Assembly: GCA_021154885.1 (NCBI GenBank)
Contig: JAJKHS010000041.1
Coordinates: forward strand, 66,441-130,440
Length of the DNA stretch: 64,000 nucleotides
Direction of reading: 5' to 3'
Origin: Thermoanaerobaculum sp.
Lineage (GTDB): Bacteria; Acidobacteriota; Thermoanaerobaculia; Multivoradales; UBA5704
Made by a program: the position numbers and the translations under genes
The notes under the pieces: generated by a model
Database searches by the model: none
Told to the model about the DNA's origin: nothing
What the model saw: the letters and a program-made list of their open reading frames with translations, nothing else
Shown here: piece after piece, positions 1 through 64,000 of the stretch
Position numbering within the stretch: the first letter of the stretch is position 1
How the letters are laid out: each line of letters opens with the position of its first letter

Positions 1-167
1 AGGCTCGGGGATTGGACTTTACCCTCGCCGGCATGCCCGCTCCGGCGCCGCGGGGGGAGAAGCCGCGGACTGAGAAGCCGCGGGTGCCCAAGGCGACCAA
101 GGAGCGCGGGGCGAAGCGGGCTCGGCGGTGACGCCGGGATAGAATCAGCGTTAGGTGGAGGTTCCGA

Positions 168-359
168 ATGCAAAGAATCAAGATCGTTTACTGGGAAGAA
201 GAGGGAGGATGGCTCGGATATCTCGAGGAGTATCCGGACTACTGGACACAGGGCGAGACGCTCGACGATCTCAAAGATCACCTCAAGGATCTCTTTGAGG
301 AGATCACAGGCGGTCACATTCCGGGTATACGGAAAGTCGGCGAGCTGGTGCTCTCGTGA
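168..359 (+). CDS. hicB: HicB-like antitoxin (UPF0150 family)
   Basis: The 63-aa ORF MQRIKIVYWEEEGGWLGYLEEYPDYWTQGETLDDLKDHLKD resembles the HicB N-terminal fold. It is directly followed by a HicA-like ORF. Confidence 0.55.
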   Translation: MQRIKIVYWEEEGGWLGYLEEYPDYWTQGETLDDLKDHLKDLFEEITGGHIPGIRKVGELVLS

Positions 360-540
360 AGCGGGTGGACCTGATCCAGACGATCGAAGGGAGGGATGTG
401 TGTTGATTCGCCACGGGGGCAGGCACGACTGGTATCGCAATCCCAATACGGGTGTGTCGCAGCCGGTTCCGCGCCATCGAGAGATCAAGGACCACCTGGC
501 CAGACATATCGTCAAGATGCTCGGCAGTGATGGCCGCTAG
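356..540 (+). pseudogene. hicA: HicA-like mRNA interferase toxin, interrupted by an apparent 1-nt frameshift near 398-406
   Basis: A GTG overlaps the hicB stop codon. Frame 2 reads VKRVDLIQTIEGRDVC and stops. Frame 1 continues as VLIRHGGRHDWYRNPNTGVSQPVPRHREIKDHLARHIVKMLG, which is a typical HicA core. The frame break falls in a gtgtgt run. Confidence 0.5.
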
Positions 541-549
541 GGGAGCCAG

Positions 550-1854
550 ATGCCCCTGACTCCCACCGTCGCCATCGTCGGCCGCCCCAATGTCGGCAAG
601 TCGACGCTGTTCAATCGCCTGCTGGGTCGCCGGCAGGCCATCGTCCACGACTTGCCGGGGATCACCCGCGACCGCATCACGGGGATCGCCCACCTCTTGG
701 ACGACAGCCCCATCCAGATCGTGGACACGGGCGGACTGGTGCCGGGGGACGATCCCCTGGGGCTCAACGAGCAGGTGTTCCTGGCGGTGCAGGAGAGCGA
801 TCTCCTGCTTTTCGTAGTGGACGGCAAGCAGGGGCTGGTCTCCGCCGACGAGGAGGTGTGGTCCCATTTCCGGCGCTTCGGCAAGCCCGCGCTGCTGGTG
901 GTCAACAAGGGGGATACCCGTGAGGCGCGAAACCGGTTTCCGGAGTTCTATGCCCTGGGGATCGACCAGCAGATCCTCGTCTCGGCCGAGCACGGCGGCG
1001 GCATCGAGGAGCTGCGCGAGGCCCTGGCGCTCACCCTCCCCGAGATCCCGGACGTGCCGACGCCGGACGCGCCGCCGATCGCCATCGTGGGCCGGCCGAA
1101 CGTGGGCAAGTCGTCGCTCCTCAACAAGATCTCGGGCCTGAACCGGGCCCTGGTCTCGCCCGTGGCGGGCACGACCCGCGACCCTGTGGACACCCTCATC
1201 AATCGTGGTGACAGGTCCTACCTGCTGATCGACACCGCCGGCATCCGCCGCCGCAGCCAGGTCACCGGCGCTCCCGAGGAACTGGCGGTGATGATGGCCC
1301 GGCGGCAGATCGAGCGTGCCCAGGTCGTGGTGCTGGTCGTCGACGCCTCCCAGAGCGTGACCAGCGGCGACCTCGCCATCGCCGGCACCATCTGGGAGCT
1401 GGGGCGGGCCGCGGTGGTGGCCATCAACAAGTGGGACCTGCTGGACGACGAGGGGCGGGAGAAGCTCGAGTTTTCCTTCCAGCGGCTCGACGAGCTGCTG
1501 GCGAGCCCGGGGCGGGTCAACGTCTCGGCCCTCTCCGGCCGCGGCGTCGACAAGCTCTGGGGTCCCATCGACCGCGCCCTGGATTCCTACCACCTCAAGC
1601 TCTCGACGGGCCAGCTCAACCGCCTGTTCGAGAGGTTCATCAAGAAGGTGGCGCCCCCCTCCCTGACCGGAGCGCCCTGGAAGCTCTACTACGTCACCCA
1701 GGTCTCCTCGGCGCCGCCGACCTTCATGCTGTTCGCCAACCGGACGCTGCCGCGGAACAGCCACTACCGGCGTTATCTGGAGAACCGGCTGCGGGAGGAG
1801 CTGGGCCTGCCGGGCGTGCCGCTGCGGCTGGTGGTGCGAAGGCGGACGGAATAG
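550..1854 (+). CDS. der: Ribosome-associated GTPase Der/EngA (two tandem GTPase domains plus KH-like C-terminus)
   Basis: Two G1 motifs are present: GRPNVGKSTLFN, and a second GRPNVGKSSLLN. DTGG and NKxD motifs are also present. Length is 434 aa. Confidence 0.95.
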   Translation: MPLTPTVAIVGRPNVGKSTLFNRLLGRRQAIVHDLPGITRDRITGIAHLLDDSPIQIVDTGGLVPGDDPLGLNEQVFLAVQESDLLLFVVDGKQGLVSADEEVWSHFRRFGKPALLVVNKGDTREARNRFPEFYALGIDQQILVSAEHGGGIEELREALALTLPEIPDVPTPDAPPIAIVGRPNVGKSSLLNKISGLNRALVSPVAGTTRDPVDTLINRGDRSYLLIDTAGIRRRSQVTGAPEELAVMMARRQIERAQVVVLVVDASQSVTSGDLAIAGTIWELGRAAVVAINKWDLLDDEGREKLEFSFQRLDELLASPGRVNVSALSGRGVDKLWGPIDRALDSYHLKLSTGQLNRLFERFIKKVAPPSLTGAPWKLYYVTQVSSAPPTFMLFANRTLPRNSHYRRYLENRLREELGLPGVPLRLVVRRRTE

Positions 1855-1948
1855 CGAGACCCCCACGCCCTGTTTTCGCTTGTCGCTCCTCTTTCTTCTG
1901 GGAAGGAGGAGCGGGATGGTGGGAGCTTTCTGGTAGGATACGCGACAC

Positions 1949-2692
1949 ATGCTTCAGCGGACCGTCATCGTCGTCGCCCTGTCGGGCTCGATCCTTTTCG
2001 CCTGCGGCTGCCAGGGCAAGCCCGCCGAAGACGAGGCCTCCATTCAGAAGAGTCTGCACGACAAGGGCACCGCCAGCTTGATGGACGAAGTGGCCAAGGC
2101 GCCCGAATACCATTCGCCCGCCGACGGCCAGCTTACGGACGCGCAGGTGAAGATGTACTTCGACGTTCGCCAGCGCGAGCAGAAGATCCGCGCGGCAGCC
2201 TTCCGGAGCTTCCAGGAGAGCGGAGCCTTCGTCGACGCCCTGACGACCGTGGGCGACCACCCCGATTTCGCCGATGTCGCCGACATCGCCACTGCCGATC
2301 TGCGGGCGGCCCTGGAGCTGGGCTACAACCCCAAGGAATATCAGTGGATCAGGGAGCGGGTGCTCGAGGCCCAGATGCAGGAGACGGCCCGGGCCCTGAG
2401 CCAGCAGATCGCCGCGGGGCGCCAGCAGGTCCTGGCCCTGTTCGAGGAGCGTCGGCAGGAGACGACCGATCCGGTGGAGAAAGCGGAGATCGAGCGCCAG
2501 ATCGCAGAGCTGGGCAAGAACGCCGGGAGCGCTCCTCCAGCCGCGACCGATCCGGCCCGGGAGCTCAACGCCAGGCTCCTCGCAAAGTACAAGGACGACC
2601 TCGCGCGGCTCCAGGCCGAGGACCAGCGCATCTCCCAGGAGCGCCAGAGCCGTCCTGCCGAGGGTGGCGAGTCCCAGAGCGGTGGCCGATAA
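1949..2692 (+). CDS. Hypothetical lipoprotein/secreted protein
   Basis: The N-terminal hydrophobic segment ends in ...LFACGC. The remainder is helical and charged. Confidence 0.45.
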   Translation: MLQRTVIVVALSGSILFACGCQGKPAEDEASIQKSLHDKGTASLMDEVAKAPEYHSPADGQLTDAQVKMYFDVRQREQKIRAAAFRSFQESGAFVDALTTVGDHPDFADVADIATADLRAALELGYNPKEYQWIRERVLEAQMQETARALSQQIAAGRQQVLALFEERRQETTDPVEKAEIERQIAELGKNAGSAPPAATDPARELNARLLAKYKDDLARLQAEDQRISQERQSRPAEGGESQSGGR

Positions 2693-3872
2693 AGACGAGC
2701 GCACGCCGCAGGTCCCATCCGGCGAGCGCTGGGCTCGCCGGCTGGTCTGCTCGCGCACGGGTGTGACGGCGCCGCTCGACGAGCCCGCCTTCCTTTCGCC
2801 CGCCGGCGCGCCATGGCTGGTGGAGTACGATCTCGACCCCGGAAAGGGTGAGGCCTTCCGCCGCTCCCTGGCCAATCGCCCCTGGACTCTCTGGCGCTAT
2901 CGGGAGCTCCTCCCCGTCGCCGACTTCGACGGCCGGGTGGACCTCGGGGAGGGGGCAACCCCGATGATCCGGCTGCGCCGTTTCGCGCCGGAGGGGATCG
3001 AGCTCTGGCTCAAGGACGAGTCGGGCAACCCGACCGGCTCCTTCAAGGCCCGGGGGCTCTCCCTGGCCATCAACCGCGCCCGCGAGCTGGGAGCCCCGGG
3101 CGTGCAGCTCGCGAGCGCCGGCAACGCCGCCCTGGCCCTCACCGCCTACGCCGCCGCGGCCGGCCTGCCGGCCCGGGTGGCAATGCCCGAGGACACGCCG
3201 CGTACCATCTTTCAGCGCTGCCGGGACTACGGCGCAGAAGTTCTCTCCGGGCCGGGCACGCTGGTGGAGGCGGCGAAGCTCCTGGAGCCAATTGATCCGG
3301 GAGGGGAGCGCTACTGGACGCTCTCGACCCTGCGCGAGCCGTATCGGGTGGAGGGGAAGAAGACCATGGGCTTCGAGCTGGCCGAGCAGCTCGACTGGGA
3401 ACTGCCGGACTGGATCGTCTACCCCCTGGGCGGTGGCACCGGCATCGTGGGCATGCACAAGGCGTTCGACGAGCTTGAGCGGCTCGGCCTGATCGGGCCG
3501 CGGCGGCCGCGCTTCGTGGTGGTCCAAACGGCCGGCTGCGCGCCCATCGTACGCGCCTTCGAGCAGGGGAAGGAGGCGGCCGATCCGTGGGAGGATCCCC
3601 GGACGCGGGTCTGGGGCCTGCGGGTGCCGCGGGCGATCGGCGACTTCCTGGTCCTGCGCGCCTTGCGGGAGACGGGCGGCCGGGGCGTGGCCGTCGACGA
3701 GGACCGGCTGGCGAAAGTCGTCGACTGGATCGCCGCTCACGAGGGTCTGCGGGTGGGGCCCGAGGGCGCGGCGGCCCTGGCCGCCGTCGAGGAGCTGGAA
3801 GCCGCCGGCGCCTTCTCCCCGGGCGAGCGGGTGGTGGTCTTCCAGACCGGCGATCCCGCGAACTATGTCTGA
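2664..3872 (+). CDS. thrC: Threonine synthase (PLP-dependent fold type II); true start is probably an internal GTG around 2763-2820
   Basis: WRYRELLPV and the PLP lysine motif NPTGSFKARG are present, together with a Gly-rich loop GGGTGIVG. Confidence 0.8.
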   Translation: MASPRAVADKDERTPQVPSGERWARRLVCSRTGVTAPLDEPAFLSPAGAPWLVEYDLDPGKGEAFRRSLANRPWTLWRYRELLPVADFDGRVDLGEGATPMIRLRRFAPEGIELWLKDESGNPTGSFKARGLSLAINRARELGAPGVQLASAGNAALALTAYAAAAGLPARVAMPEDTPRTIFQRCRDYGAEVLSGPGTLVEAAKLLEPIDPGGERYWTLSTLREPYRVEGKKTMGFELAEQLDWELPDWIVYPLGGGTGIVGMHKAFDELERLGLIGPRRPRFVVVQTAGCAPIVRAFEQGKEAADPWEDPRTRVWGLRVPRAIGDFLVLRALRETGGRGVAVDEDRLAKVVDWIAAHEGLRVGPEGAAALAAVEELEAAGAFSPGERVVVFQTGDPANYV

Positions 3873-4956
3873 CCAGCCCTCCTTCCGGAGGGTGGAGGCG
3901 TTCCTCGGCGAGATCGTCGCCGCGGGCGTCGCCTCCTCCGTCGTCGGCCTGATCGCCACGGCGGAGGAGGTCGTCTGGGAAGGGACGGCTGGCGAGACCC
4001 GAGCTGGAGTGCCCACCGGGACGGCGACCCGCTTCGACTATGCCTCCCTCACCAAGCCCTTCGTGGCGACCCTGGCTCTGACGCTGGACGCCGGAGGCGT
4101 GCTGCCGCTCGCCGCGCGGATCGGCGACCTCTGGCCGCAGGCGCACCGGGCGCTCGCTCGCCATCCTCTCTCGGATCTCCTCCGGCATCGCTCGCGGCTA
4201 GCGGGTTGGACGCCGCTTTACCACCGCTGCCGCTCCGTGGACGAGGCGGTGGAGCTGATTGTCCGCGGCGGGCACGAGGGTGATCTCGTGGGCGCCCGGG
4301 TGGGTACCTACAGCGATCTTGGATATATCCTCTGGGGCCGAACCGTGGAGATCTCCACGGGGACGCCGCTCGCCGCGCTGCTCCAGACCCGCGTGCTGGA
4401 GCCCCTCGGCCTCGCGACGGTCGAGCCCACACCGGGCGACAGGCCCGGAATCGCCGAGTCCCACATGGGCACGGGCCAGGAGGTGAAGCTGGCGGCGAAG
4501 CAGGGCTTCATCATCCCCGACCTGGGCCCGCCGCCGGTGGGGATGCCCCAGGACGGCAACGGCCGGTTCCTGTTGGGTCTCGGAGGCGGCGTCTGCGGCC
4601 ACGTCGGGCTGTTCGGCGGGGCACGGGACCTCTGGCGGCTCGCCGTGGAATGGCTGGCGCCGGGACGCCTGTTGAAAGCGGAGGGTGTGGCCGCCGCGCT
4701 GGCTGGCGACGGCCCGTTCGCCCTGGGCTGGTGGCGGAGGACCCTCCGCAACAGCGCCGGGCGGGCGCTCCCGCCCACCGCTTTCGGTCACACCGGTTTC
4801 GCAGGCAACAGCTTCTGGATTGACCCGGACGGGCGCCGCGTCTTCGTGATGCTCGCCTCCCGGTGCGATCCTGCAATCGACATCAATCGCTGGCGCAGGC
4901 GTTTTCATACCCTGGCGACGGCTAGAGGGAGGGAATCCGCTGATGGATATCCGTGA
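3865..4956 (+). CDS. Serine hydrolase, beta-lactamase/transpeptidase-like family
   Basis: An S-x-x-K motif occurs as ASLTKPF near the N-terminus. Length is 363 aa. Confidence 0.65.
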   Translation: MSDQPSFRRVEAFLGEIVAAGVASSVVGLIATAEEVVWEGTAGETRAGVPTGTATRFDYASLTKPFVATLALTLDAGGVLPLAARIGDLWPQAHRALARHPLSDLLRHRSRLAGWTPLYHRCRSVDEAVELIVRGGHEGDLVGARVGTYSDLGYILWGRTVEISTGTPLAALLQTRVLEPLGLATVEPTPGDRPGIAESHMGTGQEVKLAAKQGFIIPDLGPPPVGMPQDGNGRFLLGLGGGVCGHVGLFGGARDLWRLAVEWLAPGRLLKAEGVAAALAGDGPFALGWWRRTLRNSAGRALPPTAFGHTGFAGNSFWIDPDGRRVFVMLASRCDPAIDINRWRRRFHTLATARGRESADGYP

Positions 4957-6136
4957 TCTGGTCCTGGTCGACGGGGTACGGACCCCGATGGCCGAATACA
5001 ACGGCTCGTTCGCCGAGATCTCTGCGATCGACCTCGGGGCGCACGCGGCCCGCGCCCTGTTCCAGCGGACGGGGATCGACCCGTCCGAGATCGATCACGC
5101 CGTGGTGGGCAACGCCCTCCAGACCTCGCCCGACGCGATCTACGGCGCGCGCCACGTGGCGCTCAAAGCCGGGGTGCCCAAGGAGGTCCCGGCCCTCACC
5201 GTCAACCGCCTGTGCGGCTCAGGCATCCAGTCGGTCATCTCCGGCGCGCATCTCGTCCTCAACGGCGAGGCCACGACCTGCCTGGTGGGAGGCATGGAGA
5301 ACATGTCCCAGGCGCCGCACGTCATCTGGGGAGCCCGCCGCGGCTTCAAGCTCGGCCAGGGTCAGCTCCAGGACCTCTTGATGGTGGCCCTGATGGACTC
5401 CTACTGCGGCTGCTACATGGCCCAGACGAGCAACAACCTGGCCCGGGACTTCGGCATCAGCCGCGAGGACCAGGACCGCTTCGCCATCCGCTCGCAGCAG
5501 CGGGCGGGCGAGGCCTGGGCGAGCGGCAAGTTGGCCGAGGAGGTCGTCGCCGTCGAAGTGGGGAAGGGGAAGCGGGCCAAGGTCGTGGACAAGGACGACC
5601 ACCTGCGCCCCGAGACCACGATGGCGGACCTCGCCGGCCTGCCTCCCGCGTTCGACAAGGACGGCTTCGTCACCGCCGGCAACGCCTCTGGCATCGTGGA
5701 CGGCGCGGCGATGATGATCCTCACCACGGCCGCCCATGCTGAGGAGAAAGGGTGGAAGTCCCTGGGCCGCATTCTCTCCTGGTCGGTGGTGGGCGTCGAG
5801 CCTTCGCGCATGGGCATCGGCCCGGCGCCGGCCATTCGCAAGGTACTGGAGAAGCTGGGGATCGGCCTCGGGGACGTCGACCTGTTCGAAATCAACGAGG
5901 CGTTCGCCGGCCAGATCCTGGCGGTGATCAAGGATCTGGACCTGGACGTGGACAAGCTCAACGTCAACGGCGGCGCCATCGCCTTGGGCCATCCGCTCGG
6001 AGCCACGGGCACGCGTCTGCTGATCACCCTCCTCAAGGAGCTGAACCGGCGAGGCGGCGGCCGGGGTATCGCCTCGGCCTGTATCGGCGGCGGTCAGGGG
6101 ATTGCGATGGTGGTCGAGGCCGCCGGGGCTGCATGA
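4943..6136 (+). CDS. Acetyl-CoA C-acetyltransferase (thiolase)
   Basis: The active-site region NRLCGSGIQS is present. The C-terminal stretch GGAIALGHPLGATG and the final CIGGGQG are typical of thiolase II. Confidence 0.9.
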   Translation: MDIRDLVLVDGVRTPMAEYNGSFAEISAIDLGAHAARALFQRTGIDPSEIDHAVVGNALQTSPDAIYGARHVALKAGVPKEVPALTVNRLCGSGIQSVISGAHLVLNGEATTCLVGGMENMSQAPHVIWGARRGFKLGQGQLQDLLMVALMDSYCGCYMAQTSNNLARDFGISREDQDRFAIRSQQRAGEAWASGKLAEEVVAVEVGKGKRAKVVDKDDHLRPETTMADLAGLPPAFDKDGFVTAGNASGIVDGAAMMILTTAAHAEEKGWKSLGRILSWSVVGVEPSRMGIGPAPAIRKVLEKLGIGLGDVDLFEINEAFAGQILAVIKDLDLDVDKLNVNGGAIALGHPLGATGTRLLITLLKELNRRGGGRGIASACIGGGQGIAMVVEAAGAA

Positions 6137-6897
6137 TCGACCTCGCGGGCTATCGGGTCCTGGTGACCGGCGGCAGCCGCGGCATCGGCGCCGCGTGCTG
6201 CCGCCTGTTCGCCAAGGCGGGCGCCACCGTCATGGTGCAGTACCTGGCGAGCGGCGCCAGGGCGAAGCAGGTGCTGGACGAGATCGAGCGGATCTCGTCC
6301 CAACTGCATCGTCCTCACCGGAAGGTGCACTGCGACGTCACCGACCACGATCAGATCGAGGAGCTGTTCGCCTTCGTGCGTCGGGAGTGGGGGGGCCTGG
6401 ACGGCCTCGTCAACAACGCCGGGGTGTGGATTCACGACCCGCTGGTGGACCTCGACAAGACGAAGCTCGAAGCCACGCTGGCCGTGAACGTCGTGGGCCC
6501 GTTTCTCTGCGCCCGCCAGGCGGTGCCGTTGCTCCGGGAATCGCACGATGGGAGCATCATCAACATCAGCTCCACGGCCGGGCAGCGGGGTGAAGCCTTC
6601 TACAGCCCCTACGCCGCGAGCAAGGGAGCGATGATCTCGGCCACCAAATCGTGGTCCACCGAGCTGGCCCCCCAGATTCGCGTCAATGCCGTGGCTCCCG
6701 GCTGGGTGGACACCGACATGACCGCCGAGGCTCTCTCCGGAGAAGGGAGGGCGAAGGCCCTCGCCGCCATCCCTCTCCAGCGCATCGCTACCGCGGAGGA
6801 CATCGCCGGGGCCGTCCTCTTCTTGGCCTCGCCCCTGGCGCGGCACATCACGGGGGAGATCCTCAACGTGAACGGCGGGAGCGTGCTGATTGGTTGA
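6133..6897 (+). CDS. SDR family oxidoreductase (3-oxoacyl-ACP reductase-like)
   Basis: The cofactor-binding motif TGGSRGIG is present, along with NNAG and the catalytic YSPYAASK motif. It is translationally coupled to the thiolase gene. Confidence 0.85.
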   Translation: MIDLAGYRVLVTGGSRGIGAACCRLFAKAGATVMVQYLASGARAKQVLDEIERISSQLHRPHRKVHCDVTDHDQIEELFAFVRREWGGLDGLVNNAGVWIHDPLVDLDKTKLEATLAVNVVGPFLCARQAVPLLRESHDGSIINISSTAGQRGEAFYSPYAASKGAMISATKSWSTELAPQIRVNAVAPGWVDTDMTAEALSGEGRAKALAAIPLQRIATAEDIAGAVLFLASPLARHITGEILNVNGGSVLIG

Positions 6898-6901
6898 GCT
6901 A

Positions 6902-7288
6902 CTATCCCTTTCGGTACGGCACCTTGAGATTGGACAGCATTGGATAGTGACGGCCGTTGAGGGTGATGAGCTGCGCTCGTCTGCGATCCGCAGTCGCAGC
7001 AATGAGTGCATCCGCGAGACCGGTGCCGTGAGAAGCTTGGTATTTCCGGCGCAATAGACCGCCTCGGACCGCGATCTCGTCATCGATGGGGATGACCTCG
7101 AAGGCGTGGACGAACAGATCCAGGACCTGTCTTTCCTCACCTTCCCGGACTCCCGCGTACAACTCGGCCACCGTCATGCTGGAGATCAGCAGCGGTTCGT
7201 CGAGACTTTCCAGAAAGTCGACCGCAGCGGGCAAGCCCCTCAGGTAGTCGATGAGTACATCGGTATCGACCAGAATCGGCCCCGGCAT
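6902..7288 (-). CDS. vapC: PIN-domain ribonuclease toxin VapC
   Basis: The sequence begins ILVDTDVLIDYL, which is the PIN acidic start. Length is 128 aa, directly downstream of a small antitoxin ORF. Confidence 0.75.
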   Translation of the reverse strand: MPGPILVDTDVLIDYLRGLPAAVDFLESLDEPLLISSMTVAELYAGVREGEERQVLDLFVHAFEVIPIDDEIAVRGGLLRRKYQASHGTGLADALIAATADRRRAQLITLNGRHYPMLSNLKVPYRKG

Positions 7289-7291
7289 GGG

Positions 7292-7516
7292 CTAGCGGTT
7301 CCTCTCTAGGCGTTCGTCCAACTCACTCCTAAGCTCCCGGAAGTCTGGGAGATCAGTCCGGTTCCTCCAGATGCCACGGGCCTGACTCAGCATGGATTTT
7401 CGATCCTTCGGAATAGGAGCTTCAAGGCTGTGCAGAAGGCCATGAGCGATTTCCACCCTCTCCTCCTCGGGAAGCTCGAGGGCGTCTTTCAGGAGCTGCT
7501 GAGCATTCTTGGACAT
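7292..7516 (-). CDS. Putative addiction-module antitoxin (VapB-like)
   Basis: Length is 74 aa from the internal ATG at 7516. There is a 4-nt gap to vapC. Confidence 0.55.
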   Translation of the reverse strand: MSKNAQQLLKDALELPEEERVEIAHGLLHSLEAPIPKDRKSMLSQARGIWRNRTDLPDFRELRSELDERLERNR

Positions 7517-7536
7517 GAGAGATAGTGTACTCGCGC

Positions 7537-8472
7537 TCAGCCTTTCCGCCCCTCCCTCTCCCACAGATACCCCAGGCATTTGTAGACCAGCTTCGCCGCC
7601 AGGAAATCGCTGGCCGGGTGCCCTCCGACCGGTGCCAGCTCGATGAGGTCCATGGCCACCACGGTCTTGGTGCGGAAGAGGCGGCGGAGGAGCCGAAGAG
7701 TGGGGTACCAGTGGCCGCCGCCCGGTTCGGGGGTGCCGGTGGCGGGGACGAGCGCGGGATCGAAGTAGTCGATGTCGAAGGTGAGGTAGACCTTCTCCGG
7801 CAGGGAATCCAGCATGGCGGGAAAGAGCGCCTCGGCCTGGTCGAGCTGGTGGCCCCAGAGGACCGGCATGCCGCGCTCGCGGATCAGCCGGGCCTCGGGC
7901 GCCGAGAGAGAGCGGATGCCCACCGGCAGGGTCGGAATCCCGGCGTCCACGATCCGCTTCATGACGCTGGCATGGCTGTAGGGCGTGCCCTCGAAATCCT
8001 CCCGCAGGTCCGAGTGGGCGTCGAACTGAACGACGCCGATCTCGCCGTGAACCTCTTTCGCCGCCTTGACCGGCCCCTGGCTCAGGCTGTGCTCACCCCC
8101 GAGGGTGACCAGGAACTTCCCCCGTTCCAGGTGGACCTTCGCCTCGGCCTGCAGCTCGACGAAGCCCTCCTCCATGTCGAACGCCTCGGGCAGGAAGGGC
8201 GGGAGGGTGGCGATCCCCTGGACGTGGGGCTCGCCGTCCAGCTCCTCGTCGTAGAGCTCCATGGCCTGGGAGGCGCGAAGGATGGCCGCAGGTCCCTGGG
8301 CCGTCCCCTTGCCGTACGAGGTGGTGCGCTCGAAGGGAACGGGGAGCACGGCGACACGGCTCGTTTCGTAGTCGCTCGCCGCAGCCTCGAGGAGACCGAA
8401 ATTGGTGGGCAGGTAGGGCATCGCGCCGTTGTAGCAGGATGCGTCGCGGAGTGTCAACGAGCGTCTTCCCAT
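7537..8472 (-). CDS. speB: Agmatinase/arginase family ureohydrolase
   Basis: Mn-binding motifs are present as GGEHS, DAHSD and SFDIDYFDP-like (TFDIDYFDP). The start is ambiguous between 8472 and 8421. Confidence 0.8.
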   Translation of the reverse strand: MGRRSLTLRDASCYNGAMPYLPTNFGLLEAAASDYETSRVAVLPVPFERTTSYGKGTAQGPAAILRASQAMELYDEELDGEPHVQGIATLPPFLPEAFDMEEGFVELQAEAKVHLERGKFLVTLGGEHSLSQGPVKAAKEVHGEIGVVQFDAHSDLREDFEGTPYSHASVMKRIVDAGIPTLPVGIRSLSAPEARLIRERGMPVLWGHQLDQAEALFPAMLDSLPEKVYLTFDIDYFDPALVPATGTPEPGGGHWYPTLRLLRRLFRTKTVVAMDLIELAPVGGHPASDFLAAKLVYKCLGYLWEREGRKG

Positions 8473-8493
8473 CCTATATAGTGTGATCCAGCG

Positions 8494-9186
8494 ATGACCG
8501 ATTACCTGATCCGCGAGCTGCCCGCGGGCGAGCGTCCCCGGGAGCGGCTCCTCGAGCACGGCGGGCGCACCCTCTCCGACTCGGAGCTGCTGGCCGTGCT
8601 GCTACGCACCGGCCGGGTGGGCGTCTCCGCCATCCAGCTCGCCATGGACCTGCTGCTCCAGAACGGCGGCTTGGGCGGGCTGCTGACGGCGACGCCCCAC
8701 TCGCTGCGGCGCTCCGGGATCGGTCCGGCCAAGGCTGCCGCCCTGCTGGCCGCCGTGGAGATCGGCCGCCGCCTCGCCGGGGAGCAGCTCCTGGACCGCG
8801 AGCCCCTCTCCCGTCCGCGCGACGTGGCGCGCTACCTCGCCCTGCGCTACCACACCAGCGACCAGGAGGTGATGGGCGCCCTCTTCCTCGACGCCCGCAA
8901 CCACCTGCTGGGCGAGCGCGAGATCTTTCGCGGCACGGTGAGCCGCATCTCCGTCGAGCCCCGGGAGATCCTCCGCGAGTGCCTGCAACGGGGCGCCGTG
9001 GCGGTCTACCTCTTCCATACCCACCCCAGCGGCGATCCCTCGCCCAGCGCCGAGGACCTCCTCTTCACCCGCCGCATGGAGGAGGCCGCGGAGATCGTCG
9101 GCCTTCGCCTGGCGGACCACGTCGTCCTCGGCAGCCGGGGGCGCTGGGCCTCGCTCAAGGAGCAGCGGGAAAAGGGCGCGTGGTAG
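8494..9186 (+). CDS. radC: RadC-family JAB/MPN domain protein (UPF0758)
   Basis: The N-terminal helix-hairpin-helix region includes LSDSELLAVLLRTG. The JAB motif is HTHPSGDPSPSAEDLLFT. Confidence 0.85.
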   Translation: MTDYLIRELPAGERPRERLLEHGGRTLSDSELLAVLLRTGRVGVSAIQLAMDLLLQNGGLGGLLTATPHSLRRSGIGPAKAAALLAAVEIGRRLAGEQLLDREPLSRPRDVARYLALRYHTSDQEVMGALFLDARNHLLGEREIFRGTVSRISVEPREILRECLQRGAVAVYLFHTHPSGDPSPSAEDLLFTRRMEEAAEIVGLRLADHVVLGSRGRWASLKEQREKGAW

Positions 9187-9197
9187 CCTAACCCGCC

Positions 9198-10463
9198 ATG
9201 GCGACCTACCACCTGGATTGCAGCAGCGGTATCGCCGGCGACATGTTCCTCGGCGCCTGTCTCGACCTGGGGATGCCCCTCGACCTGCTCTCCGAAGTCG
9301 TGGCCCGCCTGGGCCTGCCGGGAGTCGCGGTCGAGAGCCGCAAGGCCTCCCGGGGCGGCTTCGTGGGGACCCGCTTTCGTGTCCTGGTGGACGGCCGGCC
9401 GCTCGAGGGGCCGGACCCGGAGGAGCACGATCACGATCATCACCATCATCACGGACATGAGCACGGACATGAGCATGGACATGACCACGGACACAACCGG
9501 GGGCTGACAGAGATCCGCGGGCTGATCGGGCGTAGCGCGCTCTCCCCGGTAGTGAAGGATCGGGCCGTGCGCCTGTTCCAGCGGTTGGGGGAGGCCGAGG
9601 CCAGGGCGCACGGCATGCCCCTGGAGCACGTCCACTTCCACGAGGTGGGGGCAATCGACTCGATCGTCGACCTGGTGGGAGCCGCGGCGGCGGTCGAGCA
9701 CCTGGCTCCGGAGCGGATCACCTGCGGCCCGGTGAACGTCGGCAGCGGCCGGGTGAGGATGGCCCACGGCGAGGTGCCCATCCCGGCACCGGCCACGGCC
9801 GAGCTGCTGCGCGGCGCGCCCATCTTCGGCGGCCCGGGCGGGGAGCTGACGACGCCCACCGGCGCCGTGCTCCTGGCCGAGCTGGTGACGGACTATGTGG
9901 ACCTGCCGGCCATGGTCCTGGACGGCACGGGCTACGGACTGGGGAAGAAGGACCTGCCGCACCAGCCCAATGCCCTGCGCCTCCTCCAGGGAAGGGCGGC
10001 GGCGGAGCGCGCGGAGGTCATGCGCTCCGAGGTCATGATCATGGAGGCCGAGATCGACGACCTGCCGGGGGAGGGCTTTGGCTTTCTCATGGAGCGCCTG
10101 CTGGCGGCCGGGGCCCTGGACGTCTACTTCACATCGGTTCAGATGAAGAAGAACCGGCCGGGCACCCTGGTGACCCTCCTCTGCCGGCGGCCGCAGCTCG
10201 ACGAGCTGGCGGGCGTCCTCCTCACCGAGTCCGGCTCCCTGGGCTGCCGCTACCACGCGGCGGCCCGCCTGGAGGCGGAGCGGGAAATACTGGAGGTCCA
10301 GACCACGTTCGGAATCGTGCGGGTGAAGCGAGCCCGGCTCGCCGGCCGGCCCCTCGCCGCCGCCCCCGAATTCGAAGACTGCCGGCGTCTGGCCCTGGCG
10401 AGCGGCGTGCCCTGGCGGGACGTCTACCGCGCCGCCCTGGCAGCGGCCGGCGCGCCTGGATAG
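9198..10463 (+). CDS. larC: LarC-family nickel insertion protein (DUF111), with a His-rich insert
   Basis: The N-terminus is LDCSSGIAGDMFLGA. The His-rich tract is HDHDHHHHHGHEHGHEHGHDHGH. Length is 421 aa. Confidence 0.8.
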   Translation: MATYHLDCSSGIAGDMFLGACLDLGMPLDLLSEVVARLGLPGVAVESRKASRGGFVGTRFRVLVDGRPLEGPDPEEHDHDHHHHHGHEHGHEHGHDHGHNRGLTEIRGLIGRSALSPVVKDRAVRLFQRLGEAEARAHGMPLEHVHFHEVGAIDSIVDLVGAAAAVEHLAPERITCGPVNVGSGRVRMAHGEVPIPAPATAELLRGAPIFGGPGGELTTPTGAVLLAELVTDYVDLPAMVLDGTGYGLGKKDLPHQPNALRLLQGRAAAERAEVMRSEVMIMEAEIDDLPGEGFGFLMERLLAAGALDVYFTSVQMKKNRPGTLVTLLCRRPQLDELAGVLLTESGSLGCRYHAAARLEAEREILEVQTTFGIVRVKRARLAGRPLAAAPEFEDCRRLALASGVPWRDVYRAALAAAGAPG

Positions 10464-10490
10464 CCAAGCTCCCGACTGGAGAAACACACC

Positions 10491-11372
10491 TTGAGTGAAA
10501 TGGCAACCTCCGCCCAGGGGCGGCTGGAGCTCGGCATGGCCGGCGACGGCGCCTTCCGCTGGGCGGTCGTGGATCTGACCGACATCGTGCAGGAGGCGCG
10601 GGACCGCCGCGACCTGGGCCCGGTGTCGACGGCGGCCCTGGGCCGCTGCATGGCCGGCGCCGCCCTGCTGCTGCGCCTGGCGACGAAGACCCCCAGCCGC
10701 CTCGCCGTGGAGGTGCGCGGCGACGGTCCCATCCTGCGGGTGCTGGCCGAGGCCGACAAGGAAGGCAATCTGCGCGGTCTGGTGGGCGAGCCGCGGGTGG
10801 ACGTGCCGCACCTGCCCAACACCAAGCTCGCCGTCGGCCACGCGGTGGGGAAAGGCTATCTGCGCATCCTGCGCGAGTACGAGGGACGCCGCGGCTACCA
10901 CAGCCAGGTCGAGCTGGTGACCGGCGAGATCGGCGACGACCTCGCCCACTACCTCGAGCAGAGCGAGCAGATCCGTTCGGCCGTGCTGCTGGGCGTCCTC
11001 GGCAAGCCCCAGGGTGTCGCGGCGGCCGGCGGCATGATCGTCGAGGTCCTCCCCGACGCGCCGGAGGAGGCCATCGCCCGGCTGGAGGAGAACATCGCCG
11101 GCATCCGGGGAGTGAGCGAGCTGCTGGAGACCGGCGGCATCCCTCACGTGGTGGAGACGGTCCTCGCCGGGCTCGACCGCGAGCTGAAGGAGACCGCTCC
11201 CCTGCGGTACGGTTGCCGGTGCAGCCGCGAGAAGCTGCTCCATCACCTGGTGCTCCTCACGGACGACGACCGCGACTACCTGCGACGCGAGGACGGCACT
11301 ATCGACGCCGACTGCGTCTTCTGCGGCGAGCATTACGTATACACGCCCGAGGAGCTGGCCCCGCAAGGTTGA
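10491..11372 (+). CDS. hslO: Redox-regulated chaperone Hsp33
   Basis: The C-terminal zinc centre is CRCSREK...CVFCGEHY. Length is 293 aa. Confidence 0.9.
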   Translation: MSEMATSAQGRLELGMAGDGAFRWAVVDLTDIVQEARDRRDLGPVSTAALGRCMAGAALLLRLATKTPSRLAVEVRGDGPILRVLAEADKEGNLRGLVGEPRVDVPHLPNTKLAVGHAVGKGYLRILREYEGRRGYHSQVELVTGEIGDDLAHYLEQSEQIRSAVLLGVLGKPQGVAAAGGMIVEVLPDAPEEAIARLEENIAGIRGVSELLETGGIPHVVETVLAGLDRELKETAPLRYGCRCSREKLLHHLVLLTDDDRDYLRREDGTIDADCVFCGEHYVYTPEELAPQG

Positions 11373-11399
11373 GCTCCAGAGATAGGCGCTAACTTAGCC

Positions 11400-11600
11400 T
11401 CGGACCGCCCCCCGCCCCGAAGCCCTCACCCCTGTCCCCTCTCCCGCCCCCTCGCCACCCCCCTCCCCGGGAGAGGGGGACCCGGTTGGAGCGCTCTTGC
11501 TGGTCTCCCTCTTCTCCCGGTGAGGGGGGTTGGGAGGGGGCGGGAGAAGAGGGCCGGGGTGATGAGGGTCTTGGGCGGGGGCGCTCGGAGGTAAGGTCAA
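11400..11600. repeat. Long imperfect inverted repeat with C-rich and G-rich arms (each about 60 bp) in the hslO-metG intergenic region
   Basis: One arm is ccgccccgaagccctcacccctgtcccctctcccgccccctcgccacccccctcccc. The opposing arm is ggtgaggggggttgggagggggcgggagaagagggccggggtgatgagggtcttgggcggggg. The central palindrome is cccctccccgggagaggggg. Confidence 0.5.
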
Positions 11601-11653
11601 CGCCTATGGGGTTGATCCCCGAGGCATGAGCGCCTGATACAATCGCCCGCTCC

Positions 11654-13573
11654 ATGAGCTCCTTCTATCTCACCACCCCGATCTACTACGTCAACGGCCC
11701 GCCTCACCTCGGGCACATGTACACCACCATCGTGGGCGACACCCTCGTGCGCTACCGGCGCATGGCGGGCGACGCGACCTACTTCCTCACCGGCACCGAC
11801 GAGCACGGCCAGAACATCGAGCGGGCGGCCCACAAGGAGGGGATCGAGCCCATCGAGCTCGCCGACCGCATCGTGGCCGAGTATGTCCGCCTGCGCGGCC
11901 GGCTGGGCTTCTCCTACGACGACTTCATCCGCACCACCGAGGAGCGCCACCGCTGGGGAGTCGAGGAGATCATCCGCCGCATCGAGGCCGCCGGCGACCT
12001 CTACACGGCTGTCCACGAGGGGTGGTACTGCTCGCCCTGCGAGACCTTCTACACCGAGAAGGAGCTGGGACCAGGGAAGACCTGCCCGGTGCACGGCACG
12101 CCGGTGGAGTGGAAGTCGGAGGAGAACGTCTTTTTCCGGCTCTCCAAGTACCAGCAGCCGCTGCTTGACCTCTACCGGCAGCACCCCGATTTCGTCCGTC
12201 CGGCCACGCGCCTGAACGAGGTGCGCTCGTTCGTGGAGTCGGGGCTGCGCGACCTCTCCGTCTCGCGGGCCAGCGTGGAGTGGGGGATCCCGTTCCCCGG
12301 CCGGCCCGGACAGACGGTCTACGTCTGGCTCGACGCCCTCATCAACTACGTCAGCGCCTTAGGCTTCGGCGGCCCCTCGACCGCCCTCTACGAGCGCTTC
12401 TGGGAGCGCGGCGACACCCGCCTCCACCTGGTGGGCAAGGACATCCTCCGCCACCACGCCGTCTACTGGCCGGCCTTCCTGCTCTCCGCCGGCCTGCCGC
12501 TTCCCACCAGGGTGTGGGCTCACGGCTGGTGGCACCGGGACGGCCGCAAGATGTCCAAGTCGCAGGGCAACGTCGTCCGCCCCGACGACCTCGTCGACCG
12601 CTTCGGCGCCGACGCCGTGCGCTATTTCCTGCTGCGGGAGATGGTCTTCGGCCAGGACGCGAGCTTCTCGGACGAGGCGTTCATCGACCGCTACAACAGC
12701 GACCTGGCGAACGACCTGGGCAACACCGTCTCCCGCGTCGTGACCCTGGCGCGCAAGGCCTTCGACGGCAGGACGCCGCCGGAACGCTGCGAAGACAACC
12801 TGCTGATCGCTGTGGCCCGGCAGACCGCCGCCGACTATCGCGCGGCCATGGAGGAGCTCGCCTTCAGCCGCGCCCTGGAGGCCCTCTGGCGGCTGCTGGC
12901 CGAGGCCAACCAGTATCTGGTGGTCCGGGAGCCGTGGAAGCTGATCAAGACCGAGGGAGCGACGGAGCAACTGTCGCGGGTGCTGTGGAACGGCCTCGAA
13001 GCCGTACGGATCGTCGCCACCGGCCTCCTCCCCTTCATGCCGCGGGTGGCCGCCGAGGTCCTGGCGGCGGTGGGCTCGGCCGAGCCGCCCGCCAGCCTCG
13101 ACGCCCTGGCCTGGGGCGGCACGCCCACTAACGCCGAGCTGCCCGAGCCCAAGCCACTGTTCCCGCGCATCGACAAGGAGGCCTACCTCGCCGAGGGAAA
13201 GGCTTCGGAGAAAGAGACGACCATGGAGACCGCCGCCCCCGAGACGTCCCGCATCTCGATCGATCAGTTTTTCCAGGCCGAGCTCAAGGTGGCCACGGTC
13301 CTGGCCGCCGAGCCCGTGCCGAAGTCCAACAAGTTGCTGAAGCTCTCTGTGGACGTGGGAGAGGGGACGCCGCGCACCCTCGTCGCCGGCATCGCCTTGG
13401 CCTACCGGCCGGAGGAGCTGGTGGGCAAGCAGGTGGTGGTGGTGGCCAACCTCCAGCCGGCCAAGCTGATGGGGGTCGAATCGAACGGCATGGTCCTGGC
13501 CGCCTCCCTGGACGGCAAGCCGGTGCTGCTGCATCCGGCGGCCCCGGTGCCCAACGGTACGCGAGTGAAGTGA
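11654..13573 (+). CDS. metG: Methionyl-tRNA synthetase with C-terminal tRNA-binding (EMAP-like) domain
   Basis: The HIGH motif occurs as PHLGHMYT. The KMSKS motif occurs as KMSKSQGN. The C-terminal domain has an OB fold (FQAELKVATV...). Confidence 0.95.
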   Translation: MSSFYLTTPIYYVNGPPHLGHMYTTIVGDTLVRYRRMAGDATYFLTGTDEHGQNIERAAHKEGIEPIELADRIVAEYVRLRGRLGFSYDDFIRTTEERHRWGVEEIIRRIEAAGDLYTAVHEGWYCSPCETFYTEKELGPGKTCPVHGTPVEWKSEENVFFRLSKYQQPLLDLYRQHPDFVRPATRLNEVRSFVESGLRDLSVSRASVEWGIPFPGRPGQTVYVWLDALINYVSALGFGGPSTALYERFWERGDTRLHLVGKDILRHHAVYWPAFLLSAGLPLPTRVWAHGWWHRDGRKMSKSQGNVVRPDDLVDRFGADAVRYFLLREMVFGQDASFSDEAFIDRYNSDLANDLGNTVSRVVTLARKAFDGRTPPERCEDNLLIAVARQTAADYRAAMEELAFSRALEALWRLLAEANQYLVVREPWKLIKTEGATEQLSRVLWNGLEAVRIVATGLLPFMPRVAAEVLAAVGSAEPPASLDALAWGGTPTNAELPEPKPLFPRIDKEAYLAEGKASEKETTMETAAPETSRISIDQFFQAELKVATVLAAEPVPKSNKLLKLSVDVGEGTPRTLVAGIALAYRPEELVGKQVVVVANLQPAKLMGVESNGMVLAASLDGKPVLLHPAAPVPNGTRVK

Positions 13574-14394
13574 GCGATCTCTCCGGCCCCATCGACTCGC
13601 ACTGCCACCTCCAGAACCTGCCGCCCGACGAGCGCGAACGCGCCCTCGACGCGGCCCGGGAGCGGGGAGTGCGGGGGTTCCTCGTCCCCGCCACGAAGCT
13701 GAACGAGGCGGAGGAGATCCTCGCCTTCTGCCACCGCCACGCAGACGTCTGGTGCGCCCTGGGCACCCATCCCCACGACGCCTCGTCCTGGCAGGACGGC
13801 GACGTGGATCGTCTCCGCTCCTTCCTTGCCGATCCCAAGGCCGTGGCGGTGGGGGAGTGCGGCCTCGACTTCTACTACGACTACTCTCCACGGGAGGCTC
13901 AGCTCAGGGCGCTACGCGAGCAGTGGGAGCTGGCGATCGATCTCGGCCTTCCTGTGGTGGTCCACAACCGCGACAGCAATGAGGAGATGCTGGACGTCGT
14001 CCGCGAAGACGCCTTCCACGAGCTCCAGGCCGATTTCCACTCCTTCGCGGGCGGGCTCGCCATGGGCCGGGAGCTGATCGAGCGCGGCTTCTATCTGGGC
14101 CTCTCGGGAATGATCACGTTCCCGAAGGCCGACAACGTCCGGGAGGTGATCCCCATCCTGCCGCCGGATCGCTGTCTGGTGGAGACCGACACGCCGTACC
14201 TCGCGCCGGTGCCCTATCGCGGCAAACCCAACTGCCCCGCCTACGTGGTGGAGATCGCGGAGCGGCTGGCCCGGGAGATGGGGGAAAGCTTCAAAGAGGT
14301 CTGCCGGCGGACGGGGGAGAATTTCTACAAGCTGTTTTGGAAGGCCAAGTCGCGCCGCATCCTGGGGCAGAAGGCCCAGACTGCATACCAATGA
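13570..14394 (+). CDS. tatD: TatD-family metal-dependent hydrolase (DNase)
   Basis: DSHCHL begins the protein. The gene is 4-nt coupled to metG, matching the usual metG-tatD synteny. Confidence 0.9.
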   Translation: MSDLSGPIDSHCHLQNLPPDERERALDAARERGVRGFLVPATKLNEAEEILAFCHRHADVWCALGTHPHDASSWQDGDVDRLRSFLADPKAVAVGECGLDFYYDYSPREAQLRALREQWELAIDLGLPVVVHNRDSNEEMLDVVREDAFHELQADFHSFAGGLAMGRELIERGFYLGLSGMITFPKADNVREVIPILPPDRCLVETDTPYLAPVPYRGKPNCPAYVVEIAERLAREMGESFKEVCRRTGENFYKLFWKAKSRRILGQKAQTAYQ

Positions 14395-14445
14395 CGCTCC
14401 CAGGAATATACAAGAGCGGGTCACATTTTATGCTATCCTCGCCCT

Positions 14446-14658
14446 ATGCGACGCACATCTCTGGAGATCGACGAGGAGCGGCTCGCTCGTGCCCAGCGGG
14501 CGCTGGGCACGACGGGGATCAAGGAAACCATCGATCGGGCCCTGGATGAAGTCGTCCGCGCCGATCTGCGTCGCCGTCTTGCCAAGCGCGTCCGATCAGG
14601 CAAGGGGATTGACCGCGGCGACGAGGTGCTCGAGGCCAGCCGCCGGTGGCAGCGTTGA
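14446..14658 (+). CDS. vapB: VapB-type antitoxin
   Basis: Length is 70 aa. It overlaps the downstream PIN gene by 13 nt. Confidence 0.55.
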   Translation: MRRTSLEIDEERLARAQRALGTTGIKETIDRALDEVVRADLRRRLAKRVRSGKGIDRGDEVLEASRRWQR

Positions 14659-15071
14659 CTCTCTACCTCGCCGACACCAGCGCCTGGCACCGCGCAAAGC
14701 ATCCCGCGATTGCGGCGGCTTGGGAGCAACGGCTGGCGAGCGATATTCTTGCCACTTGCACGCAGGTCCGCCTGGAGATCCTGTACTCCGCCCGCAGCGC
14801 CGCCGACTACGAGCAGCTCAGCGCCGAGCTCCTCGCTCTCCATCAGCTTCCGTGCGGCGCGGATCAGTTCGAGCGAGCCCTCGAGGTTCAGCACAGGCTG
14901 GCCAGGCGAGGCGGGCTCCACCATCGCAGCGTCAAAATCCCTGATCTCCTCATCGCTGCCACCGCCGAGGTGGCGGGGGCGGTCCTCTGGCATTACGACG
15001 AGGACTACGATCGGATTGCCCAAATCACTGGGCAGCACGTGGAGTGGATTGCCCCTCGCGGATCTCTCTAA
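14646..15071 (+). CDS. vapC: PIN-domain toxin VapC (GTG start)
   Basis: The sequence begins LYLADTSAW. A later conserved acidic residue lies in the ...LWHYDEDYDRIA region. Confidence 0.75.
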   Translation: MAALTLYLADTSAWHRAKHPAIAAAWEQRLASDILATCTQVRLEILYSARSAADYEQLSAELLALHQLPCGADQFERALEVQHRLARRGGLHHRSVKIPDLLIAATAEVAGAVLWHYDEDYDRIAQITGQHVEWIAPRGSL

Positions 15072-15193
15072 GCATCCTCCGCTCTCAAGAATTTCTTCCG
15101 CCTGTTCCGCAAGGCGAGATCCCCAGTGGGATGAGGGGAAAAGCAGCGCTGGAGCGTTCTCCTTCCGTCGTGCTCAAAGAAAGGAGACAGCCG

Positions 15194-15409
15194 ATGAACA
15201 AAGCCCTCCGCCTCGCCCTCCTGCTCTCCCTGACCGCCCTCGCTTCGTGGACCTCTACCCCTAAGGCCGCTTACGCCCTGCCGACTTGCAACAACCTTCA
15301 AGGCTTCCACTGTTTCCCGCCCAGATCCATTCAGTGCAATTGGATCGGTGGGGGCGGGGCCGGATTCTGTACCTGCGATTCCGAAACTTCCACATGGGAT
15401 TGCTTCTGA
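15194..15409 (+). CDS. Small secreted cysteine-rich peptide (72-aa precursor, roughly 44-aa mature, 6 Cys)
   Basis: An AAGGAGA ribosome-binding site lies 7 nt upstream of the ATG. The Sec-type signal is MNKALRLALLLSLTALASWTSTPKAAYA. The mature part is LPTCNNLQGFHCFPPRSIQCNWIGGGGAGFCTCDSETSTWDCF. Confidence 0.5.
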   Translation: MNKALRLALLLSLTALASWTSTPKAAYALPTCNNLQGFHCFPPRSIQCNWIGGGGAGFCTCDSETSTWDCF

Positions 15410-15581
15410 GCCTGCTCCGGAGCTCCCTCCAGGTCCTCACGGTTTTGGGGGGAGCCGTTCACGCCGGATGGTGCCCACCACGTCGTCCTCGGCTTGACTT
15501 AGTCCGCGGCTGAGTCCACTGTTCGCGCATGCATGAGGTCAACGTCCACGAAGCGCCAAGACCCACCTTTCGCGGCTGCTG

Positions 15582-15760
15582 ATGCGCGTGGCACAGGGCG
15601 AAGAGATCGTCATCGCGCGAGCCGGCAAGCCCATCGTCCGCCTCGTCCCGGTCGAGCCGAAACCGCGCCGGATCCTGGGACAGGATGAAGGACTTTTTGA
15701 AGTTCCTGACGACTTCGATGCCCCTCTGCCGACGGACCTGCAAGCCTACTTCGAGACGTG
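15582..15760 (+). pseudogene. Truncated Phd/YefM-type antitoxin remnant (N-terminus lost; in-frame stop at 15534)
   Basis: The remaining sequence is ...SAKTHLSRLLMRVAQGEEIVIARAGKPIVRLVPVEPKPRRILGQDEGLFEVPDDFDAPLP. This matches the conserved Phd/YefM core and the C-terminal FD-APLP motif. Confidence 0.5.
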
Positions 15761-15843
15761 AGAATCCTGCTCCTCGACGCCGGGCACGGGATTGGACTCG
15801 CGAGACGCCAGACTCGCGAGTCAAGTTCTCCGGAACTCGGATG
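15757..15843 (+). pseudogene. N-terminal fragment of a PIN toxin (VRILLLDAGHG...), truncated after about 28 codons
   Basis: A GTG overlaps the Phd stop. A PIN-like start ILLLDAG is followed by a stop. Confidence 0.3.
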
Positions 15844-15912
15844 AGGTCGTCAGGCGGCTCATCGGTCATGTCCGACGGGAGATCTGTCGTGTCCGATCTC
15901 CCATCTACCACG

Positions 15913-16370
15913 TCCGGTGAGTCATGGGGCACGCCCGGCGTCTCGTCGGGCACGCCCGGCGTCTCGTCTGCCCTGTCCGCTGTGAGATCTTCCCTGCCCG
16001 ACCTTCCACCTGCCCTGTCCGGTGAGTCCTCGGGCACGTCCTGCGTCTCGTCGGGCACGCCCGGCGTCTCGCCTGCCCTGTCCGCTGTGAGACCTTCCCT
16101 GCCCGACCTTCCACCTGCCCTGTCCGGTGAGCCCTCGGGCACGTCTTGCGTCTCGTCGGGCACGCCCGGCGTCTCGTCTGCCCTGTCCGCTGTGAGACCT
16201 TCCCTGCCCGACCTTCCACCTGCCACGTCCGGTGAGTCCTCGGGCACGTCCTGCGTCTCGTCGGGCACGCCCGGCGTCTCGTCTGCCCTGTCCGCTGTGA
16301 GACCTTCCCTGCCCGACCTTCCACCTGCCCTGTCCGGTGAGCCATCGGGCACGTCCTGCGTCACGAGCGC
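15913..16370. repeat. Tandem direct repeat, period 105 bp, about 4.3 copies at more than 90% identity
   Basis: The unit tccggtgag(t/c)c(c/a)tcgggcacgtcctgcgtctcgtcgggcacgcccggcgtctcgtctgccctgtccgctgtgagaccttccctgcccgaccttccacctgccctg repeats at 15913, 16018, 16123, 16228 and 16333. The period is a multiple of 3, and both strands are open across it. Confidence 0.85.
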
Positions 16371-16384
16371 AGTATGATGCACGG

Positions 16385-16600
16385 ATGGTGATCGACCCGC
16401 GGAATCTCGAAGTCGTGGACGACGAGATGGCGCAGGTCTTCCGTGCCATGACCGGAGCCCAGCGCCTGAAGATCGCAAGCGACCTCTTCCGGTCCGCCCG
16501 GGGCATGATCGCCAGCCAGCTCACCGCCGAGCACCCGGACTGGGATGAGCGGCGCCTTCAGGAAGAAGTGGCGAGGAGAATCTCCCATGGAGCAGTCTGA
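16385..16600 (+). CDS. Small hypothetical protein (71 aa), upstream partner of a nucleotidyltransferase
   Basis: It overlaps the downstream gene by 14 nt. There is no recognisable domain. Confidence 0.4.
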   Translation: MVIDPRNLEVVDDEMAQVFRAMTGAQRLKIASDLFRSARGMIASQLTAEHPDWDERRLQEEVARRISHGAV

Positions 16601-17147
16601 GCTGCTCCACTTCGTCGTCGACGCTCTTGAGAGGATCGGCCTGCGGTACTTCGTGACCGGGTCGATGGCCACCATCTTCTTCGGCGAGCCCCGCTTCACC
16701 AACGACATCGACGTCGTCGTGGACCTTCCCGCGGACAAGATCGCTCAGCTCTGCGCGGCCTTTCCGTCGCCGGACTTCTATCTGAGCGAGGAGACGGTCC
16801 GCCGGGCGGTTTCGCGGCGGGGGCAGTTCAACGTTATCCACCCGTCCTCCGGCCTCAAGGTGGACATGATGGTTCCAGCCGACTCACCCTTCAACCGGAG
16901 CCGCTTCGCGAGAGCGAAGAAGATCAGGCCGTCGCCTGATTTCGATGCGACCTTCTCCTCGGCCGAGGACGTCATCCTCAAGAAGATGGAGGCCTACCGC
17001 GAGGGCGGCTCCGAGAAACACCTGCGCGACATCGCAGGCGTCCTGAAGATCAGCGGCGCACACATTGACCGCGGCTATCTTGAGGCTTGGGCGGACCGGC
17101 TGGGAATCGCGGAGATCTGGCGGGAGATCCTGAAGCGGGAGGGATAG
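16587..17147 (+). CDS. Nucleotidyltransferase-fold protein (Pol-beta superfamily)
   Basis: The GS...DID signature occurs as GSMATIFFGEPRFTNDIDVVVD. Length is 186 aa. Confidence 0.6.
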   Translation: MEQSELLHFVVDALERIGLRYFVTGSMATIFFGEPRFTNDIDVVVDLPADKIAQLCAAFPSPDFYLSEETVRRAVSRRGQFNVIHPSSGLKVDMMVPADSPFNRSRFARAKKIRPSPDFDATFSSAEDVILKKMEAYREGGSEKHLRDIAGVLKISGAHIDRGYLEAWADRLGIAEIWREILKREG

Positions 17148-17161
17148 GGCGGCTGATTTGT

Positions 17162-17923
17162 CTACACCGGGTTCGGCACGTCGATGAACTCGGCCTCGAT
17201 GCCGAACTTCTCCGCCAGATGCTCGCCCAGGGCGCGGACGCCCAGCCTCTCGGTCGCGTAGTGGCCGGCGGCGAGGTAGTGGACCCCGGCCTCGCGGGCC
17301 ACGTTCATGATCCACTCGGAGACCTCGCCCGTAATGTAGGCGTCCAGTCCGTCCTCGATGGCGTCGTAGAACTCCCGCTGGGCGCCGCCGCTGATGATGC
17401 CCAGCGACTGGAGGGGATCGGGGCCGGCGAGGAAGGCGAGCGGCTCCTGACCGTAGATCCGCCGGCAGCGGTGCAGCAGCTCCGCCGCGGCGATGGGCTC
17501 CGGGAAGCGCCCCTTGAAGCCGACCGGCAGCCCCTCGTGCAGGCCGAAGGGCTCGAGGTCCGTGAGGCCGAAGGCGCGGCCGGCCACGACGTTGTTCCCC
17601 AGGTCGGCGTGCCGGTCCAGCGGAAGGTGGTAGGCGATCAGGCTCATCTCCCCCCGGATCAGCTCGGAGACGCGGCGGAACTGGAACCCGGTCAACGTCC
17701 GCGGCATCCCCTCCCAGAACAGCCCGTGGTGCACGAGCACGGCGTCCGCCCCGGCCTCGCGGGCGCGGACGAACAGCTCGTGGCAGGCCGAGACGCCGGT
17801 GACGACCTTGCGGATTTCGTCCTTCCCCTCCACCTGGAGACCGTTGGGGCCGTAGTCCCGCCCCCGGGATGCGTCGAGGTACTGGTCGAGATAGGCGACG
17901 AGGTCATGGCGGCGAATGGGCAT
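17162..17923 (-). CDS. Nif3-family dinuclear metal centre protein (YqfO/YbgI-like)
   Basis: Length is 253 aa. The N-terminus ...YGPNGLQVEG and the C-terminal AGHYATE motif are typical of Nif3. Confidence 0.8.
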   Translation of the reverse strand: MPIRRHDLVAYLDQYLDASRGRDYGPNGLQVEGKDEIRKVVTGVSACHELFVRAREAGADAVLVHHGLFWEGMPRTLTGFQFRRVSELIRGEMSLIAYHLPLDRHADLGNNVVAGRAFGLTDLEPFGLHEGLPVGFKGRFPEPIAAAELLHRCRRIYGQEPLAFLAGPDPLQSLGIISGGAQREFYDAIEDGLDAYITGEVSEWIMNVAREAGVHYLAAGHYATERLGVRALGEHLAEKFGIEAEFIDVPNPV

Positions 17924-17936
17924 GGTGCGAGTCTAT

Positions 17937-17961
17937 AAAAAAAGGCGACCCGAAGGTCGCC
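17937..17961 (-). terminator. Rho-independent terminator downstream of pnp
   Basis: On the minus strand, the stem ggcgacc, loop ttcg and stem ggtcgcc are followed by a T7 run. Confidence 0.6.
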
Positions 17962-17991
17962 TCGTTCATCGCTTGGAGAGGGAGAGATAGG

Positions 17992-20274
17992 TCAGCGGCT
18001 GCCGCCCCCGCCCCGCGGTCCCCGATCGCCGCCGCCACCCCGTCCGCCCCGGAATCCGCCGCGGCCTCCGCGGTCGCCGCCCCGTCCGCCGCGATCGCCG
18101 CCACGGCCCCCGCGGTCGCCCTCGCTACGCTCGCCACCGCCGCCGGCCATGGCCATCTCCATGCCCTCGTACTGGGCAGGATCGTAGTCCGGCGCCTCCA
18201 TGATGACCGCCTTGCGCGACAGCCGGATCTTCCCCGTCTCGTCGATGTTGATCACCTTGACGGCCATCTCGTCGCCCTCCTTGACCACGTCCCCGACCTC
18301 GCGGACGCGGTAGGGGGCGAGCTCGCTGATGTGCACCAGGCCGTCCGTGCCCGGCATGATCTCGACGAAGGCGCCATACGCCTCGACCCGCCGCACCGTG
18401 CCGGTGTAGACCTTGCCGATCTCGGCCACCTCGGTCAGACGCTCCACCATCTGGATGGCACGCCTGGCCGCCGGCTCGTCCGGCGAGGCGATGATCACCT
18501 TGCCGTCGTCCTCGATCTCGATGTCGCAGCCCGTCTCCTCGATGATGGAGCGGATCGTCTTGCCACCGGGTCCGATGACGTCGCGGATCTTCTCCTTCGG
18601 GATCTGCAGGGTGTAGAGGCGTGGCGCAAACTTGGACATCTCGCCTCTCGGTGTGGGCAGGGCCCCCTCCATGATGCCGAGGATATGCATGCGGCCGGCC
18701 TTCGCCTGCTCCAGGGCCACCTTCATGATCTCGCGGGTGACGCCGGTGATCTTGATGTCCATCTGCAGCGCGGTGACCCCTTCGCGGGTGCCGGCGACCT
18801 TGAAGTCCATGTCGCCGTAATGGTCTTCCTGACCGGCGATGTCGGAGAGCACCGCGAACTTGTCGTCCTCCTTGATCAGGCCCATGGCGACGCCCGCCAC
18901 CGGCGCCAGCAGCGGCACGCCGGCGTCGAACATGGCGAGCGAGCCGCCGCAGATCGAGGCCATGGACGAGGAGCCGTTCGACTCCAGGATGTCCGAGACG
19001 ACGCGGATGGTGTACGGGAACTCGTCCTCGTGCGGCAGCACCGGCAGGAGGGCCCGCCGGGCCAGCACGCCGTGGCCGATCTCACGCCGGCCGGCGCTGC
19101 GCAGGAACTTCACCTCGCCCACGGAGAAGGGCGGGAAGTTGTAATGCAGCATGAACTTCTGCACGCTCTCGCCCTCGTACTCCTCGATCAACTGGGCATC
19201 CCGCTTGGTGCCCAGCGTGGCCGTGACCAGCGCCTGCGTCTCGCCCCGGGTGAACAGCGTCGAGCCGTGGGTACGGGGCAGCAGCCCGGCCTCGACCTCG
19301 ATCGGCCGGATCTCGTCGAGCCGCCGGCCGTCGAAGCGCGTGCGTTCGTTGAGCACCACCTCGCGGAGGATCTCCTCCTCGAGACGGGAGACGATCTTCT
19401 TGACCTGGCCCTTCCGGGCCGCCTCCGCCTCGGGGATCTGCTCGAGGTAGGGCTTGACCACGGCGCCCACCGCGGATTTGCGCTCGAACTTGCCCTTGGT
19501 GAAGAGGGCCGCCTTGAGAGGCGCGTAGAGGTCGCTCTTGACCTGCTCGTAGAGCGACTCGGGGTAGGCCTCGGGCGCCGTCCACGACGGCTTCTCGCGG
19601 TTGCCCTCGCGGAACAGCTCGTGTTGCGCCTTGATGATCTTCTGGATCTCCTGGTGGCCGCGCCAGATGCACTCCAGCAGCAGCTCCTCGGAGACCTGGT
19701 TGGCTCCGGCCTCCACCATCACCACCGCCTCCTCCGTGCCGACGACCACCAGGTCGAGGTCGGAGACGTCACGCAGGCTGTTGGCGGGGTTCATCACCAC
19801 CTCGCCGTCAATCAGTCCCACGCGCACCGCGCCCACTGGGTGGTAGAAGGGGATGTTGGAAAGCACCAGCGCTACCGAGGCGCCGTTGATGGCCAGGATG
19901 TCGGGGTCGTTCTCGCCGTCGGCCGACAGGCAGAAGGCGATGATCTGGGTATCGGCGATGTAGCCTTCGGGGAACAGCGGCCGTAAGGGGCGGTCGATCT
20001 GGCGGGAGGTGATGATCTCCTTCTCGGTGGGCCGGCCCTCGCGCTTGAAGAAGCCGCCCGGGATGCGCCCCGCGGCGTAGGTGTACTCGCGATAGTCGAC
20101 CGTCAGCGGCAGGAAGTCGCGCTCGACTCCCGGCTTGTACTCCATGCAGGCGGTGGCGAGCACGACCGTGTCGCCGAAGCGGATGGTGCAGGACCCGTTG
20201 GCCTGCTTGGCCAGGTGACCCGATTCGATGATCAGGGTCCCCGACCCGATGGCAATCTCTTTCCGTTGCTTCAT
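17992..20274 (-). CDS. pnp: Polynucleotide phosphorylase with a C-terminal Arg/Gly-rich tail
   Basis: Two RNase PH domains plus KH and S1 domains are present. The tail [28 protein letters not shown] is typical of long-tailed PNPases. Confidence 0.95.
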
Positions 20275-20397
20275 TGGGCTTGTCTTCTTTCTTTTTCGTT
20301 TTTTTCGCTTGTCTCTCGTCTGTTTACGCCTCTGGACCGGGCCCCGCGTCTGGGCCTCGCCGTTCCCGGGGGGGCCGGGGAGCGAGTGGTCCGGAGG

Positions 20398-20438
20398 ATC
20401 GGACGGGTCCCGAGACCGCTCGGGTCTCGGGCCTGTCC
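20398..20438 (-). promoter_or_regulatory. Stable hairpin in the rpsO-pnp intergenic leader (candidate rpsO terminator / RNase III processing stem)
   Basis: The stem-loop reads ggacgggtcccgagacc-gctc-gggtctcgggcctgtcc. Its position matches the known rpsO-pnp regulatory hairpin. Confidence 0.4.
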
Positions 20439-20459
20439 TGCCGCGTCGGGCGGTGGGGG

Positions 20460-20729
20460 TTACTTGCGGAGCCCGAGGCGCTCGATGGTCGAGCGGTAGC
20501 GCTCGACGTCCTTCCCCTTCAGGTAGTCGAGCAGGCGGCGGCGGCGGCCGACCATCTTGAGCAGGCCGCGGCGGCTGTGGTGATCCTTGGTGTGGGTCTT
20601 GAAGTGCTCGGTCAGCTCGACGATGCGATGGGTCAGGATCGCGACCTGCACCTCGGGCGAGCCGGTGTCGCTCTCATGCGTCCGGTAGTCGTGGATGATC
20701 TTCTCTTTGACTTCGCTGGTTTGCGCCAA
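20460..20729 (-). CDS. rpsO: 30S ribosomal protein S15 (TTG start)
   Basis: The 89-aa protein begins [36 protein letters not shown], which matches S15. An AGGAG ribosome-binding site precedes the TTG. Confidence 0.9.
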
Positions 20730-20812
20730 TGCAAACTCCTCCTTACATTTCTCTTCGCCTGCACATTGTAGCACAAAGGGCGGTGCGGCGGCGGTTTGGG
20801 ATGCTCAGAACC

Positions 20813-21736
20813 TCAACGAAAGACGACTTTTGGCTGGACGATGCCGACGCCGGCGGAACCGATCCTCTCCACCACGGTGCCGACGGCGATGAATTCCCGC
20901 CGCCGGTTGACCAGCTTCACCCAGTCTCCCTCCTCGCCCGCCAGCTCCCGCACCAGCACGGTCTGGCCGTGGTGGATGCGGTGCTCCTGCTGCGGGTCGG
21001 CTGTCACCTCGCCGAAGGGGAGGGGGATCTGGTCGAACGGGATCCAGGCCGGCCCCACCGGCTCGCCCGCCTGGGTCCGGGCCTCGAGCCGGGCGACGGT
21101 CACCGCGTCGTCGGCCCGGAAGTTGCCGATCCGGGTGCGGCGCAGGTCGGCGAGGTGGGCGCCAAGCCCAAGGGCGGCGCCCAGGTCGTGGGCCAGGCCG
21201 CGGGCGTAGGTCCCGGACGAGCAGGCGAGTTGGAAGCGCAGGCGGCCGTCCTCGATCTCCCCCAGCGGGGTAAACTCGTAGACTGTGACCTCCTTGGGCT
21301 CGTCCGGCACCTCCTCGCCGCGGCGGGCCAGCTCGTAGAACTTGACCCCCTGGACCTTCTTGGCCGAGTACGGCGGCGGCTGCTGCTGGATCTCCCCCTC
21401 GAAGCCGTGCATGGCCGTGGCGACCTGCTCGCGGGTGAGCGCCGCCACGGCCTCGGGGGATGCTTCGGCGACCACCCGCCCGGAGGCGTCGTAGGTGTCG
21501 GTGGCGAGGCCGAAGCGGATCGTCCCCTCGTAGACCTTGGGGGCGCGGATGAGGAAGCGGGTCAGCCGCGTGGCCGTGCCCAGGGTCAGCAGCAGCAGGC
21601 CCGTGGCGTCCGGATCCAGGGTGCCGCAGTGACCGATCCGCTTCTGCCGCAGGATCCGGCGCACCCTCTGCACCACGTCGTGGGAAGTGAAGCCGGGGTC
21701 CTTTTCGACCAGCAACAAGCCATCCTTCATCTCCAT
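20813..21736 (-). CDS. truB: tRNA pseudouridine(55) synthase
   Basis: The region GLLLVEKDPGFTSHDVV...HCGTLDPDATGLL contains the catalytic Asp motif. Confidence 0.9.
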   Translation of the reverse strand: MEMKDGLLLVEKDPGFTSHDVVQRVRRILRQKRIGHCGTLDPDATGLLLLTLGTATRLTRFLIRAPKVYEGTIRFGLATDTYDASGRVVAEASPEAVAALTREQVATAMHGFEGEIQQQPPPYSAKKVQGVKFYELARRGEEVPDEPKEVTVYEFTPLGEIEDGRLRFQLACSSGTYARGLAHDLGAALGLGAHLADLRRTRIGNFRADDAVTVARLEARTQAGEPVGPAWIPFDQIPLPFGEVTADPQQEHRIHHGQTVLVRELAGEEGDWVKLVNRRREFIAVGTVVERIGSAGVGIVQPKVVFR

Positions 21737-21740
21737 AGGG

Positions 21741-22757
21741 TCAGCTCAGCGCGGCCCCCAGCTCGGCCGCCACCTGCTGGCGGATGGCCTCGCCGTCGCT
21801 CCCGGTATTCCCGGCGGTATTCCCGGCGGCGGCGGTCCCATCGAGGCTGTAGCCGGCGGCGTTGCGATGGCCGCCGCCGCCATGATGGCGGGCGATCTTC
21901 TCCACGTCCACCTCGCCGCGGCTGCGCAGCGAGACCTTCTGCGTGCCATCCTCCCGCTCGCGGATGAGCGCCACGGCCTCCACGCCGGCGATGGAGCGGA
22001 GGTGGTCGATGAGCCCCTCGGAGTCCCCCGGCGCCGCCCCAGCCTTCTGGAACATGGCGAGGGTCAGCCGGCCGGTGGCCACCCGCCCCCCCTCGTGGAG
22101 CTGGAGCGTCTGCAGCATCTCGCCCAGCAGGCGCACCACCCCCAGCGGCTGGCTCTCGTAGAGCCACTGCGACACCTGCTCGGGGTGCGCCCCATCCCGC
22201 ACCAGGGCCGCCGCCGCCTCGAAGGCCGCCGGCGTGGCGTTGGAGAAGCGGAAGCCGCCGGTGTCGGTGACCAGGGTGAGATAGAGGCAGCTCGCCAGCT
22301 CGGGCTCCAGCGCCGCCTTGAGCCCCTGGGCCAGTCGGTAGACCATCTCGCCCACGGCCGGGGCCGCGGAATCGACCCAGTTCACCGTGCCGTAGCACTG
22401 GTTGCCGAGATGGTGGTCGATGTTGATCACCGGCCGCTCGGCGAGGTGCTTCTCGAGCCCCGTGCGATCCGGGCTCGGGCACTCCAGCACGATGATGGCG
22501 TCGAACTTCTCGGGGAAGCCGGCTGGCGGCTCCTCCCCGACGTGGATGCGGTCGCTGCCGGGCAGCGGCTTGTAGACCGTGGGGGTGGGATCGTGGTTCC
22601 ACACCACGGCCCCCTTGCCCAGGCCGCGCAACAGGCGCGCCAGACCCAGCTCGGAGCCGATGGCGTCGCCGTCCGGGTTGGCGTGGCTGGTCAGCAGGAA
22701 ACGGTTGCCCTGGCGGATCTTCCGCAACAGGTCTTCAGGAGCTTTCATCCCGCCCAT
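21741..22757 (-). CDS. nrnA: DHH/DHHA1 phosphoesterase (NrnA-like nanoRNase/pAp phosphatase)
   Basis: The sequence SHANPDGDAIGS, a later DHH motif IDHHLGNQ, and the C-terminal DHHA1 motif GGGGHRNAAG are present. Confidence 0.8.
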   Translation of the reverse strand: MGGMKAPEDLLRKIRQGNRFLLTSHANPDGDAIGSELGLARLLRGLGKGAVVWNHDPTPTVYKPLPGSDRIHVGEEPPAGFPEKFDAIIVLECPSPDRTGLEKHLAERPVINIDHHLGNQCYGTVNWVDSAAPAVGEMVYRLAQGLKAALEPELASCLYLTLVTDTGGFRFSNATPAAFEAAAALVRDGAHPEQVSQWLYESQPLGVVRLLGEMLQTLQLHEGGRVATGRLTLAMFQKAGAAPGDSEGLIDHLRSIAGVEAVALIREREDGTQKVSLRSRGEVDVEKIARHHGGGGHRNAAGYSLDGTAAAGNTAGNTGSDGEAIRQQVAAELGAALS

Positions 22758-23088
22758 GGAGGCTCTCCAAGAGATCTGAGATCTTTTGACTTTGCTCGGC
22801 GCCTCGGTCGAGCTCGAAGACGAGCTCCGGGGTCACCCGCAACTTGAGCCGGCGAGCCAGCTCCGTGCGCAGGAACCCCCGAGCGTGGCGGAGACCTTCG
22901 ACGGTCTCCAGCCGCTGTTTGTCATCCCCCAGGACCGAGACCTTGACGATGGCCCGTTTCAGGTCCGGGGTCACATCCACTTGGGTGACCGAGGCCAGCT
23001 TCACCCGCGGGTCATGCACCGCCCGGAGCATCAGGTCCGACAGCTCGGCGCGCAGCAGGTCGCCGACGCGGTCGCTGCGCCGGCTCAT
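22735..23088 (-). CDS. rbfA: Ribosome-binding factor A
   Basis: The sequence RVGDLLRAELSDLM...VTQVDVTPDLKRAIVKVSVLGD matches the RbfA KH-like fold. Confidence 0.9.
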   Translation of the reverse strand: MSRRSDRVGDLLRAELSDLMLRAVHDPRVKLASVTQVDVTPDLKRAIVKVSVLGDDKQRLETVEGLRHARGFLRTELARRLKLRVTPELVFELDRGAEQSQKISDLLESLHGRDESS

Positions 23089-23381
23089 GATGCCCCCTCC
23101 AGGAGCTGCGGGTCCCAGCGGGTCAGGTAGACCTCCGGATCGCTCTCCACCTGGTTTCTCACCTCTTCCATCAGACGATCCATCTCGCTTTCGCCGCCCG
23201 CGGTCACCGCCGCCAGCGCGATCTCCGCCCGCTGGTGGAGATCGTGGAAATCGGTCTCCGCGATGGAGACCCGGTAGCGCTGATGCAACCGTTCAATCAG
23301 CGACTTGACGACCCGCCGCTTGTCCTTGAGGCTGCGGCTGGTGGGGAGGTGCAGCTCGAAAACCGAAATCCCGACGATCAT
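23085..23381 (-). CDS. DUF503-family protein (YlxP-like) between infB and rbfA
   Basis: The N-terminus MIVGISVFELHLPTSRSLKDKRRVVKSL is characteristic. The position within the nusA-infB operon is conserved. Confidence 0.75.
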   Translation of the reverse strand: MIVGISVFELHLPTSRSLKDKRRVVKSLIERLHQRYRVSIAETDFHDLHQRAEIALAAVTAGGESEMDRLMEEVRNQVESDPEVYLTRWDPQLLEGAS

Positions 23382-23467
23382 GGCTCTTTTGCGCGCTCGC
23401 TTGGCGTAGGGTGCGCTCCGCGCACCGGGGGTGATGCCCCGCGGTGCGCGCACCCTGCGCTCCTGTT

Positions 23468-26272
23468 CTACAGGACGGGCGCCACCTCTTCGCTGGTGAA
23501 AGCCTCGATGAAGTCGCCGGGCTTGACGTCCTGGAACCGCTCCAGCCCGATGCCGCAATCGAAGCCGGTCCGCACCTCGGAGACGTCGTCCTTGAACCGC
23601 CGCAGCGAGGAGATCTTCCCCTCGTAGATCACCCGGTTGTCGCGCACCAGCCGCACCGCCGCGGTGCGCGGGATGACCCCCTCGACCACGTGGCAGCCGG
23701 CCACCGTCCCGACCTTCGGCACCTTGAACGTGTCCCGCACCTCGGCACGGCCGGCGGCCACCTCGCGGAACGTCGGCTCGAGCAGGCCGGTCATGGCCTT
23801 GCGCAGCTCGTCGATCAGCTCGTAGATCACCGTGTGGAGACGGATCTCCACCTCCTCCTTCTCGGCCAGCTCCACGGCGGTGCGCTCGGGGCGGACGTTG
23901 AAGCCGATGATCACCGCCTTCGACGCCGAGGCCAGCAGCACGTCGTTGGTGGAGATGGCGCCGACGCCCGAGTGGAGCACCGAGACCTTCACCTTGTCCG
24001 TGCTGGCCTTGCCGAGGGCCTCCTTGAGCACCTCCACGGATCCCTGCACGTCCGCCTTGAGGATGACCGGCAGCTCCTTGACCTCGCCCTCCTGGATGCG
24101 GTTGAAGAGCTGGTCGAGCGACATCCGCCCCTGGGTGGGGGCGAGGCCGCGCCGGCGCTGCTCCTGGGCGCGGAACTCGGCGATGCCCCTGGCCTTGGAC
24201 TCATCCTCCACCACCTGCAGGATGTCGCCGGCGTCCGGCACGTCGGAGAAGCCGGTGACCTCCACGGGGGTGGAGGGGCCGGCCTCCTGCGAGCGGTGGC
24301 CGAGGTCGTCGCTCATCGAGCGCACGCGCCCCCAGGTGGCGCCGGAAACGAACACGTCACCCACCTTGAGGGTGCCGTTCTGCACCAGCACGGTGGCCAC
24401 GATGCCGCGTCCCACCTCCTTGCGGGCTTCGAGCACGGCGCCCTGGGCGGAGATCTCCGGGCTCGCCTTGAGCTCGAGGATGTCGGCGGTGAGCAGGATC
24501 ATGTCCAGCAGCTCGGTGATGCCCTGCTTCTTGAGCGCCGAGATCGGTACCATGACGGTGTCGCCGCCCCAGTCCTCGGCCATCAGCCCGCGGTCGGCCA
24601 GCTCCTTCTTCACCCGGTCGAGGTTGGCATTGGGCTTGTCGATCTTGTTGATCGCCACCACGATGGGCACCTTGGCCGCGCGTGCGTGGTCGATGGCCTC
24701 GACGGTCTGCGGCATGACGCCGTCGTCCGCTCCAACCACCAGCACCACGATGTCCGTCACCTTGGCGCCGCGGGCGCGCATCAGGGTGAAGGCCTCGTGG
24801 CCCGGAGTGTCGAGGAAGACGATGGAGCGGCCGTTGACCTCGACGTGATAGGCGCCGATGTGCTGGGTGATGCCGCCGAACTCGGACTCCGTGACCTTCG
24901 ATTTCCGGATGGCGTCGAGCAGCGACGTCTTGCCGTGGTCGACGTGGCCCATGATGGTGACCACCGGCCCACGCGACGTCTTGCTCTCCGGCTGCTCGCC
25001 GCCGCCGGCCGTCGACGACTGCTCCTCGCGGAGCTGCACCTCCTCCTCGAAGGAGACGACCATGGCTTCGACCCCCAGGTCGCGGGCCACCTGGAGCGCG
25101 AGCTCGGGGTCCAGCACCTGGTTGATGTTGGCCATGATGCCCCGCTTGAACAGGGCGTTGATGAGGTCGCGCACGCGCACGCCGAGCTTCTCGGCGAACT
25201 CGCGCAAGGTCATGCCCTCGCTGATCATTACGGCGCCCGTGGGTTTCTCCTTCTTGAAGGTGAGGAGCTTGCCGCCCGCGTTCTCCTCGTCCTCCTTGCG
25301 CAGGACGCGGCGGCGGCGGCGGCCGGTGATCGGACCCCCCTCTTCCACCTCGAGGTCCTCCAGGCTGCCCTTGAAGCCGGTGAGGTCCTCCTCGCGCCCG
25401 CCCGCCTTCTTGGGCCCCTTGCCCTTCTTCTTCTTGTCGCGATCGATCTGCTCCTGCAGCCGCTCGGCGGCGCGCCGCTTCTGCTCCTCGGTGGCCATGC
25501 CGGTCGAGGTGCCGGAGCCGGCGGGGCGCTGCATGGGCGGCCGGGTGGGGCCGGGGCCGCCCTGGCCGTCGCGTCGCGGCGGTGGACCGGACGGCCGCTG
25601 ACCCGGGACGTCGCGGCGCGGCGGCGGACCATCGCGGCGCTGCTGCGGCGGCCCGGACGGGGCGTCGCGTCGCGGCGGCGGCTGGCGCTGCTGGGATGTC
25701 TGGGATGTTTGGGATGACTGGGACGATTGGACGGAGGACGGCGGGGGAGGAGCGACCTCGACCACCCGCGGCGGCGCCTCGATGACCTGGGCGGACGTCA
25801 CTCCGGCGGCTCCGGCGCCCATCACCGCCGCCTCCTGCTGGAGCGGCTCGGCCTGGGACGCCACGGCGGCCTCGGTCATCGCCTGCATGGCCGGCATCGA
25901 CTGCAAGCCGCCGGGCAGGACGGCCGGGCGCTCGGACATCGGCAGGTTCTGGATGCGTGGCTCCACCTTCTGGATCAGGGTCCGCGGGCGCTGGGGGCGC
26001 AACGGATTGGGGGCCGGGCGGCGCGCCGACGGCGGCGGCGGCGCCGTGGTGGCGCGCCGGCGGGCGGCGTCAGGGGGCGCCGTCTCGTCCCGCAGGATGA
26101 CCTCCCGCGGGTGCGGCAGCTTCTTGCCCTGGAGGATCGCCGTGATGATGTCGGAGTCGATGTGCGCGTCATCCCCCTCGACCCGCACGCCGATGGACTT
26201 CAGCTTGAAGACGAGGTCCTGGTTGGAGATCGCCATCATCTTCGCGAGGTCCTGGACTCGAATCTTTCCCAT
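23468..26272 (-). CDS. infB: Translation initiation factor IF-2
   Basis: The G domain ([24 protein letters not shown]) is present. A long Pro/Arg-rich N-terminal region is present. Length is 934 aa. Confidence 0.95.
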
Positions 26273-26335
26273 ATCTTCTTGAGCTCCTGTGATTGCCCGG
26301 TACCCGCCCCAACCGGGGCGCTCCCCCTCGCTGGA

Positions 26336-27886
<1,551 letters not shown>

Positions 27887-27915
27887 GGTTCTCTTTTCCT
27901 ATCTCGGTTGCAGCG

Positions 27916-28422
27916 CTAAAGCTCGATCTCCAGCCGAGCCAGCTTGACGTTCTTGAGGGGGATCGCCTGCGTCTCGCCGCTGCGGTCGTCCTTGAGGACG
28001 ACCTCGGCCTCCTCGGCGCCGGCGGTTTCGCCGCCGGCCACCCCTGCCGGCCGGCGCAGCCCTGCGAGGCGCGCCACGACCGTCTTCTTCTTGCCCGTCT
28101 CCGGGTCCTGCATCGTCACCCGCGCCAGACGGCCGGCGAAGCGGTCGTAGTCCTGCGGCCGGTAGAGCTGTCGGTCGAGCCCTGGGGAGGAGACTTCCAG
28201 GACGTAGCGACCGGCCCCGAAGTCCAGCACGTCCAGCAGGGCCGAGGCCTGCCTGGAGACGTGCTCGCAGTCCGCCAGGGTGACCCCGCCCTCCGGCTTG
28301 TCGAGGATCAGACGCATGACGCCACCCTTGAGCTCGACGGCAAGCAGCTCGCAGCCGGAAGCCGCCGCAACGGATTCGAGCTCCGGAATGACCTCGGCGA
28401 GACGGCTGGGTGCGGCGGACAT
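27916..28422 (-). CDS. rimP: Ribosome maturation factor RimP
   Basis: The signature SGCELLAVELKGGVMRLILD...LEVSSPGLDRQL is present. It heads the nusA operon. Confidence 0.85.
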   Translation of the reverse strand: MSAAPSRLAEVIPELESVAAASGCELLAVELKGGVMRLILDKPEGGVTLADCEHVSRQASALLDVLDFGAGRYVLEVSSPGLDRQLYRPQDYDRFAGRLARVTMQDPETGKKKTVVARLAGLRRPAGVAGGETAGAEEAEVVLKDDRSGETQAIPLKNVKLARLEIEL

Positions 28423-28715
28423 TTTCCGATCGCGTTCTCCTCTTGATGGCGCGGTTTGCCCAACAAAAAAAGTGGGCGGGTGGCCCACTTCTTACCGACC
28501 GGTGACCGGTCAGGGCAAGCTGGCCTACCCATTATAAGGAATGGACGTGCCCCTGGCAAGTTGCGACGGAGCAGAGCCTGACCTGCCCGGCCGGTCCGGG
28601 CGAAAGGTCCGGGAGAGCTGCGGCGAACCGCGCCCGGGGAGGATAACATGGCCGCCGGGGGATTTGTTCCTGGAACCGCTTGGGCGCCGCTCTTGCATCC
28701 CCCCTGAAATTCCTA

Positions 28716-29911
28716 TGGAACCCCACCCCGTTCCTCGCGAGACCGCTCCGTCCCCACGGGCCGGCGGCGACTTGGCGCGCCAGCCGGGGTGGCGCAGCGC
28801 CGACGTACTCCGCGCCGCCGCGCTCGTCCTGGGCCTCTATCTGGTCCTGCAACTGCTGTGGCTCGCTCACGACCTGCTCCTGATCGCCTTCCTCGGCGTG
28901 CTCTTCGGGCTCGCCGTGGGCCGTGGGACGGAGGTGCTCCAGCGACGCCTGCGGGTGCCCCGGGGGCTGGGGGCGGTGCTCATCGTGTTCGCGTTCGTGG
29001 GCGGGCTGGTGGGGCTCGGGGCCTGGACCGCGCCCGTGCTGCGGGCCCAGTTCGGCGAACTGCGGCAGAAGCTCCCCGTGGCCGTGGGCCGGGCGGAGGA
29101 CTGGCTCGACCTCCATCGCGGCGGCTTTCTGGGGCAGCTCGTGCCGGCCCGGCCCGGGACGCCGCCGGCTCCCCTCCCGGCCGGGCCGGACGGCGAGCCG
29201 CAGGCCGGTCCGCCGGCGCCCGGCTCCGGCGGCTCTCTCGCCGAGCTGCCGAAGACGCTCTCCGGCCAACTCGGAGCGCTCTCCCACTACCTCTTCTCGT
29301 TCCTGTCGTCGACCGTGGCGATGCTGGCGGGGCTGGTCCTGGTCCTTTTCCTGGCGATCTATATCGGGGCCGATCCGGACCTCTACTTCCGGGGCATCCT
29401 CCATCTCGTGCCCCATCCCGCCCGGCCGCGGGCCCGCGAGGTGCTCACGGCCATTTCGGTCACCCTGGGCCGCTGGCTCCAGGCGCAGCTCGTGGCCATG
29501 GCCGTCATGGCGGTGGTGATCTCGATCGTCCTCTCCCTTCTCGGGGTCAAGGCGGCCCTGTCGCTGGGCCTCATCGCCGGGCTGCTGGAGTTCATTCCCA
29601 TCGCCGGCCCCTTCCTCTCCGCGGTGCCGGCGGTGGCCATGGGCTTCCTCGACTCGCCCCACACGGCGCTCTTCGTGGCCCTGGCCTGGATCGCCATCCA
29701 GCAGATGGAGAACCACGTCCTCATCCCCATCCTCATGCGCCAGGGGCTGGACCTGCCGCCGGTGGTCACCCTGCTGGGGCTCGCCCTGATGGGAATCGTC
29801 TTCGGCTTTCTCGGCATGCTGGTGGCCGTGCCCCTCCTCGCCGCCGTGATGGTCGCCGTCAAGCTCCTCTACGTCCGCGACGTGGTTGGCGACGAGGTGG
29901 CGGGCGACTAG
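28716..29911 (+). CDS. AI-2E family transporter (PerM/UPF0118)
   Basis: Eight or more hydrophobic helices are present. The sequence ...FIPIAGPFLSAVPAV... is typical of AI-2E permeases. Confidence 0.75.
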
Positions 29912-29930
29912 TTCCAGGAGCCCGCGCGGC

Positions 29931-30590
29931 TCAGGCGTGCTTGGCTACCCAATCCGCTGCACAGTTCAAGTATTCCGGTATCGGCATCCTGGCAATGTCC
30001 TCCCTGACGTCGTTCTCTGGAATGCCTTCCGCGAGTCTCGCCTCGAAAAGACTGGTCGTGAAGTCGTTGAACAGGAACCAGATGACCTTGGGGTAGGGAG
30101 CCTCCCGCAGGCCCACCGTTTCGTAAAACCAGTCGCGGACAGCGCGCACGACTTCTTCAGGCTTATTGCGATGGCTTTTGATGTCAACCCCGGACATGTC
30201 GGACAGGGCCGCTTTGAAATCGTACGCCTCCTTCTCCAGAATCAGACACTTCTTGCTTCTCATGAATTCTGGTCCATGCTGGCGCGATCCATAGTCGATA
30301 CCAAGCTCGAACGGCATGTTCATGCGGTAGAGCTCGCGGGCTCGCGCAGCTTTCAGGCGCGAAAGGTCGTGTATGCTGAATTTGGACTGCCGGATCAGCT
30401 CGCAGATCTTGTCGAGCCGGTTCTCTCCGGAATCCGACCGCTCGGAGGCAATTCTGGGACGATAACCCAGGTATACGATAGTAAAAAGGAGGGGACGGAG
30501 AAGGGCCAGGTACTTGTCGTCAAACGGGCAGTTGACGAAGACGTTCAATTCATAGCCATCGATCGCGCCAGCAAGCTCGGCGCTGTTCAC
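29931..30590 (-). CDS. Hypothetical protein (219 aa) in a low-GC islet
   Basis: The coding region has about 55% GC against roughly 70% in the flanks. The N-terminus is VFVNCPFDDKY...SKFSIHDLS. It overlaps the upstream DUF2188 gene by 4 nt. Confidence 0.5.
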   Translation of the reverse strand: MNSAELAGAIDGYELNVFVNCPFDDKYLALLRPLLFTIVYLGYRPRIASERSDSGENRLDKICELIRQSKFSIHDLSRLKAARARELYRMNMPFELGIDYGSRQHGPEFMRSKKCLILEKEAYDFKAALSDMSGVDIKSHRNKPEEVVRAVRDWFYETVGLREAPYPKVIWFLFNDFTTSLFEARLAEGIPENDVREDIARMPIPEYLNCAADWVAKHA

Positions 30591-30820
30591 CTTTCATCTT
30601 TCGGAGGGTTGGGGTCGCTCCCGTAGGAGTCCTTGCTACGGATCATCCCGTCGCGCCCATGCACATAGAGCTCAGAGCCTTGATTCTTACTGATCTTACG
30701 CCCGTAGGTAACAGCTTCCCTCTGGGTCTCGAATCGCCGGGTGGCGTGGGTGGAGCCCCCTTTCTTCACGCTCCACCCCCCATCGGGATGAGGAACGACG
30801 TGCTGTGAGTTCTTGGACAT
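30587..30820 (-). CDS. DUF2188-family small protein
   Basis: The sequence MSKNSQHVVPHPDGGWSVKKGGSTHATRRFETQREAVTYGRKISKNQGSELYVHGRDGMIRSKDSYGSDPNPPKD matches DUF2188. Confidence 0.7.
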   Translation of the reverse strand: MSKNSQHVVPHPDGGWSVKKGGSTHATRRFETQREAVTYGRKISKNQGSELYVHGRDGMIRSKDSYGSDPNPPKDER

Positions 30821-30994
30821 GGTTCTCTCCTTCGTCTGCTTTGGAGGGCTGCCGGACGGGGAGCCTCCCAGACGAAGTTTAGCAGATCTCGGCATCGGTC
30901 CGGCGAGCAGGGAGTAGCAAGGGAGTAGCGGCGCCTCCTGGCCTCCCGACCTCGTTTTGAGGTAAGATGGTTAGCTAAGAAGCTATCCAACCGG

Positions 30995-33900
30995 GTGCGA
31001 TCCCGGATCCAGTCGGGCTCTTCGGTCTGCGAAGGGGGACGCGTGAACGCCAAGAAGACTCTGGTGGGTTGTCTGTTCCTCTGCCTCGGGCTGGCGGCTC
31101 GGAGCGATGCGCAGACGGTGACGCTCCAAGCGGTGGCCGACGCCTCGCTGCGCCAGGGCTCGGCGAACCAGAACCGCGGCGGCGATCCCACCCTGCAGCT
31201 CGCCGGGGACGGCCGTGTCCTCCTGCGCTTCGACCAGGCCGCCATCGCGGCGGCGGTCGGCTCCGGACGGCTGGTCTCCGCCTCCCTGGAGCTGTTCGTC
31301 CACTCGGCGAGCGGCAGTTGGGGCTCCGGCGGCCGGCCCATCGAGGCCCACCGCGCGACCGCGGACTGGACCGAAGCGGGGGTCACCTGGAACTGCGCGG
31401 TCGACACCAATCCCGCCAACGGCAAGCCCGACTGCGCCACCCGCTGGGACGGCGGCACCTTCGACGACGACGCCTCCGACTCGATCCTCGAGACCTCCGC
31501 CGACCACGTCTGGCTGCCCTTCGACGTCACGGCGGACGTCGCCACGTTCCTGACCGGGACGCCCAATCAGGGCTGGCTGATCGTGAAGGCGGACGACGAT
31601 CAGAGCGGCAAGGCGGACTACGGCTCCCGCGAGGGGATCGCGGCGGAGCGCCCCCGGCTGGTGCTGCTGGTGGAGAGCGCGGCGCACGATTCGGTGCCGC
31701 CGTCGCTCGCCATCACCTCGCCCGATCAGCCGATCCTGGTCAACCAGCCGGCGCCCACCGTGGTGGTGGAGTATGCGGACGGCGGCTCGGGCGTGGACCT
31801 CGCCACTCTTCAGGTGCTGGTCGACGGGCAGGACATCACCGCGAGCTGCGCCACTGGGCCGCAGTCGGCGACCTGCCATGCGCCCACCCTGGCGGCGGGC
31901 AGCCACGCCGTTCAGGCTCGTTTGAAGGACCGCGCCGGCAACGCCGCGCAGGCGAGCGCCGCCTTCCAGCTCCTGCTCGGCCCGGGACCCCACCTGGTGA
32001 CCTTCCAGACCGTGGGGGACACCTATATCCGAAAGGGCGACGCGAACAAGAACTTCGGCGCCGAGCCCATCCTGCGCCTGCGCCAGAGCGGGCAGAACCG
32101 CGCCCTGGTGCAGTTCGACTCGCAGAGCCTCGCCACGGCGCTGACCGGGGCGACGGTGGTTTCCGCCTCGCTCGAGCTGCACATCAAGAAGAACGGCCGC
32201 AACTGGGGGAAGACGGGGCGCACGATCGACGCCCACCGTCTGACCACCGCCTGGACGGAGACCGGGGCCACCTGGAATTGCGCGAACGACGCCAACCCGA
32301 CGAACGGCAGTCCGGATTGCGCCGCGCAGTGGGCCGGCGGCGGCTTCGCGGCGACCCCGACCGCCAGCGTGCTCCACACCCGCGACCTCGCGGGCTGGGT
32401 GCGCTACGACGTCACCGCCGACGTGGCCGCCTTCACCAGGGGCACCGCGGACTTCGGCTGGCTGCTCAAGAAGACGGAGGAGAACAAGAGCGGCCTGGTG
32501 GAGTACGACTCGCGGCAGGGAACGACGGGCAATGCGCCGCGGCTGGTGGTGGTGTTCACCACGCCGAGCGGCGGCGGGGACACCACGCTGCCGACGGTGG
32601 CGATCACCGCTCCCGCCGAGGGGAGCTTCGTCGCCAGCCCCACGCCCACCGTGGTGGCGACGTATTCGGACACCGGCTCGGGCGTCGATCCGGCGAGCGT
32701 CCGGCTCGTCGTCGACGGAGTGGACCGCACGGCCCAGGCGCAGGTGACGGTTTCGGGGCTCACCTTCACGCCGGCGGCGCCGCTGGCCGAGGGAGCTCAC
32801 ACGTCTCAGGTCACGGTCAAGGACCGGGCGGGCAATGCGGCGCAGGCGACGCGCGGGTTCACGACGGATACGGTGGCGCCGGTGGTCGGGCTCACCCTGC
32901 CCGCCTACGCGAAGGCCTTGCCGTTGGTGGTCAACGGGACGGTGTCCGACACGGATCCGGCCGTCCAGGTGGTGGTCAACGGCGCGCCGGCCACGGTGAC
33001 CGGGAGCACGTTCCAGGCCGCTCTCGTCCTGCTCGAGGGGGCGAACCCGGTTTCTGTGATCGCCATGGATCGCGCGGGCCACCAGGGGACGGCCTCCGGC
33101 TCGGTTATCCTCGACCAGCGGCCGCCTGCTCTCCGGCTCGAGACGCCGTCGCCGAACCAGGTGTTCAACCGTCCGGCGGCGCGGGTGGCCGGGACGGTCA
33201 GCGACGAAAACGGCATCGCGACGCTACAGGTGAATGGCGTGGCGGTTTCTCCGGCCGCCGACGGCGGTTTCGAGACCTCGGTCCCCCTGTCCGAGGGAGC
33301 GCAGACGATCACGGTCGCCGCCACCGACGTGGCGGGCAACCGCCGTGCTCTCGACGTTGCCGTAACGCGTCTCACCCTTCCGGAGGTGACCATCACTGCG
33401 CCGGCCGACCTCGGCACCCTCGCGGCCACCACGGTCATGGTGAGGGGTGCGGTGAGCAGCCCGGGGCTGGCGGTGGCTGTCAACGGTCTGCGGGCCACGG
33501 TCTCCGGAACCGACTTCTCGGTGGAGATCCCACTCGTCGAAGGGGGGAACATCATCACGGCGGTCGCCACGGCGGCGGATGGCAGGTCGGGGAGCGCCAC
33601 CATCAACGTGGTGCGCGACCTGACGCCTCCCCACCTCTCGATCGACCAGCCGCGCGCCGGCGCTTCAGTGCGCGCGGCGGCGGTCACCGTGGCGGGTCTG
33701 GTCAACGACATCGTCGCGGGGACCGTCAATGCGCCCCAAGCGCAGGTGAAGGTCAACGGCCGGCCGGCCCGGGTGGCCAACCGCTCGTTCCTGGTCGAAG
33801 GGGTGCCGCTGCAGGCCGGCGACAACACCTTGACCGCCGAGGCGGTGGACGCCAGCGGCAACGTCGCCCAGGTTTCCATCGTCGTGCGGCGCGAGACGGG

Positions 33901-36100
33901 CGCCTCGGCGCGCCTCGTCGCGGTGTCCGGCGACGGCCAGCAGGGGGTGATCGGCATGGCGCTGCCGGCACCGCTGGTGGCCGTAGCGCAGGATACGGCC
34001 GGACTGCCGGCGGTGGGCACGACCGTGGTGTTCGAGGTGCGGGGCAACGATGGTTCCCTCGATGGCGGCCGGCGGCGGCTGGCGGTTGTCACCGACTCCG
34101 CGGGCCGGGCAGCCGTCCACTTCACCCTCGGCACCCGTGCCGGAGTGGGCAATCAGGTGGTGGTGGCCTCGGCCGCCGGCTACGGCGAGCCGGTCGCCTT
34201 CCTCGCGTCGGCGCTGGCGGGCGAGCCGGCCGCCATCGTGGTGGACGCCGGCGACCAGCAGGTGGGAGTCGCCGGCCAGCCACTGCCTCGCCCGCTGATC
34301 GCTGTCGTCACCGACAGCGGGCACAACCGCCTGCCCGCCATCGCCGTGCATTTCTCGGTGGTCAACGGCGCCGGGCGTCTCCCCAACGGGCTCGACCAGA
34401 TGGTGATCGCCACCGATGGCGACGGCCGCGCCATCACGCCGTTCACCCTCGACCCTCAGGAGGGAGTCGCCAACAACACGGTGGTGGCACGCATCGAGGG
34501 ACTGCCCAACGGTCCGCTGGCGAGCTTCACCGCCTCGGGGCTGTCGGCCGGCGATCCGGCCCGGACCTCGATCAGCGGCATCGTGCTCGACAATCAGAAC
34601 GACCCGATCCCGGGAGTCACGATCCGCATTCTCGACACTTCGCTGACCGCGCAGACCGACGCGCGCGGCGCCTTCAGGATCAGCGGCGCGCCGGTGGGCA
34701 CGGTGCGCATGCTGGTGGACGGCTCGACGGCGGCGCGTCCCGGTTCGTGGCCTGACCTCGAGTACACCGTCACCACCATCCCCGGGCGCGACGTCACGGT
34801 GAACATGCCGATCTTCCTGCTGCCCCTCGATCTCGCCCACGGGCTGGCGGTCGACGAGACGCACGGCGGCACCCTCACCCTGCCGGACCTGCCGGGTTTC
34901 GCGCTGGTGATCGCTCCAGGCTCGGTGACCTTCCCCGGCGGCAGCCGCTCAGGGGTGGTGAGCGTGACCGCCGTGCACTCCGACAAGGTACCCATGGTGC
35001 CCAACTTCGGCCAGCAGCCGCGGTTCATCGTCACCATCCAGCCGGCCGGCGCCCGCTTCGAGCCCCCGGCACGGCTCTCGCTTCCCAACGTCGAGGGGCT
35101 GGCGCCGGGCCAGGTGACGGAGATGTATTCGTTCGATCACGACCTCGGCCATTTCGTGAGCATCGGCCCGGCCACGGTGAGCGATGACGGCTCCACCATG
35201 GTGGCCAATCCGGGGGTCGGGATCGTCAAGGCCGGCTGGCACTGCGGCGGCAGCTCGTCGAGCTCGGGGACGCCCCATCACTGCGCGGATTGCCAGAAAT
35301 GCGAGAACGACTGCTGCGTTCCCGACCCGGCCAAGAACAACCAGGGCTGTGACGACAAGGACAAGTGCACGGTCGACGACAAGTGCAACAACGGCAACTG
35401 CAAGGGCCAAACGGTGAAAGTGACGATCACCAGGGCGCCGTCCTTCATCTGTGCCGGCAACAGCAAGCCGGTCGCGGCGACGATCACGCCGGCCAGCCGG
35501 ACCATCACCTGGAAGAGCCTGCAGCCAGCGAACCTCACCGTCTCCGGCGGCACCTCGGGGACGGCCACCGGAGTGAAGAAGGGGTCGGCCACGATCCAGG
35601 CGAGCGACTCGCAGACCGACTGCAATCAGGATTCCCGTTCGATCCGGGTGGTGGACATGAGCGACTTCAACGGCATGTTCGGCGAGAAGAGCTGGTGCGT
35701 GGCCAGCCTCGGGAACCCGCTGGCCGTCGCCGCCTGTGCGCGGGCGCGGCAGATCGCCGGCCAGGTCGTCGCCTGGCAACTGAGAACGTTCCACGGGGCT
35801 TGCGCGAAAATCAACGGCGACCCTGAGGGAACGATGGCGGACGCGGGCCGGCACGCCTACCTGTCCTGCGCCCTGCACAGCGACAGTTTGACGTCGCTCT
35901 ATGCGGACACGATCCTCAACCTGCACGAGCAGGATGCGTCGCAGGACTGCCTGAGCCACGAGCAGGACGTCAACAACAACGAGGTCGGCAAGTCGAACGC
36001 GTCATCCGGGGTCGACTGCGCGCAGGCGGCGCTCCAGTCGCTCGCCGCTGGCCGCCTGCAAATCAACAATCCGCCGCCGGCGGGGACCTCATGCCCATGA
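30995..36100 (+). CDS. Giant secreted multidomain protein (1701 aa)
   Basis: A GTG at 31042 gives a signal peptide VNAKKTLVGCLFLCLGLAARSDA. Two tandem N-terminal DNRLRE-like modules of about 200 aa each end in ...WTEAGVTWNC and ...WTETGATWNC. They are followed by at least eight bacterial Ig-like domains, a carboxypeptidase-regulatory-like domain, a Cys-rich linker and an unassigned C-terminal domain of about 230 aa. Confidence 0.8.
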   Translation: MRSRIQSGSSVCEGGRVNAKKTLVGCLFLCLGLAARSDAQTVTLQAVADASLRQGSANQNRGGDPTLQLAGDGRVLLRFDQAAIAAAVGSGRLVSASLELFVHSASGSWGSGGRPIEAHRATADWTEAGVTWNCAVDTNPANGKPDCATRWDGGTFDDDASDSILETSADHVWLPFDVTADVATFLTGTPNQGWLIVKADDDQSGKADYGSREGIAAERPRLVLLVESAAHDSVPPSLAITSPDQPILVNQPAPTVVVEYADGGSGVDLATLQVLVDGQDITASCATGPQSATCHAPTLAAGSHAVQARLKDRAGNAAQASAAFQLLLGPGPHLVTFQTVGDTYIRKGDANKNFGAEPILRLRQSGQNRALVQFDSQSLATALTGATVVSASLELHIKKNGRNWGKTGRTIDAHRLTTAWTETGATWNCANDANPTNGSPDCAAQWAGGGFAATPTASVLHTRDLAGWVRYDVTADVAAFTRGTADFGWLLKKTEENKSGLVEYDSRQGTTGNAPRLVVVFTTPSGGGDTTLPTVAITAPAEGSFVASPTPTVVATYSDTGSGVDPASVRLVVDGVDRTAQAQVTVSGLTFTPAAPLAEGAHTSQVTVKDRAGNAAQATRGFTTDTVAPVVGLTLPAYAKALPLVVNGTVSDTDPAVQVVVNGAPATVTGSTFQAALVLLEGANPVSVIAMDRAGHQGTASGSVILDQRPPALRLETPSPNQVFNRPAARVAGTVSDENGIATLQVNGVAVSPAADGGFETSVPLSEGAQTITVAATDVAGNRRALDVAVTRLTLPEVTITAPADLGTLAATTVMVRGAVSSPGLAVAVNGLRATVSGTDFSVEIPLVEGGNIITAVATAADGRSGSATINVVRDLTPPHLSIDQPRAGASVRAAAVTVAGLVNDIVAGTVNAPQAQVKVNGRPARVANRSFLVEGVPLQAGDNTLTAEAVDASGNVAQVSIVVRRETGASARLVAVSGDGQQGVIGMALPAPLVAVAQDTAGLPAVGTTVVFEVRGNDGSLDGGRRRLAVVTDSAGRAAVHFTLGTRAGVGNQVVVASAAGYGEPVAFLASALAGEPAAIVVDAGDQQVGVAGQPLPRPLIAVVTDSGHNRLPAIAVHFSVVNGAGRLPNGLDQMVIATDGDGRAITPFTLDPQEGVANNTVVARIEGLPNGPLASFTASGLSAGDPARTSISGIVLDNQNDPIPGVTIRILDTSLTAQTDARGAFRISGAPVGTVRMLVDGSTAARPGSWPDLEYTVTTIPGRDVTVNMPIFLLPLDLAHGLAVDETHGGTLTLPDLPGFALVIAPGSVTFPGGSRSGVVSVTAVHSDKVPMVPNFGQQPRFIVTIQPAGARFEPPARLSLPNVEGLAPGQVTEMYSFDHDLGHFVSIGPATVSDDGSTMVANPGVGIVKAGWHCGGSSSSSGTPHHCADCQKCENDCCVPDPAKNNQGCDDKDKCTVDDKCNNGNCKGQTVKVTITRAPSFICAGNSKPVAATITPASRTITWKSLQPANLTVSGGTSGTATGVKKGSATIQASDSQTDCNQDSRSIRVVDMSDFNGMFGEKSWCVASLGNPLAVAACARARQIAGQVVAWQLRTFHGACAKINGDPEGTMADAGRHAYLSCALHSDSLTSLYADTILNLHEQDASQDCLSHEQDVNNNEVGKSNASSGVDCAQAALQSLAAGRLQINNPPPAGTSCP

Positions 36101-36834
36101 GAGCCGCGAGATCCAACTCGGGAGCTTCCGCCGGCTTTTGGCTCGCCGCCATGATGGTGATGCTTCTGTCGGCCACGGCCATCGATTGCGCCGACCCGCA
36201 GACGCCGTCCGCCGATCCCATGCCCACGATGCTGCGGGGACTGCGGATCGGAATGTCCGAGCAGGAGCTCCGGACGGCTCGGCCAGCGGCTGAGAAGTTC
36301 GTGTTCCTCGAGGAGCGGGAGTCCGAGAAGAAAGATCCCAATCCCCTCTACGTCGAGAGCTTCTCCGGATCGCTATTCTTCGACACGGGCATGTACCTGT
36401 TCTGTCAGCACAAGCTGTGCGAGGTGTCGCTGACCGCCATCGGATCGGGGGATCGGTTCGCCGACCGCCAGGCCAAGGTGTTGCAGGGAGCCCTGCGCAA
36501 GTGGGGGCAGAACCCGGAGCGCTTCCTCAACCTGGGTGCAGGAAGCCTGGACCCGGCCGGGCAGATGTCGCTGGAGCATTCGAAGGTCGAGCCGCGCAAG
36601 CGGGGCGCCCTGCTCTGGACGCTCGGCAGCCTCAAGGTGGCCGCCACGTTCGCGCCGGACGAGGGGAAGCGCGAACGGCCCGCCGAGCTCGGCGTCACCA
36701 TCGCCGCCCCGCAGCTCCTGCCCAAGGATCAGCACCGGATCTTCTTCGAATCGCTGGCGCCGGTGCGGTCCGCGTCGGACGCCCGGCTCTTCGCTCTGCT
36801 GGAACGGCGGGCCGAGCCTCCTCTCTTCGATTGA
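36091..36834 (+). CDS. Small secreted hypothetical protein (247 aa) overlapping the 3' end of the upstream giant gene
   Basis: It overlaps the upstream stop by 10 nt. A hydrophobic N-terminal segment FWLAAMMVMLLSATAIDC is present. No known domain is recognised. Confidence 0.5.
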   Translation: MPMRAARSNSGASAGFWLAAMMVMLLSATAIDCADPQTPSADPMPTMLRGLRIGMSEQELRTARPAAEKFVFLEERESEKKDPNPLYVESFSGSLFFDTGMYLFCQHKLCEVSLTAIGSGDRFADRQAKVLQGALRKWGQNPERFLNLGAGSLDPAGQMSLEHSKVEPRKRGALLWTLGSLKVAATFAPDEGKRERPAELGVTIAAPQLLPKDQHRIFFESLAPVRSASDARLFALLERRAEPPLFD

Positions 36835-36846
36835 GCCCGAGGAACC

Positions 36847-39800
36847 ATGGCCATGGGAAAGGCAATTTGGATCTGGATCGCGCTGCTGGCCGGCACCCTG
36901 CCCCTGGGGGCGCAGACGCCGACATCGCTGGAGCTGCGCTCGCCGAAGAGCACCCTGGCGCCGGGGGAGGTCGTACAGCTCCGGCTCATCGCCACCCTCT
37001 CGAACGGCAGTCAGCAGGACGTCACGACCGCCCCCGGCGTCTCCTACTCCGCGTCCTTCCTGGGCGAGGAAAATCCGTTGCTCTCCGTGGACGATGCCGG
37101 CAGAGTCACTGCCGAGGCCCCGGGCTCACAGGTTGTCTACGGGTTCTATCAGGACCTCTTCGCCGGGATCGTGCTCTCGGTGATCAGCGGCGTGGATTCC
37201 GACGGCGACGGCATGCCGGACGCCTGGGAGCTCCAGTACGGACTGAATCCTGCCGACCCGAGCGACGCCGCCTCCGACGCGGACGGCGACCACCTCTCCG
37301 CGCTGGCTGAATTCCGCGCCGGGACCGACCCCCGCAACCCCGACACCGACGGTGATGGCATCCCGGACGGGGAGGAGGTACAGGCCGGTCTCCAGCCGCT
37401 GAAAGCCGACACGGACGGCGACGGCCTGAGCGACGGCGAGGAGAGACGGATCGGCACCGATCCGTCCAGGCTGGACACCGACGGCGACGGCATCGCCGAC
37501 GGCGACGAGGTCGCGGCGGGCACCGATCCGCTGACCCCGCAGCCGCCGGTCGATGGCCGGGAGATTCTGGCGCTCGATGAGCACTGCATGGTGAGCGTGC
37601 TCAATCGCACGGCCAAGGTCCAGCCAGGCGGCGGGTGGGTGTTGCCCAACGTGCCGGCCAACCAGGGGCCGGTGCGGGTGCGGGCCACTTGCGTCGAGGA
37701 TGGCGTCACCCGCTCCGGCCAGTCCGACCTGATCGACGTTCCCCCCAACGGTATCCTGCGGGTGGCGGAGATCCGCTTCCAGGATCCCACGCCGATCCCG
37801 GCGAGCCTGGCGCTGACCGCGCCACAGACGCAGCTCACCGGGGTGGGACAGACGGTCCAACTGGCGGTACGCGCCGCGTTCGCGGGCGGCGCCACCGTCG
37901 ACGTCACCGCTGGCTCACGCGGCACCAGCTACCGGTCCAGCAATCCGGCCATCGCCAGCGTCGATGCCGGCGGCCTGATCACCGCCCGGTTGAGCGGCGT
38001 CGTGCTGGTGAGCGCTCTCAACGAGGGGGCGCTCGGCGTCGTCCGCGTGCAGGTCCTCGCTGCCGCGGACAGCGACGGCGACGGCCTGCCCGACGACTAT
38101 GAGATCGCCCACGGTCTCGATCCCAACGACCCGGCCGACGCGCTCAAGGACCACGACGGCGACGGCCTGTCGACCCTCGATGAGTTCCGTGGCGGGCTCG
38201 ATCCTTTCAACGCGGACACCGACGGCGACGGCTTGCTCGACGGCGACGAGCTCAACCGCTACCACACCAATCCGCTGCTCCGCGACACGGACGGCGACGG
38301 GATCTCCGACGGCCTGGAGATCCAGAGCGGCAGCGATCCGCTCGATCCCGCGAGCTTCAACCTGGCACCGATCGTCCAGAGCCTGACGGTGCAGCCGGCG
38401 ACGCTCAACATTACCTTCAACACGGCGTTGGGGGAGGCCTCGCAGCGGCTGGACGTCAAGGCGCGGCTGATCGACGGCACGGTGCTCGACGTGCGCCGCC
38501 GCCGCTACGGCACCAGCTACAGCTCCAGCGATCTCACGGTGGCTAACTTCAGTGGTGAGGACGGCGTGGTCTTCGCCGGCCAGGACGGTACGGCCATCGT
38601 CACCGTCAGCCTCGGCAGCCGCTCGGCCACCGTGCAGGTGGTGGTGACGAGCTTTTCGCCGCAGCCTCTCTCGTTCCTGCCCCTGCCGGGCTTCGCCAAC
38701 GGCGTGGACGTCGCCAGCCCGTACGCCTACGTGGCGTCGGGCCGCGCCGGCCTGGTGGTGGTCGACGCCTCCAACCCGCAGGCGCCGTTCGTCGCCGCGA
38801 CGCTGGCGCTGCCCGGCAACGCCAATGCCGTGAAGGTGGCGGGGGGCTATGCCCACGTGGCCGCCGGCTCGGCCGGCCTGGTGATCGTCGACGTGCGCAA
38901 CCCCAGGTCGCCGGCTGTCGCCGGCCGCATCGACACGCCCGGCGATGCCACCGACCTCGTCCTCCGGGACGGGCGCGCCTATGTCGCCGACGGCGCGAGC
39001 GGCCTGTTCATCGCCGACGTCAGCAATCCCGCGGCCCCCCTGCGGCTGGGCTCGATTCCCACGGCGGGCACCGCCCGCGGCGTCGACACCGATGGGCGCC
39101 TGACCGTAGTGGCGGAGGACTTCGCCGGGTTGGAGGTGATCGACGTCAGCGATCCGGCGGCGCCGTTCCTCCTGGGCTCGACGGCCACCCGGCCGGACGG
39201 CAGCTCCCATGCCGCCGCCGTCGTGCTGCGCGGCCACTATGCCTACGTGGCCGACGGCGCCAGCTTCAACCTCGGCGGGCTGCGCACAGTCGACCTCTCG
39301 GAGCCGGGCACGCCGGTGGTGGTGGGCGCGAGCAGCGACTCTTTCTCTCTGACCTCCCTGGTGTTGGACGGCCCCATCGCCCTCGCCGCGGACGTTTTCT
39401 TCGTCAACGCCGTTCCCATCTTCAACGTCGGCGGCACCACGCCCGCTTTCTCGGCGGAGGTGGACTTCTCCCAAGCCCCGAGCTTCCGCGACGACAACGG
39501 CAACGGCGTCGCCATCGACAACGCCGGGCTGGTCTTCATGGTGGGCGCCCGCGGGCAGATCACCGACAACGGAACCTTCGGCGATACGGGGCTCCACATC
39601 GGCCGCTACAAGATCCTGCAGGACTTGGCCGGCATTCCGCCGGAGGTGAGCCTCACGGCGCCGGCGGACGGCTCGTCGGCCCCCGAGCGCAACCCGCTCC
39701 TGGTGCGCGCCAGCGCCACGGACGACGTCCAGGTGGCCTCCGTCCGCTTCCTGATCGACGGCGTCAGCGTGGCCGAGGTCTTCAAGGCTCCCTACTTGGC

Positions 39801-42135
39801 CACCGTGCGGGTGCCGGCGGGAGTGCCGTCGTTCAAGCTGACCGCGGTGGCCACCGATCTCGGCGGCAATCAGAGCGAATCCGCTCCGGTCGTCGTGACC
39901 GTCATCCCGGACGACAAGCCCCAGGTGTCGTTCCTGGCGCCGGTGGCCGGGGCCCGGTTCATCGAGGGCGCGCCGGCGGAGATGGCGGCGACGGCGAGCG
40001 ACGACGTGCAGGTCGACTCCGTCGAGCTGCTGGTCGACGGCGTCTCGCAGGGCGTCTTCGGGCCACCCTACCGGACGACCTTCAGCGTGCCGGTGGGCGT
40101 CACCCAGACGACGCTGACGGCCGTGGCCACCGACAGCGCGGGCCAGACGGCGACGGCGACGCTGGTGGTGGGGATCGATCCCGATCAGCCGCCCACGGTG
40201 GCCGTGCTGTCTCCCACCGCCGGAGCCAACGTGATCGAGGGGAGCCGGCTGGAGGTGGCGGTGGGCGCCATCGACGACGTCGGCATCGATCATGTCCACC
40301 TGGACGCCGACGGCCAGCCGGTGGGCGATGCCTTCGGGGCTCCCTACCTCTTCTCGCTCCGGGCGCCGGCCGGCGCTCCGGAGCTGCGGCTGACCGCCAC
40401 CGCTCAGGACACGCTGGGACACACGGCGACCGCTGAGATCGTCGTGAACGTCATTCCCGATCCGCTCACCACAGCGGTGGGCCGGGTCGTCGACTCGAGC
40501 GGCGTGGCGGTGGCCGGCGCCGCGGTCGACTGCCTGGGCGTGTCGGGAACCACTGACGCCGCGGGGGCGTTCTCGGTGCCCGGAGTCCCCACCGTCTCGG
40601 CCGTCTTCTGCGAAGCGCAGGCGGCCAGGGCCGGCGGCGTGCTCGCGGGCAACTCGGCCGCCGTGCCGCCGCTACCGGGCGGCACGACCGCGGTCGGGGA
40701 CATCGTGATCTCGTTGCACCTGCTCTACCTTGGCTCCGGCGGCGGTAGCCAGAGAAGCCCGGGCCGGCTGCTGGTTCTGGATGACACGGGAGCCGGCCGC
40801 CTCATCGACTGGAGCCGGCCCGTTCTTCCCGTGGGGCTCTCCGGGCTCACCTTCGACGGCGACGGGACGCTCTGGGCCTCGACTCAGCCGGAGATTCCAA
40901 TCCCCCAACTCGTCGCCCGGAGCCGCGCCAAGTCCGCCAACCTCGGCGTGCAGCAGGGCACGAGCCAGCTCCTGCGCTTCGATCCTGAGACCGGCGCCGT
41001 CCTCGCCACCCTCGGGCCGTTCCTCCTGGAGAACGAGGAGATCCCGATCGGGCTTCAGGACCTCACGTTCGCCCCGGCCACGGGCACCCTCTATGCCTTG
41101 AGCGCCGGCTTCGTGGACCGGAAAATCGTCGCCCTCGACCTCTCGACGCAGGTGGCGCGGGTCCTCAACCCGAGCCTGCCGTTCGAAGCCTCCGGCCTGG
41201 CCGTGGGGCCAGACGGCCAGCTCTATCTGTTCATCTCGGGATTCACGAACGAGCTGTGGACCGTCGATCCGGCGACCGGCGCGATTGTCGACCAGCAGTC
41301 CTTGACCGGCACCGTGGGAGCCTCGGCCGGGGGCGGCGAGCTCGGCGGCATGACGCTCAAGCCGGGTACTCGCACGTTCGTGCTGACCTCGCCTGCCGAC
41401 GGCAGGGCCCTCTACGAGCTCGACCTCGGGACACTGGCAATCACCGAAGTCTCCAACCCCGCGGGCGACCTCGCCGGCGCCGGTCTCCGGGCCCTGGCTT
41501 TCCGGCCGCTGGGCAGCGCGGCGGGCACGGTGACGACCGTGCGCGGTCTGGTGGTCGATCCCGATGGGCAGCCGGTGGCGGCAGCGGACGTGGTCTCGCT
41601 GGGAGCCGCCACCACCACCGGAGCCGATGGCCGCTTCGAGATGCCCGGCCTCACGGTGCGCACCGGCCGCGTGCGGGTGGAGGTGAGCCTGCCCAGCTCT
41701 TCGCCGTCGCCTCTCGCCGGTTCGAGCGTCCTGACTCCTGGCGTGCCGCCGGTCGCGGGCGGCGTCACCGACCTCGGCACGATCATCCTCGGCGCCCCGG
41801 TCTGCGTTACCGGCTTCTTCCACGCGAACCGCTGCGTCCAGGGTCCGGTCGGCGGCACCTTCGACCTCTATCAGGAGGACCGCACGGGCCAGCTCTCGCT
41901 CGTCGATCACGTGCTGACCGACCCCACCGGCCGCTTCTGCGCGATGCTGCGGCGCAACTTCTTCTATGTCGCACGCCGCGAGGACGTCGCGTGTTCCTGC
42001 GGCACGGTCTCGTCCTGCCACGCCTTCCTCGCCGTGACGGACCCGGAAGCCTCGGGTGCTTGCGGCGATCCGGCCGCCGCGTGCCAGGACCTGGGAACCC
42101 TCAACCTCAACTGCGACTTTTTCTGCGGCTCGTAG
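36847..42135 (+). CDS. Giant secreted protein (1762 aa) with TSP3 calcium-binding repeats, LVIVD repeats, multiple Ig-like domains and a Cys-rich C-terminus
   Basis: The signal peptide is [25 protein letters not shown] Big_2 domain follows. Repeated DxDGDGxxD (TSP3) motifs occur twice (37.2-37.5 kb and 38.1-38.3 kb). [12 protein letters not shown] and [12 protein letters not shown] motifs (LVIVD repeats) are present. Confidence 0.8.
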
Positions 42136-42154
42136 CCTCTGACCGGACCCCACC

Positions 42155-43018
42155 GTGAAGGTCGCCTACTTCACGGCGGGCACCGTGGGCGTGGGGCATC
42201 TCGTCAGGGGGCTCGCCATTGGACGTGGCCTTGCCCGAGCCGGTTTCGCGGGCGAGTACCGGATCTTCGGCCCGCAGCTCCCTTTCCCGGCGGCGCAGGG
42301 ACGTGCGGAGCATGAGCCGGTCGTCGTCGAGACCGACCGCACCCTGCGCGACCGGCAACTGGCGCAGACCAGCGCGCTCGCCCGCCAGCTCCAGGGCTTC
42401 GCGCCGGACCTTCTGTTGGTGGACATGTTCTGGGCTCCCCTGCGCTGGGTGCTGCCGGCGCTGCCGTGCGCGGCCTGGCTGCTCGTCCGCATCTGCCCGC
42501 CGCACTGGCTGCTCGGTCCGCCCGGCCTCCCCTTCGAGCCCGCCCAATATGATCGGATCATCGCCGTCGAGCCCATGCCGGAGCGCGGCGCCCGCGAGTC
42601 GATCGCTCCGGTCGTGATCTGCAATCCGGACGAGTGCAGGCCGCCCGGAGCCCTGCGGGAGCGGCTCGGAGCTTCCGCCGGCCACCCATTGATCGTCGTT
42701 CTGCAGGCGGGACAGCGCGGAGAGTCCGAGCCGCTGCTTGAGGCGGCGGGTGAGGGAGCGGTCGTCCTCGACCTTTTCGAGCCCGAAGCGCTGTTCCCCG
42801 CCGCCGAATGGCTCGGAGGGGCCGACCGCATCGTCGCGGGCGCGGGGTACAATGCGTTCTGGGAAGCCCATTGGCTCGGATACGCGGAGCGGACGGAGTG
42901 GATTCCGTTCCGCCGCACGATCGACGATCAGGCCCTGCGGGTCGAGCTCGGCCGCGGCATGACCCCGCGGGAGAACGGCGCCGATACCCTGGCCCACTGG
43001 ATCGTCGCTGGAGCATGA
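42155..43018 (+). CDS. Putative GT-B-like glycosyltransferase (MurG-like motifs)
   Basis: The N-terminus KVAYFTAGTVGVGHLVRGLAIGRGL and the C-terminal IVAGAGYNAFWEAHWLG resemble GT28/GT1 motifs. The protein is short (287 aa) and overlaps the downstream gene by 4 nt. Confidence 0.4.
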   Translation: MKVAYFTAGTVGVGHLVRGLAIGRGLARAGFAGEYRIFGPQLPFPAAQGRAEHEPVVVETDRTLRDRQLAQTSALARQLQGFAPDLLLVDMFWAPLRWVLPALPCAAWLLVRICPPHWLLGPPGLPFEPAQYDRIIAVEPMPERGARESIAPVVICNPDECRPPGALRERLGASAGHPLIVVLQAGQRGESEPLLEAAGEGAVVLDLFEPEALFPAAEWLGGADRIVAGAGYNAFWEAHWLGYAERTEWIPFRRTIDDQALRVELGRGMTPRENGADTLAHWIVAGA

Positions 43019-44706
43019 CGGTGAAGCACCCTGACGAAGAGACCCCGCCCGCAGAGGCCATGGAGGACGGAGCCGATCCGCTCCTCACCCGGCGGGGCTT
43101 TCTCGCCGGAGCGGCGGGCCTGGGGGGCGCCGCCTTCGCCACCGGCGGCATCCTCACCGCCGCGGAGGCGGCGGCGAAGAGCCGGCCCGCTCCGGCCGTG
43201 GCCGCCTCGGCGGGGGACCGCCGGCTGGCCCAGGCCTTCGACGTCCGCATGCAGGCCGCCCGGCGCGAGCGCGACCTCGGGCCCGGGGTCCACCTCACCA
43301 ACGGCGAAGAGGACTCGCTGCCCGGCCGCATCGCCTGCTACTCGAAGGGCCTGCCGCACGATCGCAGCGGCAACGTCGACCTCAAGGCCTACGACGTGTA
43401 CCTGAGGGCTCTGCGCTCCGGCAGACCTGAGGATTTCGAGCGCATCCCGCTCGGCGGCTTCGTCAAGCTGGCCAACCCGCAGTCCGCCTGGGCCTGCGAG
43501 CTGATTGGCCCGGACAGCTCGCAGGTGCCATGCCCACCGCCGCCCGGCTTCGCGAGCCCCGAGCAGGGGGGGGAGATCGCGGAGCTCTACTGGCAGGCCC
43601 TGCTGCGCGACGTGCCGTTCGCCGAGTACGGCTCGCACCCGGGGGTGGAGAAGGCGGCGGCGGATCTCTCCGCGCTCGCCGCTTTCACCGGATCGCGGCG
43701 GGACGGCGGGGTGACCCCCGACACTCTGTTCCGCGGCGCGACCGCCGGCGATCTGGTTGGCCCCTATGTCTCGCAGTTCCTCTGGAAGCCCATCCCCTTC
43801 CTGCCCATCCGCATCGAGCAGAAGATCCGTACGGCGGTCCCTGGCGTCGACTACATGACTGACTTCGACGGCTGGCTGGCGATCCAGAACGGCGCCCTCG
43901 CCGGCGTCAACCGCTTCGACGAGGCTCCGCGCTTCATCCGTAACGGCCGCGACCTCGGGGAGTACGTGCACCGGGACTTCACCTATCAGTCCTTCCTCAG
44001 CGCCTGCCTGATCGCGCTCAAGGCCGGCACACAGCCCGACGGCGGCAATCCCTACAAGCACTCGCGCACTCAAGGGTCCTTCACCACCTTCGGACAGCCC
44101 TTCCTCTTCTACCTGCTCGCGGTGGTCACGCAGGCAGCGCTCAAGGGCTGCTGGTACGAAAAGTGGGCCGTCCACCGGCGCCTGCGGCCGGAGGAGTACG
44201 CCGGCCGGATCGAGGCGCACGCGAGCGGCCGGGCGCGGTACCCGCTCCCCGACGGGCTGCTCGACTCGCCGGCGGTGGCCGCCGTCCGGGAGCGCTATCG
44301 CACGGCGTTGCTGCCGCAGGCATATCCCGAAGGCTCTCCCACGCACCCCTCCTACCCGGCGGGCCACGCGGTGATCTCGGGTGCCTGCGCGACGGTGCTC
44401 AAGGCCTGCCTGGACGAGTCGCACGTGCTTCCCGAGCCCGTGCAGGCGAGCCCGGACGGCCTCTCCCTCCAGCCCTGGAAGGGGGCCGACCTGACGGTGG
44501 GCGGAGAGCTCGACAAGCTGGCCGCGAATATCAGCCTCAGCCGCGATTTCGCCGGCCTGCACTGGCGTTCGGACGCGGTGGCGGGCCTGCACCTGGGCGA
44601 GGAGGTGGCCATCCGCACCCTGGAGGAGCTGAGCCTCACCGGCAACGAGCTGTTCGCCGGCTGGAGCCTGAAGCGCTTCGACGGCCGGCGGGTGACGGTG
44701 GGGTAG
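43015..44706 (+). CDS. Tat-secreted vanadium-haloperoxidase/PAP2-superfamily enzyme
   Basis: The Tat motif is TRRGFLAGAAGLGGAAFA. PAP2/V-haloperoxidase motifs are present as KWAVHRRLRPEE, PSYPAGHA and GLHWRSDAVAG. Length is 563 aa. Confidence 0.65.
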   Translation: MTVKHPDEETPPAEAMEDGADPLLTRRGFLAGAAGLGGAAFATGGILTAAEAAAKSRPAPAVAASAGDRRLAQAFDVRMQAARRERDLGPGVHLTNGEEDSLPGRIACYSKGLPHDRSGNVDLKAYDVYLRALRSGRPEDFERIPLGGFVKLANPQSAWACELIGPDSSQVPCPPPPGFASPEQGGEIAELYWQALLRDVPFAEYGSHPGVEKAAADLSALAAFTGSRRDGGVTPDTLFRGATAGDLVGPYVSQFLWKPIPFLPIRIEQKIRTAVPGVDYMTDFDGWLAIQNGALAGVNRFDEAPRFIRNGRDLGEYVHRDFTYQSFLSACLIALKAGTQPDGGNPYKHSRTQGSFTTFGQPFLFYLLAVVTQAALKGCWYEKWAVHRRLRPEEYAGRIEAHASGRARYPLPDGLLDSPAVAAVRERYRTALLPQAYPEGSPTHPSYPAGHAVISGACATVLKACLDESHVLPEPVQASPDGLSLQPWKGADLTVGGELDKLAANISLSRDFAGLHWRSDAVAGLHLGEEVAIRTLEELSLTGNELFAGWSLKRFDGRRVTVG

Positions 44707-44746
44707 GCTTCAGGCGGTAGGAAACCGACTGGCCGGGGGAGAGTGC

Positions 44747-45182
44747 ATGCTGGAATCCCGTCTCAGGGGACTGCCGTTTTTTGAAGGTGTCGAAACGGCC
44801 AGGTTGCAACGTCTGGAGGCGCTGACGGAGACGCTGAGCCGCCAGCCGCACGCCATCGTCTACCGCACCGGGGACGCTTGCGACGGCCTGTACGTCGTCC
44901 ATCGGGGCGCCGTGCTCTTCCGGGCGGAACGGCCCGGCCCGCCCGTCGAGCGGCTGCGGGAGCTGGGAGCCGGCGAGATCTTCGGCGAGAAGGAGGCGCT
45001 CGACGGCACGCCGCGCGAAGCTCACCGTGCGCTCGCTGGGCGAGACGGACCTCCTGCGCATCCCGCTGGAGCCCCTGCGCGCGCTGCTGGCCGAGCAGCC
45101 GTTTTTGGAGACCGTCCTGCGCACGCTGGCGATCCGCCACCGCAGCGCCCAGGTGCGGGCCTCGGGTGGCGGCGGCGGCTTA
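44747..45182 (+). pseudogene. cNMP-binding-domain protein with an apparent 1-nt frameshift near 45017
   Basis: Frame A gives the cNMP beta-roll (GDACDGLYVVHRGAV...GEIFGEKEAL...TPR). The conserved continuation KLTVRSLGETDLLRIPLEPLRALLAEQP is only in the +1 frame. The frame-A tail is low-complexity nonsense. Confidence 0.5.
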
Positions 45183-45707
45183 GATCTCGACGCCGTAGTT
45201 GTCGCGCAGCCCGTTGAGGTGGTGCGTCACGTGCCCGGCCATCTTGAAAGCCAGGGCCCGCGGCGAGACCGGGAGGTTGTTCGCCACGCCGATCCGCCTC
45301 CAGTCCTCAGGCTTCAGGTGGCGGAAGAAGAGCAGGTGCCCTTTCCGCACGGCCTCGAATTCGTCCAGCAGCTCGGCGAGCGGGAAGGCGTCGTGGGGAG
45401 AGTTGCGGCCGTAGACCTTTTCGTCGAAGCCCGGCAGGGGTGTCGCGTCGCCGCGGGCGACCGAGAGCGCCCTGTAGCCGAAGACCCGCTCCGTATCGAT
45501 CACGTGTCCCACGACCTCCCGGAGGCTCCACTTCCCTTCGGCGTAGCGATGTCCCGCGCGCGACTCCGGCAGCGAGCCCAGCGCCTTCCGTACCGCGGCC
45601 GGCTGGGTGGCCAGCTCTGAGAGGACGTCCCCGCCCGGCACGAGCGAGATGTAGCGTTCGAAATAGGGTGCGTACTCCGTGGGCTCCGGCCGGCCGATCT
45701 CAGGCAT
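45180..45707 (-). CDS. DinB/YfiT-like metal-dependent hydrolase family protein
   Basis: Length is 175 aa. A HxxxD/E-type helical bundle is suggested by WSLREVVGHVIDTERVF and a C-terminal HVTHHLNGL. Confidence 0.7.
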   Translation of the reverse strand: MPEIGRPEPTEYAPYFERYISLVPGGDVLSELATQPAAVRKALGSLPESRAGHRYAEGKWSLREVVGHVIDTERVFGYRALSVARGDATPLPGFDEKVYGRNSPHDAFPLAELLDEFEAVRKGHLLFFRHLKPEDWRRIGVANNLPVSPRALAFKMAGHVTHHLNGLRDNYGVEI

Positions 45708-46075
45708 AGTCGTGTGATCCTCCTGAGGGGGAGGCTAGCACGACGGTACGGCCGGAGCGCCGCGGTTTCCTCTTCTCCGGGTCACGTGACCTGGGCGCCG
45801 GACATGCCGTAGACACCCTTCGCATCGGCAGGTGTCCCCAGGGCTTGATAGTAGAGAGGCTTGCCATTGAAAACGCCTGTTGGCGGGAGCACGCGAAGGC
45901 CTTGTCGACACGTCGCTGACGTGTCAGTGACTGATTTTTGACATGTCGGTGGAGAGTCACTGACCAGACTTGAGATCACGTTCCAAGTGCTCCGGGGCCT
46001 GGCATCAGGATTGCTCCTGCCTGAGAAAAGAAAGTGCATATCGCATTTTCCATTCGCGCAGGAGAGGAGACTCAA

Positions 46076-46627
46076 ATGGCAAGCAATGCGAACGACCGTC
46101 CCGGATCTCCAGAGGTCGAAGCCACGGCCGTCCCCACGGGTAGCTGGTACCGGTTCACCAACATGTTCCTGGGAGAGGACCGCTCGCTGGACACCTACAG
46201 CAATGCTGGCAACGAGCCGTTCATGGGCGACACCGGGAACTACTCCGGGCAGTATTGGAAAATCACCCCGCTGGGAGGCGACTATTACCGGCTCACCAAC
46301 ATGTTCCTGGGGGATGGCCGCTCTCTGGACACCTACAGCAATGCTGGCAACGAGCCGTTCATGGGCGACACCGGGAATTACTCCGGGCAGTATTGGCAAT
46401 TCACACCGCTCTCCGGGGGCTACTTCCGATTGACGAACATGTTCCTGGGAAGTGGCCGGTCTCTGGACACCTACAGCGATTTGGGCAACGAGCCGTTCAT
46501 GGGCAACACTGGAAACTATTCCGGGCAGTACTGGAAGATCACGCTGATCACGGGCACCGAAGAGATCGATTTCTCCGGTGTGGATGCGACAACCCTGAAG
46601 CCCTCCGTGCGTCGTCCCAAGAGCTGA
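46076..46627 (+). CDS. Beta-trefoil lectin-like protein (three about-47-aa repeats with QxW-like motifs), no signal peptide
   Basis: The unit YRFTNMFLGEDRSLDTYSNAGNEPFMGDTGNYSGQYWKITP repeats three times. A GGAGAGGAGA ribosome-binding site precedes the ATG. The upstream region is low in GC. Confidence 0.55.
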   Translation: MASNANDRPGSPEVEATAVPTGSWYRFTNMFLGEDRSLDTYSNAGNEPFMGDTGNYSGQYWKITPLGGDYYRLTNMFLGDGRSLDTYSNAGNEPFMGDTGNYSGQYWQFTPLSGGYFRLTNMFLGSGRSLDTYSDLGNEPFMGNTGNYSGQYWKITLITGTEEIDFSGVDATTLKPSVRRPKS

Positions 46628-46654
46628 TACCGGCGCCCGCCAACCGTGTTGCCG

Positions 46655-46690
46655 AGGGAGAGCGCTCCGTACGAGTGCTCTCCCTCTTGC
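46655..46690. terminator. Bidirectional hairpin between convergent genes
   Basis: The stem-loop reads gagggagagcgctc-cgtacga-gtgctctccctc, followed by T-rich sequence. Confidence 0.5.
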
Positions 46691-46746
46691 GTCTCTCTCC
46701 TCCCTACTTAAAAAGGTTCTTCAAGGGGCGTGGCGGCCCTGGTCGT

Positions 46747-48912
<2,166 letters not shown>

Positions 48913-49003
48913 GGAGGTCCTCCGATAAGGTCCATGTCCTTATACGCCGGACCGCTGCGGAAGTTAGCTTGGGCCGAATCGAGACAGTGCTAAACTGTTC
49001 GTC

Positions 49004-49882
49004 ATGAGCCGCCCATTGAGCCCCGAAGATCGGGCCACCCTCCGCAGTCTCTCCCGCCGCAGCGACGCCCGGGCCTTCCTGACCATTGCCGCCGACTGGG
49101 GCGTGGTCCTCCTGGCGGCGGGGTTAAGCGAAACGTTTTTCCGCCCGTGGCTGATTCCCCTTGCCGCGATCTTGATCGCACGGCAGATGAACGCGCTGTT
49201 CGAGCTCCATCACCACGCCATTCACGCCAACCTCTTCACGCGGAAGGGTTGGAATTCGAAGCTCCAGTTTTTCTATTCGCTGCCGCTGGCGACCACGATC
49301 GCGGCCGACCGCGACGATCACATGGATCACCACCGCACTTTCAACACGGTGGAGAAGGATTATCTGACCTGGGGCACGGGCTACGGCCTCGATCCGGCGC
49401 GGCGGCACGACCGGCGATACATGACCTGGTTCCTTTGGCTCCGGCCGTTCCTCGGACCGATGCAACTCGCGGATCTCAAGGAGGTCCTGACTTCGAAACG
49501 CTGGCGCGACCCCGCCTACCGCAATCCGGTGGCTACGTTCTGGATCTGCGCCGTGGCGGTCTTCCTGGCGGCCGGCCGGCTCGACCTGCTGCTCTGGTAC
49601 TGGCTCGTGCCGCGCTTCACGGTCTTCCCGATCCTCTTTTTCTGGGACGACATGCTCGGCCACTACAACTGCCCGCGCACCGGCACGCGGGAGATGCGCG
49701 GCCTGTGGTTCCGGCTCTTCGGCGCCCATGGCACGAGCTTCCACAATATTCACCACCTTTATCCGGCGATCCCCTGGTTCAACATGGAGACGGCGACCCG
49801 GCTCGCCATCGACGAGGCCGAGGTGGACGTGGCCCACGGCTTCGTGGACGGCATGCGGCAGCTCGTCGTGGCGCAGGAGTAA
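49004..49882 (+). CDS. Membrane fatty-acid desaturase family protein
   Basis: Three His boxes are present: HHHAIH, HMDHH and HNIHHLYP. Hydrophobic membrane segments are present. Confidence 0.8.
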   Translation: MSRPLSPEDRATLRSLSRRSDARAFLTIAADWGVVLLAAGLSETFFRPWLIPLAAILIARQMNALFELHHHAIHANLFTRKGWNSKLQFFYSLPLATTIAADRDDHMDHHRTFNTVEKDYLTWGTGYGLDPARRHDRRYMTWFLWLRPFLGPMQLADLKEVLTSKRWRDPAYRNPVATFWICAVAVFLAAGRLDLLLWYWLVPRFTVFPILFFWDDMLGHYNCPRTGTREMRGLWFRLFGAHGTSFHNIHHLYPAIPWFNMETATRLAIDEAEVDVAHGFVDGMRQLVVAQE

Positions 49883-49909
49883 GTCTGAACGTCGAATGGC
49901 GAATCAAGA

Positions 49910-51547
49910 ATGTCGAAACATCGAGCTCGCCCCATTCGCCATTCTTCATTCGCCATTCTCCATTCACCTGTGGTGCTGGCCGGCAAGACCGCCGCCCCCT
50001 GCGGGCGCTCGGCGGAGCCCTGGATCCTCGCCGCCACCATCCTCGGCTCCAGCATGGCGTTTATCGACGGCACAGCGGTGAACGTCGCGCTGCCGGCCTT
50101 GCAGGCGAGCCTGGGGGCCACGGTCACCCAGGTGCAGTGGGTGGTCGAGGCGTACGCCCTATTCCTCTCGGCCCTGCTGCTGGTGGGCGGCTCGCTGGGG
50201 GACCACTTCGGCAGGCGGCGGGTGTTCCTCCTCGGCGTCGCCGGGTTCGCACTGGCCTCGGCGTGGTGCGGCTTGGCGCCGGACACGGCGCAGCTCATCG
50301 GGGCGCGGGCCGTTCAGGGGATCGCGGCGGCGCTCCTGGTGCCGGGGAGCCTGGCCCTGCTCTCGGCCTCCTTCGACGAGACGCGGCGCGGACGGGCCAT
50401 CGGCACGTGGTCCGGCTTCGGCTCGATCACCGCGGCCGTGGGGCCGCTGGTGGGCGGCTGGCTGATCGATCACACGTCATGGCGCTGGGTGTTCGCCCTC
50501 AATCTGCCGCTCGCCCTGGCGGTGACGGTCATCGCGCTGCGCTACGTGCCGGAGAGCCGCGATCCCGAAGCGTCCGGCCGGCTGGATTGGCCGGGGGCGC
50601 TGCTGGCCACCGCCGGTCTGGGCGGGGTGACGTACGGCTTCATCGAGTCGTCGCGCCTCGGGTGGGGCAACCCACAAGCGTGGGGAGCGATCGTGATCGG
50701 CGCCGCGTCGCTGGCGGCCTTCCTCGCGGTGGAGGCAAGGTCGCCGCAGCCCATGATGCCGCTCTCGCTGTTCCGGTCGCGGATCTTCGCCGGGGCCAAC
50801 CTGCTGACGCTCTGGCTCTATGCGGCGATGGCCGGCGCCTTGTTCTTCCTGCCGTTCAACCTCATCCAGGTGCAGGGTTACAGTGCCACGGCGGCCGGCG
50901 CCGCGCTGCTGCCGTTCGTCGTCCTCATGTTCTCCCTCTCCCGCTGGTCCGGCGGGCTGGTGGACCGCTACGGGGCGCGCCGGCCGCTGATCGTGGGGCC
51001 GGCCGTGGCCGCCGGCGGCTTTACCCTGTTCGCCTTTGCGGGGACCGGCGGCAGCTACTGGGCGTCGTTTTTTCCGGCCATCCTCGTCCTGGGGCTGGGC
51101 ATGGCGATCAGCGTCGCGCCGCTCACCACGGCGGTGATGGGCGCGGTGGACGAGCGGCACGCGGGAGTGGCATCGGGCATCAACAACGCCGTCTCGCGTT
51201 GCGCAGGCCTGCTGGCCATCGCCGTGCTGGGGCTCGTCCTGCTGGGCGTCTTCAGCCGCAGCCTCGACCGCCGCCTCGCGGGGCTCGACCTGCCGCCGGA
51301 AACGCGACAGGTCCTGGAAGCCGGGAAGACCCGGCTGGCCGCTCTGCAAGCGCCGGCCGCGGCGCCGCCGGAGGTGCGGGCCCGGGTCCACGCCGCGGTG
51401 GACGGGGCCTTCCTCGACGGCTACCGGCGGGTGATGCTGGTGGCGGCCGGGCTGGCGCTGCTGGCGTCTCTGAGCGCCGCCTGGCTGTTGTCTTCTTCTT
51501 CGCCGGGCCCTCTGTCAAGAGTAGAATCAGATCCCAACTTGCCGTAG
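49910..51547 (+). CDS. MFS transporter, DHA2 (14-TMS drug:H+ antiporter) family; start uncertain (possibly GTG near 49963)
   Basis: TM1 contains ILAATILGSSMAFIDGTAVNVALP. Fourteen hydrophobic segments are present. Confidence 0.85.
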   Translation: MSKHRARPIRHSSFAILHSPVVLAGKTAAPCGRSAEPWILAATILGSSMAFIDGTAVNVALPALQASLGATVTQVQWVVEAYALFLSALLLVGGSLGDHFGRRRVFLLGVAGFALASAWCGLAPDTAQLIGARAVQGIAAALLVPGSLALLSASFDETRRGRAIGTWSGFGSITAAVGPLVGGWLIDHTSWRWVFALNLPLALAVTVIALRYVPESRDPEASGRLDWPGALLATAGLGGVTYGFIESSRLGWGNPQAWGAIVIGAASLAAFLAVEARSPQPMMPLSLFRSRIFAGANLLTLWLYAAMAGALFFLPFNLIQVQGYSATAAGAALLPFVVLMFSLSRWSGGLVDRYGARRPLIVGPAVAAGGFTLFAFAGTGGSYWASFFPAILVLGLGMAISVAPLTTAVMGAVDERHAGVASGINNAVSRCAGLLAIAVLGLVLLGVFSRSLDRRLAGLDLPPETRQVLEAGKTRLAALQAPAAAPPEVRARVHAAVDGAFLDGYRRVMLVAAGLALLASLSAAWLLSSSSPGPLSRVESDPNLP

Positions 51548-51566
51548 AGATACGCGAGGAGGACTT

Positions 51567-52578
51567 TATGATCAAGAAATCAGTGCTCTGCATCGCCCTT
51601 CTGGCGGTCTCGGCGGCGCTCGCCACGGCCGTCGCCGACGCCCCGCGCGCCAGGGATTTCGACTTCACCTACAGCGCGCACATCGCGGAGCTGCCGGCGG
51701 ACGCCCATCGGGTGGACGTCTGGCTGCCCTACCCGACGAGCGACGAAAATCAGGAGGTGACGGTCACCGAGGTCAACGCGCCCTTTCCGCACGAGGTCCT
51801 CAAGGAATCCAAGTACGGCAATTCGATCCTGCACCTCTCGGTCAGCGATCCGAAGGTGCACGATTTCGACGTCGACCTGAAGGTTCGGGTGCGGCGCAAG
51901 GAGTACCTCCACAACGCTTTCGCGTCCCTGCGGACCGGTGCGAAGGGGGCGCGGCCGGCATCGGTCGCGATGTGGCTGAAGCCGGACCGGCTGGTGCCGG
52001 TCGACGACCGCATCCGCGGCATCGCCCGCGGCGTGACCCGCGGCAAAAAAGGCGACCTCGCCAAGGCCCGGGCCATCTACGACTACGTGGTCGACACCAT
52101 GGCGTATGACAAGAGCGGCACCGGCTGGGGCAACGGCGACATCTACTGGGCCTGCGACGCGAAGCGGGGCAACTGCACTGACTTCCACGCCCTCTTCATC
52201 GGCCTCAACCGCGCGGTGGGGATCCCCGCCAAGTTCGCGATCGGTTTCCCCGTCCCGCCGGATCGCGGCCAGGGGGAGATCGCCGGTTATCACTGCTGGG
52301 CGGAGTTCTACCTGGACGGCTACGGCTGGGTGCCGGTCGACGCGTCGGAGGCACGCAAACATCCGGAGAAGCGGGATTACTTCTTCGGCGCTCACGACGA
52401 GAACCGGGTGCAGTTCACACTCGGACGGGACATCGTCCTCAATCCCAAGCAGGCCGGCGATCCACTGAACTACTTCATCTATCCCTATGTCGAGGTCAAC
52501 GGCCAGCCGTTCTCGAAGGTCACGAAGACCTTCCACTACAAGGATCAGGAGGCGCCGGCCAAGGCCGCCGGCAGATAG
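51567..52578 (+). CDS. Secreted transglutaminase-like cysteine protease domain protein
   Basis: The signal peptide is MIKKSVLCIALLAVSAALATAVA. The Cys-His-Asp core is GNCTDFHALF...YHCWAEFYL...GWVPVD. Confidence 0.75.
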
Positions 52579-52605
52579 CTTCACTACATGGCGTTGACTT
52601 GACGC

Positions 52606-52726
52606 TTAGGGTAGGGGCGGGTCTGGACGGCAGGTTGGGGGCTCGACCCGCCCTGGTGGGGACGATGTCAACGTTGCAGGGCGGGTCGCGCCCCCTCCCG
52701 CCCGTCCAGACCCGCCCCTACCCTAA
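52606..52726. repeat. Compound inverted repeat: perfect 25-bp outer arms plus an inner imperfect palindrome
   Basis: The outer arm ttagggtaggggcgggtctggacgg at 52606-52630 matches ccgtccagacccgcccctaccctaa at 52702-52726. The inner pair is ggctcgacccgccctg and cagggcgggtcg. Confidence 0.5.
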
Positions 52727-52889
52727 TCCAAGCCCGACGCGTCACTGACGTGTCAGCCGCGCTCCCCGAGGCTTCCGCGGCCCGAAAATCCGCTTTTTCC
52801 GCTGGCACTCACCTTGCTATTACCCCCTCGGCAACGATCCGGATCGCAACCTTCAACCAGGGCTCCGAGCCCGAAGAAAGGAAAATCCG

Positions 52890-53129
52890 ATGCCTCTCGT
52901 CCTCTTGCAGAAGGGTAAGTCTCTGCCGTTGCACGAAGGAGATCACGACGCCGTCACCAATCCCAACACCAAGGAAGGTCAGTACGTGCTGGCCTTCAAC
53001 CTGATGCCGCTCTCGATTCAACACCACATCCTCCCCCACGGGCACCAGGCGTTCGTCGTTCCCAAGGGCGGAGCGTCGGTCGAGAACAACGGGCACGTCG
53101 ACCTCGTCGTCATCACTCCGGGTCTGTGA
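52890..53129 (+). CDS. Small hypothetical protein (79 aa), possibly cupin-like
   Basis: An AAGGAAA ribosome-binding site is present. The His-rich stretch is HHILPHGHQAFVV. Evidence is weak. Confidence 0.3.
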   Translation: MPLVLLQKGKSLPLHEGDHDAVTNPNTKEGQYVLAFNLMPLSIQHHILPHGHQAFVVPKGGASVENNGHVDLVVITPGL

Positions 53130-53216
53130 TCGCGGTGCCCGGCGGGGAGACCCGCCGGGCGCATCGGTCCCGGCGCCGTGGTATCGTAGGCACGACAGGA
53201 AAGGAGCTGACACCAA

Positions 53217-53671
53217 TGAGCCCTCGCCGAACCTCCCTCGTCCTCCTCCTCCTCAGCGCCGCACTGTCTTTTACAATGCTCGGCCAAGCCCGGGCCGAAT
53301 CGCCGAAGACCGAGATCCAGGGCGCGGCGATCCTCGATCACCCCTGTGGCAAGGTCGCCGTCAAGCACATGGGGCTGGTCCATGCCGGAAAGCTCGAAGA
53401 GGCCGCCAAGCTCGGCACCCAGGAGATGCAGGACGGGTGGAAAGCCCTGCCCGCCGACGACCGCAAGATGATGACCGAGATGATGAAGGCGACGTCGAAA
53501 TCGGGGGAGCAGTTCTCGGCGGAGATCAAGGCCGGCGGGCTCCTGGTCGTCGAAGGCAAGAGCGCAACGCTGACCGTCAAGCAGGACCACAAGGACGCCA
53601 ACGGCACCAGCAGCGAAACGCTGACGCAGCGCTACGTGCTCGACGGCGCCACGTGCCGGATCTCGCGGTAG
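53217..53671 (+). CDS. Secreted hypothetical protein (151 aa)
   Basis: An AGGAG ribosome-binding site is present. The signal peptide is MSPRRTSLVLLLLSAALSFTMLGQARA. Confidence 0.5.
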
Positions 53672-53815
53672 TCCCATAAGCAAGGACGCCAAGGACATCA
53701 AGGACACGAAGATCGCTGAGACCGGGGCTTCCTGGTCTTCAACGTCCTTGGTGTCCCTGCCGTCCTTGCCGTCCTTGGCACCGTCACTTGACAGTCTCAG
53801 CCGTGATCGGCTCGA

Positions 53816-54643
53816 TCACGATTTGACGCACATGCGCCGCTGGTTCGACCACTCGTACTGGCAGCCGTAGCTGCCCGTGCCGAAGAACGGCGAGGGCGTC
53901 CAGGCGCATTTGTCGTCGATCTCGGCGCCTGAGCTGTCCCACCAGCCGCCGCCCGTCGGATCGGTCACCGCCTCGCGGGTTTCGTGACAGAAGAAGTGCT
54001 CCTGGTTCTGCACGTCCGACCAGCTCGTGACCTTGCAGCCGCTGCAGCTCGGATAAGGCTGGATCGAATACTTGATGGCGTTGGCGCCGCTGCCGTTCGA
54101 GCTGTGATAAGCGCAGTAGGCGAGGGCGGGGCCGCCGCACGAGGTGGCTCCCGTGCCGTCGTCGGAGTACGAGGTCCTCGGGATCACCACCTCGTAGACC
54201 GTGCTGGCGTCGAAGGCATTGAACGCCAGATAACGGTTCACCTCGGCCCGGACGTTTGAGTCGGTGACCTTGGCCGGCGGCGCCGAGGTGTCGAACCAGT
54301 CGGGGGTTCCCGCGCCGAGGTTCGACGGTTGCACTCCGTACTCCTGAAGGACTTTGTATTCGGGGCTGGTGCCGAACTGGTTGCGGTCGGCCTGCAAGGT
54401 CCGGGCGTACGCGAAATCGGGAGAGGCGGCGTTGTTGAAGCTCGGTCCCCAGAAGACGAAGACCACTTTCGCCGAGACGATGATCCCGCCGCCATGGTTG
54501 ATCACGTTTCCGGCCTTGGCCACGATGGCGCCCCGGGCCGGAGTGTAGATGATTTGGGCCGGCAGCTCCTGGGCCGCGGCGGTCGCGGCCATGGCCAGGC
54601 CGCAAGACAGCGCCAACGGGTACTTGAGATCCTTCAGTCTCAT
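53816..54643 (-). CDS. Secreted cysteine-rich hypothetical protein (275 aa), last gene of the ECF sigma operon
   Basis: An AAGGAGG ribosome-binding site lies 5 nt upstream of ATG 54643. The signal peptide is MRLKDLKYPLALSCGLAMAATAAAQ. Eleven cysteines are present and there is no known domain. Confidence 0.55.
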   Translation of the reverse strand: MRLKDLKYPLALSCGLAMAATAAAQELPAQIIYTPARGAIVAKAGNVINHGGGIIVSAKVVFVFWGPSFNNAASPDFAYARTLQADRNQFGTSPEYKVLQEYGVQPSNLGAGTPDWFDTSAPPAKVTDSNVRAEVNRYLAFNAFDASTVYEVVIPRTSYSDDGTGATSCGGPALAYCAYHSSNGSGANAIKYSIQPYPSCSGCKVTSWSDVQNQEHFFCHETREAVTDPTGGGWWDSSGAEIDDKCAWTPSPFFGTGSYGCQYEWSNQRRMCVKS

Positions 54644-54724
54644 CACGACCTCCTTCATAGATCGTCGTCGAATGGCTCTCGATCGCTCTACAGATCAGAG
54701 TGCGGGAGGTCGTGAAAAGCGCGC

Positions 54725-55156
54725 TCACTCCGTCCGCTTGCGCAGCTCCATGAGCTTGGCCTGCTGCGGCTCGCTGAGCAGGTTCTTGAGGCGAATGAGG
54801 AGAGAGAGCTGCGTCCGCTTGATGTCCCGCTCGAGGGCCAGGACCTTGTCCGCCGCCGCCAGCACCGCCGCCTCGTCCACCGGCCGGGCCTGAAGCAGGT
54901 GGACCATCTTCTGGGTCGCCTCTTGCAGCTCAAACTGCAGGTCGACGAACTTCGACTGGGCCTTCTGCACGCTCTCCTTGACCGCCGTGCGCTGCCGCTC
55001 GTCGAGGCCGAGGTCCTGGCTGTACTTCATCACCACGTCGGGCGGGAAGAGGTATTTGCCGAGCGGATCGTCGCCCGCGGGCTCGGCCCACGCGACGGCG
55101 GCGGTGGCGAGCGCGGCGAGGAGGAGGAAAAGGGCTCTCAGTTTCATAGTGCTCAT
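54725..55156 (-). CDS. Periplasmic LTXXQ-motif (Spy/CpxP/ZraP-like) protein
   Basis: The signal peptide is MSTMKLRALFLLLAALATAAVAWA. A helical body carries LDERQ and LSEPQ motifs. It overlaps the anti-sigma gene by 4 nt. Confidence 0.6.
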   Translation of the reverse strand: MSTMKLRALFLLLAALATAAVAWAEPAGDDPLGKYLFPPDVVMKYSQDLGLDERQRTAVKESVQKAQSKFVDLQFELQEATQKMVHLLQARPVDEAAVLAAADKVLALERDIKRTQLSLLIRLKNLLSEPQQAKLMELRKRTE

Positions 55157-55575
55157 GACGGGGATCTCCTTTCTTGAGAGGGTGGGGTTGGGCTGAAATC
55201 GAGCAGGCTGCGGTCGAGGCGCGCCGGGTCGGCGAGGATCTCCCGGCCGGAGGTTTCGAGCAGGAACTCGGTGGGGGAGCGCCACTCGGCGAGCGACGAC
55301 GCGCCTTCAGCGGAGGCTCCGCCGGCAGGGGGGCCGGGCTTCCGCAGGCCGAGCCAGGCGGCGAGCGCGACGAGCACGACGAGGGCGATCGCCGCCGCGG
55401 CCGCTGCCAGCAGGCGGGGACGCCGTGGCGAGGGGCTGCGCCGGGAGCGCGCCCGGCCGCGCCGCACCACCTCGGCGAAGGGCGGGCACTGCTCCCCCTC
55501 TTCGCGGCGCAAGGCCGAGAAGGCCGCCGCCAGCTCGCGATCGTCGCGTTCGCGTTCGCGGTCACCGCGGCTCAT
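55153..55575 (-). CDS. Putative anti-sigma factor (single transmembrane helix)
   Basis: Length is 140 aa. A cytoplasmic N-terminus with a Cys near FAEV is followed by the transmembrane helix LLAAAAAAIALVVLVALAAWL. It overlaps the sigma gene stop by 4 nt. Confidence 0.55.
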   Translation of the reverse strand: MSRGDRERERDDRELAAAFSALRREEGEQCPPFAEVVRRGRARSRRSPSPRRPRLLAAAAAAIALVVLVALAAWLGLRKPGPPAGGASAEGASSLAEWRSPTEFLLETSGREILADPARLDRSLLDFSPTPPSQERRSPS

Positions 55576-56105
55576 GGCCGGGCCTCCTGCGCGAGCGGTG
55601 CGAAGGGGCCGAGCCGCTCCTGAAGTCCCGCCTTGCCGCGGTGGTAGTGCGTGCGGGCGCTGCCCAGCGAGATGCCGAGGACGCGCGCCGCCTCTTCGAC
55701 GGTCAGGTCCTGATAGAAGACGAGATGGAGCACTTCGCGCTGGCGGGCCGGCAGGGCTTGCAGCGCCGCGCGCAGGGAGCGGCTCGTCTCCGCGGCGCCG
55801 AGGAGCGACTCGGGGGTCGGCACCGGCGCCGGGCTCGGGCGCCCGTCGCGCCAGCGCAGGCCCGCCACGCTGCGCAGCCAGCGGCTGCGTCGCCGCTCGG
55901 CCGCGGTGCGGCGGATGACGCCGAAGAGCCACGTCTTGAAGCTCGACCGCTCGTCGAAGCGGGCGCGGCCGTCCAGGATCTTGAGATAGGTCATCTGCAG
56001 CACCTCCTCGGCTTCGTCCCGATCCCACCGGCAGCAACTGAGGGCCCAGCCGGCGCTGGCCGGGTGGAGCTCCTCGAGGCATCGTTCGACGGGTTCGCCG
56101 GTCAT
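55572..56105 (-). CDS. ECF-type RNA polymerase sigma factor
   Basis: Sigma-70 region 2 is YLKILDGRARFDERSSFKTWLFGVIRR. Region 4 is LPARQREVLHLVFYQDLTVEEAARVLGISLGSARTHYHRG. Confidence 0.85.
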   Translation of the reverse strand: MTGEPVERCLEELHPASAGWALSCCRWDRDEAEEVLQMTYLKILDGRARFDERSSFKTWLFGVIRRTAAERRRSRWLRSVAGLRWRDGRPSPAPVPTPESLLGAAETSRSLRAALQALPARQREVLHLVFYQDLTVEEAARVLGISLGSARTHYHRGKAGLQERLGPFAPLAQEARP

Positions 56106-56238
56106 CGGGCTCCGGTCCTCGCGGCGCAGGTGCGAGGGGCGTTCATGACCTGAGTGGTGCGGGAGGGCGGGGTCATATGACCTGGGGCTGAAAATCTCGG
56201 TTAGGTGACCGGAGGACAACTGTGCTAGGGTCTCAGAC

Positions 56239-56253
56239 CATTCTTTGGCACCG
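56239..56253 (+). promoter_or_regulatory. Possible sigma-54 (-24/-12) element TGGCAC-N5-CTGC upstream of the M36 protease gene
   Basis: The sequence is ttTGGCACcgtagCTGCg, about 185 nt upstream of the start. The -12 half matches imperfectly. Confidence 0.2.
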
Positions 56254-56437
56254 TAGCTGCGACCTCAGGCGTCCCGACGAAGCTCATAGGAGGTGAGACC
56301 GTGTCGGACCTAGTCAGGGGTGGCGTGAGCCGCCGCCTCGTCTTCCCAGCCTCCCTGTCTACTTTTGCGCCCTGCCTGTTTTCCGGGCTCATGGAGCCCG
56401 TGTTTTCAACGCCTTGCCAGATTCAGGAGGTAACATC

Positions 56438-59400
56438 TTGTTGAGCCTCGCCCGAGGTAGCATCGTTCTGATCGCCGTGCTCACCTGCCTCTCGCCCGCG
56501 GGAGCGGTTTCCGCTCCCCCCCTCTTGGCCAGGCCCTCGCTCGGCAACATGGTCGATGCCCGGGTCAATTACAAGCAGGCGTACGAACGGGCCACCGCCG
56601 TGCGTGGCGCGCGGGTGGCCTCCGGCCTCTCCGAGGCCCGTACCCAGGCGGCATCCATCGCCACCGCCATCGCCAAGCACCGGGCCTCGCAGCCCGGTCT
56701 CGAGGTGAGGCTGTCGAACCTGACCGGCGCTCCGTCGGCGGTACGCAGCAAGATCGGCCCGCTGACCGGGCCCGCCCCGGGCCGCAGCAGCGAGGACATC
56801 GTCCGCGACTTCCTGCGCCAGTACGGCGACGTCTACGGCCTGTCGAGCGCCGACGCCGCCGACCTCGTCGCCCTGGGGGACAGCCCCGGCGGCACGAGCG
56901 GCCTGCGCATGCTCCGCCTGGAGCAGCAGATCGACGGCCGTCCCGTGTTCCAGAGCGAGACCCGCTTCCTCCTCGACCGTGAGGGGCGGCTGATGAAGAC
57001 CCTCGGCCTGATGGTGCCGCATGCGCGCGCCTTCGCCGGGCGGGTCGATCCGGCGAGCCTGATGCTGCCGGAGCAGGCCGTCGTCCGCCTGCTCGAGGCC
57101 GACGGCAAGACCGCCGTGGCTTCGTCGTTCGCCGTCGCCGCCGAGGAGAACGGACGGATGGTGCTGTCGGAGAACGACGGCTTCGTCGCCGGCCCCATCG
57201 CCGCCCGCCAGGTGCTCTTCCCGCTCGCCCCCGGCCTGCTGGTGCCGGCCTGGTCGCTGGTGGTGTTCACCGAGGGCGATCAGGACTGGTACGCCATCGT
57301 CGACGCCGAGACCGGCGACGTGCTGTGGCGCAAGAACATCCGCGACTACGCCTCGGCTCACGACGCCCGCTTCCGCGTCTACGTGCAGGCCGACGGCACG
57401 ACGCCGGCCGACAGCCCGGCGCCCCAGTCGCCGGACACCGCGGTGCCCGGCGGCGGCACTCAGTACCCGGAGATCGCGCCCACGGTCGTCAGCATGCACA
57501 CCGCCATGGACCCGGTCGCGAGCCCGAACGGCTGGATCGACGATTGCCCGGCCGGCGGCTGCACCGCCAACGAGACCCAGACCCTGGGCAACAACGCGGT
57601 CGCCTGCCTGGACCGGACGGTCGGCGGAGCGAACACCAACGCCTGCGATACGGATGTCAACAGCGTGCTCGATGGCAGCGGGAAGCCGATGGGCAACCCG
57701 GACTCCAACAGCCGCAACCGCGACTTCCTCGGCACCACGCCGCGCGACTTCCAGACCGGCTTCATCCCGCCGCCGCAGGGCGGCAACCCGGAAGCCGGCC
57801 AGTCGGCGACCAACGCCGTGACGGCCACGTCGGCCGCCGAGAACAGCTTCCGCCGCGGCGTCGTGACCCACCTCTTCTACGTCGTCAACTGGTATCACGA
57901 CCAGCTCTTCAAGCTCGGCTTCGACGAGGCCGCGGGCAACTTCCAGCGCACCAACTTCAGCGGCATGGGCCTGGGCAACGACCGCGTCAATGCCGACGCG
58001 GAGGACGGCGGCAGCACCAACAACGCCAACTTCTCGACGCCGCCCGACGGCACCTCGGGACGGGCGCAGATGTACCGCTTCACGGGTCCCACCATCGACC
58101 GCGACGGCGACCTCGACCAGGAAGTGCTGATGCACGAGCTGACGCACGGCACCAGCAACCGGCTGGTGGGCAACGCCGCCGGCCTCAACTGGGATCCGGC
58201 GCGCGGCATGGGCGAGGGCTGGAGCGACTTCGTGGCCCTCTCCCTGCTCAACAACACCAACGCCGACAATCCCGTGGGCCAGTACGCGAGCGGCGCCTAC
58301 GCCACCTACAAGTTCCTGGGTTTACTCGACAACTACGTCTACGGCATCCGCCGCTTCCCCTACACCCCCAATCACGCCATCAACCCGATGACCTGGGCCG
58401 ACGTCGACGACGTCACCTACAACACGAGCGGCGGGATCCCCGAGACCCCAATCCCCAATTTCAGCCTGGCCGGCGCCATGGAGGTCCACAACTCGGGCGA
58501 GATCTGGGCCTTGACTCTGTGGGGGGTGCGCTCCCGGATCATCCTGGATCCGGTAGGGGCCAACGGCAACGTGCCGGCCGGCAACCACACGATGCTTCAA
58601 CTGGTCATCAACGGGCTCAAGATGACGCCGATCAACCCGAGCTTCACCGACGCCCGTAATGCCATCATCGACGCCGACTGCGCCACCAACGCCTGCGCCA
58701 ACGAGCAGTCGATCTGGGACGGCTTCGCCGACCGCGGTCTGGGCTACGGCGCCCATGCCGATTACAACGTCATCGGCCGCTACGTGGCGAGCCACGAGGG
58801 CGTCCACGAGTCGTTCACCTCGCCGGTGCTCGACGTGGTCGATCCCTTGACCGACGTCACCATCGACGACAGCGCCGACAACAACAACGGCGCCGTCGAT
58901 CCGGGCGAGGCGGTCAAGCTCACGGTCAAGCTGACCAACCCCTGGCGCGGCGCGGGCAAGGCCGTCACCGGCGGCACGGCGACCCTCACCACCTCCACCC
59001 CCGGCGTGACGATCTACGACAACACGGCGAGCTTCGGCGCCATCGCGCCGCAGGGCACGGCCGTCGCCGGTGACAGCTTCACCATCACCGTGGATCCGTC
59101 GGTCGTCTGCGGCAGCGCCATCGACTTCACGCTTTCCACCACCTCGAACATCGGCACCACCTCCACCACCTTCCGCCTGCGGGTGGGCAACCGCAACGGC
59201 ACCGACGCGGTCGTGACCTACACGGGCGATCCCAATCCGGACCTCACCATCACCAACGGCCGCCCCCGCGGCGTCTTCCATCAGATCAACGTCACCGACG
59301 ACTTCGAGATCGCGGACGTCAATTTCCGCCTCGACAGCGTCACCCACCCCGGCGTCGGCGACCTGACCGCCATGCTGCGCTCGCCGGGCGGCATCGGCGT

Positions 59401-61126
59401 CGACATGGTCATGTTGATCGACGGTCTCAACGACCTCGGCGGCACCAGCATCGTCAACATGGTGATCGACGACGACGTGGTGCCCGGACCGACGACCGAC
59501 ATGGTCGAGGCGACGACAGCCGACGCGCCGTACACCCGGTCGTGGCTGCCGGTCTACAACTCGCCCTGGGCGGCCCTCGTCAATCCGGCTCTGCCGGCGG
59601 ACCCCGTGGGCAACCTGACGCCTTTCAACGGCTTGAGCACCAAGGGAACCTGGTCGACGCTGATGGCCGACGTGTTCACGGCGTCTCAGGGTGGCACGGA
59701 CGGCAACGGCACCTTCAACGCCTGGTCGATCCTCGTCACGCCCGTCCACTTCGACTGCGTGGCCTTCGTGGCGTCGGCCGCCGTGACGGCGACCAAGACG
59801 GTGACCGGCACCTTCCGGGTCGGCGGCACCGTGACCTACACCGTGACGCTCACCAACAACGGCACCGCCAACCAGGCTGACAACGCCGGCCACGAATTCA
59901 CCGACACCCTGCCGGCCGGCCTGACGCTGGTCAGCGCCACCGCCACCAGCGGCACGGCGGCGACCGCGGGCAACACCGTCAACTGGGACGGCTCGCTCGC
60001 ACCTCTGGGCGGCAGCGTCACCATCACCATCACCGCCACCGTCAACGCCGGTGCTCAAGGCACGACGATCAGCAACCAGGGCACCGCGTCATTCGACAGC
60101 AACAACGACGGCACCAACGACGCGACTGCCTCCACCGACGATCCGGGAGTCGGCGGCGCCACCGACCCGACGGTCTTCGCCGTCGCCAACGCCGCGGTGA
60201 CGGGCACCAAGACGGTGAGCGGCACCTTCAAGACCGGCGGCACCGTCACCTACACCATCGTGCTCTCGAACTCGGGCTCGTCGGCCTCGCCCGACAACCC
60301 CGGCAACGAGCTCACCGACGCCGTGCCCGCCGGCCTGACGGTCGTCAGCGCCACCGCCACCAGCGGCACGGCGGCCAACGCGGGCAACAACGTCACCTGG
60401 AACGGCAGCATCCCGGCAGCCGGCAGCGTGACCCTCACCATCACCGCCACGGTCAACGCCGGCGCGCAGGGGACCACGCAATGCAACCAGGCGAGCTTCG
60501 CCTTCGACGCCGACCTGAACGGCACCAACGAATCGACGGGCACGACGGATGATCCGGCGGTCGGCGGTGCCAACGACCCGACGTGTCTGGCGGTCCAGGG
60601 AGTGGCTCTCTCGGCCACCAAGACCGCGAGCGGCACCTTCGTGACCGGCAGCACGGTGACCTACACGGTGGTCATCTCCAACACCGGCAACACGGCCTCG
60701 CTCGACACCCCCGCCAGCGACGAGTTCACCGACGTCCTGCCGGCGTCGCTGACGCTGGTCAACGCCACGGCGACCTCGGGCACGGCGACGCCGAGCGGCA
60801 ACACCGTGACCTGGAACGGGACCATCCCCGCCGGCGGCACCGTGACCATCACCATCACCGCCACCATCAACGTCGGCTTTGCGCAGACCACGGTCAGCAA
60901 CCAGGGGAGAGTCTCCTTCGACTCCGACCTCGACGGCACCAACGACACGACGGTCCAGACCGACGACCCGGCGGTCGGCGGCGCCAGCGACCCGACGACG
61001 TTCGTGGTCTCCCCGGCCACGGCGGCCGAGGTGCCGACGCTCTCCGAGTGGGGCCTTGCTCTCCTCGGTCTCAGCCTGCTCCTCGCCGGCTGGAGCGTGA
61101 TGCGCCGCCGGACGGAGCGGGCTTAA
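56438..61126 (+). CDS. Secreted M36 (fungalysin-type) zinc metalloprotease with P-domain-like region, four DUF11 repeats and an IPTL-CTERM sorting tail
   Basis: AGGAGG precedes a TTG start 7 nt downstream. The signal peptide is LLSLARGSIVLIAVLTCLSPAGAVSA. HELTHGTSNRL is followed by GEGWSDF, the M36 signature. Four repeats of about 130 aa each contain T-x-T-x-T, TVTYT and DDPAVGGA motifs. The C-terminus is IPTLSEWGLALLGLSLLLAGWSVMRRRTERA. Confidence 0.85.
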   Translation: MLSLARGSIVLIAVLTCLSPAGAVSAPPLLARPSLGNMVDARVNYKQAYERATAVRGARVASGLSEARTQAASIATAIAKHRASQPGLEVRLSNLTGAPSAVRSKIGPLTGPAPGRSSEDIVRDFLRQYGDVYGLSSADAADLVALGDSPGGTSGLRMLRLEQQIDGRPVFQSETRFLLDREGRLMKTLGLMVPHARAFAGRVDPASLMLPEQAVVRLLEADGKTAVASSFAVAAEENGRMVLSENDGFVAGPIAARQVLFPLAPGLLVPAWSLVVFTEGDQDWYAIVDAETGDVLWRKNIRDYASAHDARFRVYVQADGTTPADSPAPQSPDTAVPGGGTQYPEIAPTVVSMHTAMDPVASPNGWIDDCPAGGCTANETQTLGNNAVACLDRTVGGANTNACDTDVNSVLDGSGKPMGNPDSNSRNRDFLGTTPRDFQTGFIPPPQGGNPEAGQSATNAVTATSAAENSFRRGVVTHLFYVVNWYHDQLFKLGFDEAAGNFQRTNFSGMGLGNDRVNADAEDGGSTNNANFSTPPDGTSGRAQMYRFTGPTIDRDGDLDQEVLMHELTHGTSNRLVGNAAGLNWDPARGMGEGWSDFVALSLLNNTNADNPVGQYASGAYATYKFLGLLDNYVYGIRRFPYTPNHAINPMTWADVDDVTYNTSGGIPETPIPNFSLAGAMEVHNSGEIWALTLWGVRSRIILDPVGANGNVPAGNHTMLQLVINGLKMTPINPSFTDARNAIIDADCATNACANEQSIWDGFADRGLGYGAHADYNVIGRYVASHEGVHESFTSPVLDVVDPLTDVTIDDSADNNNGAVDPGEAVKLTVKLTNPWRGAGKAVTGGTATLTTSTPGVTIYDNTASFGAIAPQGTAVAGDSFTITVDPSVVCGSAIDFTLSTTSNIGTTSTTFRLRVGNRNGTDAVVTYTGDPNPDLTITNGRPRGVFHQINVTDDFEIADVNFRLDSVTHPGVGDLTAMLRSPGGIGVDMVMLIDGLNDLGGTSIVNMVIDDDVVPGPTTDMVEATTADAPYTRSWLPVYNSPWAALVNPALPADPVGNLTPFNGLSTKGTWSTLMADVFTASQGGTDGNGTFNAWSILVTPVHFDCVAFVASAAVTATKTVTGTFRVGGTVTYTVTLTNNGTANQADNAGHEFTDTLPAGLTLVSATATSGTAATAGNTVNWDGSLAPLGGSVTITITATVNAGAQGTTISNQGTASFDSNNDGTNDATASTDDPGVGGATDPTVFAVANAAVTGTKTVSGTFKTGGTVTYTIVLSNSGSSASPDNPGNELTDAVPAGLTVVSATATSGTAANAGNNVTWNGSIPAAGSVTLTITATVNAGAQGTTQCNQASFAFDADLNGTNESTGTTDDPAVGGANDPTCLAVQGVALSATKTASGTFVTGSTVTYTVVISNTGNTASLDTPASDEFTDVLPASLTLVNATATSGTATPSGNTVTWNGTIPAGGTVTITITATINVGFAQTTVSNQGRVSFDSDLDGTNDTTVQTDDPAVGGASDPTTFVVSPATAAEVPTLSEWGLALLGLSLLLAGWSVMRRRTERA

Positions 61127-61170
61127 GGCTCGCAGCCGCACTCGCGGTCACCTGGCGGGCGTTGACGACG

Positions 61171-61205
61171 CCCCACCCCGCAGTCCGGGGGTGGGGCGTT
61201 TTTTA
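61171..61205 (+). terminator. Rho-independent terminator after the M36 protease gene
   Basis: The stem-loop reads ccccacccc-gcagtccg-ggggtgggg, followed by cgttttttatt. Confidence 0.7.
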
Positions 61206-61312
61206 TTGGAGACTTGATTGAAAGCCTGTAACGCACTGGCCGTGCGCTACGCCTATCTACGTGTGGGAGACCTTCCGGGTCTCCGAGCTGTCGTCGAAAG
61301 GAGATGTCGCAC

Positions 61313-62164
61313 ATGTCAAGACTCGGCCCGTCCGCCATGCAGCGCCGCGGAGACTCGGCCCGCCGATGCCTGACCCCGCCTCGTGCTGCGATCTGCCTTG
61401 CGCTCGTCGCCCTGCTCGCCGTGCCCGTCGCACGCGCTCAGGAGACTTCCTTCGTCGACTGGGTCCGCCAGTCCGGCTTCATTTTCATCGGCACGGTGAA
61501 GGCCCTTGGCGCCGCCACGCCGACGATCGTGCGCGAGCCGAACAGCGCCGTGGTCACGGTCGACCGTGTCCTGGAGACGTCGGCACCGGTTGGCAACCCG
61601 ACGGGGCGCGACGTGACCGTCCGTCTCCGGAATCCGCAGAAGACCCAACCCGGGGAGCGGGCGGTCTTCTTCACCTACGTCCACTCGGCCGGGGCGACGC
61701 TCGGCCTGATCGAGGTGGCGTCACAGCCGCCGGACCCGCCGGAGGTGCTCGACCGGCGTATCCAGGACGCGCGCCGGACCCTCGCCGACCAGGCTCTCGC
61801 GTCGCGGCTCGCCAGCGCCCAACTCGTGGTCGTCGGCGTGGTCGGCGAGGCGAAGCCCACCGCCGAGGCGCTGGATCCGATCAGCGAGCACGATCCGCGG
61901 TGGTGGCGCGCGCCGATCCGCGTCGAATCGTTCGAGAAGGGAAAGGCGACGGGGCAGCCGGTGTATGTGAACGTCGCCTACGGCGACGACGTGGTCTGGC
62001 GGACCGCGCCCAAGCCCAAGGCCGGAGACGGGGGCATCTTCCTGTTGCAGCCCGATCGTGAGAAGCGCTTCCGCGTTTCCGGCCTGTTCCTGATCGATCC
62101 ACTGGACTGGTTGCCGAAGAGCGAGCTCGAACGGGTCCGCCGGCTCCTCAAGGCGTCGCGCTAA
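61313..62164 (+). CDS. Secreted hypothetical protein (283 aa)
   Basis: An AAAGGAG ribosome-binding site is present. The signal peptide is ...CLALVALLAVPVARAQE. Confidence 0.5.
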   Translation: MSRLGPSAMQRRGDSARRCLTPPRAAICLALVALLAVPVARAQETSFVDWVRQSGFIFIGTVKALGAATPTIVREPNSAVVTVDRVLETSAPVGNPTGRDVTVRLRNPQKTQPGERAVFFTYVHSAGATLGLIEVASQPPDPPEVLDRRIQDARRTLADQALASRLASAQLVVVGVVGEAKPTAEALDPISEHDPRWWRAPIRVESFEKGKATGQPVYVNVAYGDDVVWRTAPKPKAGDGGIFLLQPDREKRFRVSGLFLIDPLDWLPKSELERVRRLLKASR

Positions 62165-62192
62165 AGGCTGGAGAGACCACGGAGAAACGGCC

Positions 62193-64000
62193 ATGAGAAC
62201 CTCGACAGTCGCACAGTTCCGTCATGCCCTCGCGCTCGCCGTGCTGGCGCTCGCGGCCGCGCCCGCCGCGCTCGCGCAGGTGAAGGTGGTCGACATGATC
62301 CCCACCGCGATGAGCGACGAGACGAACTTCGATACCGAGCCTTACGTGGCCGTGAACCCGGCCAGCCCGAAGATTGTGGCCGCCACGGCGTTCATGATGA
62401 CGCCTCTCGGCTCGCCAAACGGCCCGTTGCTCGTCTCCATCGACGGCGGCTCGACCTGGGTGACGCGCAACATCATCCCGTCCCGCCCGGGCGGCCTGAA
62501 CACGTTCGACGTGACGATCGGCTTCAACAGTGCGGGGACGGCGTTCTACGCCGGACTCCTGCGCGATAACACGGTGCAGCTCGAGGTCCAGCGGACGATG
62601 GACATGAATCTCAACACCGCGCTCGCCACGGTGAACACGCCGCGGGGGACGGACCAGCCCTACATCTACTCGCGCACGGTCACCGGGTCGCCCGACGCCG
62701 GCAAGGACCGCGTGTGGGTGGGCAACAACGAGGGGGCGGTGAGCCCTGCCAGCGCCACCGTCGACCAGTCGCTCGACGCCGGCATCGCCATACCGGCGTT
62801 CACGCAGGTCCGCATCGACGCCGGCACCCCGGTCGCCCGCGACAACTACCAGGTGCGCACGGTCGCGCACGCCGACGGTCATGTCTACGCGGCGTTCTAC
62901 CGGCGCAAAGGGAACGTCGCGGGCGGCTACAACGCCGACGTGGTAGTGGTGCGCGACGACGACTGGGGCAAGACCCTGCCTCCCTTCCGCAGTCTCGTGG
63001 ACACGGTCACCCTGGTGGCTGGCCAGAACGTCGTCGCAGCGACGCGGGTCTCCGACACGCTCGGCAGCAGCGTCGCCCTGGGGCGCGAATGGTGGGGCGG
63101 CGACCTCTACCTGACAGTCGATCCGAACAACTCCGCGCGCGTCTACATCTCCTATTCCGACAGCCGGACGGGCGCGGAGCGGACCCTGCATCTGCGCCGC
63201 TCGACCGATTTCGGGCAGACCTGGAGCGCCGACCTCCTGACCACGCCGAGCGCCAAGAACGCCGCGATCGCGATCAACCGTCTGGGGACGATCGGCTATC
63301 TCTACCAGCGGCTCGCCGGCACCTCCCCGAACCTGCGTTGGCAGACCCACCTGCGCCGCTCGGCGGACGGCGGCACGACGTGGGATGATGCGACGCTCGC
63401 CGACTTTCCCGCCGAAGGGCCCAGCGCGCCCTCAGGCGCGCGGATCGTCGGCGACTACCTGAACATGGTCGCCGTGGGCACCAGCTTCTACGGCGTCTTC
63501 TCCTCTTACAACGACCCGGTGAACGCGAGCTTCCCCGTTGGCGTGACCTGGCTCCGCAACAGGACGCCGGACGGCGACCCGATGCCGCGTCTGCTCGGCG
63601 TCGACGGCGTCACCACGGTGGCACCGTCGATCGATCCATTCTTCTTCATTGCCAAGGGGCCTCAGCCGCAGATCCAGGTGCCGGGCGCTCTCGACCTGGG
63701 GAAGACCTGCGTCGGGGTGAAGGGCGTGGGAACGCTCGACGTCTGCAACACCGGCAACGACGACCTGATCGTCGACGCCATCACCTCGTCGAATCCCAGG
63801 TTCTCCGTGGCCGCGCCGTCCGCCGGCTTCCCGGTGATGATCAGTCACGATTTCTGTTTCCCGTTCCAGGTCGTCTTCAACTCCGCCGCCACGGGCTCCC
63901 AGTCGGCGACTTTGACGATCTCGAGCAATGACCCGGATCACCCCAAGGTCGACGTTCAGGTTTCCGGCAACGGCACCGAGCCCGACGTCCGGGTCACCGG
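62193..64000 (+). CDS. Secreted BNR/Asp-box repeat protein (sialidase-like beta-propeller) with a C-terminal Ig-like region; 3' partial (runs off the window)
   Basis: The signal peptide is MRTSTVAQFRHALALAVLALAAAPAALAQ. Asp-box motifs are SIDGGSTW, STDFGQTW and SADGGTTW. No stop occurs before the window end. Confidence 0.65.
   Translation, partial: MRTSTVAQFRHALALAVLALAAAPAALAQVKVVDMIPTAMSDETNFDTEPYVAVNPASPKIVAATAFMMTPLGSPNGPLLVSIDGGSTWVTRNIIPSRPGGLNTFDVTIGFNSAGTAFYAGLLRDNTVQLEVQRTMDMNLNTALATVNTPRGTDQPYIYSRTVTGSPDAGKDRVWVGNNEGAVSPASATVDQSLDAGIAIPAFTQVRIDAGTPVARDNYQVRTVAHADGHVYAAFYRRKGNVAGGYNADVVVVRDDDWGKTLPPFRSLVDTVTLVAGQNVVAATRVSDTLGSSVALGREWWGGDLYLTVDPNNSARVYISYSDSRTGAERTLHLRRSTDFGQTWSADLLTTPSAKNAAIAINRLGTIGYLYQRLAGTSPNLRWQTHLRRSADGGTTWDDATLADFPAEGPSAPSGARIVGDYLNMVAVGTSFYGVFSSYNDPVNASFPVGVTWLRNRTPDGDPMPRLLGVDGVTTVAPSIDPFFFIAKGPQPQIQVPGALDLGKTCVGVKGVGTLDVCNTGNDDLIVDAITSSNPRFSVAAPSAGFPVMISHDFCFPFQVVFNSAATGSQSATLTISSNDPDHPKVDVQVSGNGTEPDVRVT

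Follow-up and report, generated by a model that had tools for sequence, protein, structure and literature searches.

Positions 15194-15409 (plus strand) of the 64,000-nucleotide stretch of DNA analysed here, hereafter the window, hold a genuine gene, vertically inherited in a genome of the Thermoanaerobaculaceae (Acidobacteriota). The gene codes a member of a large undescribed family of small cysteine-rich proteins with multiple paralogues per genome, the general kind of such proteins being already known. On balance, the product is best read as a Sec-exported, disulfide-stabilised and β-rich mini-protein that would bind an extracytoplasmic target through variable loops; this general account, taken as a whole, is considered probable. 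The Thermoanaerobaculia, a class of Acidobacteria from soil and sediment, have barely been cultured.

The open reading frame (ORF) starts with an ATG at 15194, has 71 codons and ends at a TGA stop codon (15407-15409). It is preceded by the ribosome-binding site AAGGAGA (15181-15187, plus strand) placed six bases 5' of the ATG. The first 28 codons (15194-15277) code a signal peptide, MNKALRLALLLSLTALASWTSTPKAAYA, recognised by its hydropathy and by a predicted signal peptidase I cut after AYA, and codons 15278-15406 code an acidic mature peptide of 43 amino acids with six cysteines, LPTCNNLQGFHCFPPRSIQCNWIGGGGAGFCTCDSETSTWDCF, the two segments together making the precursor of 71 amino acids. 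The signal has a basic n-region (K3, R6), a hydrophobic core of 11 residues with a hydropathy peak of 2.4, and an end with a proline at -6 and the A-x-A motif at -3/-1 (AYA). The N-terminus of the window peptide features neither a twin-arginine motif nor a lipobox and, by these predicted features, is a canonical Sec-type signal. The mature part has a mass of 4.67 kDa, a pI of 4.5, a net charge of -2 and a GGGG tract. Its cysteines are spaced C-x7-C-x7-C-x10-C-x-C-x8-C, the second gap being x7 in the window gene and x8 in most relatives. A preliminary description of this DNA had reported the AAGGAGA site and a Sec-type signal ending in AYA, both of which are found at these positions. Its mature peptide of roughly 44 residues keeps the six cysteines and the glycine tract but is one residue shorter, and the x9 that it gave for the second cysteine gap has to be corrected.

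The gene has a third-position GC content (GC3) of 0.71, to be compared with 0.88-0.95 in the adjacent core genes. The orthologues from loci L018, L021, L010 and L025, together with the window copy, have GC3 values of 0.70-0.82 versus 0.88-0.97 for adjacent housekeeping genes. The trend to reduced GC3 is common to most orthologues, despite their conserved syntenic position. Such low values would be compatible with a fast-evolving or weakly expressed gene.

A first search among 5.8 billion proteins retrieved four other clusters with 55-71% identity, a profile search brought the family to 25 members, and HMMER, run exhaustively over 1.84 billion representatives, yielded 182 clusters at E<=1e-3, with 29 at E<=1e-10. 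The HMMER homologues are nearly all 64-80 amino acids long and align end to end; judged from these alignments they are stand-alone small proteins, not pieces of larger ones. The only candidate to the contrary, P0029 (907 amino acids), was rejected as a repeat-driven false positive. The preliminary description had considered that the ORF might not be conserved in relatives or that its homologues might be fragments of a larger protein, and the roughly 180 clusters dispose of both concerns. Frame, start, ribosome-binding site and all six cysteines are kept down to ~25% identity, which is far beyond chance.

All members with a taxon name and all three genome hits belong to Thermoanaerobaculia or Thermoanaerobaculaceae, represented by metagenome-assembled genomes (MAGs), and look-ups of the clusters of distant members gave only metagenomic entries named 'hypothetical protein'. 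The family thus far appears confined to this uncultured group of soil Acidobacteria. The paralogues P0002 and P0183, which occupy unrelated contexts, were assembled from one sample (ERZ25039599); because of this shared origin, one genome probably holds at least two paralogues. No paralogue beyond the known copy was detected in the window or in any of the fetched loci by tblastn or by a family HMM run on six-frame ORFs. When the query and 150 members were scanned with Pfam and NCBIfam, only scattered sub-threshold matches to unrelated cysteine-rich models emerged, and neither the full-length nor the mature-only alignment, used as a profile against PDB sequences, gave a hit at E<=10. Comparison by tblastn with plasmids and phages found no match, and no relatives were found in viral contigs. 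A literature search for cysteine-rich secreted peptides of Thermoanaerobaculia or Acidobacteriota returned nothing relevant, only one unrelated lanthipeptide cluster.

The family signature, established with 162 members that were preselected for at least six cysteines in the whole sequence, is C1-[DE]-x-[LI]-x-G-x2-C2-[ST]-x-P-G-x3-C3-x-W-x(5-8)-G-x-C4-x-C5-x(4-6)-W-x-C6. The first gap has 7 residues in 158 of these 162 proteins, while the loops C3-C4 and C5-C6 range from 3 to 14 and from 5 to 22 residues, respectively. What is fixed is the scaffold alone: six cysteines, two glycines and one or two tryptophans. All 25 close members retain the six cysteines without exception, and in the 150-member alignment C3 is aligned in at least 90% of the sequences. 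Counted from C1 to the C-terminus, there are six cysteines in 155 members of this preselected set, eight in the other 7 and an odd number in none, a strict parity that is the pattern expected of paired (disulfide) cysteines. The family hits left out for having fewer cysteines appear truncated or frameshifted.

The predicted cleavage tripeptides across the family are AHA, AYA, AEA and AQA. The mature proteins have a mean length of 44 amino acids and a mean net charge of -1.6, the charge being zero or below in 143 of the 162 members. A Tat-like motif occurs in 2 of the 162 and a lipobox-like string in 6. The possibility that the window product is a bacterial lipoprotein was discarded, its C1 being preceded by A-L-P-T, which does not form a lipobox with the cysteine. 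Across the family, C1 mostly follows S, L, T, Y or V.

The window copy and its syntenic orthologues occupy a stable chromosomal position. In the six syntenic loci of group A, the window included, the gene order is metG (coding MetRS), tatD, the peptide gene, a NIF3-family gene and pnp, the last two on the minus strand. The peptide gene is the sole gene between tatD and NIF3 in L018 and L021, and it directly follows tatD in L008. The same interval holds insertions in the window, with vapBC upstream of the peptide gene and, downstream, a Phd pseudogene, a repeat tract and a pair of Rv0078B-like and nucleotidyltransferase genes. Other combinations of toxin-antitoxin (TA) genes are found in the tatD-NIF3 interval of L012, L014 and a JGI contig.

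The vapB-vapC pair (14446-15071, plus strand) codes a VapB antitoxin (14446-14658; Pfam VapB_antitoxin, E=1.6e-6) and a PIN-domain VapC (14646-15071; Pfam PIN, E=1e-11; NCBIfam VapC, E=2.6e-14); L008, L018 and L021 lack the pair at this position. The Phd/YefM antitoxin pseudogene (15529-15761, plus strand) has two extra bases at 15556-15557 that put its first nine codons, MHEVNVHEA, in a different frame (+2 frameshift), and by tblastn it is 88.6% identical to residues 7-76 of the intact 76-amino-acid Phd of L014. The PIN partner of the L014 Phd has no match in the window by tblastn. The flanks named in the preliminary description, vapBC and a decayed Phd, are therefore present, the Phd gene being frameshifted and devoid of a VapC partner. 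Its placing of the peptide gene in an accessory patch does not hold, this gene being the constant element of the tatD-NIF3 interval. Since the peptide gene stands alone in L018 and L021 and the TA content varies, it is the peptide gene that is fixed and the TA modules that are variable insertions. As judged from this gene order, the flanking TA genes are later insertions functionally unlinked to the peptide gene. A role as component of a TA module was likewise rejected, because the gene occurs without any TA gene in L018 and L021 and has no constant TA partner. Annotation of the window gene should accordingly describe it as a member of a conserved family, its TA neighbours being uninformative on function.

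The repeat tract of the window (15912-16362) is a tandem array of 4.3 copies of a 105-bp unit with 95% identity and sub-repeats of 21 bp. Several frames are open through it on both strands, a long minus-strand ORF being called across it at 15459-16478, and it occupies the place where the VapC partner of the frameshifted Phd would be expected. Positions 16337-17147 code an Rv0078B-like antitoxin (Pfam E=8.8e-9) and, overlapping with it, a 200-amino-acid nucleotidyltransferase with a weak AbiEii match (E=2.5e-4). These are probably another TA pair in what looks, from the loci compared, like an insertion hotspot between tatD and NIF3; related pairs recur in L012 and in the JGI contig.

Two non-coding elements accompany the peptide gene in all six group-A loci regardless of its neighbours. 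The first is a conserved upstream block of ~60 nucleotides that includes the ribosome-binding site (15133-15193, plus strand), seen in the alignment of the syntenic loci. It is kept behind vapC (window and L012) or tatD (L008, L018 and L021), and its segment GAAAGGAGA is retained in the loci of group B as well. The second is a GC-rich hairpin ~7 nucleotides past the stop codon (15416-15468, plus strand; core stem GCUCCCUCCAGG...CUGGGGGGAGC), which is terminator-like but devoid of a U tract. Its minimum free energy is -28.5 kcal/mol, with a z-score of just -1.45 against shuffled sequences, and the stem is kept in the six loci, the changes in it being mostly G-C to G-U, with one compensatory pair. 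A consensus scan for promoters and terminators gave no site, neither a sigma-70-like promoter nor the hairpin being called, and an Rfam scan of 14300-16700 gave a single chance snoRNA hit. As no promoter was recognised, the gene may share a transcript with vapBC or tatD.

The peptide gene of group B (P0005, P0010 and P0014) lies between a divergent gene for a protein of 89-94 amino acids and a convergent gene for an MFS transporter, followed by DinB. The 89-94 amino acid protein (L010 9629-9913, L019 1215-1499 and L022 5625-5894, minus strand) is soluble, has no Pfam hit, ends in ...DGWDGRHFT...FYWWPLD and is coded always divergently adjacent to the group-B peptide gene. It was considered as an immunity protein and dismissed, having no hydrophobic segments and being absent from group A. 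More distant members of the family are found next to Band_7 and GNAT acetyltransferase genes, between ParB and DUF6094 genes, or beside an SDR gene and one for a hypothetical 144-amino-acid protein. No immunity-like, exporter or maturase gene recurs in the ~10 genomic contexts inspected, which answers in the negative the preliminary description's proposal of looking for a nearby immunity or export gene in related genomes.

The coding sequence has evolved under constraint. Homologues with 55-72% identity retain start, ribosome-binding site and frame, with in-frame indels only, and the ten loci for which DNA is available all preserve the frame, the ribosome-binding site and the start codon, which is ATG or TTG. 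LP, the six cysteines and three glycines are unchanged across ten orthologues. The whole-gene dN/dS is 0.16-0.80, whereas for non-scaffold mature codons omega is 0.8-1.4 in group-A pairs involving the window gene and 0.35-0.65 in group B, all being small counts with ~15-22 synonymous sites (S) per pair. Between groups A and B, amino acid identity falls from 0.61 in the signal to 0.41 in the mature part. These estimates suggest that the loops between cysteines evolve nearly neutrally in a gene whose overall dN/dS is below 1. The pattern is one of fast loops on a fixed scaffold, counts of this size being too small to establish positive selection, and a loop omega near 1 may reflect relaxed constraint instead of diversifying selection.

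AlphaFold2 with the 25-sequence alignment gave a model with a mean pLDDT of 83 and values of 84-93 for 10-residue blocks in the cysteine-rich part; the mature-only model has a mean pLDDT of 84.5. In both, the region of C1 forms a short helix, after which come three antiparallel strands bearing C3, C4-x-C5 and C6 in turn. Foldseek searches with the two models against the PDB and BFVD found nothing significant, the best PDB match having E>1 and the best viral one E=0.18. The best match to a small module was fibronectin type I (2cg6; TMq 0.49, E=3), and no neighbour among PDB or viral models backs any particular binding function. Comparison by hhalign with reference alignments for EGF, CBM1, hevein, squash knottin, β-defensin and CSαβ peptides gave probabilities of at most 1.7% throughout.

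From these features the following course can be proposed. The Sec system would export the 71-amino-acid precursor and signal peptidase I would cleave it after AYA. The acidic 43-amino-acid product would then be oxidised outside the cytoplasm, in the periplasm or extracellularly, to form three disulfides, as cysteine parity and the confident compact model suggest. The outcome would be a compact mini-protein of ~4.7 kDa in which, as modelling predicts, a short helix is joined by an antiparallel sheet of three strands; its rigid scaffold would present variable loops to an extracytoplasmic target, acting as inhibitor, ligand or antagonist. Conservation of the scaffold only, with loops that vary among many paralogues, makes binding the most likely mode of action, this combination being the usual one in inhibitors, ligands and toxins with a partner to recognise. 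A bolder version, that these are lineage-specific multi-copy three-disulfide mini-proteins with an unsolved fold and diversifying loops serving antagonism, inhibition of foreign hydrolases or cell-cell signalling, is put forward tentatively and considered unlikely as it stands. If true, the diversifying set would be a bacterial counterpart of the eukaryotic families of cysteine-rich effectors or venom-type peptides.

The preliminary description had likened the product to a bacteriocin or defensin. A Sec-dependent antimicrobial peptide of either sort that kills competitors would indeed be small, cysteine-rich and, as predicted here, exported; fast loops (omega ~1) on a fixed scaffold, several paralogues, a GC3 below that of core genes and the MFS transporter gene immediately downstream in the three group-B loci (3/3) would also suit it. 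Yet the mature peptides are acidic, only 19 of the 162 family members being positively charged. The sequence has no CxxxC...CxC arrangement (the CSαβ defensin motif), profile comparisons give probabilities below 1% for the defensin alignments and below 2% overall, and the ~10 contexts display neither a gene for a small membrane protein of the immunity type nor an ABC exporter. The MFS gene is convergent and absent from group A, and its recurrence can be explained by shared ancestry of close genomes. The neighbourhood is one of stable housekeeping genes, and relatives are missing from plasmids, phages and viral contigs. An antimicrobial role is thus rather improbable and the label finds no support. 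Even less credit is given to a periplasmic metal-binding or redox mini-protein in which the cysteines serve as ligands or redox centres in place of structural disulfides. The six conserved cysteines could bind metal instead of pairing: they are the only strictly invariant side chains besides glycine, the peptide is acidic, histidines are common at several positions, and periplasmic disulfide formation may be limited in anaerobes, which the class of the host includes. Against it count the absence of CxxC and CxxCH motifs, the even number of cysteines, which rises to eight in variants with extras as pairing would have it, a compact β-fold predicted with high confidence by AlphaFold2 without any cofactor, the absence of the Tat signal usual for cofactor-loaded periplasmic proteins, and the lack of metal-resistance or redox genes consistently nearby.

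A bacterial EGF-like domain, be it a true homologue or a structural mimic, acting as a signalling ligand is suggested by the cysteine spacing. The family pattern C-x7-C-x7/8-C-x9/10-C-x-C-x6-8-C comes near that of human EGF (C-x7-C-x5-C-x10-C-x-C-x8-C): gaps 1, 3, 4 and 5 fit, gap 2 has 7-8 residues compared with ~5, and spacing alone does not define a family. EGF is also the commonest category of weak Pfam matches, with ~8 of 150 members (EGF_integrin in 4, best E=0.023; EGF_Tenascin in 2, E=0.18; hEGF in 1; EGF_BRNP1-3 in 1), and the predicted hairpin, which carries C3 and C4-x-C5, and the short C-terminal strand after it would suit the EGF topology. These matches, however, lie far below gathering scores, no model reaching threshold in any member. 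The EGF motif C-x-C-x2-[GP]-[FYW]-x4-8-C is replaced by C-x-C-x4-6-W-x-C, the hhalign probability is 0.7%, the 50 PDB matches listed for each Foldseek search include no EGF domain although the PDB holds many, and no receptor-like gene is conserved nearby. The EGF reading is accordingly very doubtful, to much the same degree as the metal or redox one. As for a spurious or decaying ORF in a pseudogene-rich accessory patch, the gene does adjoin the frameshifted Phd and the tandem-repeat tract, its GC3 is below that of core genes and high-GC DNA yields many chance ORFs. The conservation data refute this reading, leaving it next to no probability: frame, start, ribosome-binding site and cysteine scaffold are conserved across ~180 homologous clusters, dN/dS is below 1, and the gene is present in loci without TA genes or pseudogenes. 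The preferred reading remains that of an exported mini-protein which would bind its target by variable loops.

Comparison with known systems helps to situate the family. The heat-stable enterotoxins STa and STb of Escherichia coli likewise derive from precursors of ~71-72 amino acids with an N-terminal Sec signal, coded by stand-alone genes without a dedicated maturase. The cysteines of the mature enterotoxins, six in STa and four in STb, are oxidised in the periplasm. The cysteine pattern of the window family is unrelated to theirs and matches no Pfam enterotoxin model. The window family also differs in having no pro-region and in being chromosomal and syntenic in free-living soil Acidobacteria with no recognised host association, whereas the enterotoxin genes are plasmid- or transposon-borne in a pathogen. 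EGF-like domains (Pfam clan EGF), whose cysteines are spaced roughly C-x7-C-x4-5-C-x10-13-C-x-C-x8-C and pair 1-3, 2-4 and 5-6, share with it six cysteines, the C-x-C at positions 4-5, similar gaps, a size of ~40 amino acids and, according to the models, a β-rich fold with a central hairpin, but their G-[FY]-x-G motif after C5 is absent, and the window protein is a single-domain bacterial product predicted to be secreted rather than a module.

AdDLP of Anaeromyxobacter, the actifensins and other bacterial CSαβ (cis-)defensins are likewise small, ribosomally made and stabilised by three disulfides, as predicted here. Their CxxxC helix motif is missing from the window mature sequence, their C-x-C is formed by cysteines 5-6 in place of 4-5, they are cationic rather than acidic, and hhalign with reference sequences gave 0.3%. 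The Sec-dependent class II bacteriocins, enterocin P and lactococcin 972 among them, are also small products with a Sec signal instead of a double-glycine leader, and by its sequence features the window precursor has such a signal with a signal peptidase I site. They are cationic peptides of Gram-positive bacteria paired with an immunity gene, in contrast to the acidic window peptide, which has no conserved partner gene; the Acidobacteria host is presumably diderm. Assignment to class II was rejected because an adjacent co-oriented immunity gene is absent from the ~10 contexts and the peptide is acidic where a cationic, amphiphilic one would be expected. A RiPP precursor (lanthipeptide; SCIFF/ranthipeptide, 'six Cys in forty-five residues'), which should have a leader free of Sec features and a LanM/LanBC or radical SAM maturase coded beside it, was also turned down, given the canonical Sec signal predicted, the lack of a maturase in any context and the lack of a match to SCIFF or any other NCBIfam RiPP model.

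Among eukaryotes, secreted mini-proteins rich in disulfides are familiar as toxins, defensins, growth factors and effectors; to our knowledge they have rarely been described in bacteria. Fungi and other eukaryotes have families of small secreted cysteine-rich proteins (e.g. PMC7170778) that are likewise lineage-specific and multi-copy, with a signal peptide, an even number of cysteines and a conserved scaffold with variable loops. These eukaryotic proteins are host-acting effectors, in contrast to a family from free-living soil or sediment bacteria. The window family resembles STa/STb in size and export logic, EGF in spacing and the eukaryotic families in evolution. It is a member of none of them, having failed on each of the defining sequence traits amenable to testing.

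With ~180 clusters, a rigid six-cysteine scaffold and variable loops, the family has no entry in Pfam, NCBIfam or the PDB. If binding or antagonism proves true, it would provide a new stable peptide scaffold and a first handle on the interactions of these abundant uncultured bacteria with their surroundings.

Some further features of the loci compared deserve mention. The distant member P0188 is coded in L025 (1-12231) between a ParB_N-domain gene and a gene for a 1208-amino-acid DUF6094 protein, with a D12-class methyltransferase nearby. Such gene content recalls that of a mobile element or a defence island, whereas the window copy is surrounded by housekeeping genes. Two loci from long-read MAGs, L012 (7394-9505) and L018 (885-5938 and 7113-8753), have metG, tatD, the Ni-insertion gene and pnp each called in two or more pieces or as truncated products, probably through assembly indel errors rather than as true pseudogenes. 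The polynucleotide phosphorylase (PNPase) coded in the window (17992-20274, minus strand) bears a long Arg-Gly-rich C-terminal tail (near 17992-18150) that is RGG-box-like, which is unusual for a bacterial PNPase.

Follow-up and report, generated by a model that had tools for sequence, protein, structure and literature searches.

BteO and BtiO are an effector-immunity pair of the Bacteroides fragilis GA3 T6SS (PDB 9uu0; He et al., PNAS 2025, PMC12541434). BteO acts in the periplasm and is reported to bind OmpA C-terminal domains; engagement of this peptidoglycan-binding domain of OmpA-family proteins weakens the envelope, and both toxicity and OmpA9 binding are abolished by R143A, H144A, H167A, E168A, and D191A (PMC12541434). 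BteO expression alters muropeptide composition, OmpA overexpression suppresses the toxin, and the purified protein showed neither peptidoglycan hydrolase nor amidase activity (PMC12541434). The 2025 paper presented this Bacteroides T6SS effector as 'unique', drew no connection to a wider family, and mentions none of Pfam, DUF6973, Rhs, or polymorphic toxins (PMC12541434). Among polymorphic toxins, the Sec-dependent class surveyed by Zhang et al. (Biol Direct 2012, PMC3482391) has ZU5 listed as a processing domain. A motif search in the text of that survey did not find the DUF6973 toxin family.

Here, we describe two overlapping genes, A and S, in a 64,000-nucleotide stretch of DNA (the window). 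Together they probably constitute a Sec-dependent polymorphic toxin-immunity pair of an Acidobacteriota-like soil bacterium, with S as the periplasmic immunity protein.

Results

Gene A encodes a signal peptide, two CBM96/DNRLRE domains, Big_13/Big_7, five Glucodextran_B domains, CarboxypepD_reg, and a variable C-terminal cassette (Pfam and NCBIfam; Table 1). The last part of its conserved body, which the original prediction had taken for an Ig-like domain, is instead a conserved region with a weak likeness to ZU5. The ZU5 profile (PF00791) scored 13.6 bits here (E = 0.085), under its cut-off of 21 bits, and gave weak matches in three of eight homologues of the region; the top four PDB profile matches are all ankyrin ZU5 domains, with E values of only 0.023 to 0.047. 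An autoproteolytic motif (HFS or CxH) is not conserved among these homologues. The string GHFVS is limited to close relatives, more distant ones have GEFVA, NIFTN, GQYVA, or MDWAT, and the boundary of the carriers reads GW(H/G)(C/G), not CxH.

Table 1. Features of the A-S locus and their positions in the window.
Feature	Position	Strand	Basis
Gene A, giant exported carrier, 1701 aa	30995..36100	+	ORF, GC3 0.91, Pfam/NCBIfam domains
Conserved pre-toxin region of gene A, weakly ZU5-like, residues 1243-1416	34721..35242	+	Identity, profile matches
Boundary motif GVGIVKAGWHCGG, conserved body to variable tail, residues 1407-1419	35213..35251	+	
Cys-rich linker, 10 Cys, residues 1417-1470	35243..35404	+	Cys positions
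Big_2 Ig-like module, residues 1476-1540	35420..35614	+	Pfam PF02368
Predicted C-terminal toxin domain, DUF6973/BteO-like, all-alpha, 7 Cys, residues 1546-1701	35630..36097	+	
R1619-H1620, aligned with BteO R143-H144	35849..35854	+	A1 alignment, numbering checked against PMC12541434
H1644-E1645, aligned with BteO H167-E168	35924..35929	+	Alignment, BteO numbering
D1658-V-N-N1661-N1662-E-V-G1665, aligned with BteO D191-L-L-N-N-Q-I-G	35966..35989	+	Alignment
Gene S, 247-aa exported protein, predicted immunity (or toxin-binding) partner	36091..36834	+	
Gene B, 1762-aa exported TSP3/LVIVD/Big_7 giant, conserved neighbor	36847..42135	+	Pfam

The conserved body ends at a sharp boundary. The motif G[VFS]GIxx[AGS]GW was found in all nine carriers examined, and identity between orthologues drops right after GWHCGG, from the 25-residue block 1426-1450 on, within about 10 residues of GVGIVKAGWHCGG. 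Beyond it lies the Cys-dense segment that had been noticed earlier, a string running from CADCQKC to GNCKG (residues 1430-1471, window positions 35282-35407); 19 of the 28 Cys of the protein fall within its final 285 residues. The linker Cys are kept in all orthologues, so their density is not a matter of chance. A family search with the linker (residues 1417-1470) gave no match. The further Ig-like module expected after this segment is indeed there: a Big_2 domain that scored 26.4 bits on the isolated region, against a Pfam cut-off of 22.8, and that is replaced by a PKD domain in one related locus (L004). What follows amounts to 156 to 161 aa. The original prediction had put the tail at about 230 aa because its range, residues 1470-1701, took in the Big_2 module, and had seen no recognizable family in it.

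On sequence evidence, the last 156 residues of gene A are a divergent member of Pfam DUF6973 (PF22322), the family of the toxin BteO. The direct match of the tail to PF22322 (22.5 bits, E = 8.9 × 10−5, residues 1611-1672) does not reach the gathering score of 27 bits; this subthreshold match was made solid via homologues. An exhaustive phmmer search with the tail returned 18 cluster representatives at E ≤ 0.001, 17 of them credible. The remaining one (P0015), with seven repeated stretches and no motif, was left out as a low-complexity or repeat artifact. Tail homologues scored 70 bits (P0021), 77 bits (P0020), and 44 bits (P0019) on PF22322, and matches of the tail to proteins passing the PF22322 cut-off had phmmer E values from 4 × 10−10 to 1 × 10−68. 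A subfamily profile (A1) matched PDB 9uu0 (MBP-BteO) at E = 1.9 × 10−7, spanning the RH...HE...DxxNN motif, and the BteO fragment itself scored 53.7 bits on PF22322. Identity of the tail to other DUF6973 members is only about 25 to 35%, a range computed on members other than BteO. A phmmer search of the PDB with the tail gave no match, and a word-indexed homology search returned one 100%-identical fragment and nothing else.

The DUF6973 core motif, (D/N)A-x-R/x-H ... H-E ... D-x-x-N-N-x-x-G, is complete in the tail (D1616, A1617, R1619, H1620, H1644, E1645, D1658, N1661, N1662, and G1665). In alignments A1 and A4, each of these columns is either invariant or conserved to 90% or more, and no variation is seen at H, E, D, NN, or G across the DUF6973 family alignments. 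Five of the six residues essential for BteO toxicity are kept in gene A: R1619, H1620, H1644, E1645, and D1658. An AF2 model of the tail (pLDDT 84.4, pTM 0.80) is all-helical; its best structural matches in BFVD are DUF6973 proteins, with probability 1.0. A Foldseek search of the PDB with the same model gave nothing significant and did not recover 9uu0. The remote-homology check on the tail thus leads to the family of a characterized toxin, members of which also sit on Rhs and eCIS_core carriers.

The pattern of conservation invites a different view of the tail, namely, that it is an enzymatic toxin in which the invariant residues (H, H-E, D, and N-N) make up a catalytic or metal-binding center acting on an envelope substrate, OmpA binding being substrate recognition or secondary. 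Across 37 sequences that are highly diverse and represent different phyla and carriers, the invariant set consists of the polar, catalytic-type residues D71, H75, E100, D113, N116, and N117 plus only A72 and G120; a surface serving only protein-protein contacts, with targets that vary with the host, would not usually be so invariant. The muropeptide shift on BteO expression (PMC12541434) points the same way, as does one locus (L017) in which a CHAP peptidoglycan hydrolase gene follows a DUF6973 member at a distance of two small genes. However, hydrolase or amidase activity was not seen with purified BteO and the same mutations lower OmpA9 binding (PMC12541434), suppression by OmpA overexpression points to stoichiometric action, and the tail model gave no structural match to any enzyme fold. 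We consider an enzymatic tail unlikely and favor a toxin that binds its target.

Gene S was originally predicted to be a 247-aa secreted protein overlapping the end of gene A, and both points hold: gene A ends at 36100 and S starts at 36091, sharing exactly 10 nt across the stop codon, and the N-terminus carries a positive charge followed by a hydrophobic stretch (MPMRAARSNSGASAGFWLAAMMVMLLSATAIDC), a signal peptide-like leader that was read by eye and is conserved in orthologues. The public gene call (P0002, 227 aa) begins at M21 and loses the charged N-region; the longer start is kept in orthologues. Overlaps of 4 nt (L002, L003, and L007) or 10 nt (L010) recur in orthologous loci. An S homologue lies directly downstream of the gene A tail type in eight independent loci, mostly overlapping the stop codon, and one locus (L005) has three S modules. 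Across the loci compared, S is present solely where the gene A tail subtype is present; other tail types (L004, L013, L014/15, and L018) are accompanied by small genes of other kinds, whose products have a hydrophobic or signal-like segment at the N-terminus.

S had no match in Pfam, NCBIfam, PHROG, or PDB, its profile (A2) had none in the PDB, and hhalign of S against OmpA-C/Pal gave a probability of 0.1%. A CapE match (E = 0.022) was treated as noise. A resemblance between LRIGMSEQEL in S and the BamE string IRVGMTQQQV was not supported, being a 17-column match only with a probability of 4.5%. An AF2 model of S built from five sequences had a pLDDT of 41, too low for use. We predict that S represents a new candidate immunity family with no known relatives.

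The variability expected of a polymorphic C-terminal domain on a conserved body is present among related loci. In L001, L002, L010, L012, and L004, the pretoxin body is 82 to 85% identical to that of the window, whereas tail identity is 76, 74, 55, about 56 to 57, and 37%, respectively. S identity is 73, 65, 48, and 41% in the first four, and in L004 S has been replaced; gene B is 64 to 69% identical across all five. Note that, in the closest orthologues, the tail diverges no more than the Ig region before it. The L012 tail is closer to that of L007 (63%) than to the window's, despite bodies that are only 45% identical. Its S, by comparison, is closer to the window's than to that of L007 (32%). 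Thus, tail and S have not simply moved together as one cassette, an idea that we rejected. The downstream gene accompanies this tail type at each locus that has it and is replaced where the type changes, and the tail does not combine conservation in all orthologues with membership of a structural, nonenzymatic family. The effector-partner architecture originally proposed is supported by the DUF6973 homology, the tail variability, and the linkage of S.

Gene B starts 12 nt after S in the window, and the small gene or genes of L001, L002, L004, L005, L008, L010, and L015 are likewise followed by a B-like gene. In L013, there is a tandem copy of an A-type gene. No T6SS, T5SS, eCIS, or Rhs genes were found near the A-S locus. 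Likewise, there were no orphan toxin or immunity cassettes downstream of A and S; L005 alone has extra S modules.

Discussion

The restriction of S to the gene A tail subtype, its evolution at a faster rate than its neighbors, its triplication in L005, its overlap with the toxin stop codon, and its export signal are together typical of immunity genes for periplasm-acting toxins. These properties, and the replacement of S along with the tail while the body and B stay similar, argue against the view that S is not an immunity protein and serves instead as an adaptor in the secretion or folding of the disulfide-rich cassette, or is an unrelated periplasmic protein of an A-B operon. That view draws on the lack of similarity of S to BtiO, OmpA-C, or any immunity family, on a fit of S to host phylogeny that is somewhat better than its fit to tail type, and on the fixed A-S-B order; we find it improbable. 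Weaker still, and quite improbable in our judgment, is a self-directed role in which the tail anchors A, and perhaps B, in the envelope on the producer's own OmpA-like or peptidoglycan-associated proteins, with S as a periplasmic chaperone or regulator of attachment: stable synteny of A, the small gene, and B, housekeeping flanks with no delivery system seen nearby, 74 to 76% tail conservation among close orthologues, and the report that the only characterized relative (BteO) binds OmpA C-terminal domains rather than catalyzing (PMC12541434) are in its favor, but DUF6973 domains occur at Rhs and eCIS_core tips and as a T6SS effector, a periplasmic C-terminal anchor is hard to square with a Sec-exported protein of extracellular-looking domains, and tail and S diverge much faster than their flanks and are both swapped outright in L004, which fits conflict and not a housekeeping anchor.

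A toxin-immunity pair is the reading that we prefer, and it suggests the following course of events. Protein A would be exported via its N-terminal signal peptide, presenting carbohydrate-binding and Ig-like modules strung into a long stalk. Beyond GVGIVKAGWHCGG would come the exchangeable cassette, made up of the Cys-rich linker, one Ig module, and the 156-aa all-helical DUF6973 domain, which may be released at the ZU5-like region and reach target cells. By homology to BteO, the DUF6973 tail is expected to act in the periplasm of other diderm bacteria, where R1619/H1620, H1644/E1645, and D1658 would line a helical groove that binds a cell-envelope target; BteO targets OmpA-family proteins, whose peptidoglycan-binding C-terminal domain it engages, and the envelope is weakened as a result. 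Protein A must pass through the producer's own periplasm, so the exported S is predicted to neutralize the tail there, with the translationally coupled, signal peptide-bearing S binding the toxin domain.

These findings place BteO as one member of DUF6973, a family whose scaffolds also include Rhs tips, eCIS_core proteins, phage proteins, a lipoprotein, and giant Sec-exported, Ig-rich proteins of soil bacteria. Members sit C-terminal to the 'DPxGL' tips of Rhs proteins and to eCIS_core (DUF4157) domains. One standalone member (P0023) and its two small neighbors have no signal peptides; thus, periplasmic action is not required of every DUF6973 member. At the A-S locus, the carrier is Sec-dependent and has no dedicated machine for injection close by, a clear boundary motif marks the onset of the variable region, and naturally occurring tail and S variants, borne on nearly identical bodies, form a series suited to specificity tests. 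The pattern of invariant residues is a concrete reason to revisit whether DUF6973 is truly nonenzymatic. A bolder proposal, which we regard as doubtful, is that DUF6973, BteO among its members, makes up a widespread superfamily of toxins directed at the envelope, with an H / H-E / D / N-N set that is a catalytic or metal center and not solely a surface for binding, that A and S, possibly with B, constitute an undescribed secretion system-independent delivery route in Acidobacteriota, and that S has a mode of neutralization or a target different from that of the OmpA-mimic BtiO. The gene A carrier and the putative S immunity family appear to be new variants for a toxin family that has only recently been characterized.

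Compared with BteO-BtiO, the gene A tail belongs to the same family and probably shares the helical build of BteO, and in both systems the adjacent partner gene encodes a signal-peptide protein. However, BteO is a small, T6SS-delivered protein with one N-terminal TM helix, whereas the gene A domain lies at the end of a 1701-aa, Sec-exported protein with multiple Ig modules, following a Cys-rich linker and a Big_2 module. In the gene A subfamily, the domain also has seven Cys and is extended at its N-terminus by additional helical sequence; Ser stands in place of BteO D187, S has no sequence similarity to BtiO or OmpA-C, and the host resembles an acidobacterium from soil rather than Bacteroides. 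DUF6973 proteins of the Rhs and eCIS_core types (P0026, P0029-P0031, P0033, P0036, P0040, and P0041; P0021 and P0034) resemble gene A in having the core DAxRH...HE...DxxNNxxG at the extreme C-terminus. They differ in carrier and delivery route and have neighbor genes unrelated to S; absent from them are the domain's N-terminal extension, the Big_2/Cys-rich linker, and, for the most part, the extra Cys.

Of the described classes, the Sec/T2SS-dependent polymorphic toxins (Zhang et al., PMC3482391) differ from the A-S locus in three respects. The ZU5 likeness of gene A is subthreshold, with the reported CxH/HFS catalytic motif not conserved; ZU5 was found in the survey at the N-terminus of Rhs proteins, whereas in gene A it stands just before the toxin; and the A-S locus has no orphan cassettes. 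Nevertheless, gene A shares with this class its signal peptide, long repeat stalk, and variable C-terminal toxin, and the likeness extends to an adjacent gene that covaries with the toxin and to the reuse of the toxin domain on Rhs, PVC/eCIS, and T6SS carriers.

Architecture of the locus
Genes A (giant exported carrier), S (small downstream gene), and B (next giant) share one orientation, and their GC3 is of the coding type in all three (0.86 to 0.91). Gene A has a signal-peptide-like N terminus, and its Pfam/NCBIfam domains are two CBM96/DNRLRE modules, Big_13/Big_7, five Glucodextran_B, and CarboxypepD_reg. As originally predicted, a Cys-rich string is present, with 19 of the 28 cysteines of A within its last 285 residues; one Ig-like module follows it (Big_2, 26.4 bits with the region scored in isolation), and genes A and S do overlap by 10 nt. 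The stretch after this module, put at about 230 residues, comprises 156 instead; we refer to it as the tail.

Features of the window and related loci
Feature	Position	Strand	Content
Gene A	30995-36100	+	1701 aa
Gene S	36091-36834	+	247 aa
Gene B	36847-42135	+	1762 aa
Pre-toxin region	A residues 1243-1416		
Cys-rich string	A residues 1430-1471		
Big_2 module	A residues 1476-1540		
Tail	A residues 1546-1701		
Start of S lost from public gene call	36091-36150		positively charged N-region
Variable N-terminal part of A	30995-32600; L001:3369-; L002:822-; L004:22-		
Genes directly upstream of A	29931-30895	-	DUF2188 protein (102 aa); unassigned protein (219 aa)
Lower-GC segment	30001-32000		GC 0.647
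Second giant exported protein	56414-61126	+	1570 aa
S-like module array	L005:10734-12724		three modules
Duplicated carrier	L013:2025-3769		
Standalone DUF6973 protein with the genes that follow it	L017:5001-6702		146 aa (DUF6973 protein)

The tail and the DUF6973/BteO family
The tail had been described as having no recognizable family; remote homology places it in DUF6973 (PF22322). A word-indexed search returned a fragment of the tail itself as the sole match, and exhaustive phmmer yielded 18 cluster representatives (E ≤ 0.001). One of these, P0015, was discarded as a low-complexity repeat artifact, as it lacks the motif despite E = 6 × 10−8; with seven near-identical repeats of ~70 aa in 529 aa, it resembles a DNA repeat that has been translated. 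Tail-type domains end large multi-Ig proteins (P0006, P0008, P0010, and P0019), occur in small proteins, and lie behind eCIS_core (formerly DUF4157) in P0021. Homologs exceed the DUF6973 Pfam cutoff (P0021, 70 bits; P0020, 77 bits; P0019, 44 bits); at 22.5 bits, the window protein stays under the cutoff of 27. A profile search added 37 family members. Family domains sit directly behind the Rhs 'DPxGL' end, the canonical slot for a polymorphic toxin domain, in P0026, P0029, P0030, P0031, P0033, P0036, P0040, and P0041.

[quoted passage not shown] On PF22322 the aligned BteO fragment reaches 53.7 bits, which makes BteO a member of DUF6973, a connection absent from the BteO paper (PMC12541434). 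Homology makes it very probable that the tail is a toxin domain of the DUF6973/BteO family and that its carrier is polymorphic.

DUF6973-like folds also occur in phage proteins (BFVD matches A0A6J5T7E5, A0A6J7WY85, A0A5Q2W5P5, and A0A6J5KNR3), including one of 1438 aa and a 900-aa 'PcfJ-like' protein; viruses thus carry the family too. A Verrucomicrobiae MAG (L017, JAIBCM010000003.1) encodes a standalone DUF6973 protein without a signal peptide, followed by two tandem paralogs (89 and 86 aa, likewise without signal peptides) and a CHAP-domain protein. This arrangement is at odds with toxins and immunity proteins that act solely in the periplasm.

Toxicity of BteO is confined to the periplasm, and any one of six substitutions (R143A, H144A, H167A, E168A, D187A, and D191A) abolishes it and lowers OmpA9 binding (PMC12541434). 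With alignment numbering verified against the paper's residues (Q148, Q183, and D187, all as expected), R143, H144, H167, E168, and D191 correspond to window R1619, H1620, H1644, E1645, and D1658; D187 aligns with S1654 and is not conserved. Both the tail-subfamily alignment (A1) and the wider DUF6973 alignment (A4) show no variation at the H, E, and D or at the N-N and G that come next; for the H of the H-E pair this is true of A1, and its conservation in A4 is at least 90%. BteO binds several OmpA-family proteins by their C-terminal domains, in a groove formed by helices alpha3 to alpha6 (PMC12541434). By homology, at ~25 to 30% identity, the tail might likewise target an OmpA-like peptidoglycan anchor, a suggestion we make tentatively. 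In a less probable, self-anchoring role, the tail would attach A to the producer's own envelope. Also less probably, it could act as an enzyme, not a binder; neither peptidoglycan hydrolase nor amidase activity was detected for BteO (PMC12541434).

Gene S as a candidate immunity gene
Searched with an S HMM, eight independent loci have a homolog directly 3′ of the tail (the window; L001/L008/L009, one group; L002; L003; L005/L006, one group; L007/L011, one group; L010; and L012), whose tails are 42 to 76% identical to that of the window. The predicted linkage of downstream gene and tail holds, and other tail subtypes occur without S. The gene usually overlaps the A stop codon; the overlap is 10 nt at L010, as in the window, and 4 nt at L002, L003, and L007. 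No S was found at loci with other tail subtypes (L004, L013, L014/15, and L016); in three of these, another small gene follows or overlaps the tail gene and encodes an N-terminal hydrophobic, signal-like or membrane-anchoring segment. The Rhs-tip member at L018 likewise has a different small gene with such a segment.

S diverges more than the tail (73 to 24% identity versus 76 to 42%), and its leader is kept in orthologs. The public gene call (P0002, 227 aa) begins at M21 and loses a positively charged N-region conserved in orthologs; its start was probably called too late. No relatives of S were found in Pfam, NCBIfam, PHROG, or PDB, and structure prediction from five sequences reached a pLDDT of 41. 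BteO is neutralized by BtiO, which carries a signal peptide and folds like OmpA-C (PMC12541434); profile similarity of S to OmpA-C or Pal was absent. A BamE-like assignment was not supported, as the match was limited to a 17-residue motif. From linkage, co-variation, and the export signal, we infer that S is probably a cognate immunity protein that binds the tail in the producer's periplasm. A less probable rival reading takes S as a chaperone.

In L005 (GCA_029261895.1, JAJDAK010000041.1), three S-like modules stand in a row 3′ of the toxin gene, one in a 245-aa gene and two in a 418-aa gene, between a 1677-aa Reprolysin-family giant upstream and a TSP3 giant of >3500 aa downstream.

Polymorphism across loci
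Variation of the C terminus on a conserved body, as originally predicted, emerges in the wider sample. In the four closest loci (the window, L001, L002, and L003), tails are 74 to 76% identical and not more divergent than the preceding Ig module, which alone would count against the prediction. The identity profile breaks directly after the motif GVGIVKAGWHCGG.

Identity to the window (B, first 400 aa)
Locus	Pre-toxin	Tail	S	B
L001	85%	76%	73%	68%
L002	84%	74%	65%	69%
L010	84% (18% of region)	55%	48%	67%
L012	84%	56%	41%	beyond contig end
L004	82%	37%	absent	64%

L004 has a PKD domain in place of Big_2 and a tail of another DUF6973 subtype. Neither of the two genes behind it is related to S: the product of one (187 aa) resembles a lipoprotein, and that of the other (116 aa) has hydrophobic segments that probably span the membrane. 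The tail in L012 resembles that of L007 (63%) more than the window's (57%), with bodies of L012 and L007 only 45% identical, which suggests that tail types are swapped between lineages. S follows another pattern (L012 S, 41% to the window versus 32% to L007), so a simple model with tail and S transferred together as one cassette was rejected. A better fit is that S diverges rapidly within lineages.

The N-terminal part of A varies too: the window protein has two CBM96/DNRLRE modules, and those of L001 and L002 are ~300 aa shorter with other N termini, making the carrier mosaic at both ends. In L013, the toxin gene is overlapped by a gene for a 169-aa exported protein, after which a second A-type gene begins; this second gene is a near-identical paralog, so the carrier is tandemly duplicated.

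Genomic surroundings
Even loci with a different tail type (L004 and L015) keep the order A, small gene(s), B, so A and B form a conserved pair around a middle that varies. B, which always comes after the small gene(s) behind A-type proteins, may function as a partner of A; it has a signal peptide, TSP3 and LVIVD repeats, Big_7, CarboxypepD_reg, and a Cys-rich C terminus. A genome-collection search gave a single match, a MAG from Thermoanaerobaculia (Acidobacteriota) in which the synteny is the same. The flanks of the locus are housekeeping, and genes for T6SS, T5SS, Rhs, or eCIS are absent nearby.

Just ahead of the break, the conserved region bears a weak resemblance to ZU5 (PF00791, 13.6 bits, below its cutoff), and its four best PDB profile matches are all ankyrin ZU5 domains (E = 0.02 to 0.05). 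ZU5 is a known processing domain in Sec-dependent polymorphic toxins (PMC3482391). ZU5 catalytic motifs are not conserved here, and release by autoproteolysis at this region is only a suggestion.

The genes directly upstream of A fall in the lower-GC segment (~0.70 in the flanks). The second giant exported protein carries an M36 fungalysin peptidase, DUF11 repeats, DUF7927, and an IPTL-CTERM sorting motif.

Comparison with known systems
Both the kind of system (polymorphic toxin plus immunity) and the toxin family (DUF6973/BteO) are already known. What is new is the Sec-exported giant Ig/CBM carrier with its GWHCGG boundary and Cys-rich/Big_2 linker, the S family, and the placement of BteO in a broad toxin family across Rhs, eCIS, phage, and Sec-dependent carriers.

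Follow-up and report, generated by a model that had tools for sequence, protein, structure and literature searches.

The gene described here encodes a large M36 (fungalysin-type) zinc metalloprotease that most probably acts at the cell surface: we put at about 0.68 the probability that it is a surface-displayed zinc endopeptidase with an isopeptide-locked stalk and a tail that is processed by exosortase H (XrtH). It lies in a 64-kb window (the whole stretch of 64,000 nucleotides that was analyzed) from an uncultured Thermoanaerobaculia-like acidobacterium of soil or sediment. The architecture that a preliminary description of this DNA had put forward, consisting of an M36 head, a P-domain-like segment, a DUF11 stalk, and an IPTL-CTERM tail, is supported as a whole, with both the profile search of the tail and the alignment of the catalytic motif coming out in its favor. 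The gene is real and fairly ordinary, and public databases already label its product as an IPTL-CTERM sorting protein: an NCBI protein with 100% identity (P0001; contig JAEKLO010000015.1 of the Acidobacteria MAG GCA_019509815.1) bears the name “IPTL-CTERM sorting domain-containing protein.” The features of the gene are collected in Table 1.

Table 1. Features of the M36 protease gene and its flanks (positions in the 64-kb window)
Feature	Residues	Position	Strand	Basis or remark
Shine-Dalgarno sequence AGGAGG		56424..56429	+	8 nt 5' of TTG; direct reading of the sequence
CDS, prepro-M36 metalloprotease with stalk and sorting tail	1562 aa + stop	56438..61126	+	ORF list
Sec-type signal peptide, predicted (MLSLARGSIVLIAVLTCLSPAGA/V)	1-24	56438..56509	+	n-region, core, and A-x-A seen in the sequence
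N-terminal pro-region, presumed propeptide	~25-345	56510..57472	+	weak PepSY-like element at aa ~269-296
Peptidase M36 catalytic domain	~354-772	57497..58753	+	Pfam E 5.2e-91; PDB 7Z6T/4K90 E 2e-53
HELTH (H566, E567, H570)	566-570	58133-58147	+	
EGWSD (E593)	593-597	58214-58228	+	
Ig-like/macroglobulin-like beta-sandwich	~798-917	58829..59188	+	AlphaFold pLDDT 86; Foldseek
P-domain-like jelly-roll	~918-1106	59189..59755	+	Foldseek; PF01483 sub-threshold
Three tandem CLIPPER (DUF11) repeats	1112-1250, 1250-1387, 1387-1525	59771..61012	+	profile, repeat HMM, TRF
IPTL-CTERM sorting tail		61031..61123	+	VPTLSEWG (61031-61054), TM helix LALLGLSLLLAGWSVM (61055-61102), basic cluster RRRTERA
Intrinsic terminator		61167..61206	+	13-bp GC-rich stem, then TTTTTT; terminator scan and RNA fold

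Membership in family M36, which had been read from the HEXXH and EGWSD motifs, is borne out by the Pfam profile PF02128 (Peptidase_M36), which matches over positions 21 to 368 of its 368 with 306 bits (cut-off, 23.3), and by the solved fungalysins, in that HELTH and EGWSD fall in exactly the same alignment columns as HEYTH and EGW[SG]D of Aspergillus fumigatus Mep (4K90/7Z6T). On this alignment the catalytic motif is intact, and its columns are at least 90% conserved across 32 homologues; the protein is thus well supported as an M36 zinc metalloprotease, and we predict it to be active. By what is known of gluzincins, we take H566, H570, and E593 to be the zinc ligands and E567 the catalytic base. 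The A. fumigatus enzyme (MEROPS M36) shares the catalytic fold and motifs with the present protein over ~315 alignable residues, but it is a soluble protease of ~390 aa in its mature form with an FTP propeptide, whereas the acidobacterial protein adds insertions, Ig-like and P-like domains, a three-repeat CLIPPER stalk, and a membrane sorting tail, and an FTP propeptide is not detected in it.

The accompanying view that M36 is uncommon in bacteria was overstated: 570 proteins among the candidates tested match at an E value of <=1e-10, three bacterial M36 families are defined in NCBIfam, and among environmental bacteria M36 is no rarity. Those three families, NF038112 (myxosortase dependent), NF038111 (rhombosortase dependent), and NF038113 (T9SS dependent), comprise large secreted proteases with the head fused to a C-terminal sorting signal, as in the present protein, whose catalytic and post-catalytic region aligns with them at E values of 5e-89 to 6e-75. 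Its scores nevertheless fall far below the family cut-offs (299 versus 1500, 298 versus 885, and 252 versus 1700 bits), and it ends in a CLIPPER stalk and an IPTL-CTERM tail where the others carry MYXO-CTERM, GlyGly-CTERM, and a T9SS C-terminal domain. It is a further sorting-signal-dependent bacterial M36 protease, and the curated family models include no dedicated “XrtH-dependent M36” model.

The basic n-region, hydrophobic core, and A-x-A site seen at the N terminus, which has equivalents in orthologues, predict a Sec-type signal peptide that would export the pre-pro-enzyme. We rejected a lipoprotein reading of this signal, since the cysteine is not conserved among orthologues; the residue at -1 is Thr. 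The pro-region that follows (~320 aa) is conserved across the family and, by analogy with the thermolysin and fungalysin families, is presumed to be a propeptide, which would hold the M36 head latent, aid its folding, and then be removed. It counts against the main reading that the one match behind the propeptide call is a sub-threshold hit to PepSY (19.2 bits; cut-off, 24); the FTP-type propeptide profile (PF07504) has no match in the protein, and the pro-region has no sequence match in the PDB.

Between the catalytic domain and the stalk lie two beta-rich modules. The Ig-like sandwich has no Pfam match, and Foldseek relates it to the MG domains of complement C3 and C5. The segment that had been described as P-domain-like holds up by fold but not by sequence: PF01483 reaches 13.2 bits (E 0.1) against a gathering cut-off of 21, even though a match to this profile is precomputed for many close orthologues, and the best structural matches of the region (AlphaFold model pLDDT for the mid-domain, 86) are to the Aeromonas sobria protease ASP (3WQB, E 8.8e-07; 3HJR), Kex2 (2ID4), and furin (5JMO), all with a probability of 1.00. 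The model thus supports a P-domain-like module. In these kexin-type subtilases, the jelly-roll P-domain stands directly behind the catalytic domain, as in the present protein; they are, however, serine proteases and not zinc metalloproteases, and in the present protein the Pfam P_proprotein match stays below threshold. Together, the sandwich and the kexin-like P-domain would buttress the catalytic domain.

The stalk consists of three repeats of ~138 aa and not, as first described, of four of about 130 aa. PF01345 matches in three stretches (108 bits, E 4.3e-31), a repeat HMM recovers three copies, and TRF finds a 414-nt period in 2.9 copies at the DNA level; what had been counted as a fourth repeat probably corresponds to the Ig-like sandwich, which is unrelated. 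The stalk also exceeds the cut-offs of TIGR01451 (57.8 bits versus 24) and of the isopeptide-forming domain TIGR04226 (47.3 bits versus 30). DUF11 has been characterized and is now named CLIPPER, an isopeptide-forming domain whose bond confers thermal and protease stability (PMC12617251). Although neither single-sequence nor profile queries with the repeats find a sequence-level match in the PDB, the AlphaFold model of the first repeat (pLDDT 96) has a CLIPPER structure, 9IFR, as its top PDB match (probability, 1.00), followed by isopeptide-bonded pilins. Each repeat holds a candidate isopeptide triad (in order, K1120/D1156/N1213, K1258/D1294/N1350, and K1395/D1432/N1488); K9, D45, and N102 in repeat numbering show no variation across 14 diverse repeats, the three repeats of the present stalk all have them, and their spacing fits K715/D748/N806 of 9IFR. 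The models therefore support a CLIPPER fold with intact candidate isopeptide residues, and bond formation is predicted. In each domain, a Lys-Asn isopeptide bond would form spontaneously, with Asp as the catalyst, and lock the domain, and the three together would form a rigid, protease-resistant stalk that keeps the head off the cell. The closest characterized parallel, adhesin B9T28_05395 of Acinetobacter silvestris (the source of 9IFR; PMC12617251), likewise sets a tandem CLIPPER stalk, with the triad at comparable positions, between an N-terminal head and a C-terminal anchor, but its head is adhesive and its anchor OmpA-like, in place of a protease head and IPTL-CTERM, and identity is only 28%.

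The C-terminal tail scores above the cut-offs of both curated IPTL-CTERM models (PF18203, 25.3 bits versus 20.8; TIGR04174, 30.9 versus 20.5), with the HMM match at residues 1540 to 1566 of the 1570-aa ORF, and it also matches NF033207, “midcut-by-XrtH,” with 28 bits. The sorting signal proposed earlier is thereby confirmed, as are the transmembrane helix (16 residues) and the basic tail (RRR) behind the motif; the motif itself, given as IPTLSEWG, in fact reads VPTLSEWG. The tripartite layout of motif, helix, and basic cluster, joined here to a signal-peptide-like N terminus, is common to the known IPTL-CTERM/XrtH system, whose known example is an S-layer subunit with a surface destination, whereas the present protein carries a stalked enzyme as its cargo. 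The two differ further in that the lineage here is Acidobacteriota, the motif begins with V and, across the family, is only weakly conserved at its Trp, and no cognate XrtH was located in the regions searched.

The family itself comprises more than 100 full-length relatives, mainly from Thermoanaerobaculia, with two to six stalk repeats and interchangeable C-terminal tags. In orthologues the tail is conserved as [IV]PT[LVA]S[ED]xG, being present in 24 ORFs from related loci and in most of 120 database homologues. The family signal departs from the canonical IPTLxxWG, because only 18 of 61 family tails (~30%) have Trp at motif position 7 and many relatives end in AAWKISxS and lack the Arg cluster. 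The window holds a single IPTL-type tail; elsewhere, a 2122-aa protein with 10 CLIPPER repeats (TIGR04174, 25.4 bits) lies beside an M36 orthologue at locus L002, which fits a system of many substrates to one enzyme, and locus L007 encodes a 296-aa protein with a looser tail.

The tag is linked to its enzyme by the metagenomic contigs of other organisms, in which XrtH adjoins IPTLSEWG-tailed genes. A metagenome scan for IPTLSEWG codons returned 109 tailed ORFs; seven small membrane proteins adjoining such ORFs reach the TIGR04177 exosortase H cut-off (87 to 120 bits versus 86), bona fide XrtH adjoins IPTL-tailed genes on two high-GC contigs (L050 and L102, 65 to 66% GC), and two further, weaker matches to a local XrtH HMM fall in the IPTL-tailed loci L066 and L148. 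The XrtH alignment has invariant Cys, Arg, and His residues. NCBIfam also defines the cognate enzyme, which in JGI annotation goes by the name “exosortase H (IPTLxxWG-CTERM-specific).” Cleavage is not known to have been demonstrated biochemically for any exosortase H substrate.

No XrtH was found in the window, in the 10 kb further downstream, or in the ~0.9 Mb surrounding 47 orthologues, the portion of the MAG that was read for the enzyme being ~74 kb. The local XrtH HMM has no match in six-frame ORFs of the window or of any of the Acidobacteriota loci, and 20 multi-TM neighbors of orthologues are transporters or unrelated proteins (CDF, LrgB, PAP2, MFS, TRAP, AI-2E, and one weak CPBP). An XrtH profile search matched Zixibacteria and Bacteroidales but, among the matches listed, no contig of an orthologue-bearing genome; the named XrtH matches come from Zixibacteria, Bacteroidales, and Phycisphaerales, with none from Acidobacteriota among those listed. 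This says little, because only the best 120 to 150 matches are listed, almost without taxonomy. The exhaustive search, seeded with the high-GC-like protein P0215, yielded 1548 clusters at an E value of <=1e-10, of which the best 150 representatives are listed, and judged by sequence, the high-GC XrtH-like clades are diverse. In the mechanism that we favor, the VPTLSEWG-helix-RRR tail would initially retain the protein in the inner membrane until XrtH, a membrane cysteine transpeptidase presumed to be encoded elsewhere in the genome, recognizes the tail, cuts at the motif, and passes the protein to be attached at the surface, where it would probably digest extracellular protein for nutrition.

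The final location could, however, be the surroundings of the cell: if XrtH or some other enzyme cut the tail and the protease were shed to the medium or to an exopolysaccharide matrix, the stalk would serve only as a stabilizing or matrix-binding module. Exosortase systems were reportedly first described in connection with exopolysaccharide production, and an M36 (fungalysin-type) protease is said to appear in a study of Myxococcus outer-membrane vesicle cargo; moreover, the catalytic head does without an IPTL anchor elsewhere, as M36 relatives in other lineages end in domains of quite another kind that do not serve as anchors. We still consider release unlikely, as a rigid, isopeptide-locked, multidomain stalk, here of two to six repeats, is how fibrillar proteins tethered to the cell surface are built (PMC12617251), and the sole IPTL-CTERM protein to have been localized stays on the cell as S-layer. 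Retention without processing, with the tail as a plain transmembrane anchor, the IPTL-like motif incidental, and the protease tethered to the inner membrane in the periplasm, strikes us as highly improbable. The helix and RRR would by themselves make a competent stop-transfer anchor, and no processing enzyme was found nearby, but the eight-residue motif is kept across dozens of diverging orthologues and in unrelated proteins, which implies recognition by something, and a periplasm would hardly accommodate an enzyme of ~1500 aa with a rigid stalk of three domains.

The processing enzyme, in turn, might be lineage specific, either from another exosortase subfamily or an intramembrane protease, with the motif having drifted from IPTLxxWG to [IV]PT[LVA]SxxG. 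The low Trp frequency, the relatives that lack the Arg cluster, the lack of an Acidobacteriota XrtH among the matches listed, and the diversity of the XrtH-like clusters all point in this direction; yet the tail studied here has the full xPTLSEWG and scores as IPTL-CTERM in both curated models, and XrtH stands beside IPTL-tailed genes on the two high-GC contigs, and we consider a noncanonical enzyme very unlikely for this protein. As a broader speculation, which we likewise rate as very unlikely, the relaxed tail of Thermoanaerobaculia would be handled by a novel, lineage-specific exosortase-type enzyme in place of canonical XrtH, and the family would form a fourth, as yet unmodeled class of sorting-enzyme-dependent M36 proteases in which stalk length (two to six CLIPPER domains) is tuned to the thickness of the envelope or capsule.

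With surface display by way of XrtH as the preferred reading, the gene adds a fourth pairing, with IPTL-CTERM and presumably XrtH dependent, to the pattern of bacterial M36 proteases joined to sorting systems. The significance is modest and overturns no existing understanding. Members are plentiful among Thermoanaerobaculia and Holophagales of soils and sediments, so the family may have a share in the turnover of extracellular protein by poorly cultured Acidobacteriota. Its stalk-length variants offer a natural series for studying enzyme display on isopeptide-locked CLIPPER stalks, and the XrtH/IPTL-CTERM system would gain a convenient reporter in a protease cargo that is large and easy to assay.

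The gene occupies a single long ORF (56414..61126, plus strand; 1570 aa from the first ORF residue) with a GC3 of 0.94. The TTG at 56438 is the start adopted in the preliminary description; the NCBI call begins one codon downstream, for 1561 aa. The sigma-54-type element that had been suspected upstream (TGGCACCGTAGCTGC, 56246-56260) is probably a chance match: the window holds two matches against 0.31 expected, 5 of 100 shuffles reach two, and none of the 34 orthologous upstream regions tested contains the element, so we rejected a -24 GG/-12 GC promoter. A conserved operon or regulon was likewise discarded, in that neither the divergent ECF sigma/anti-sigma/Metal_resist operon nor the downstream genes are kept beside orthologues, and Rfam finds zero RNA families in the whole window, the 5' UTR included. 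The clean terminator reported behind the gene is real and strong, with a hairpin at 61167-61200 (-32 kcal/mol, z = -2.48) followed by a T-run.

The metalloprotease gene lies in a chromosomal segment of ~69% GC that also holds housekeeping genes, recognisable by their N-terminal sequences, and it falls within the longest open frame of the region (56414..61126, plus strand), whose GC3 of 0.94 is of coding type. An AGGAGG stands 8 nt before the TTG at 56438 that the preliminary description took as the start, and the protein is 100% identical to P0001, the NCBI entry "IPTL-CTERM sorting domain-containing protein" (1561 aa, starting one codon later), which is located on JAEKLO010000015.1 (140,873 bp; assembly GCA_019509815.1). 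Hence the gene is genuine, its composition is native, and its existing annotation agrees with that description, which is largely correct in its observations and supported in its interpretation. Each module's family, the concept of a sorting-signal-dependent M36 protease and the annotation itself were known beforehand; the protein belongs to an IPTL-CTERM-tagged, CLIPPER-stalked M36 subfamily that has no curated model of its own. The general pattern, an M36 head coupled to a sorting signal, is already encoded in the myxosortase-, rhombosortase- and T9SS-dependent M36 families of NCBIfam, which the protein resembles (E ~1e-89), yet it scores far under their membership cut-offs.

The M36 assignment holds (Pfam E 5.2e-91), and the catalytic motif is intact: in alignments with the fungalysin structures 7Z6T and 4K90 (E 2e-53), their HEYTH falls under HELTH (566-570) and their EGWSD/EGWGD under EGWSD (593-597), both motifs being at least 90% conserved by column (n = 32 homologues). 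By sequence, the N-terminus (MLSLARGSIVLIAVLTCLSPAGA/V) resembles a Sec signal peptide, and orthologues have equivalent N-termini; a lipoprotein reading was ruled out because they do not conserve its Cys. Residues ~25-345 are conserved family-wide, with a sub-threshold PepSY match as the sole family match and zero PDB relatives, and by analogy only would be a propeptide.

Residues 781-1111 are modelled confidently (AlphaFold, pLDDT 86, pTM 0.83) and are predicted to form two domains, an Ig- or macroglobulin-like sandwich and a jelly-roll whose best PDB matches are the P-domain proteases ASP (3WQB, 3HJR), Kex2 and furin. The P-domain-like segment described earlier thus stands by fold and falls short by sequence (13.2 bits against 21), although PF01483 is precomputed for many orthologues. 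The stalk that follows comprises three repeats (residues 1112-1250, 1250-1387 and 1387-1525; 70 of 139 columns invariant) by profile search, rather than the four DUF11 repeats first counted, and its DNA repeats every 414 nt, in 2.9 copies that are 76% identical. PF01345, formerly DUF11, was renamed CLIPPER in 2025; the crystal structure 9IFR revealed a CnaA-like domain with an Asp-catalysed Lys-Asn isopeptide bond conferring thermal and protease stability (PMC12617251). The model of repeat 1 (pLDDT 96) best matches 9IFR, followed by isopeptide-bonded Gram-positive pilins; repeat positions K9, D45 and N102 are invariant in 14 diverse copies, all three repeats keep the triad (K1120/D1156/N1213, K1258/D1294/N1350 and K1395/D1432/N1488), and the NCBIfam isopeptide-forming domain TIGR04226 scores above cut-off. 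The middle repeat alone contains two cysteines, C1349 (QCNQ) and C1383 (PTCLAV), which may pair in the additional disulfide that is reported to be common among isopeptide domains of Acidobacteriota (PMC12617251).

The C-terminal 31 residues read VPTLSEWG, LALLGLSLLLAGWSVM and RRRTERA, so that the motif given previously as IPTLSEWG in fact begins with V. The proposed IPTL-CTERM tail nevertheless passes both curated models (TIGR04174, 30.9 against 20.5 bits; PF18203, 25.3 against 20.8 bits), and it reaches a sub-threshold 28 bits with the NCBIfam "midcut-by-XrtH" model. Our literature search found IPTL-CTERM named once only, for a surface-layer protein of Methylomirabilis lanthanidiphila (PMC8671808), and its processing enzyme never mentioned. 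Scanning metagenome contigs with back-translated IPTLSEWG yielded at least 120 loci and at least 109 tailed ORFs of very diverse sizes, some adjoined by a cluster of membrane proteins of 180-240 aa. The six proteins of this cluster and one more in contig L050 pass TIGR04177 (exosortase H, XrtH; 87-120 against 86 bits); with local HMM matches added, the total comes to about 9 of 120 loci. The invariant Cys, Asn-x-x-Arg and His of their alignment form the exosortase catalytic signature, and JGI names the relatives "exosortase H (IPTLxxWG-CTERM-specific)." This computational evidence supports pairing of the tag with XrtH.

We infer that the zymogen would be exported via Sec, cross the outer membrane and, after XrtH processing of its tag, be attached to the cell surface, where the zinc protease head, held on an isopeptide-locked stalk and buttressed by the Ig-like and P-like domains, would digest extracellular protein. 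XrtH is absent from the window, from an extra 10 kb downstream and from ~0.9 Mb around orthologues, and the tail might be handled by a lineage-specific enzyme other than XrtH, or be an unprocessed membrane anchor; the protease might also be released rather than anchored. XrtH profile and exhaustive searches name Zixibacteria, Bacteroidales and Phycisphaerales among the best matches, few of which carry taxonomy, and two XrtH-bearing contigs have 65-66% GC, high like the target. A second IPTL-CTERM protein, encoded beside the M36 orthologue in the closely related Thermoanaerobaculaceae genome OY970330.1, would fit a many-to-one sorting system.

That 2122-aa protein contains some ten DUF11/CLIPPER repeats, and its tail is valid (TIGR04174, 25.4 bits); a second M36 paralogue (L009) occurs in the same genome. 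At four metagenome loci, 4-TM ORFs directly after xrtH match nothing in Pfam or NCBIfam and form two BLAST clusters with no detectable mutual relationship; possibly they encode an uncharacterised accessory to XrtH sorting. The matches of two homologous ~225-aa proteins beside tailed genes to apolipoprotein N-acyltransferase are confined to its N-terminal membrane domain, a possible hint of lipid-linked processing.

Positions of the metalloprotease gene, its neighbours and related loci (window positions unless a locus is given)
Feature	Position	Strand	Remarks
M36 metalloprotease gene	56438..61126	+	1562 aa
CLIPPER repeat 2	60185-60598		
5' UTR hairpin	56384-56406	+	CGGGCTCATGGAGCCCG then TGTTTTC; ~35 nt upstream of start codon
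Sigma-54-like site	56246-56260		2 matches vs 0.31 expected
Three-gene operon, divergent to protease gene	54725-56105	-	ECF sigma factor, small putative anti-sigma factor, periplasmic Metal_resist (PF13801) protein
Secreted hypothetical	53816-54643	-	275 aa, Cys-rich C-terminus; no Pfam/NCBIfam family
Secreted hypothetical	53126-53668	+	181 aa; no Pfam/NCBIfam family
Giant secreted protein	30995-36100	+	1701 aa; Glucodextran_B x4, CBM96, Big_13/Big_7, CarboxypepD_reg
Giant secreted protein	36847-42135	+	1762 aa; bacterial TSP3 repeats, LVIVD repeats, Big_7, CarboxypepD_reg
IPTL-tailed protein, OY970330.1	L002:2893-9261	-	just upstream of M36 orthologue
xrtH and next ORF (same strand, ~200-240 aa, 4-TM)	L060:615-1857	+	metagenome locus
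xrtH and next ORF (same strand, ~200-240 aa, 4-TM)	L071:343-1534	-	metagenome locus
xrtH and next ORF (same strand, ~200-240 aa, 4-TM)	L165:5951-7131	+	metagenome locus
Two xrtH flanking 4-TM ORF (~200-240 aa)	L102:3865-6059	-	metagenome locus
~225-aa membrane protein by IPTL-tailed gene	L057:1721-2404	-	PF20154 30.4 bits
~225-aa membrane protein by IPTL-tailed gene	L154:2539-3210	-	PF20154 25.8 bits, just under 27.1 cut-off

More than 100 full-length relatives share 53-91% identity with the protein, and the 47 orthologous loci taken from species-representative genomes come mainly from Thermoanaerobaculia, Holophagales and further Acidobacteriota MAGs; some lie in bins that bear the label Burkholderiales or Xanthomonadales, and two M36 paralogues occur in some genomes. 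HExxH and EGW[SG]D are kept in every complete copy. The length classes arise because CLIPPER repeats number 2-6 in IPTL-tailed relatives. The family tail consensus is [IV]-P-T-[LVA]-S-[ED]-x-G-L, but no more than ~30% of tails have Trp as their seventh residue, and in many relatives the ending is AAWKISxS and the Arg cluster is missing; those in proteobacterial bins carry a PAAS/PIAS-type tail instead, and those of Blastocatellia have no CLIPPER repeats and unrelated C-terminal domains. Judged by these differing stalks and tails, the M36 head is modular relative to stalk and anchor. A conserved module ending in ...HL[VI]IDVTGYFQ replaces the IPTL tail in a subset of homologues (P0058, P0076, P0079 and P0086, with locus L014 listed alongside), and Blastocatellia relatives end in an ...AEYRQRFGQ segment, which we take to be DUF4214-like; both endings are cases of C-terminal module swapping.

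The terminator reported 3' of the gene is genuine (13-bp stem then U6; -32 kcal/mol, z = -2.5). The possible sigma-54-type element upstream is regarded as chance, because 5 of 100 shuffles equal it and it is missing from all 34 orthologue upstream regions tested. No regulatory link between the divergent operon and the protease is supported, since the operon was not found beside orthologues; other neighbours are likewise unconserved there, except the two secreted hypotheticals, which directly flank the M36 gene in the closest genome, L002. The protease gene is a stand-alone unit. Rfam gave zero matches over the window, including the short, GC-rich 5' UTR hairpin, which looks like a terminator or attenuator. 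Neither giant secreted protein has an IPTL-type tail, and between their genes lies a 247-aa unknown ORF.
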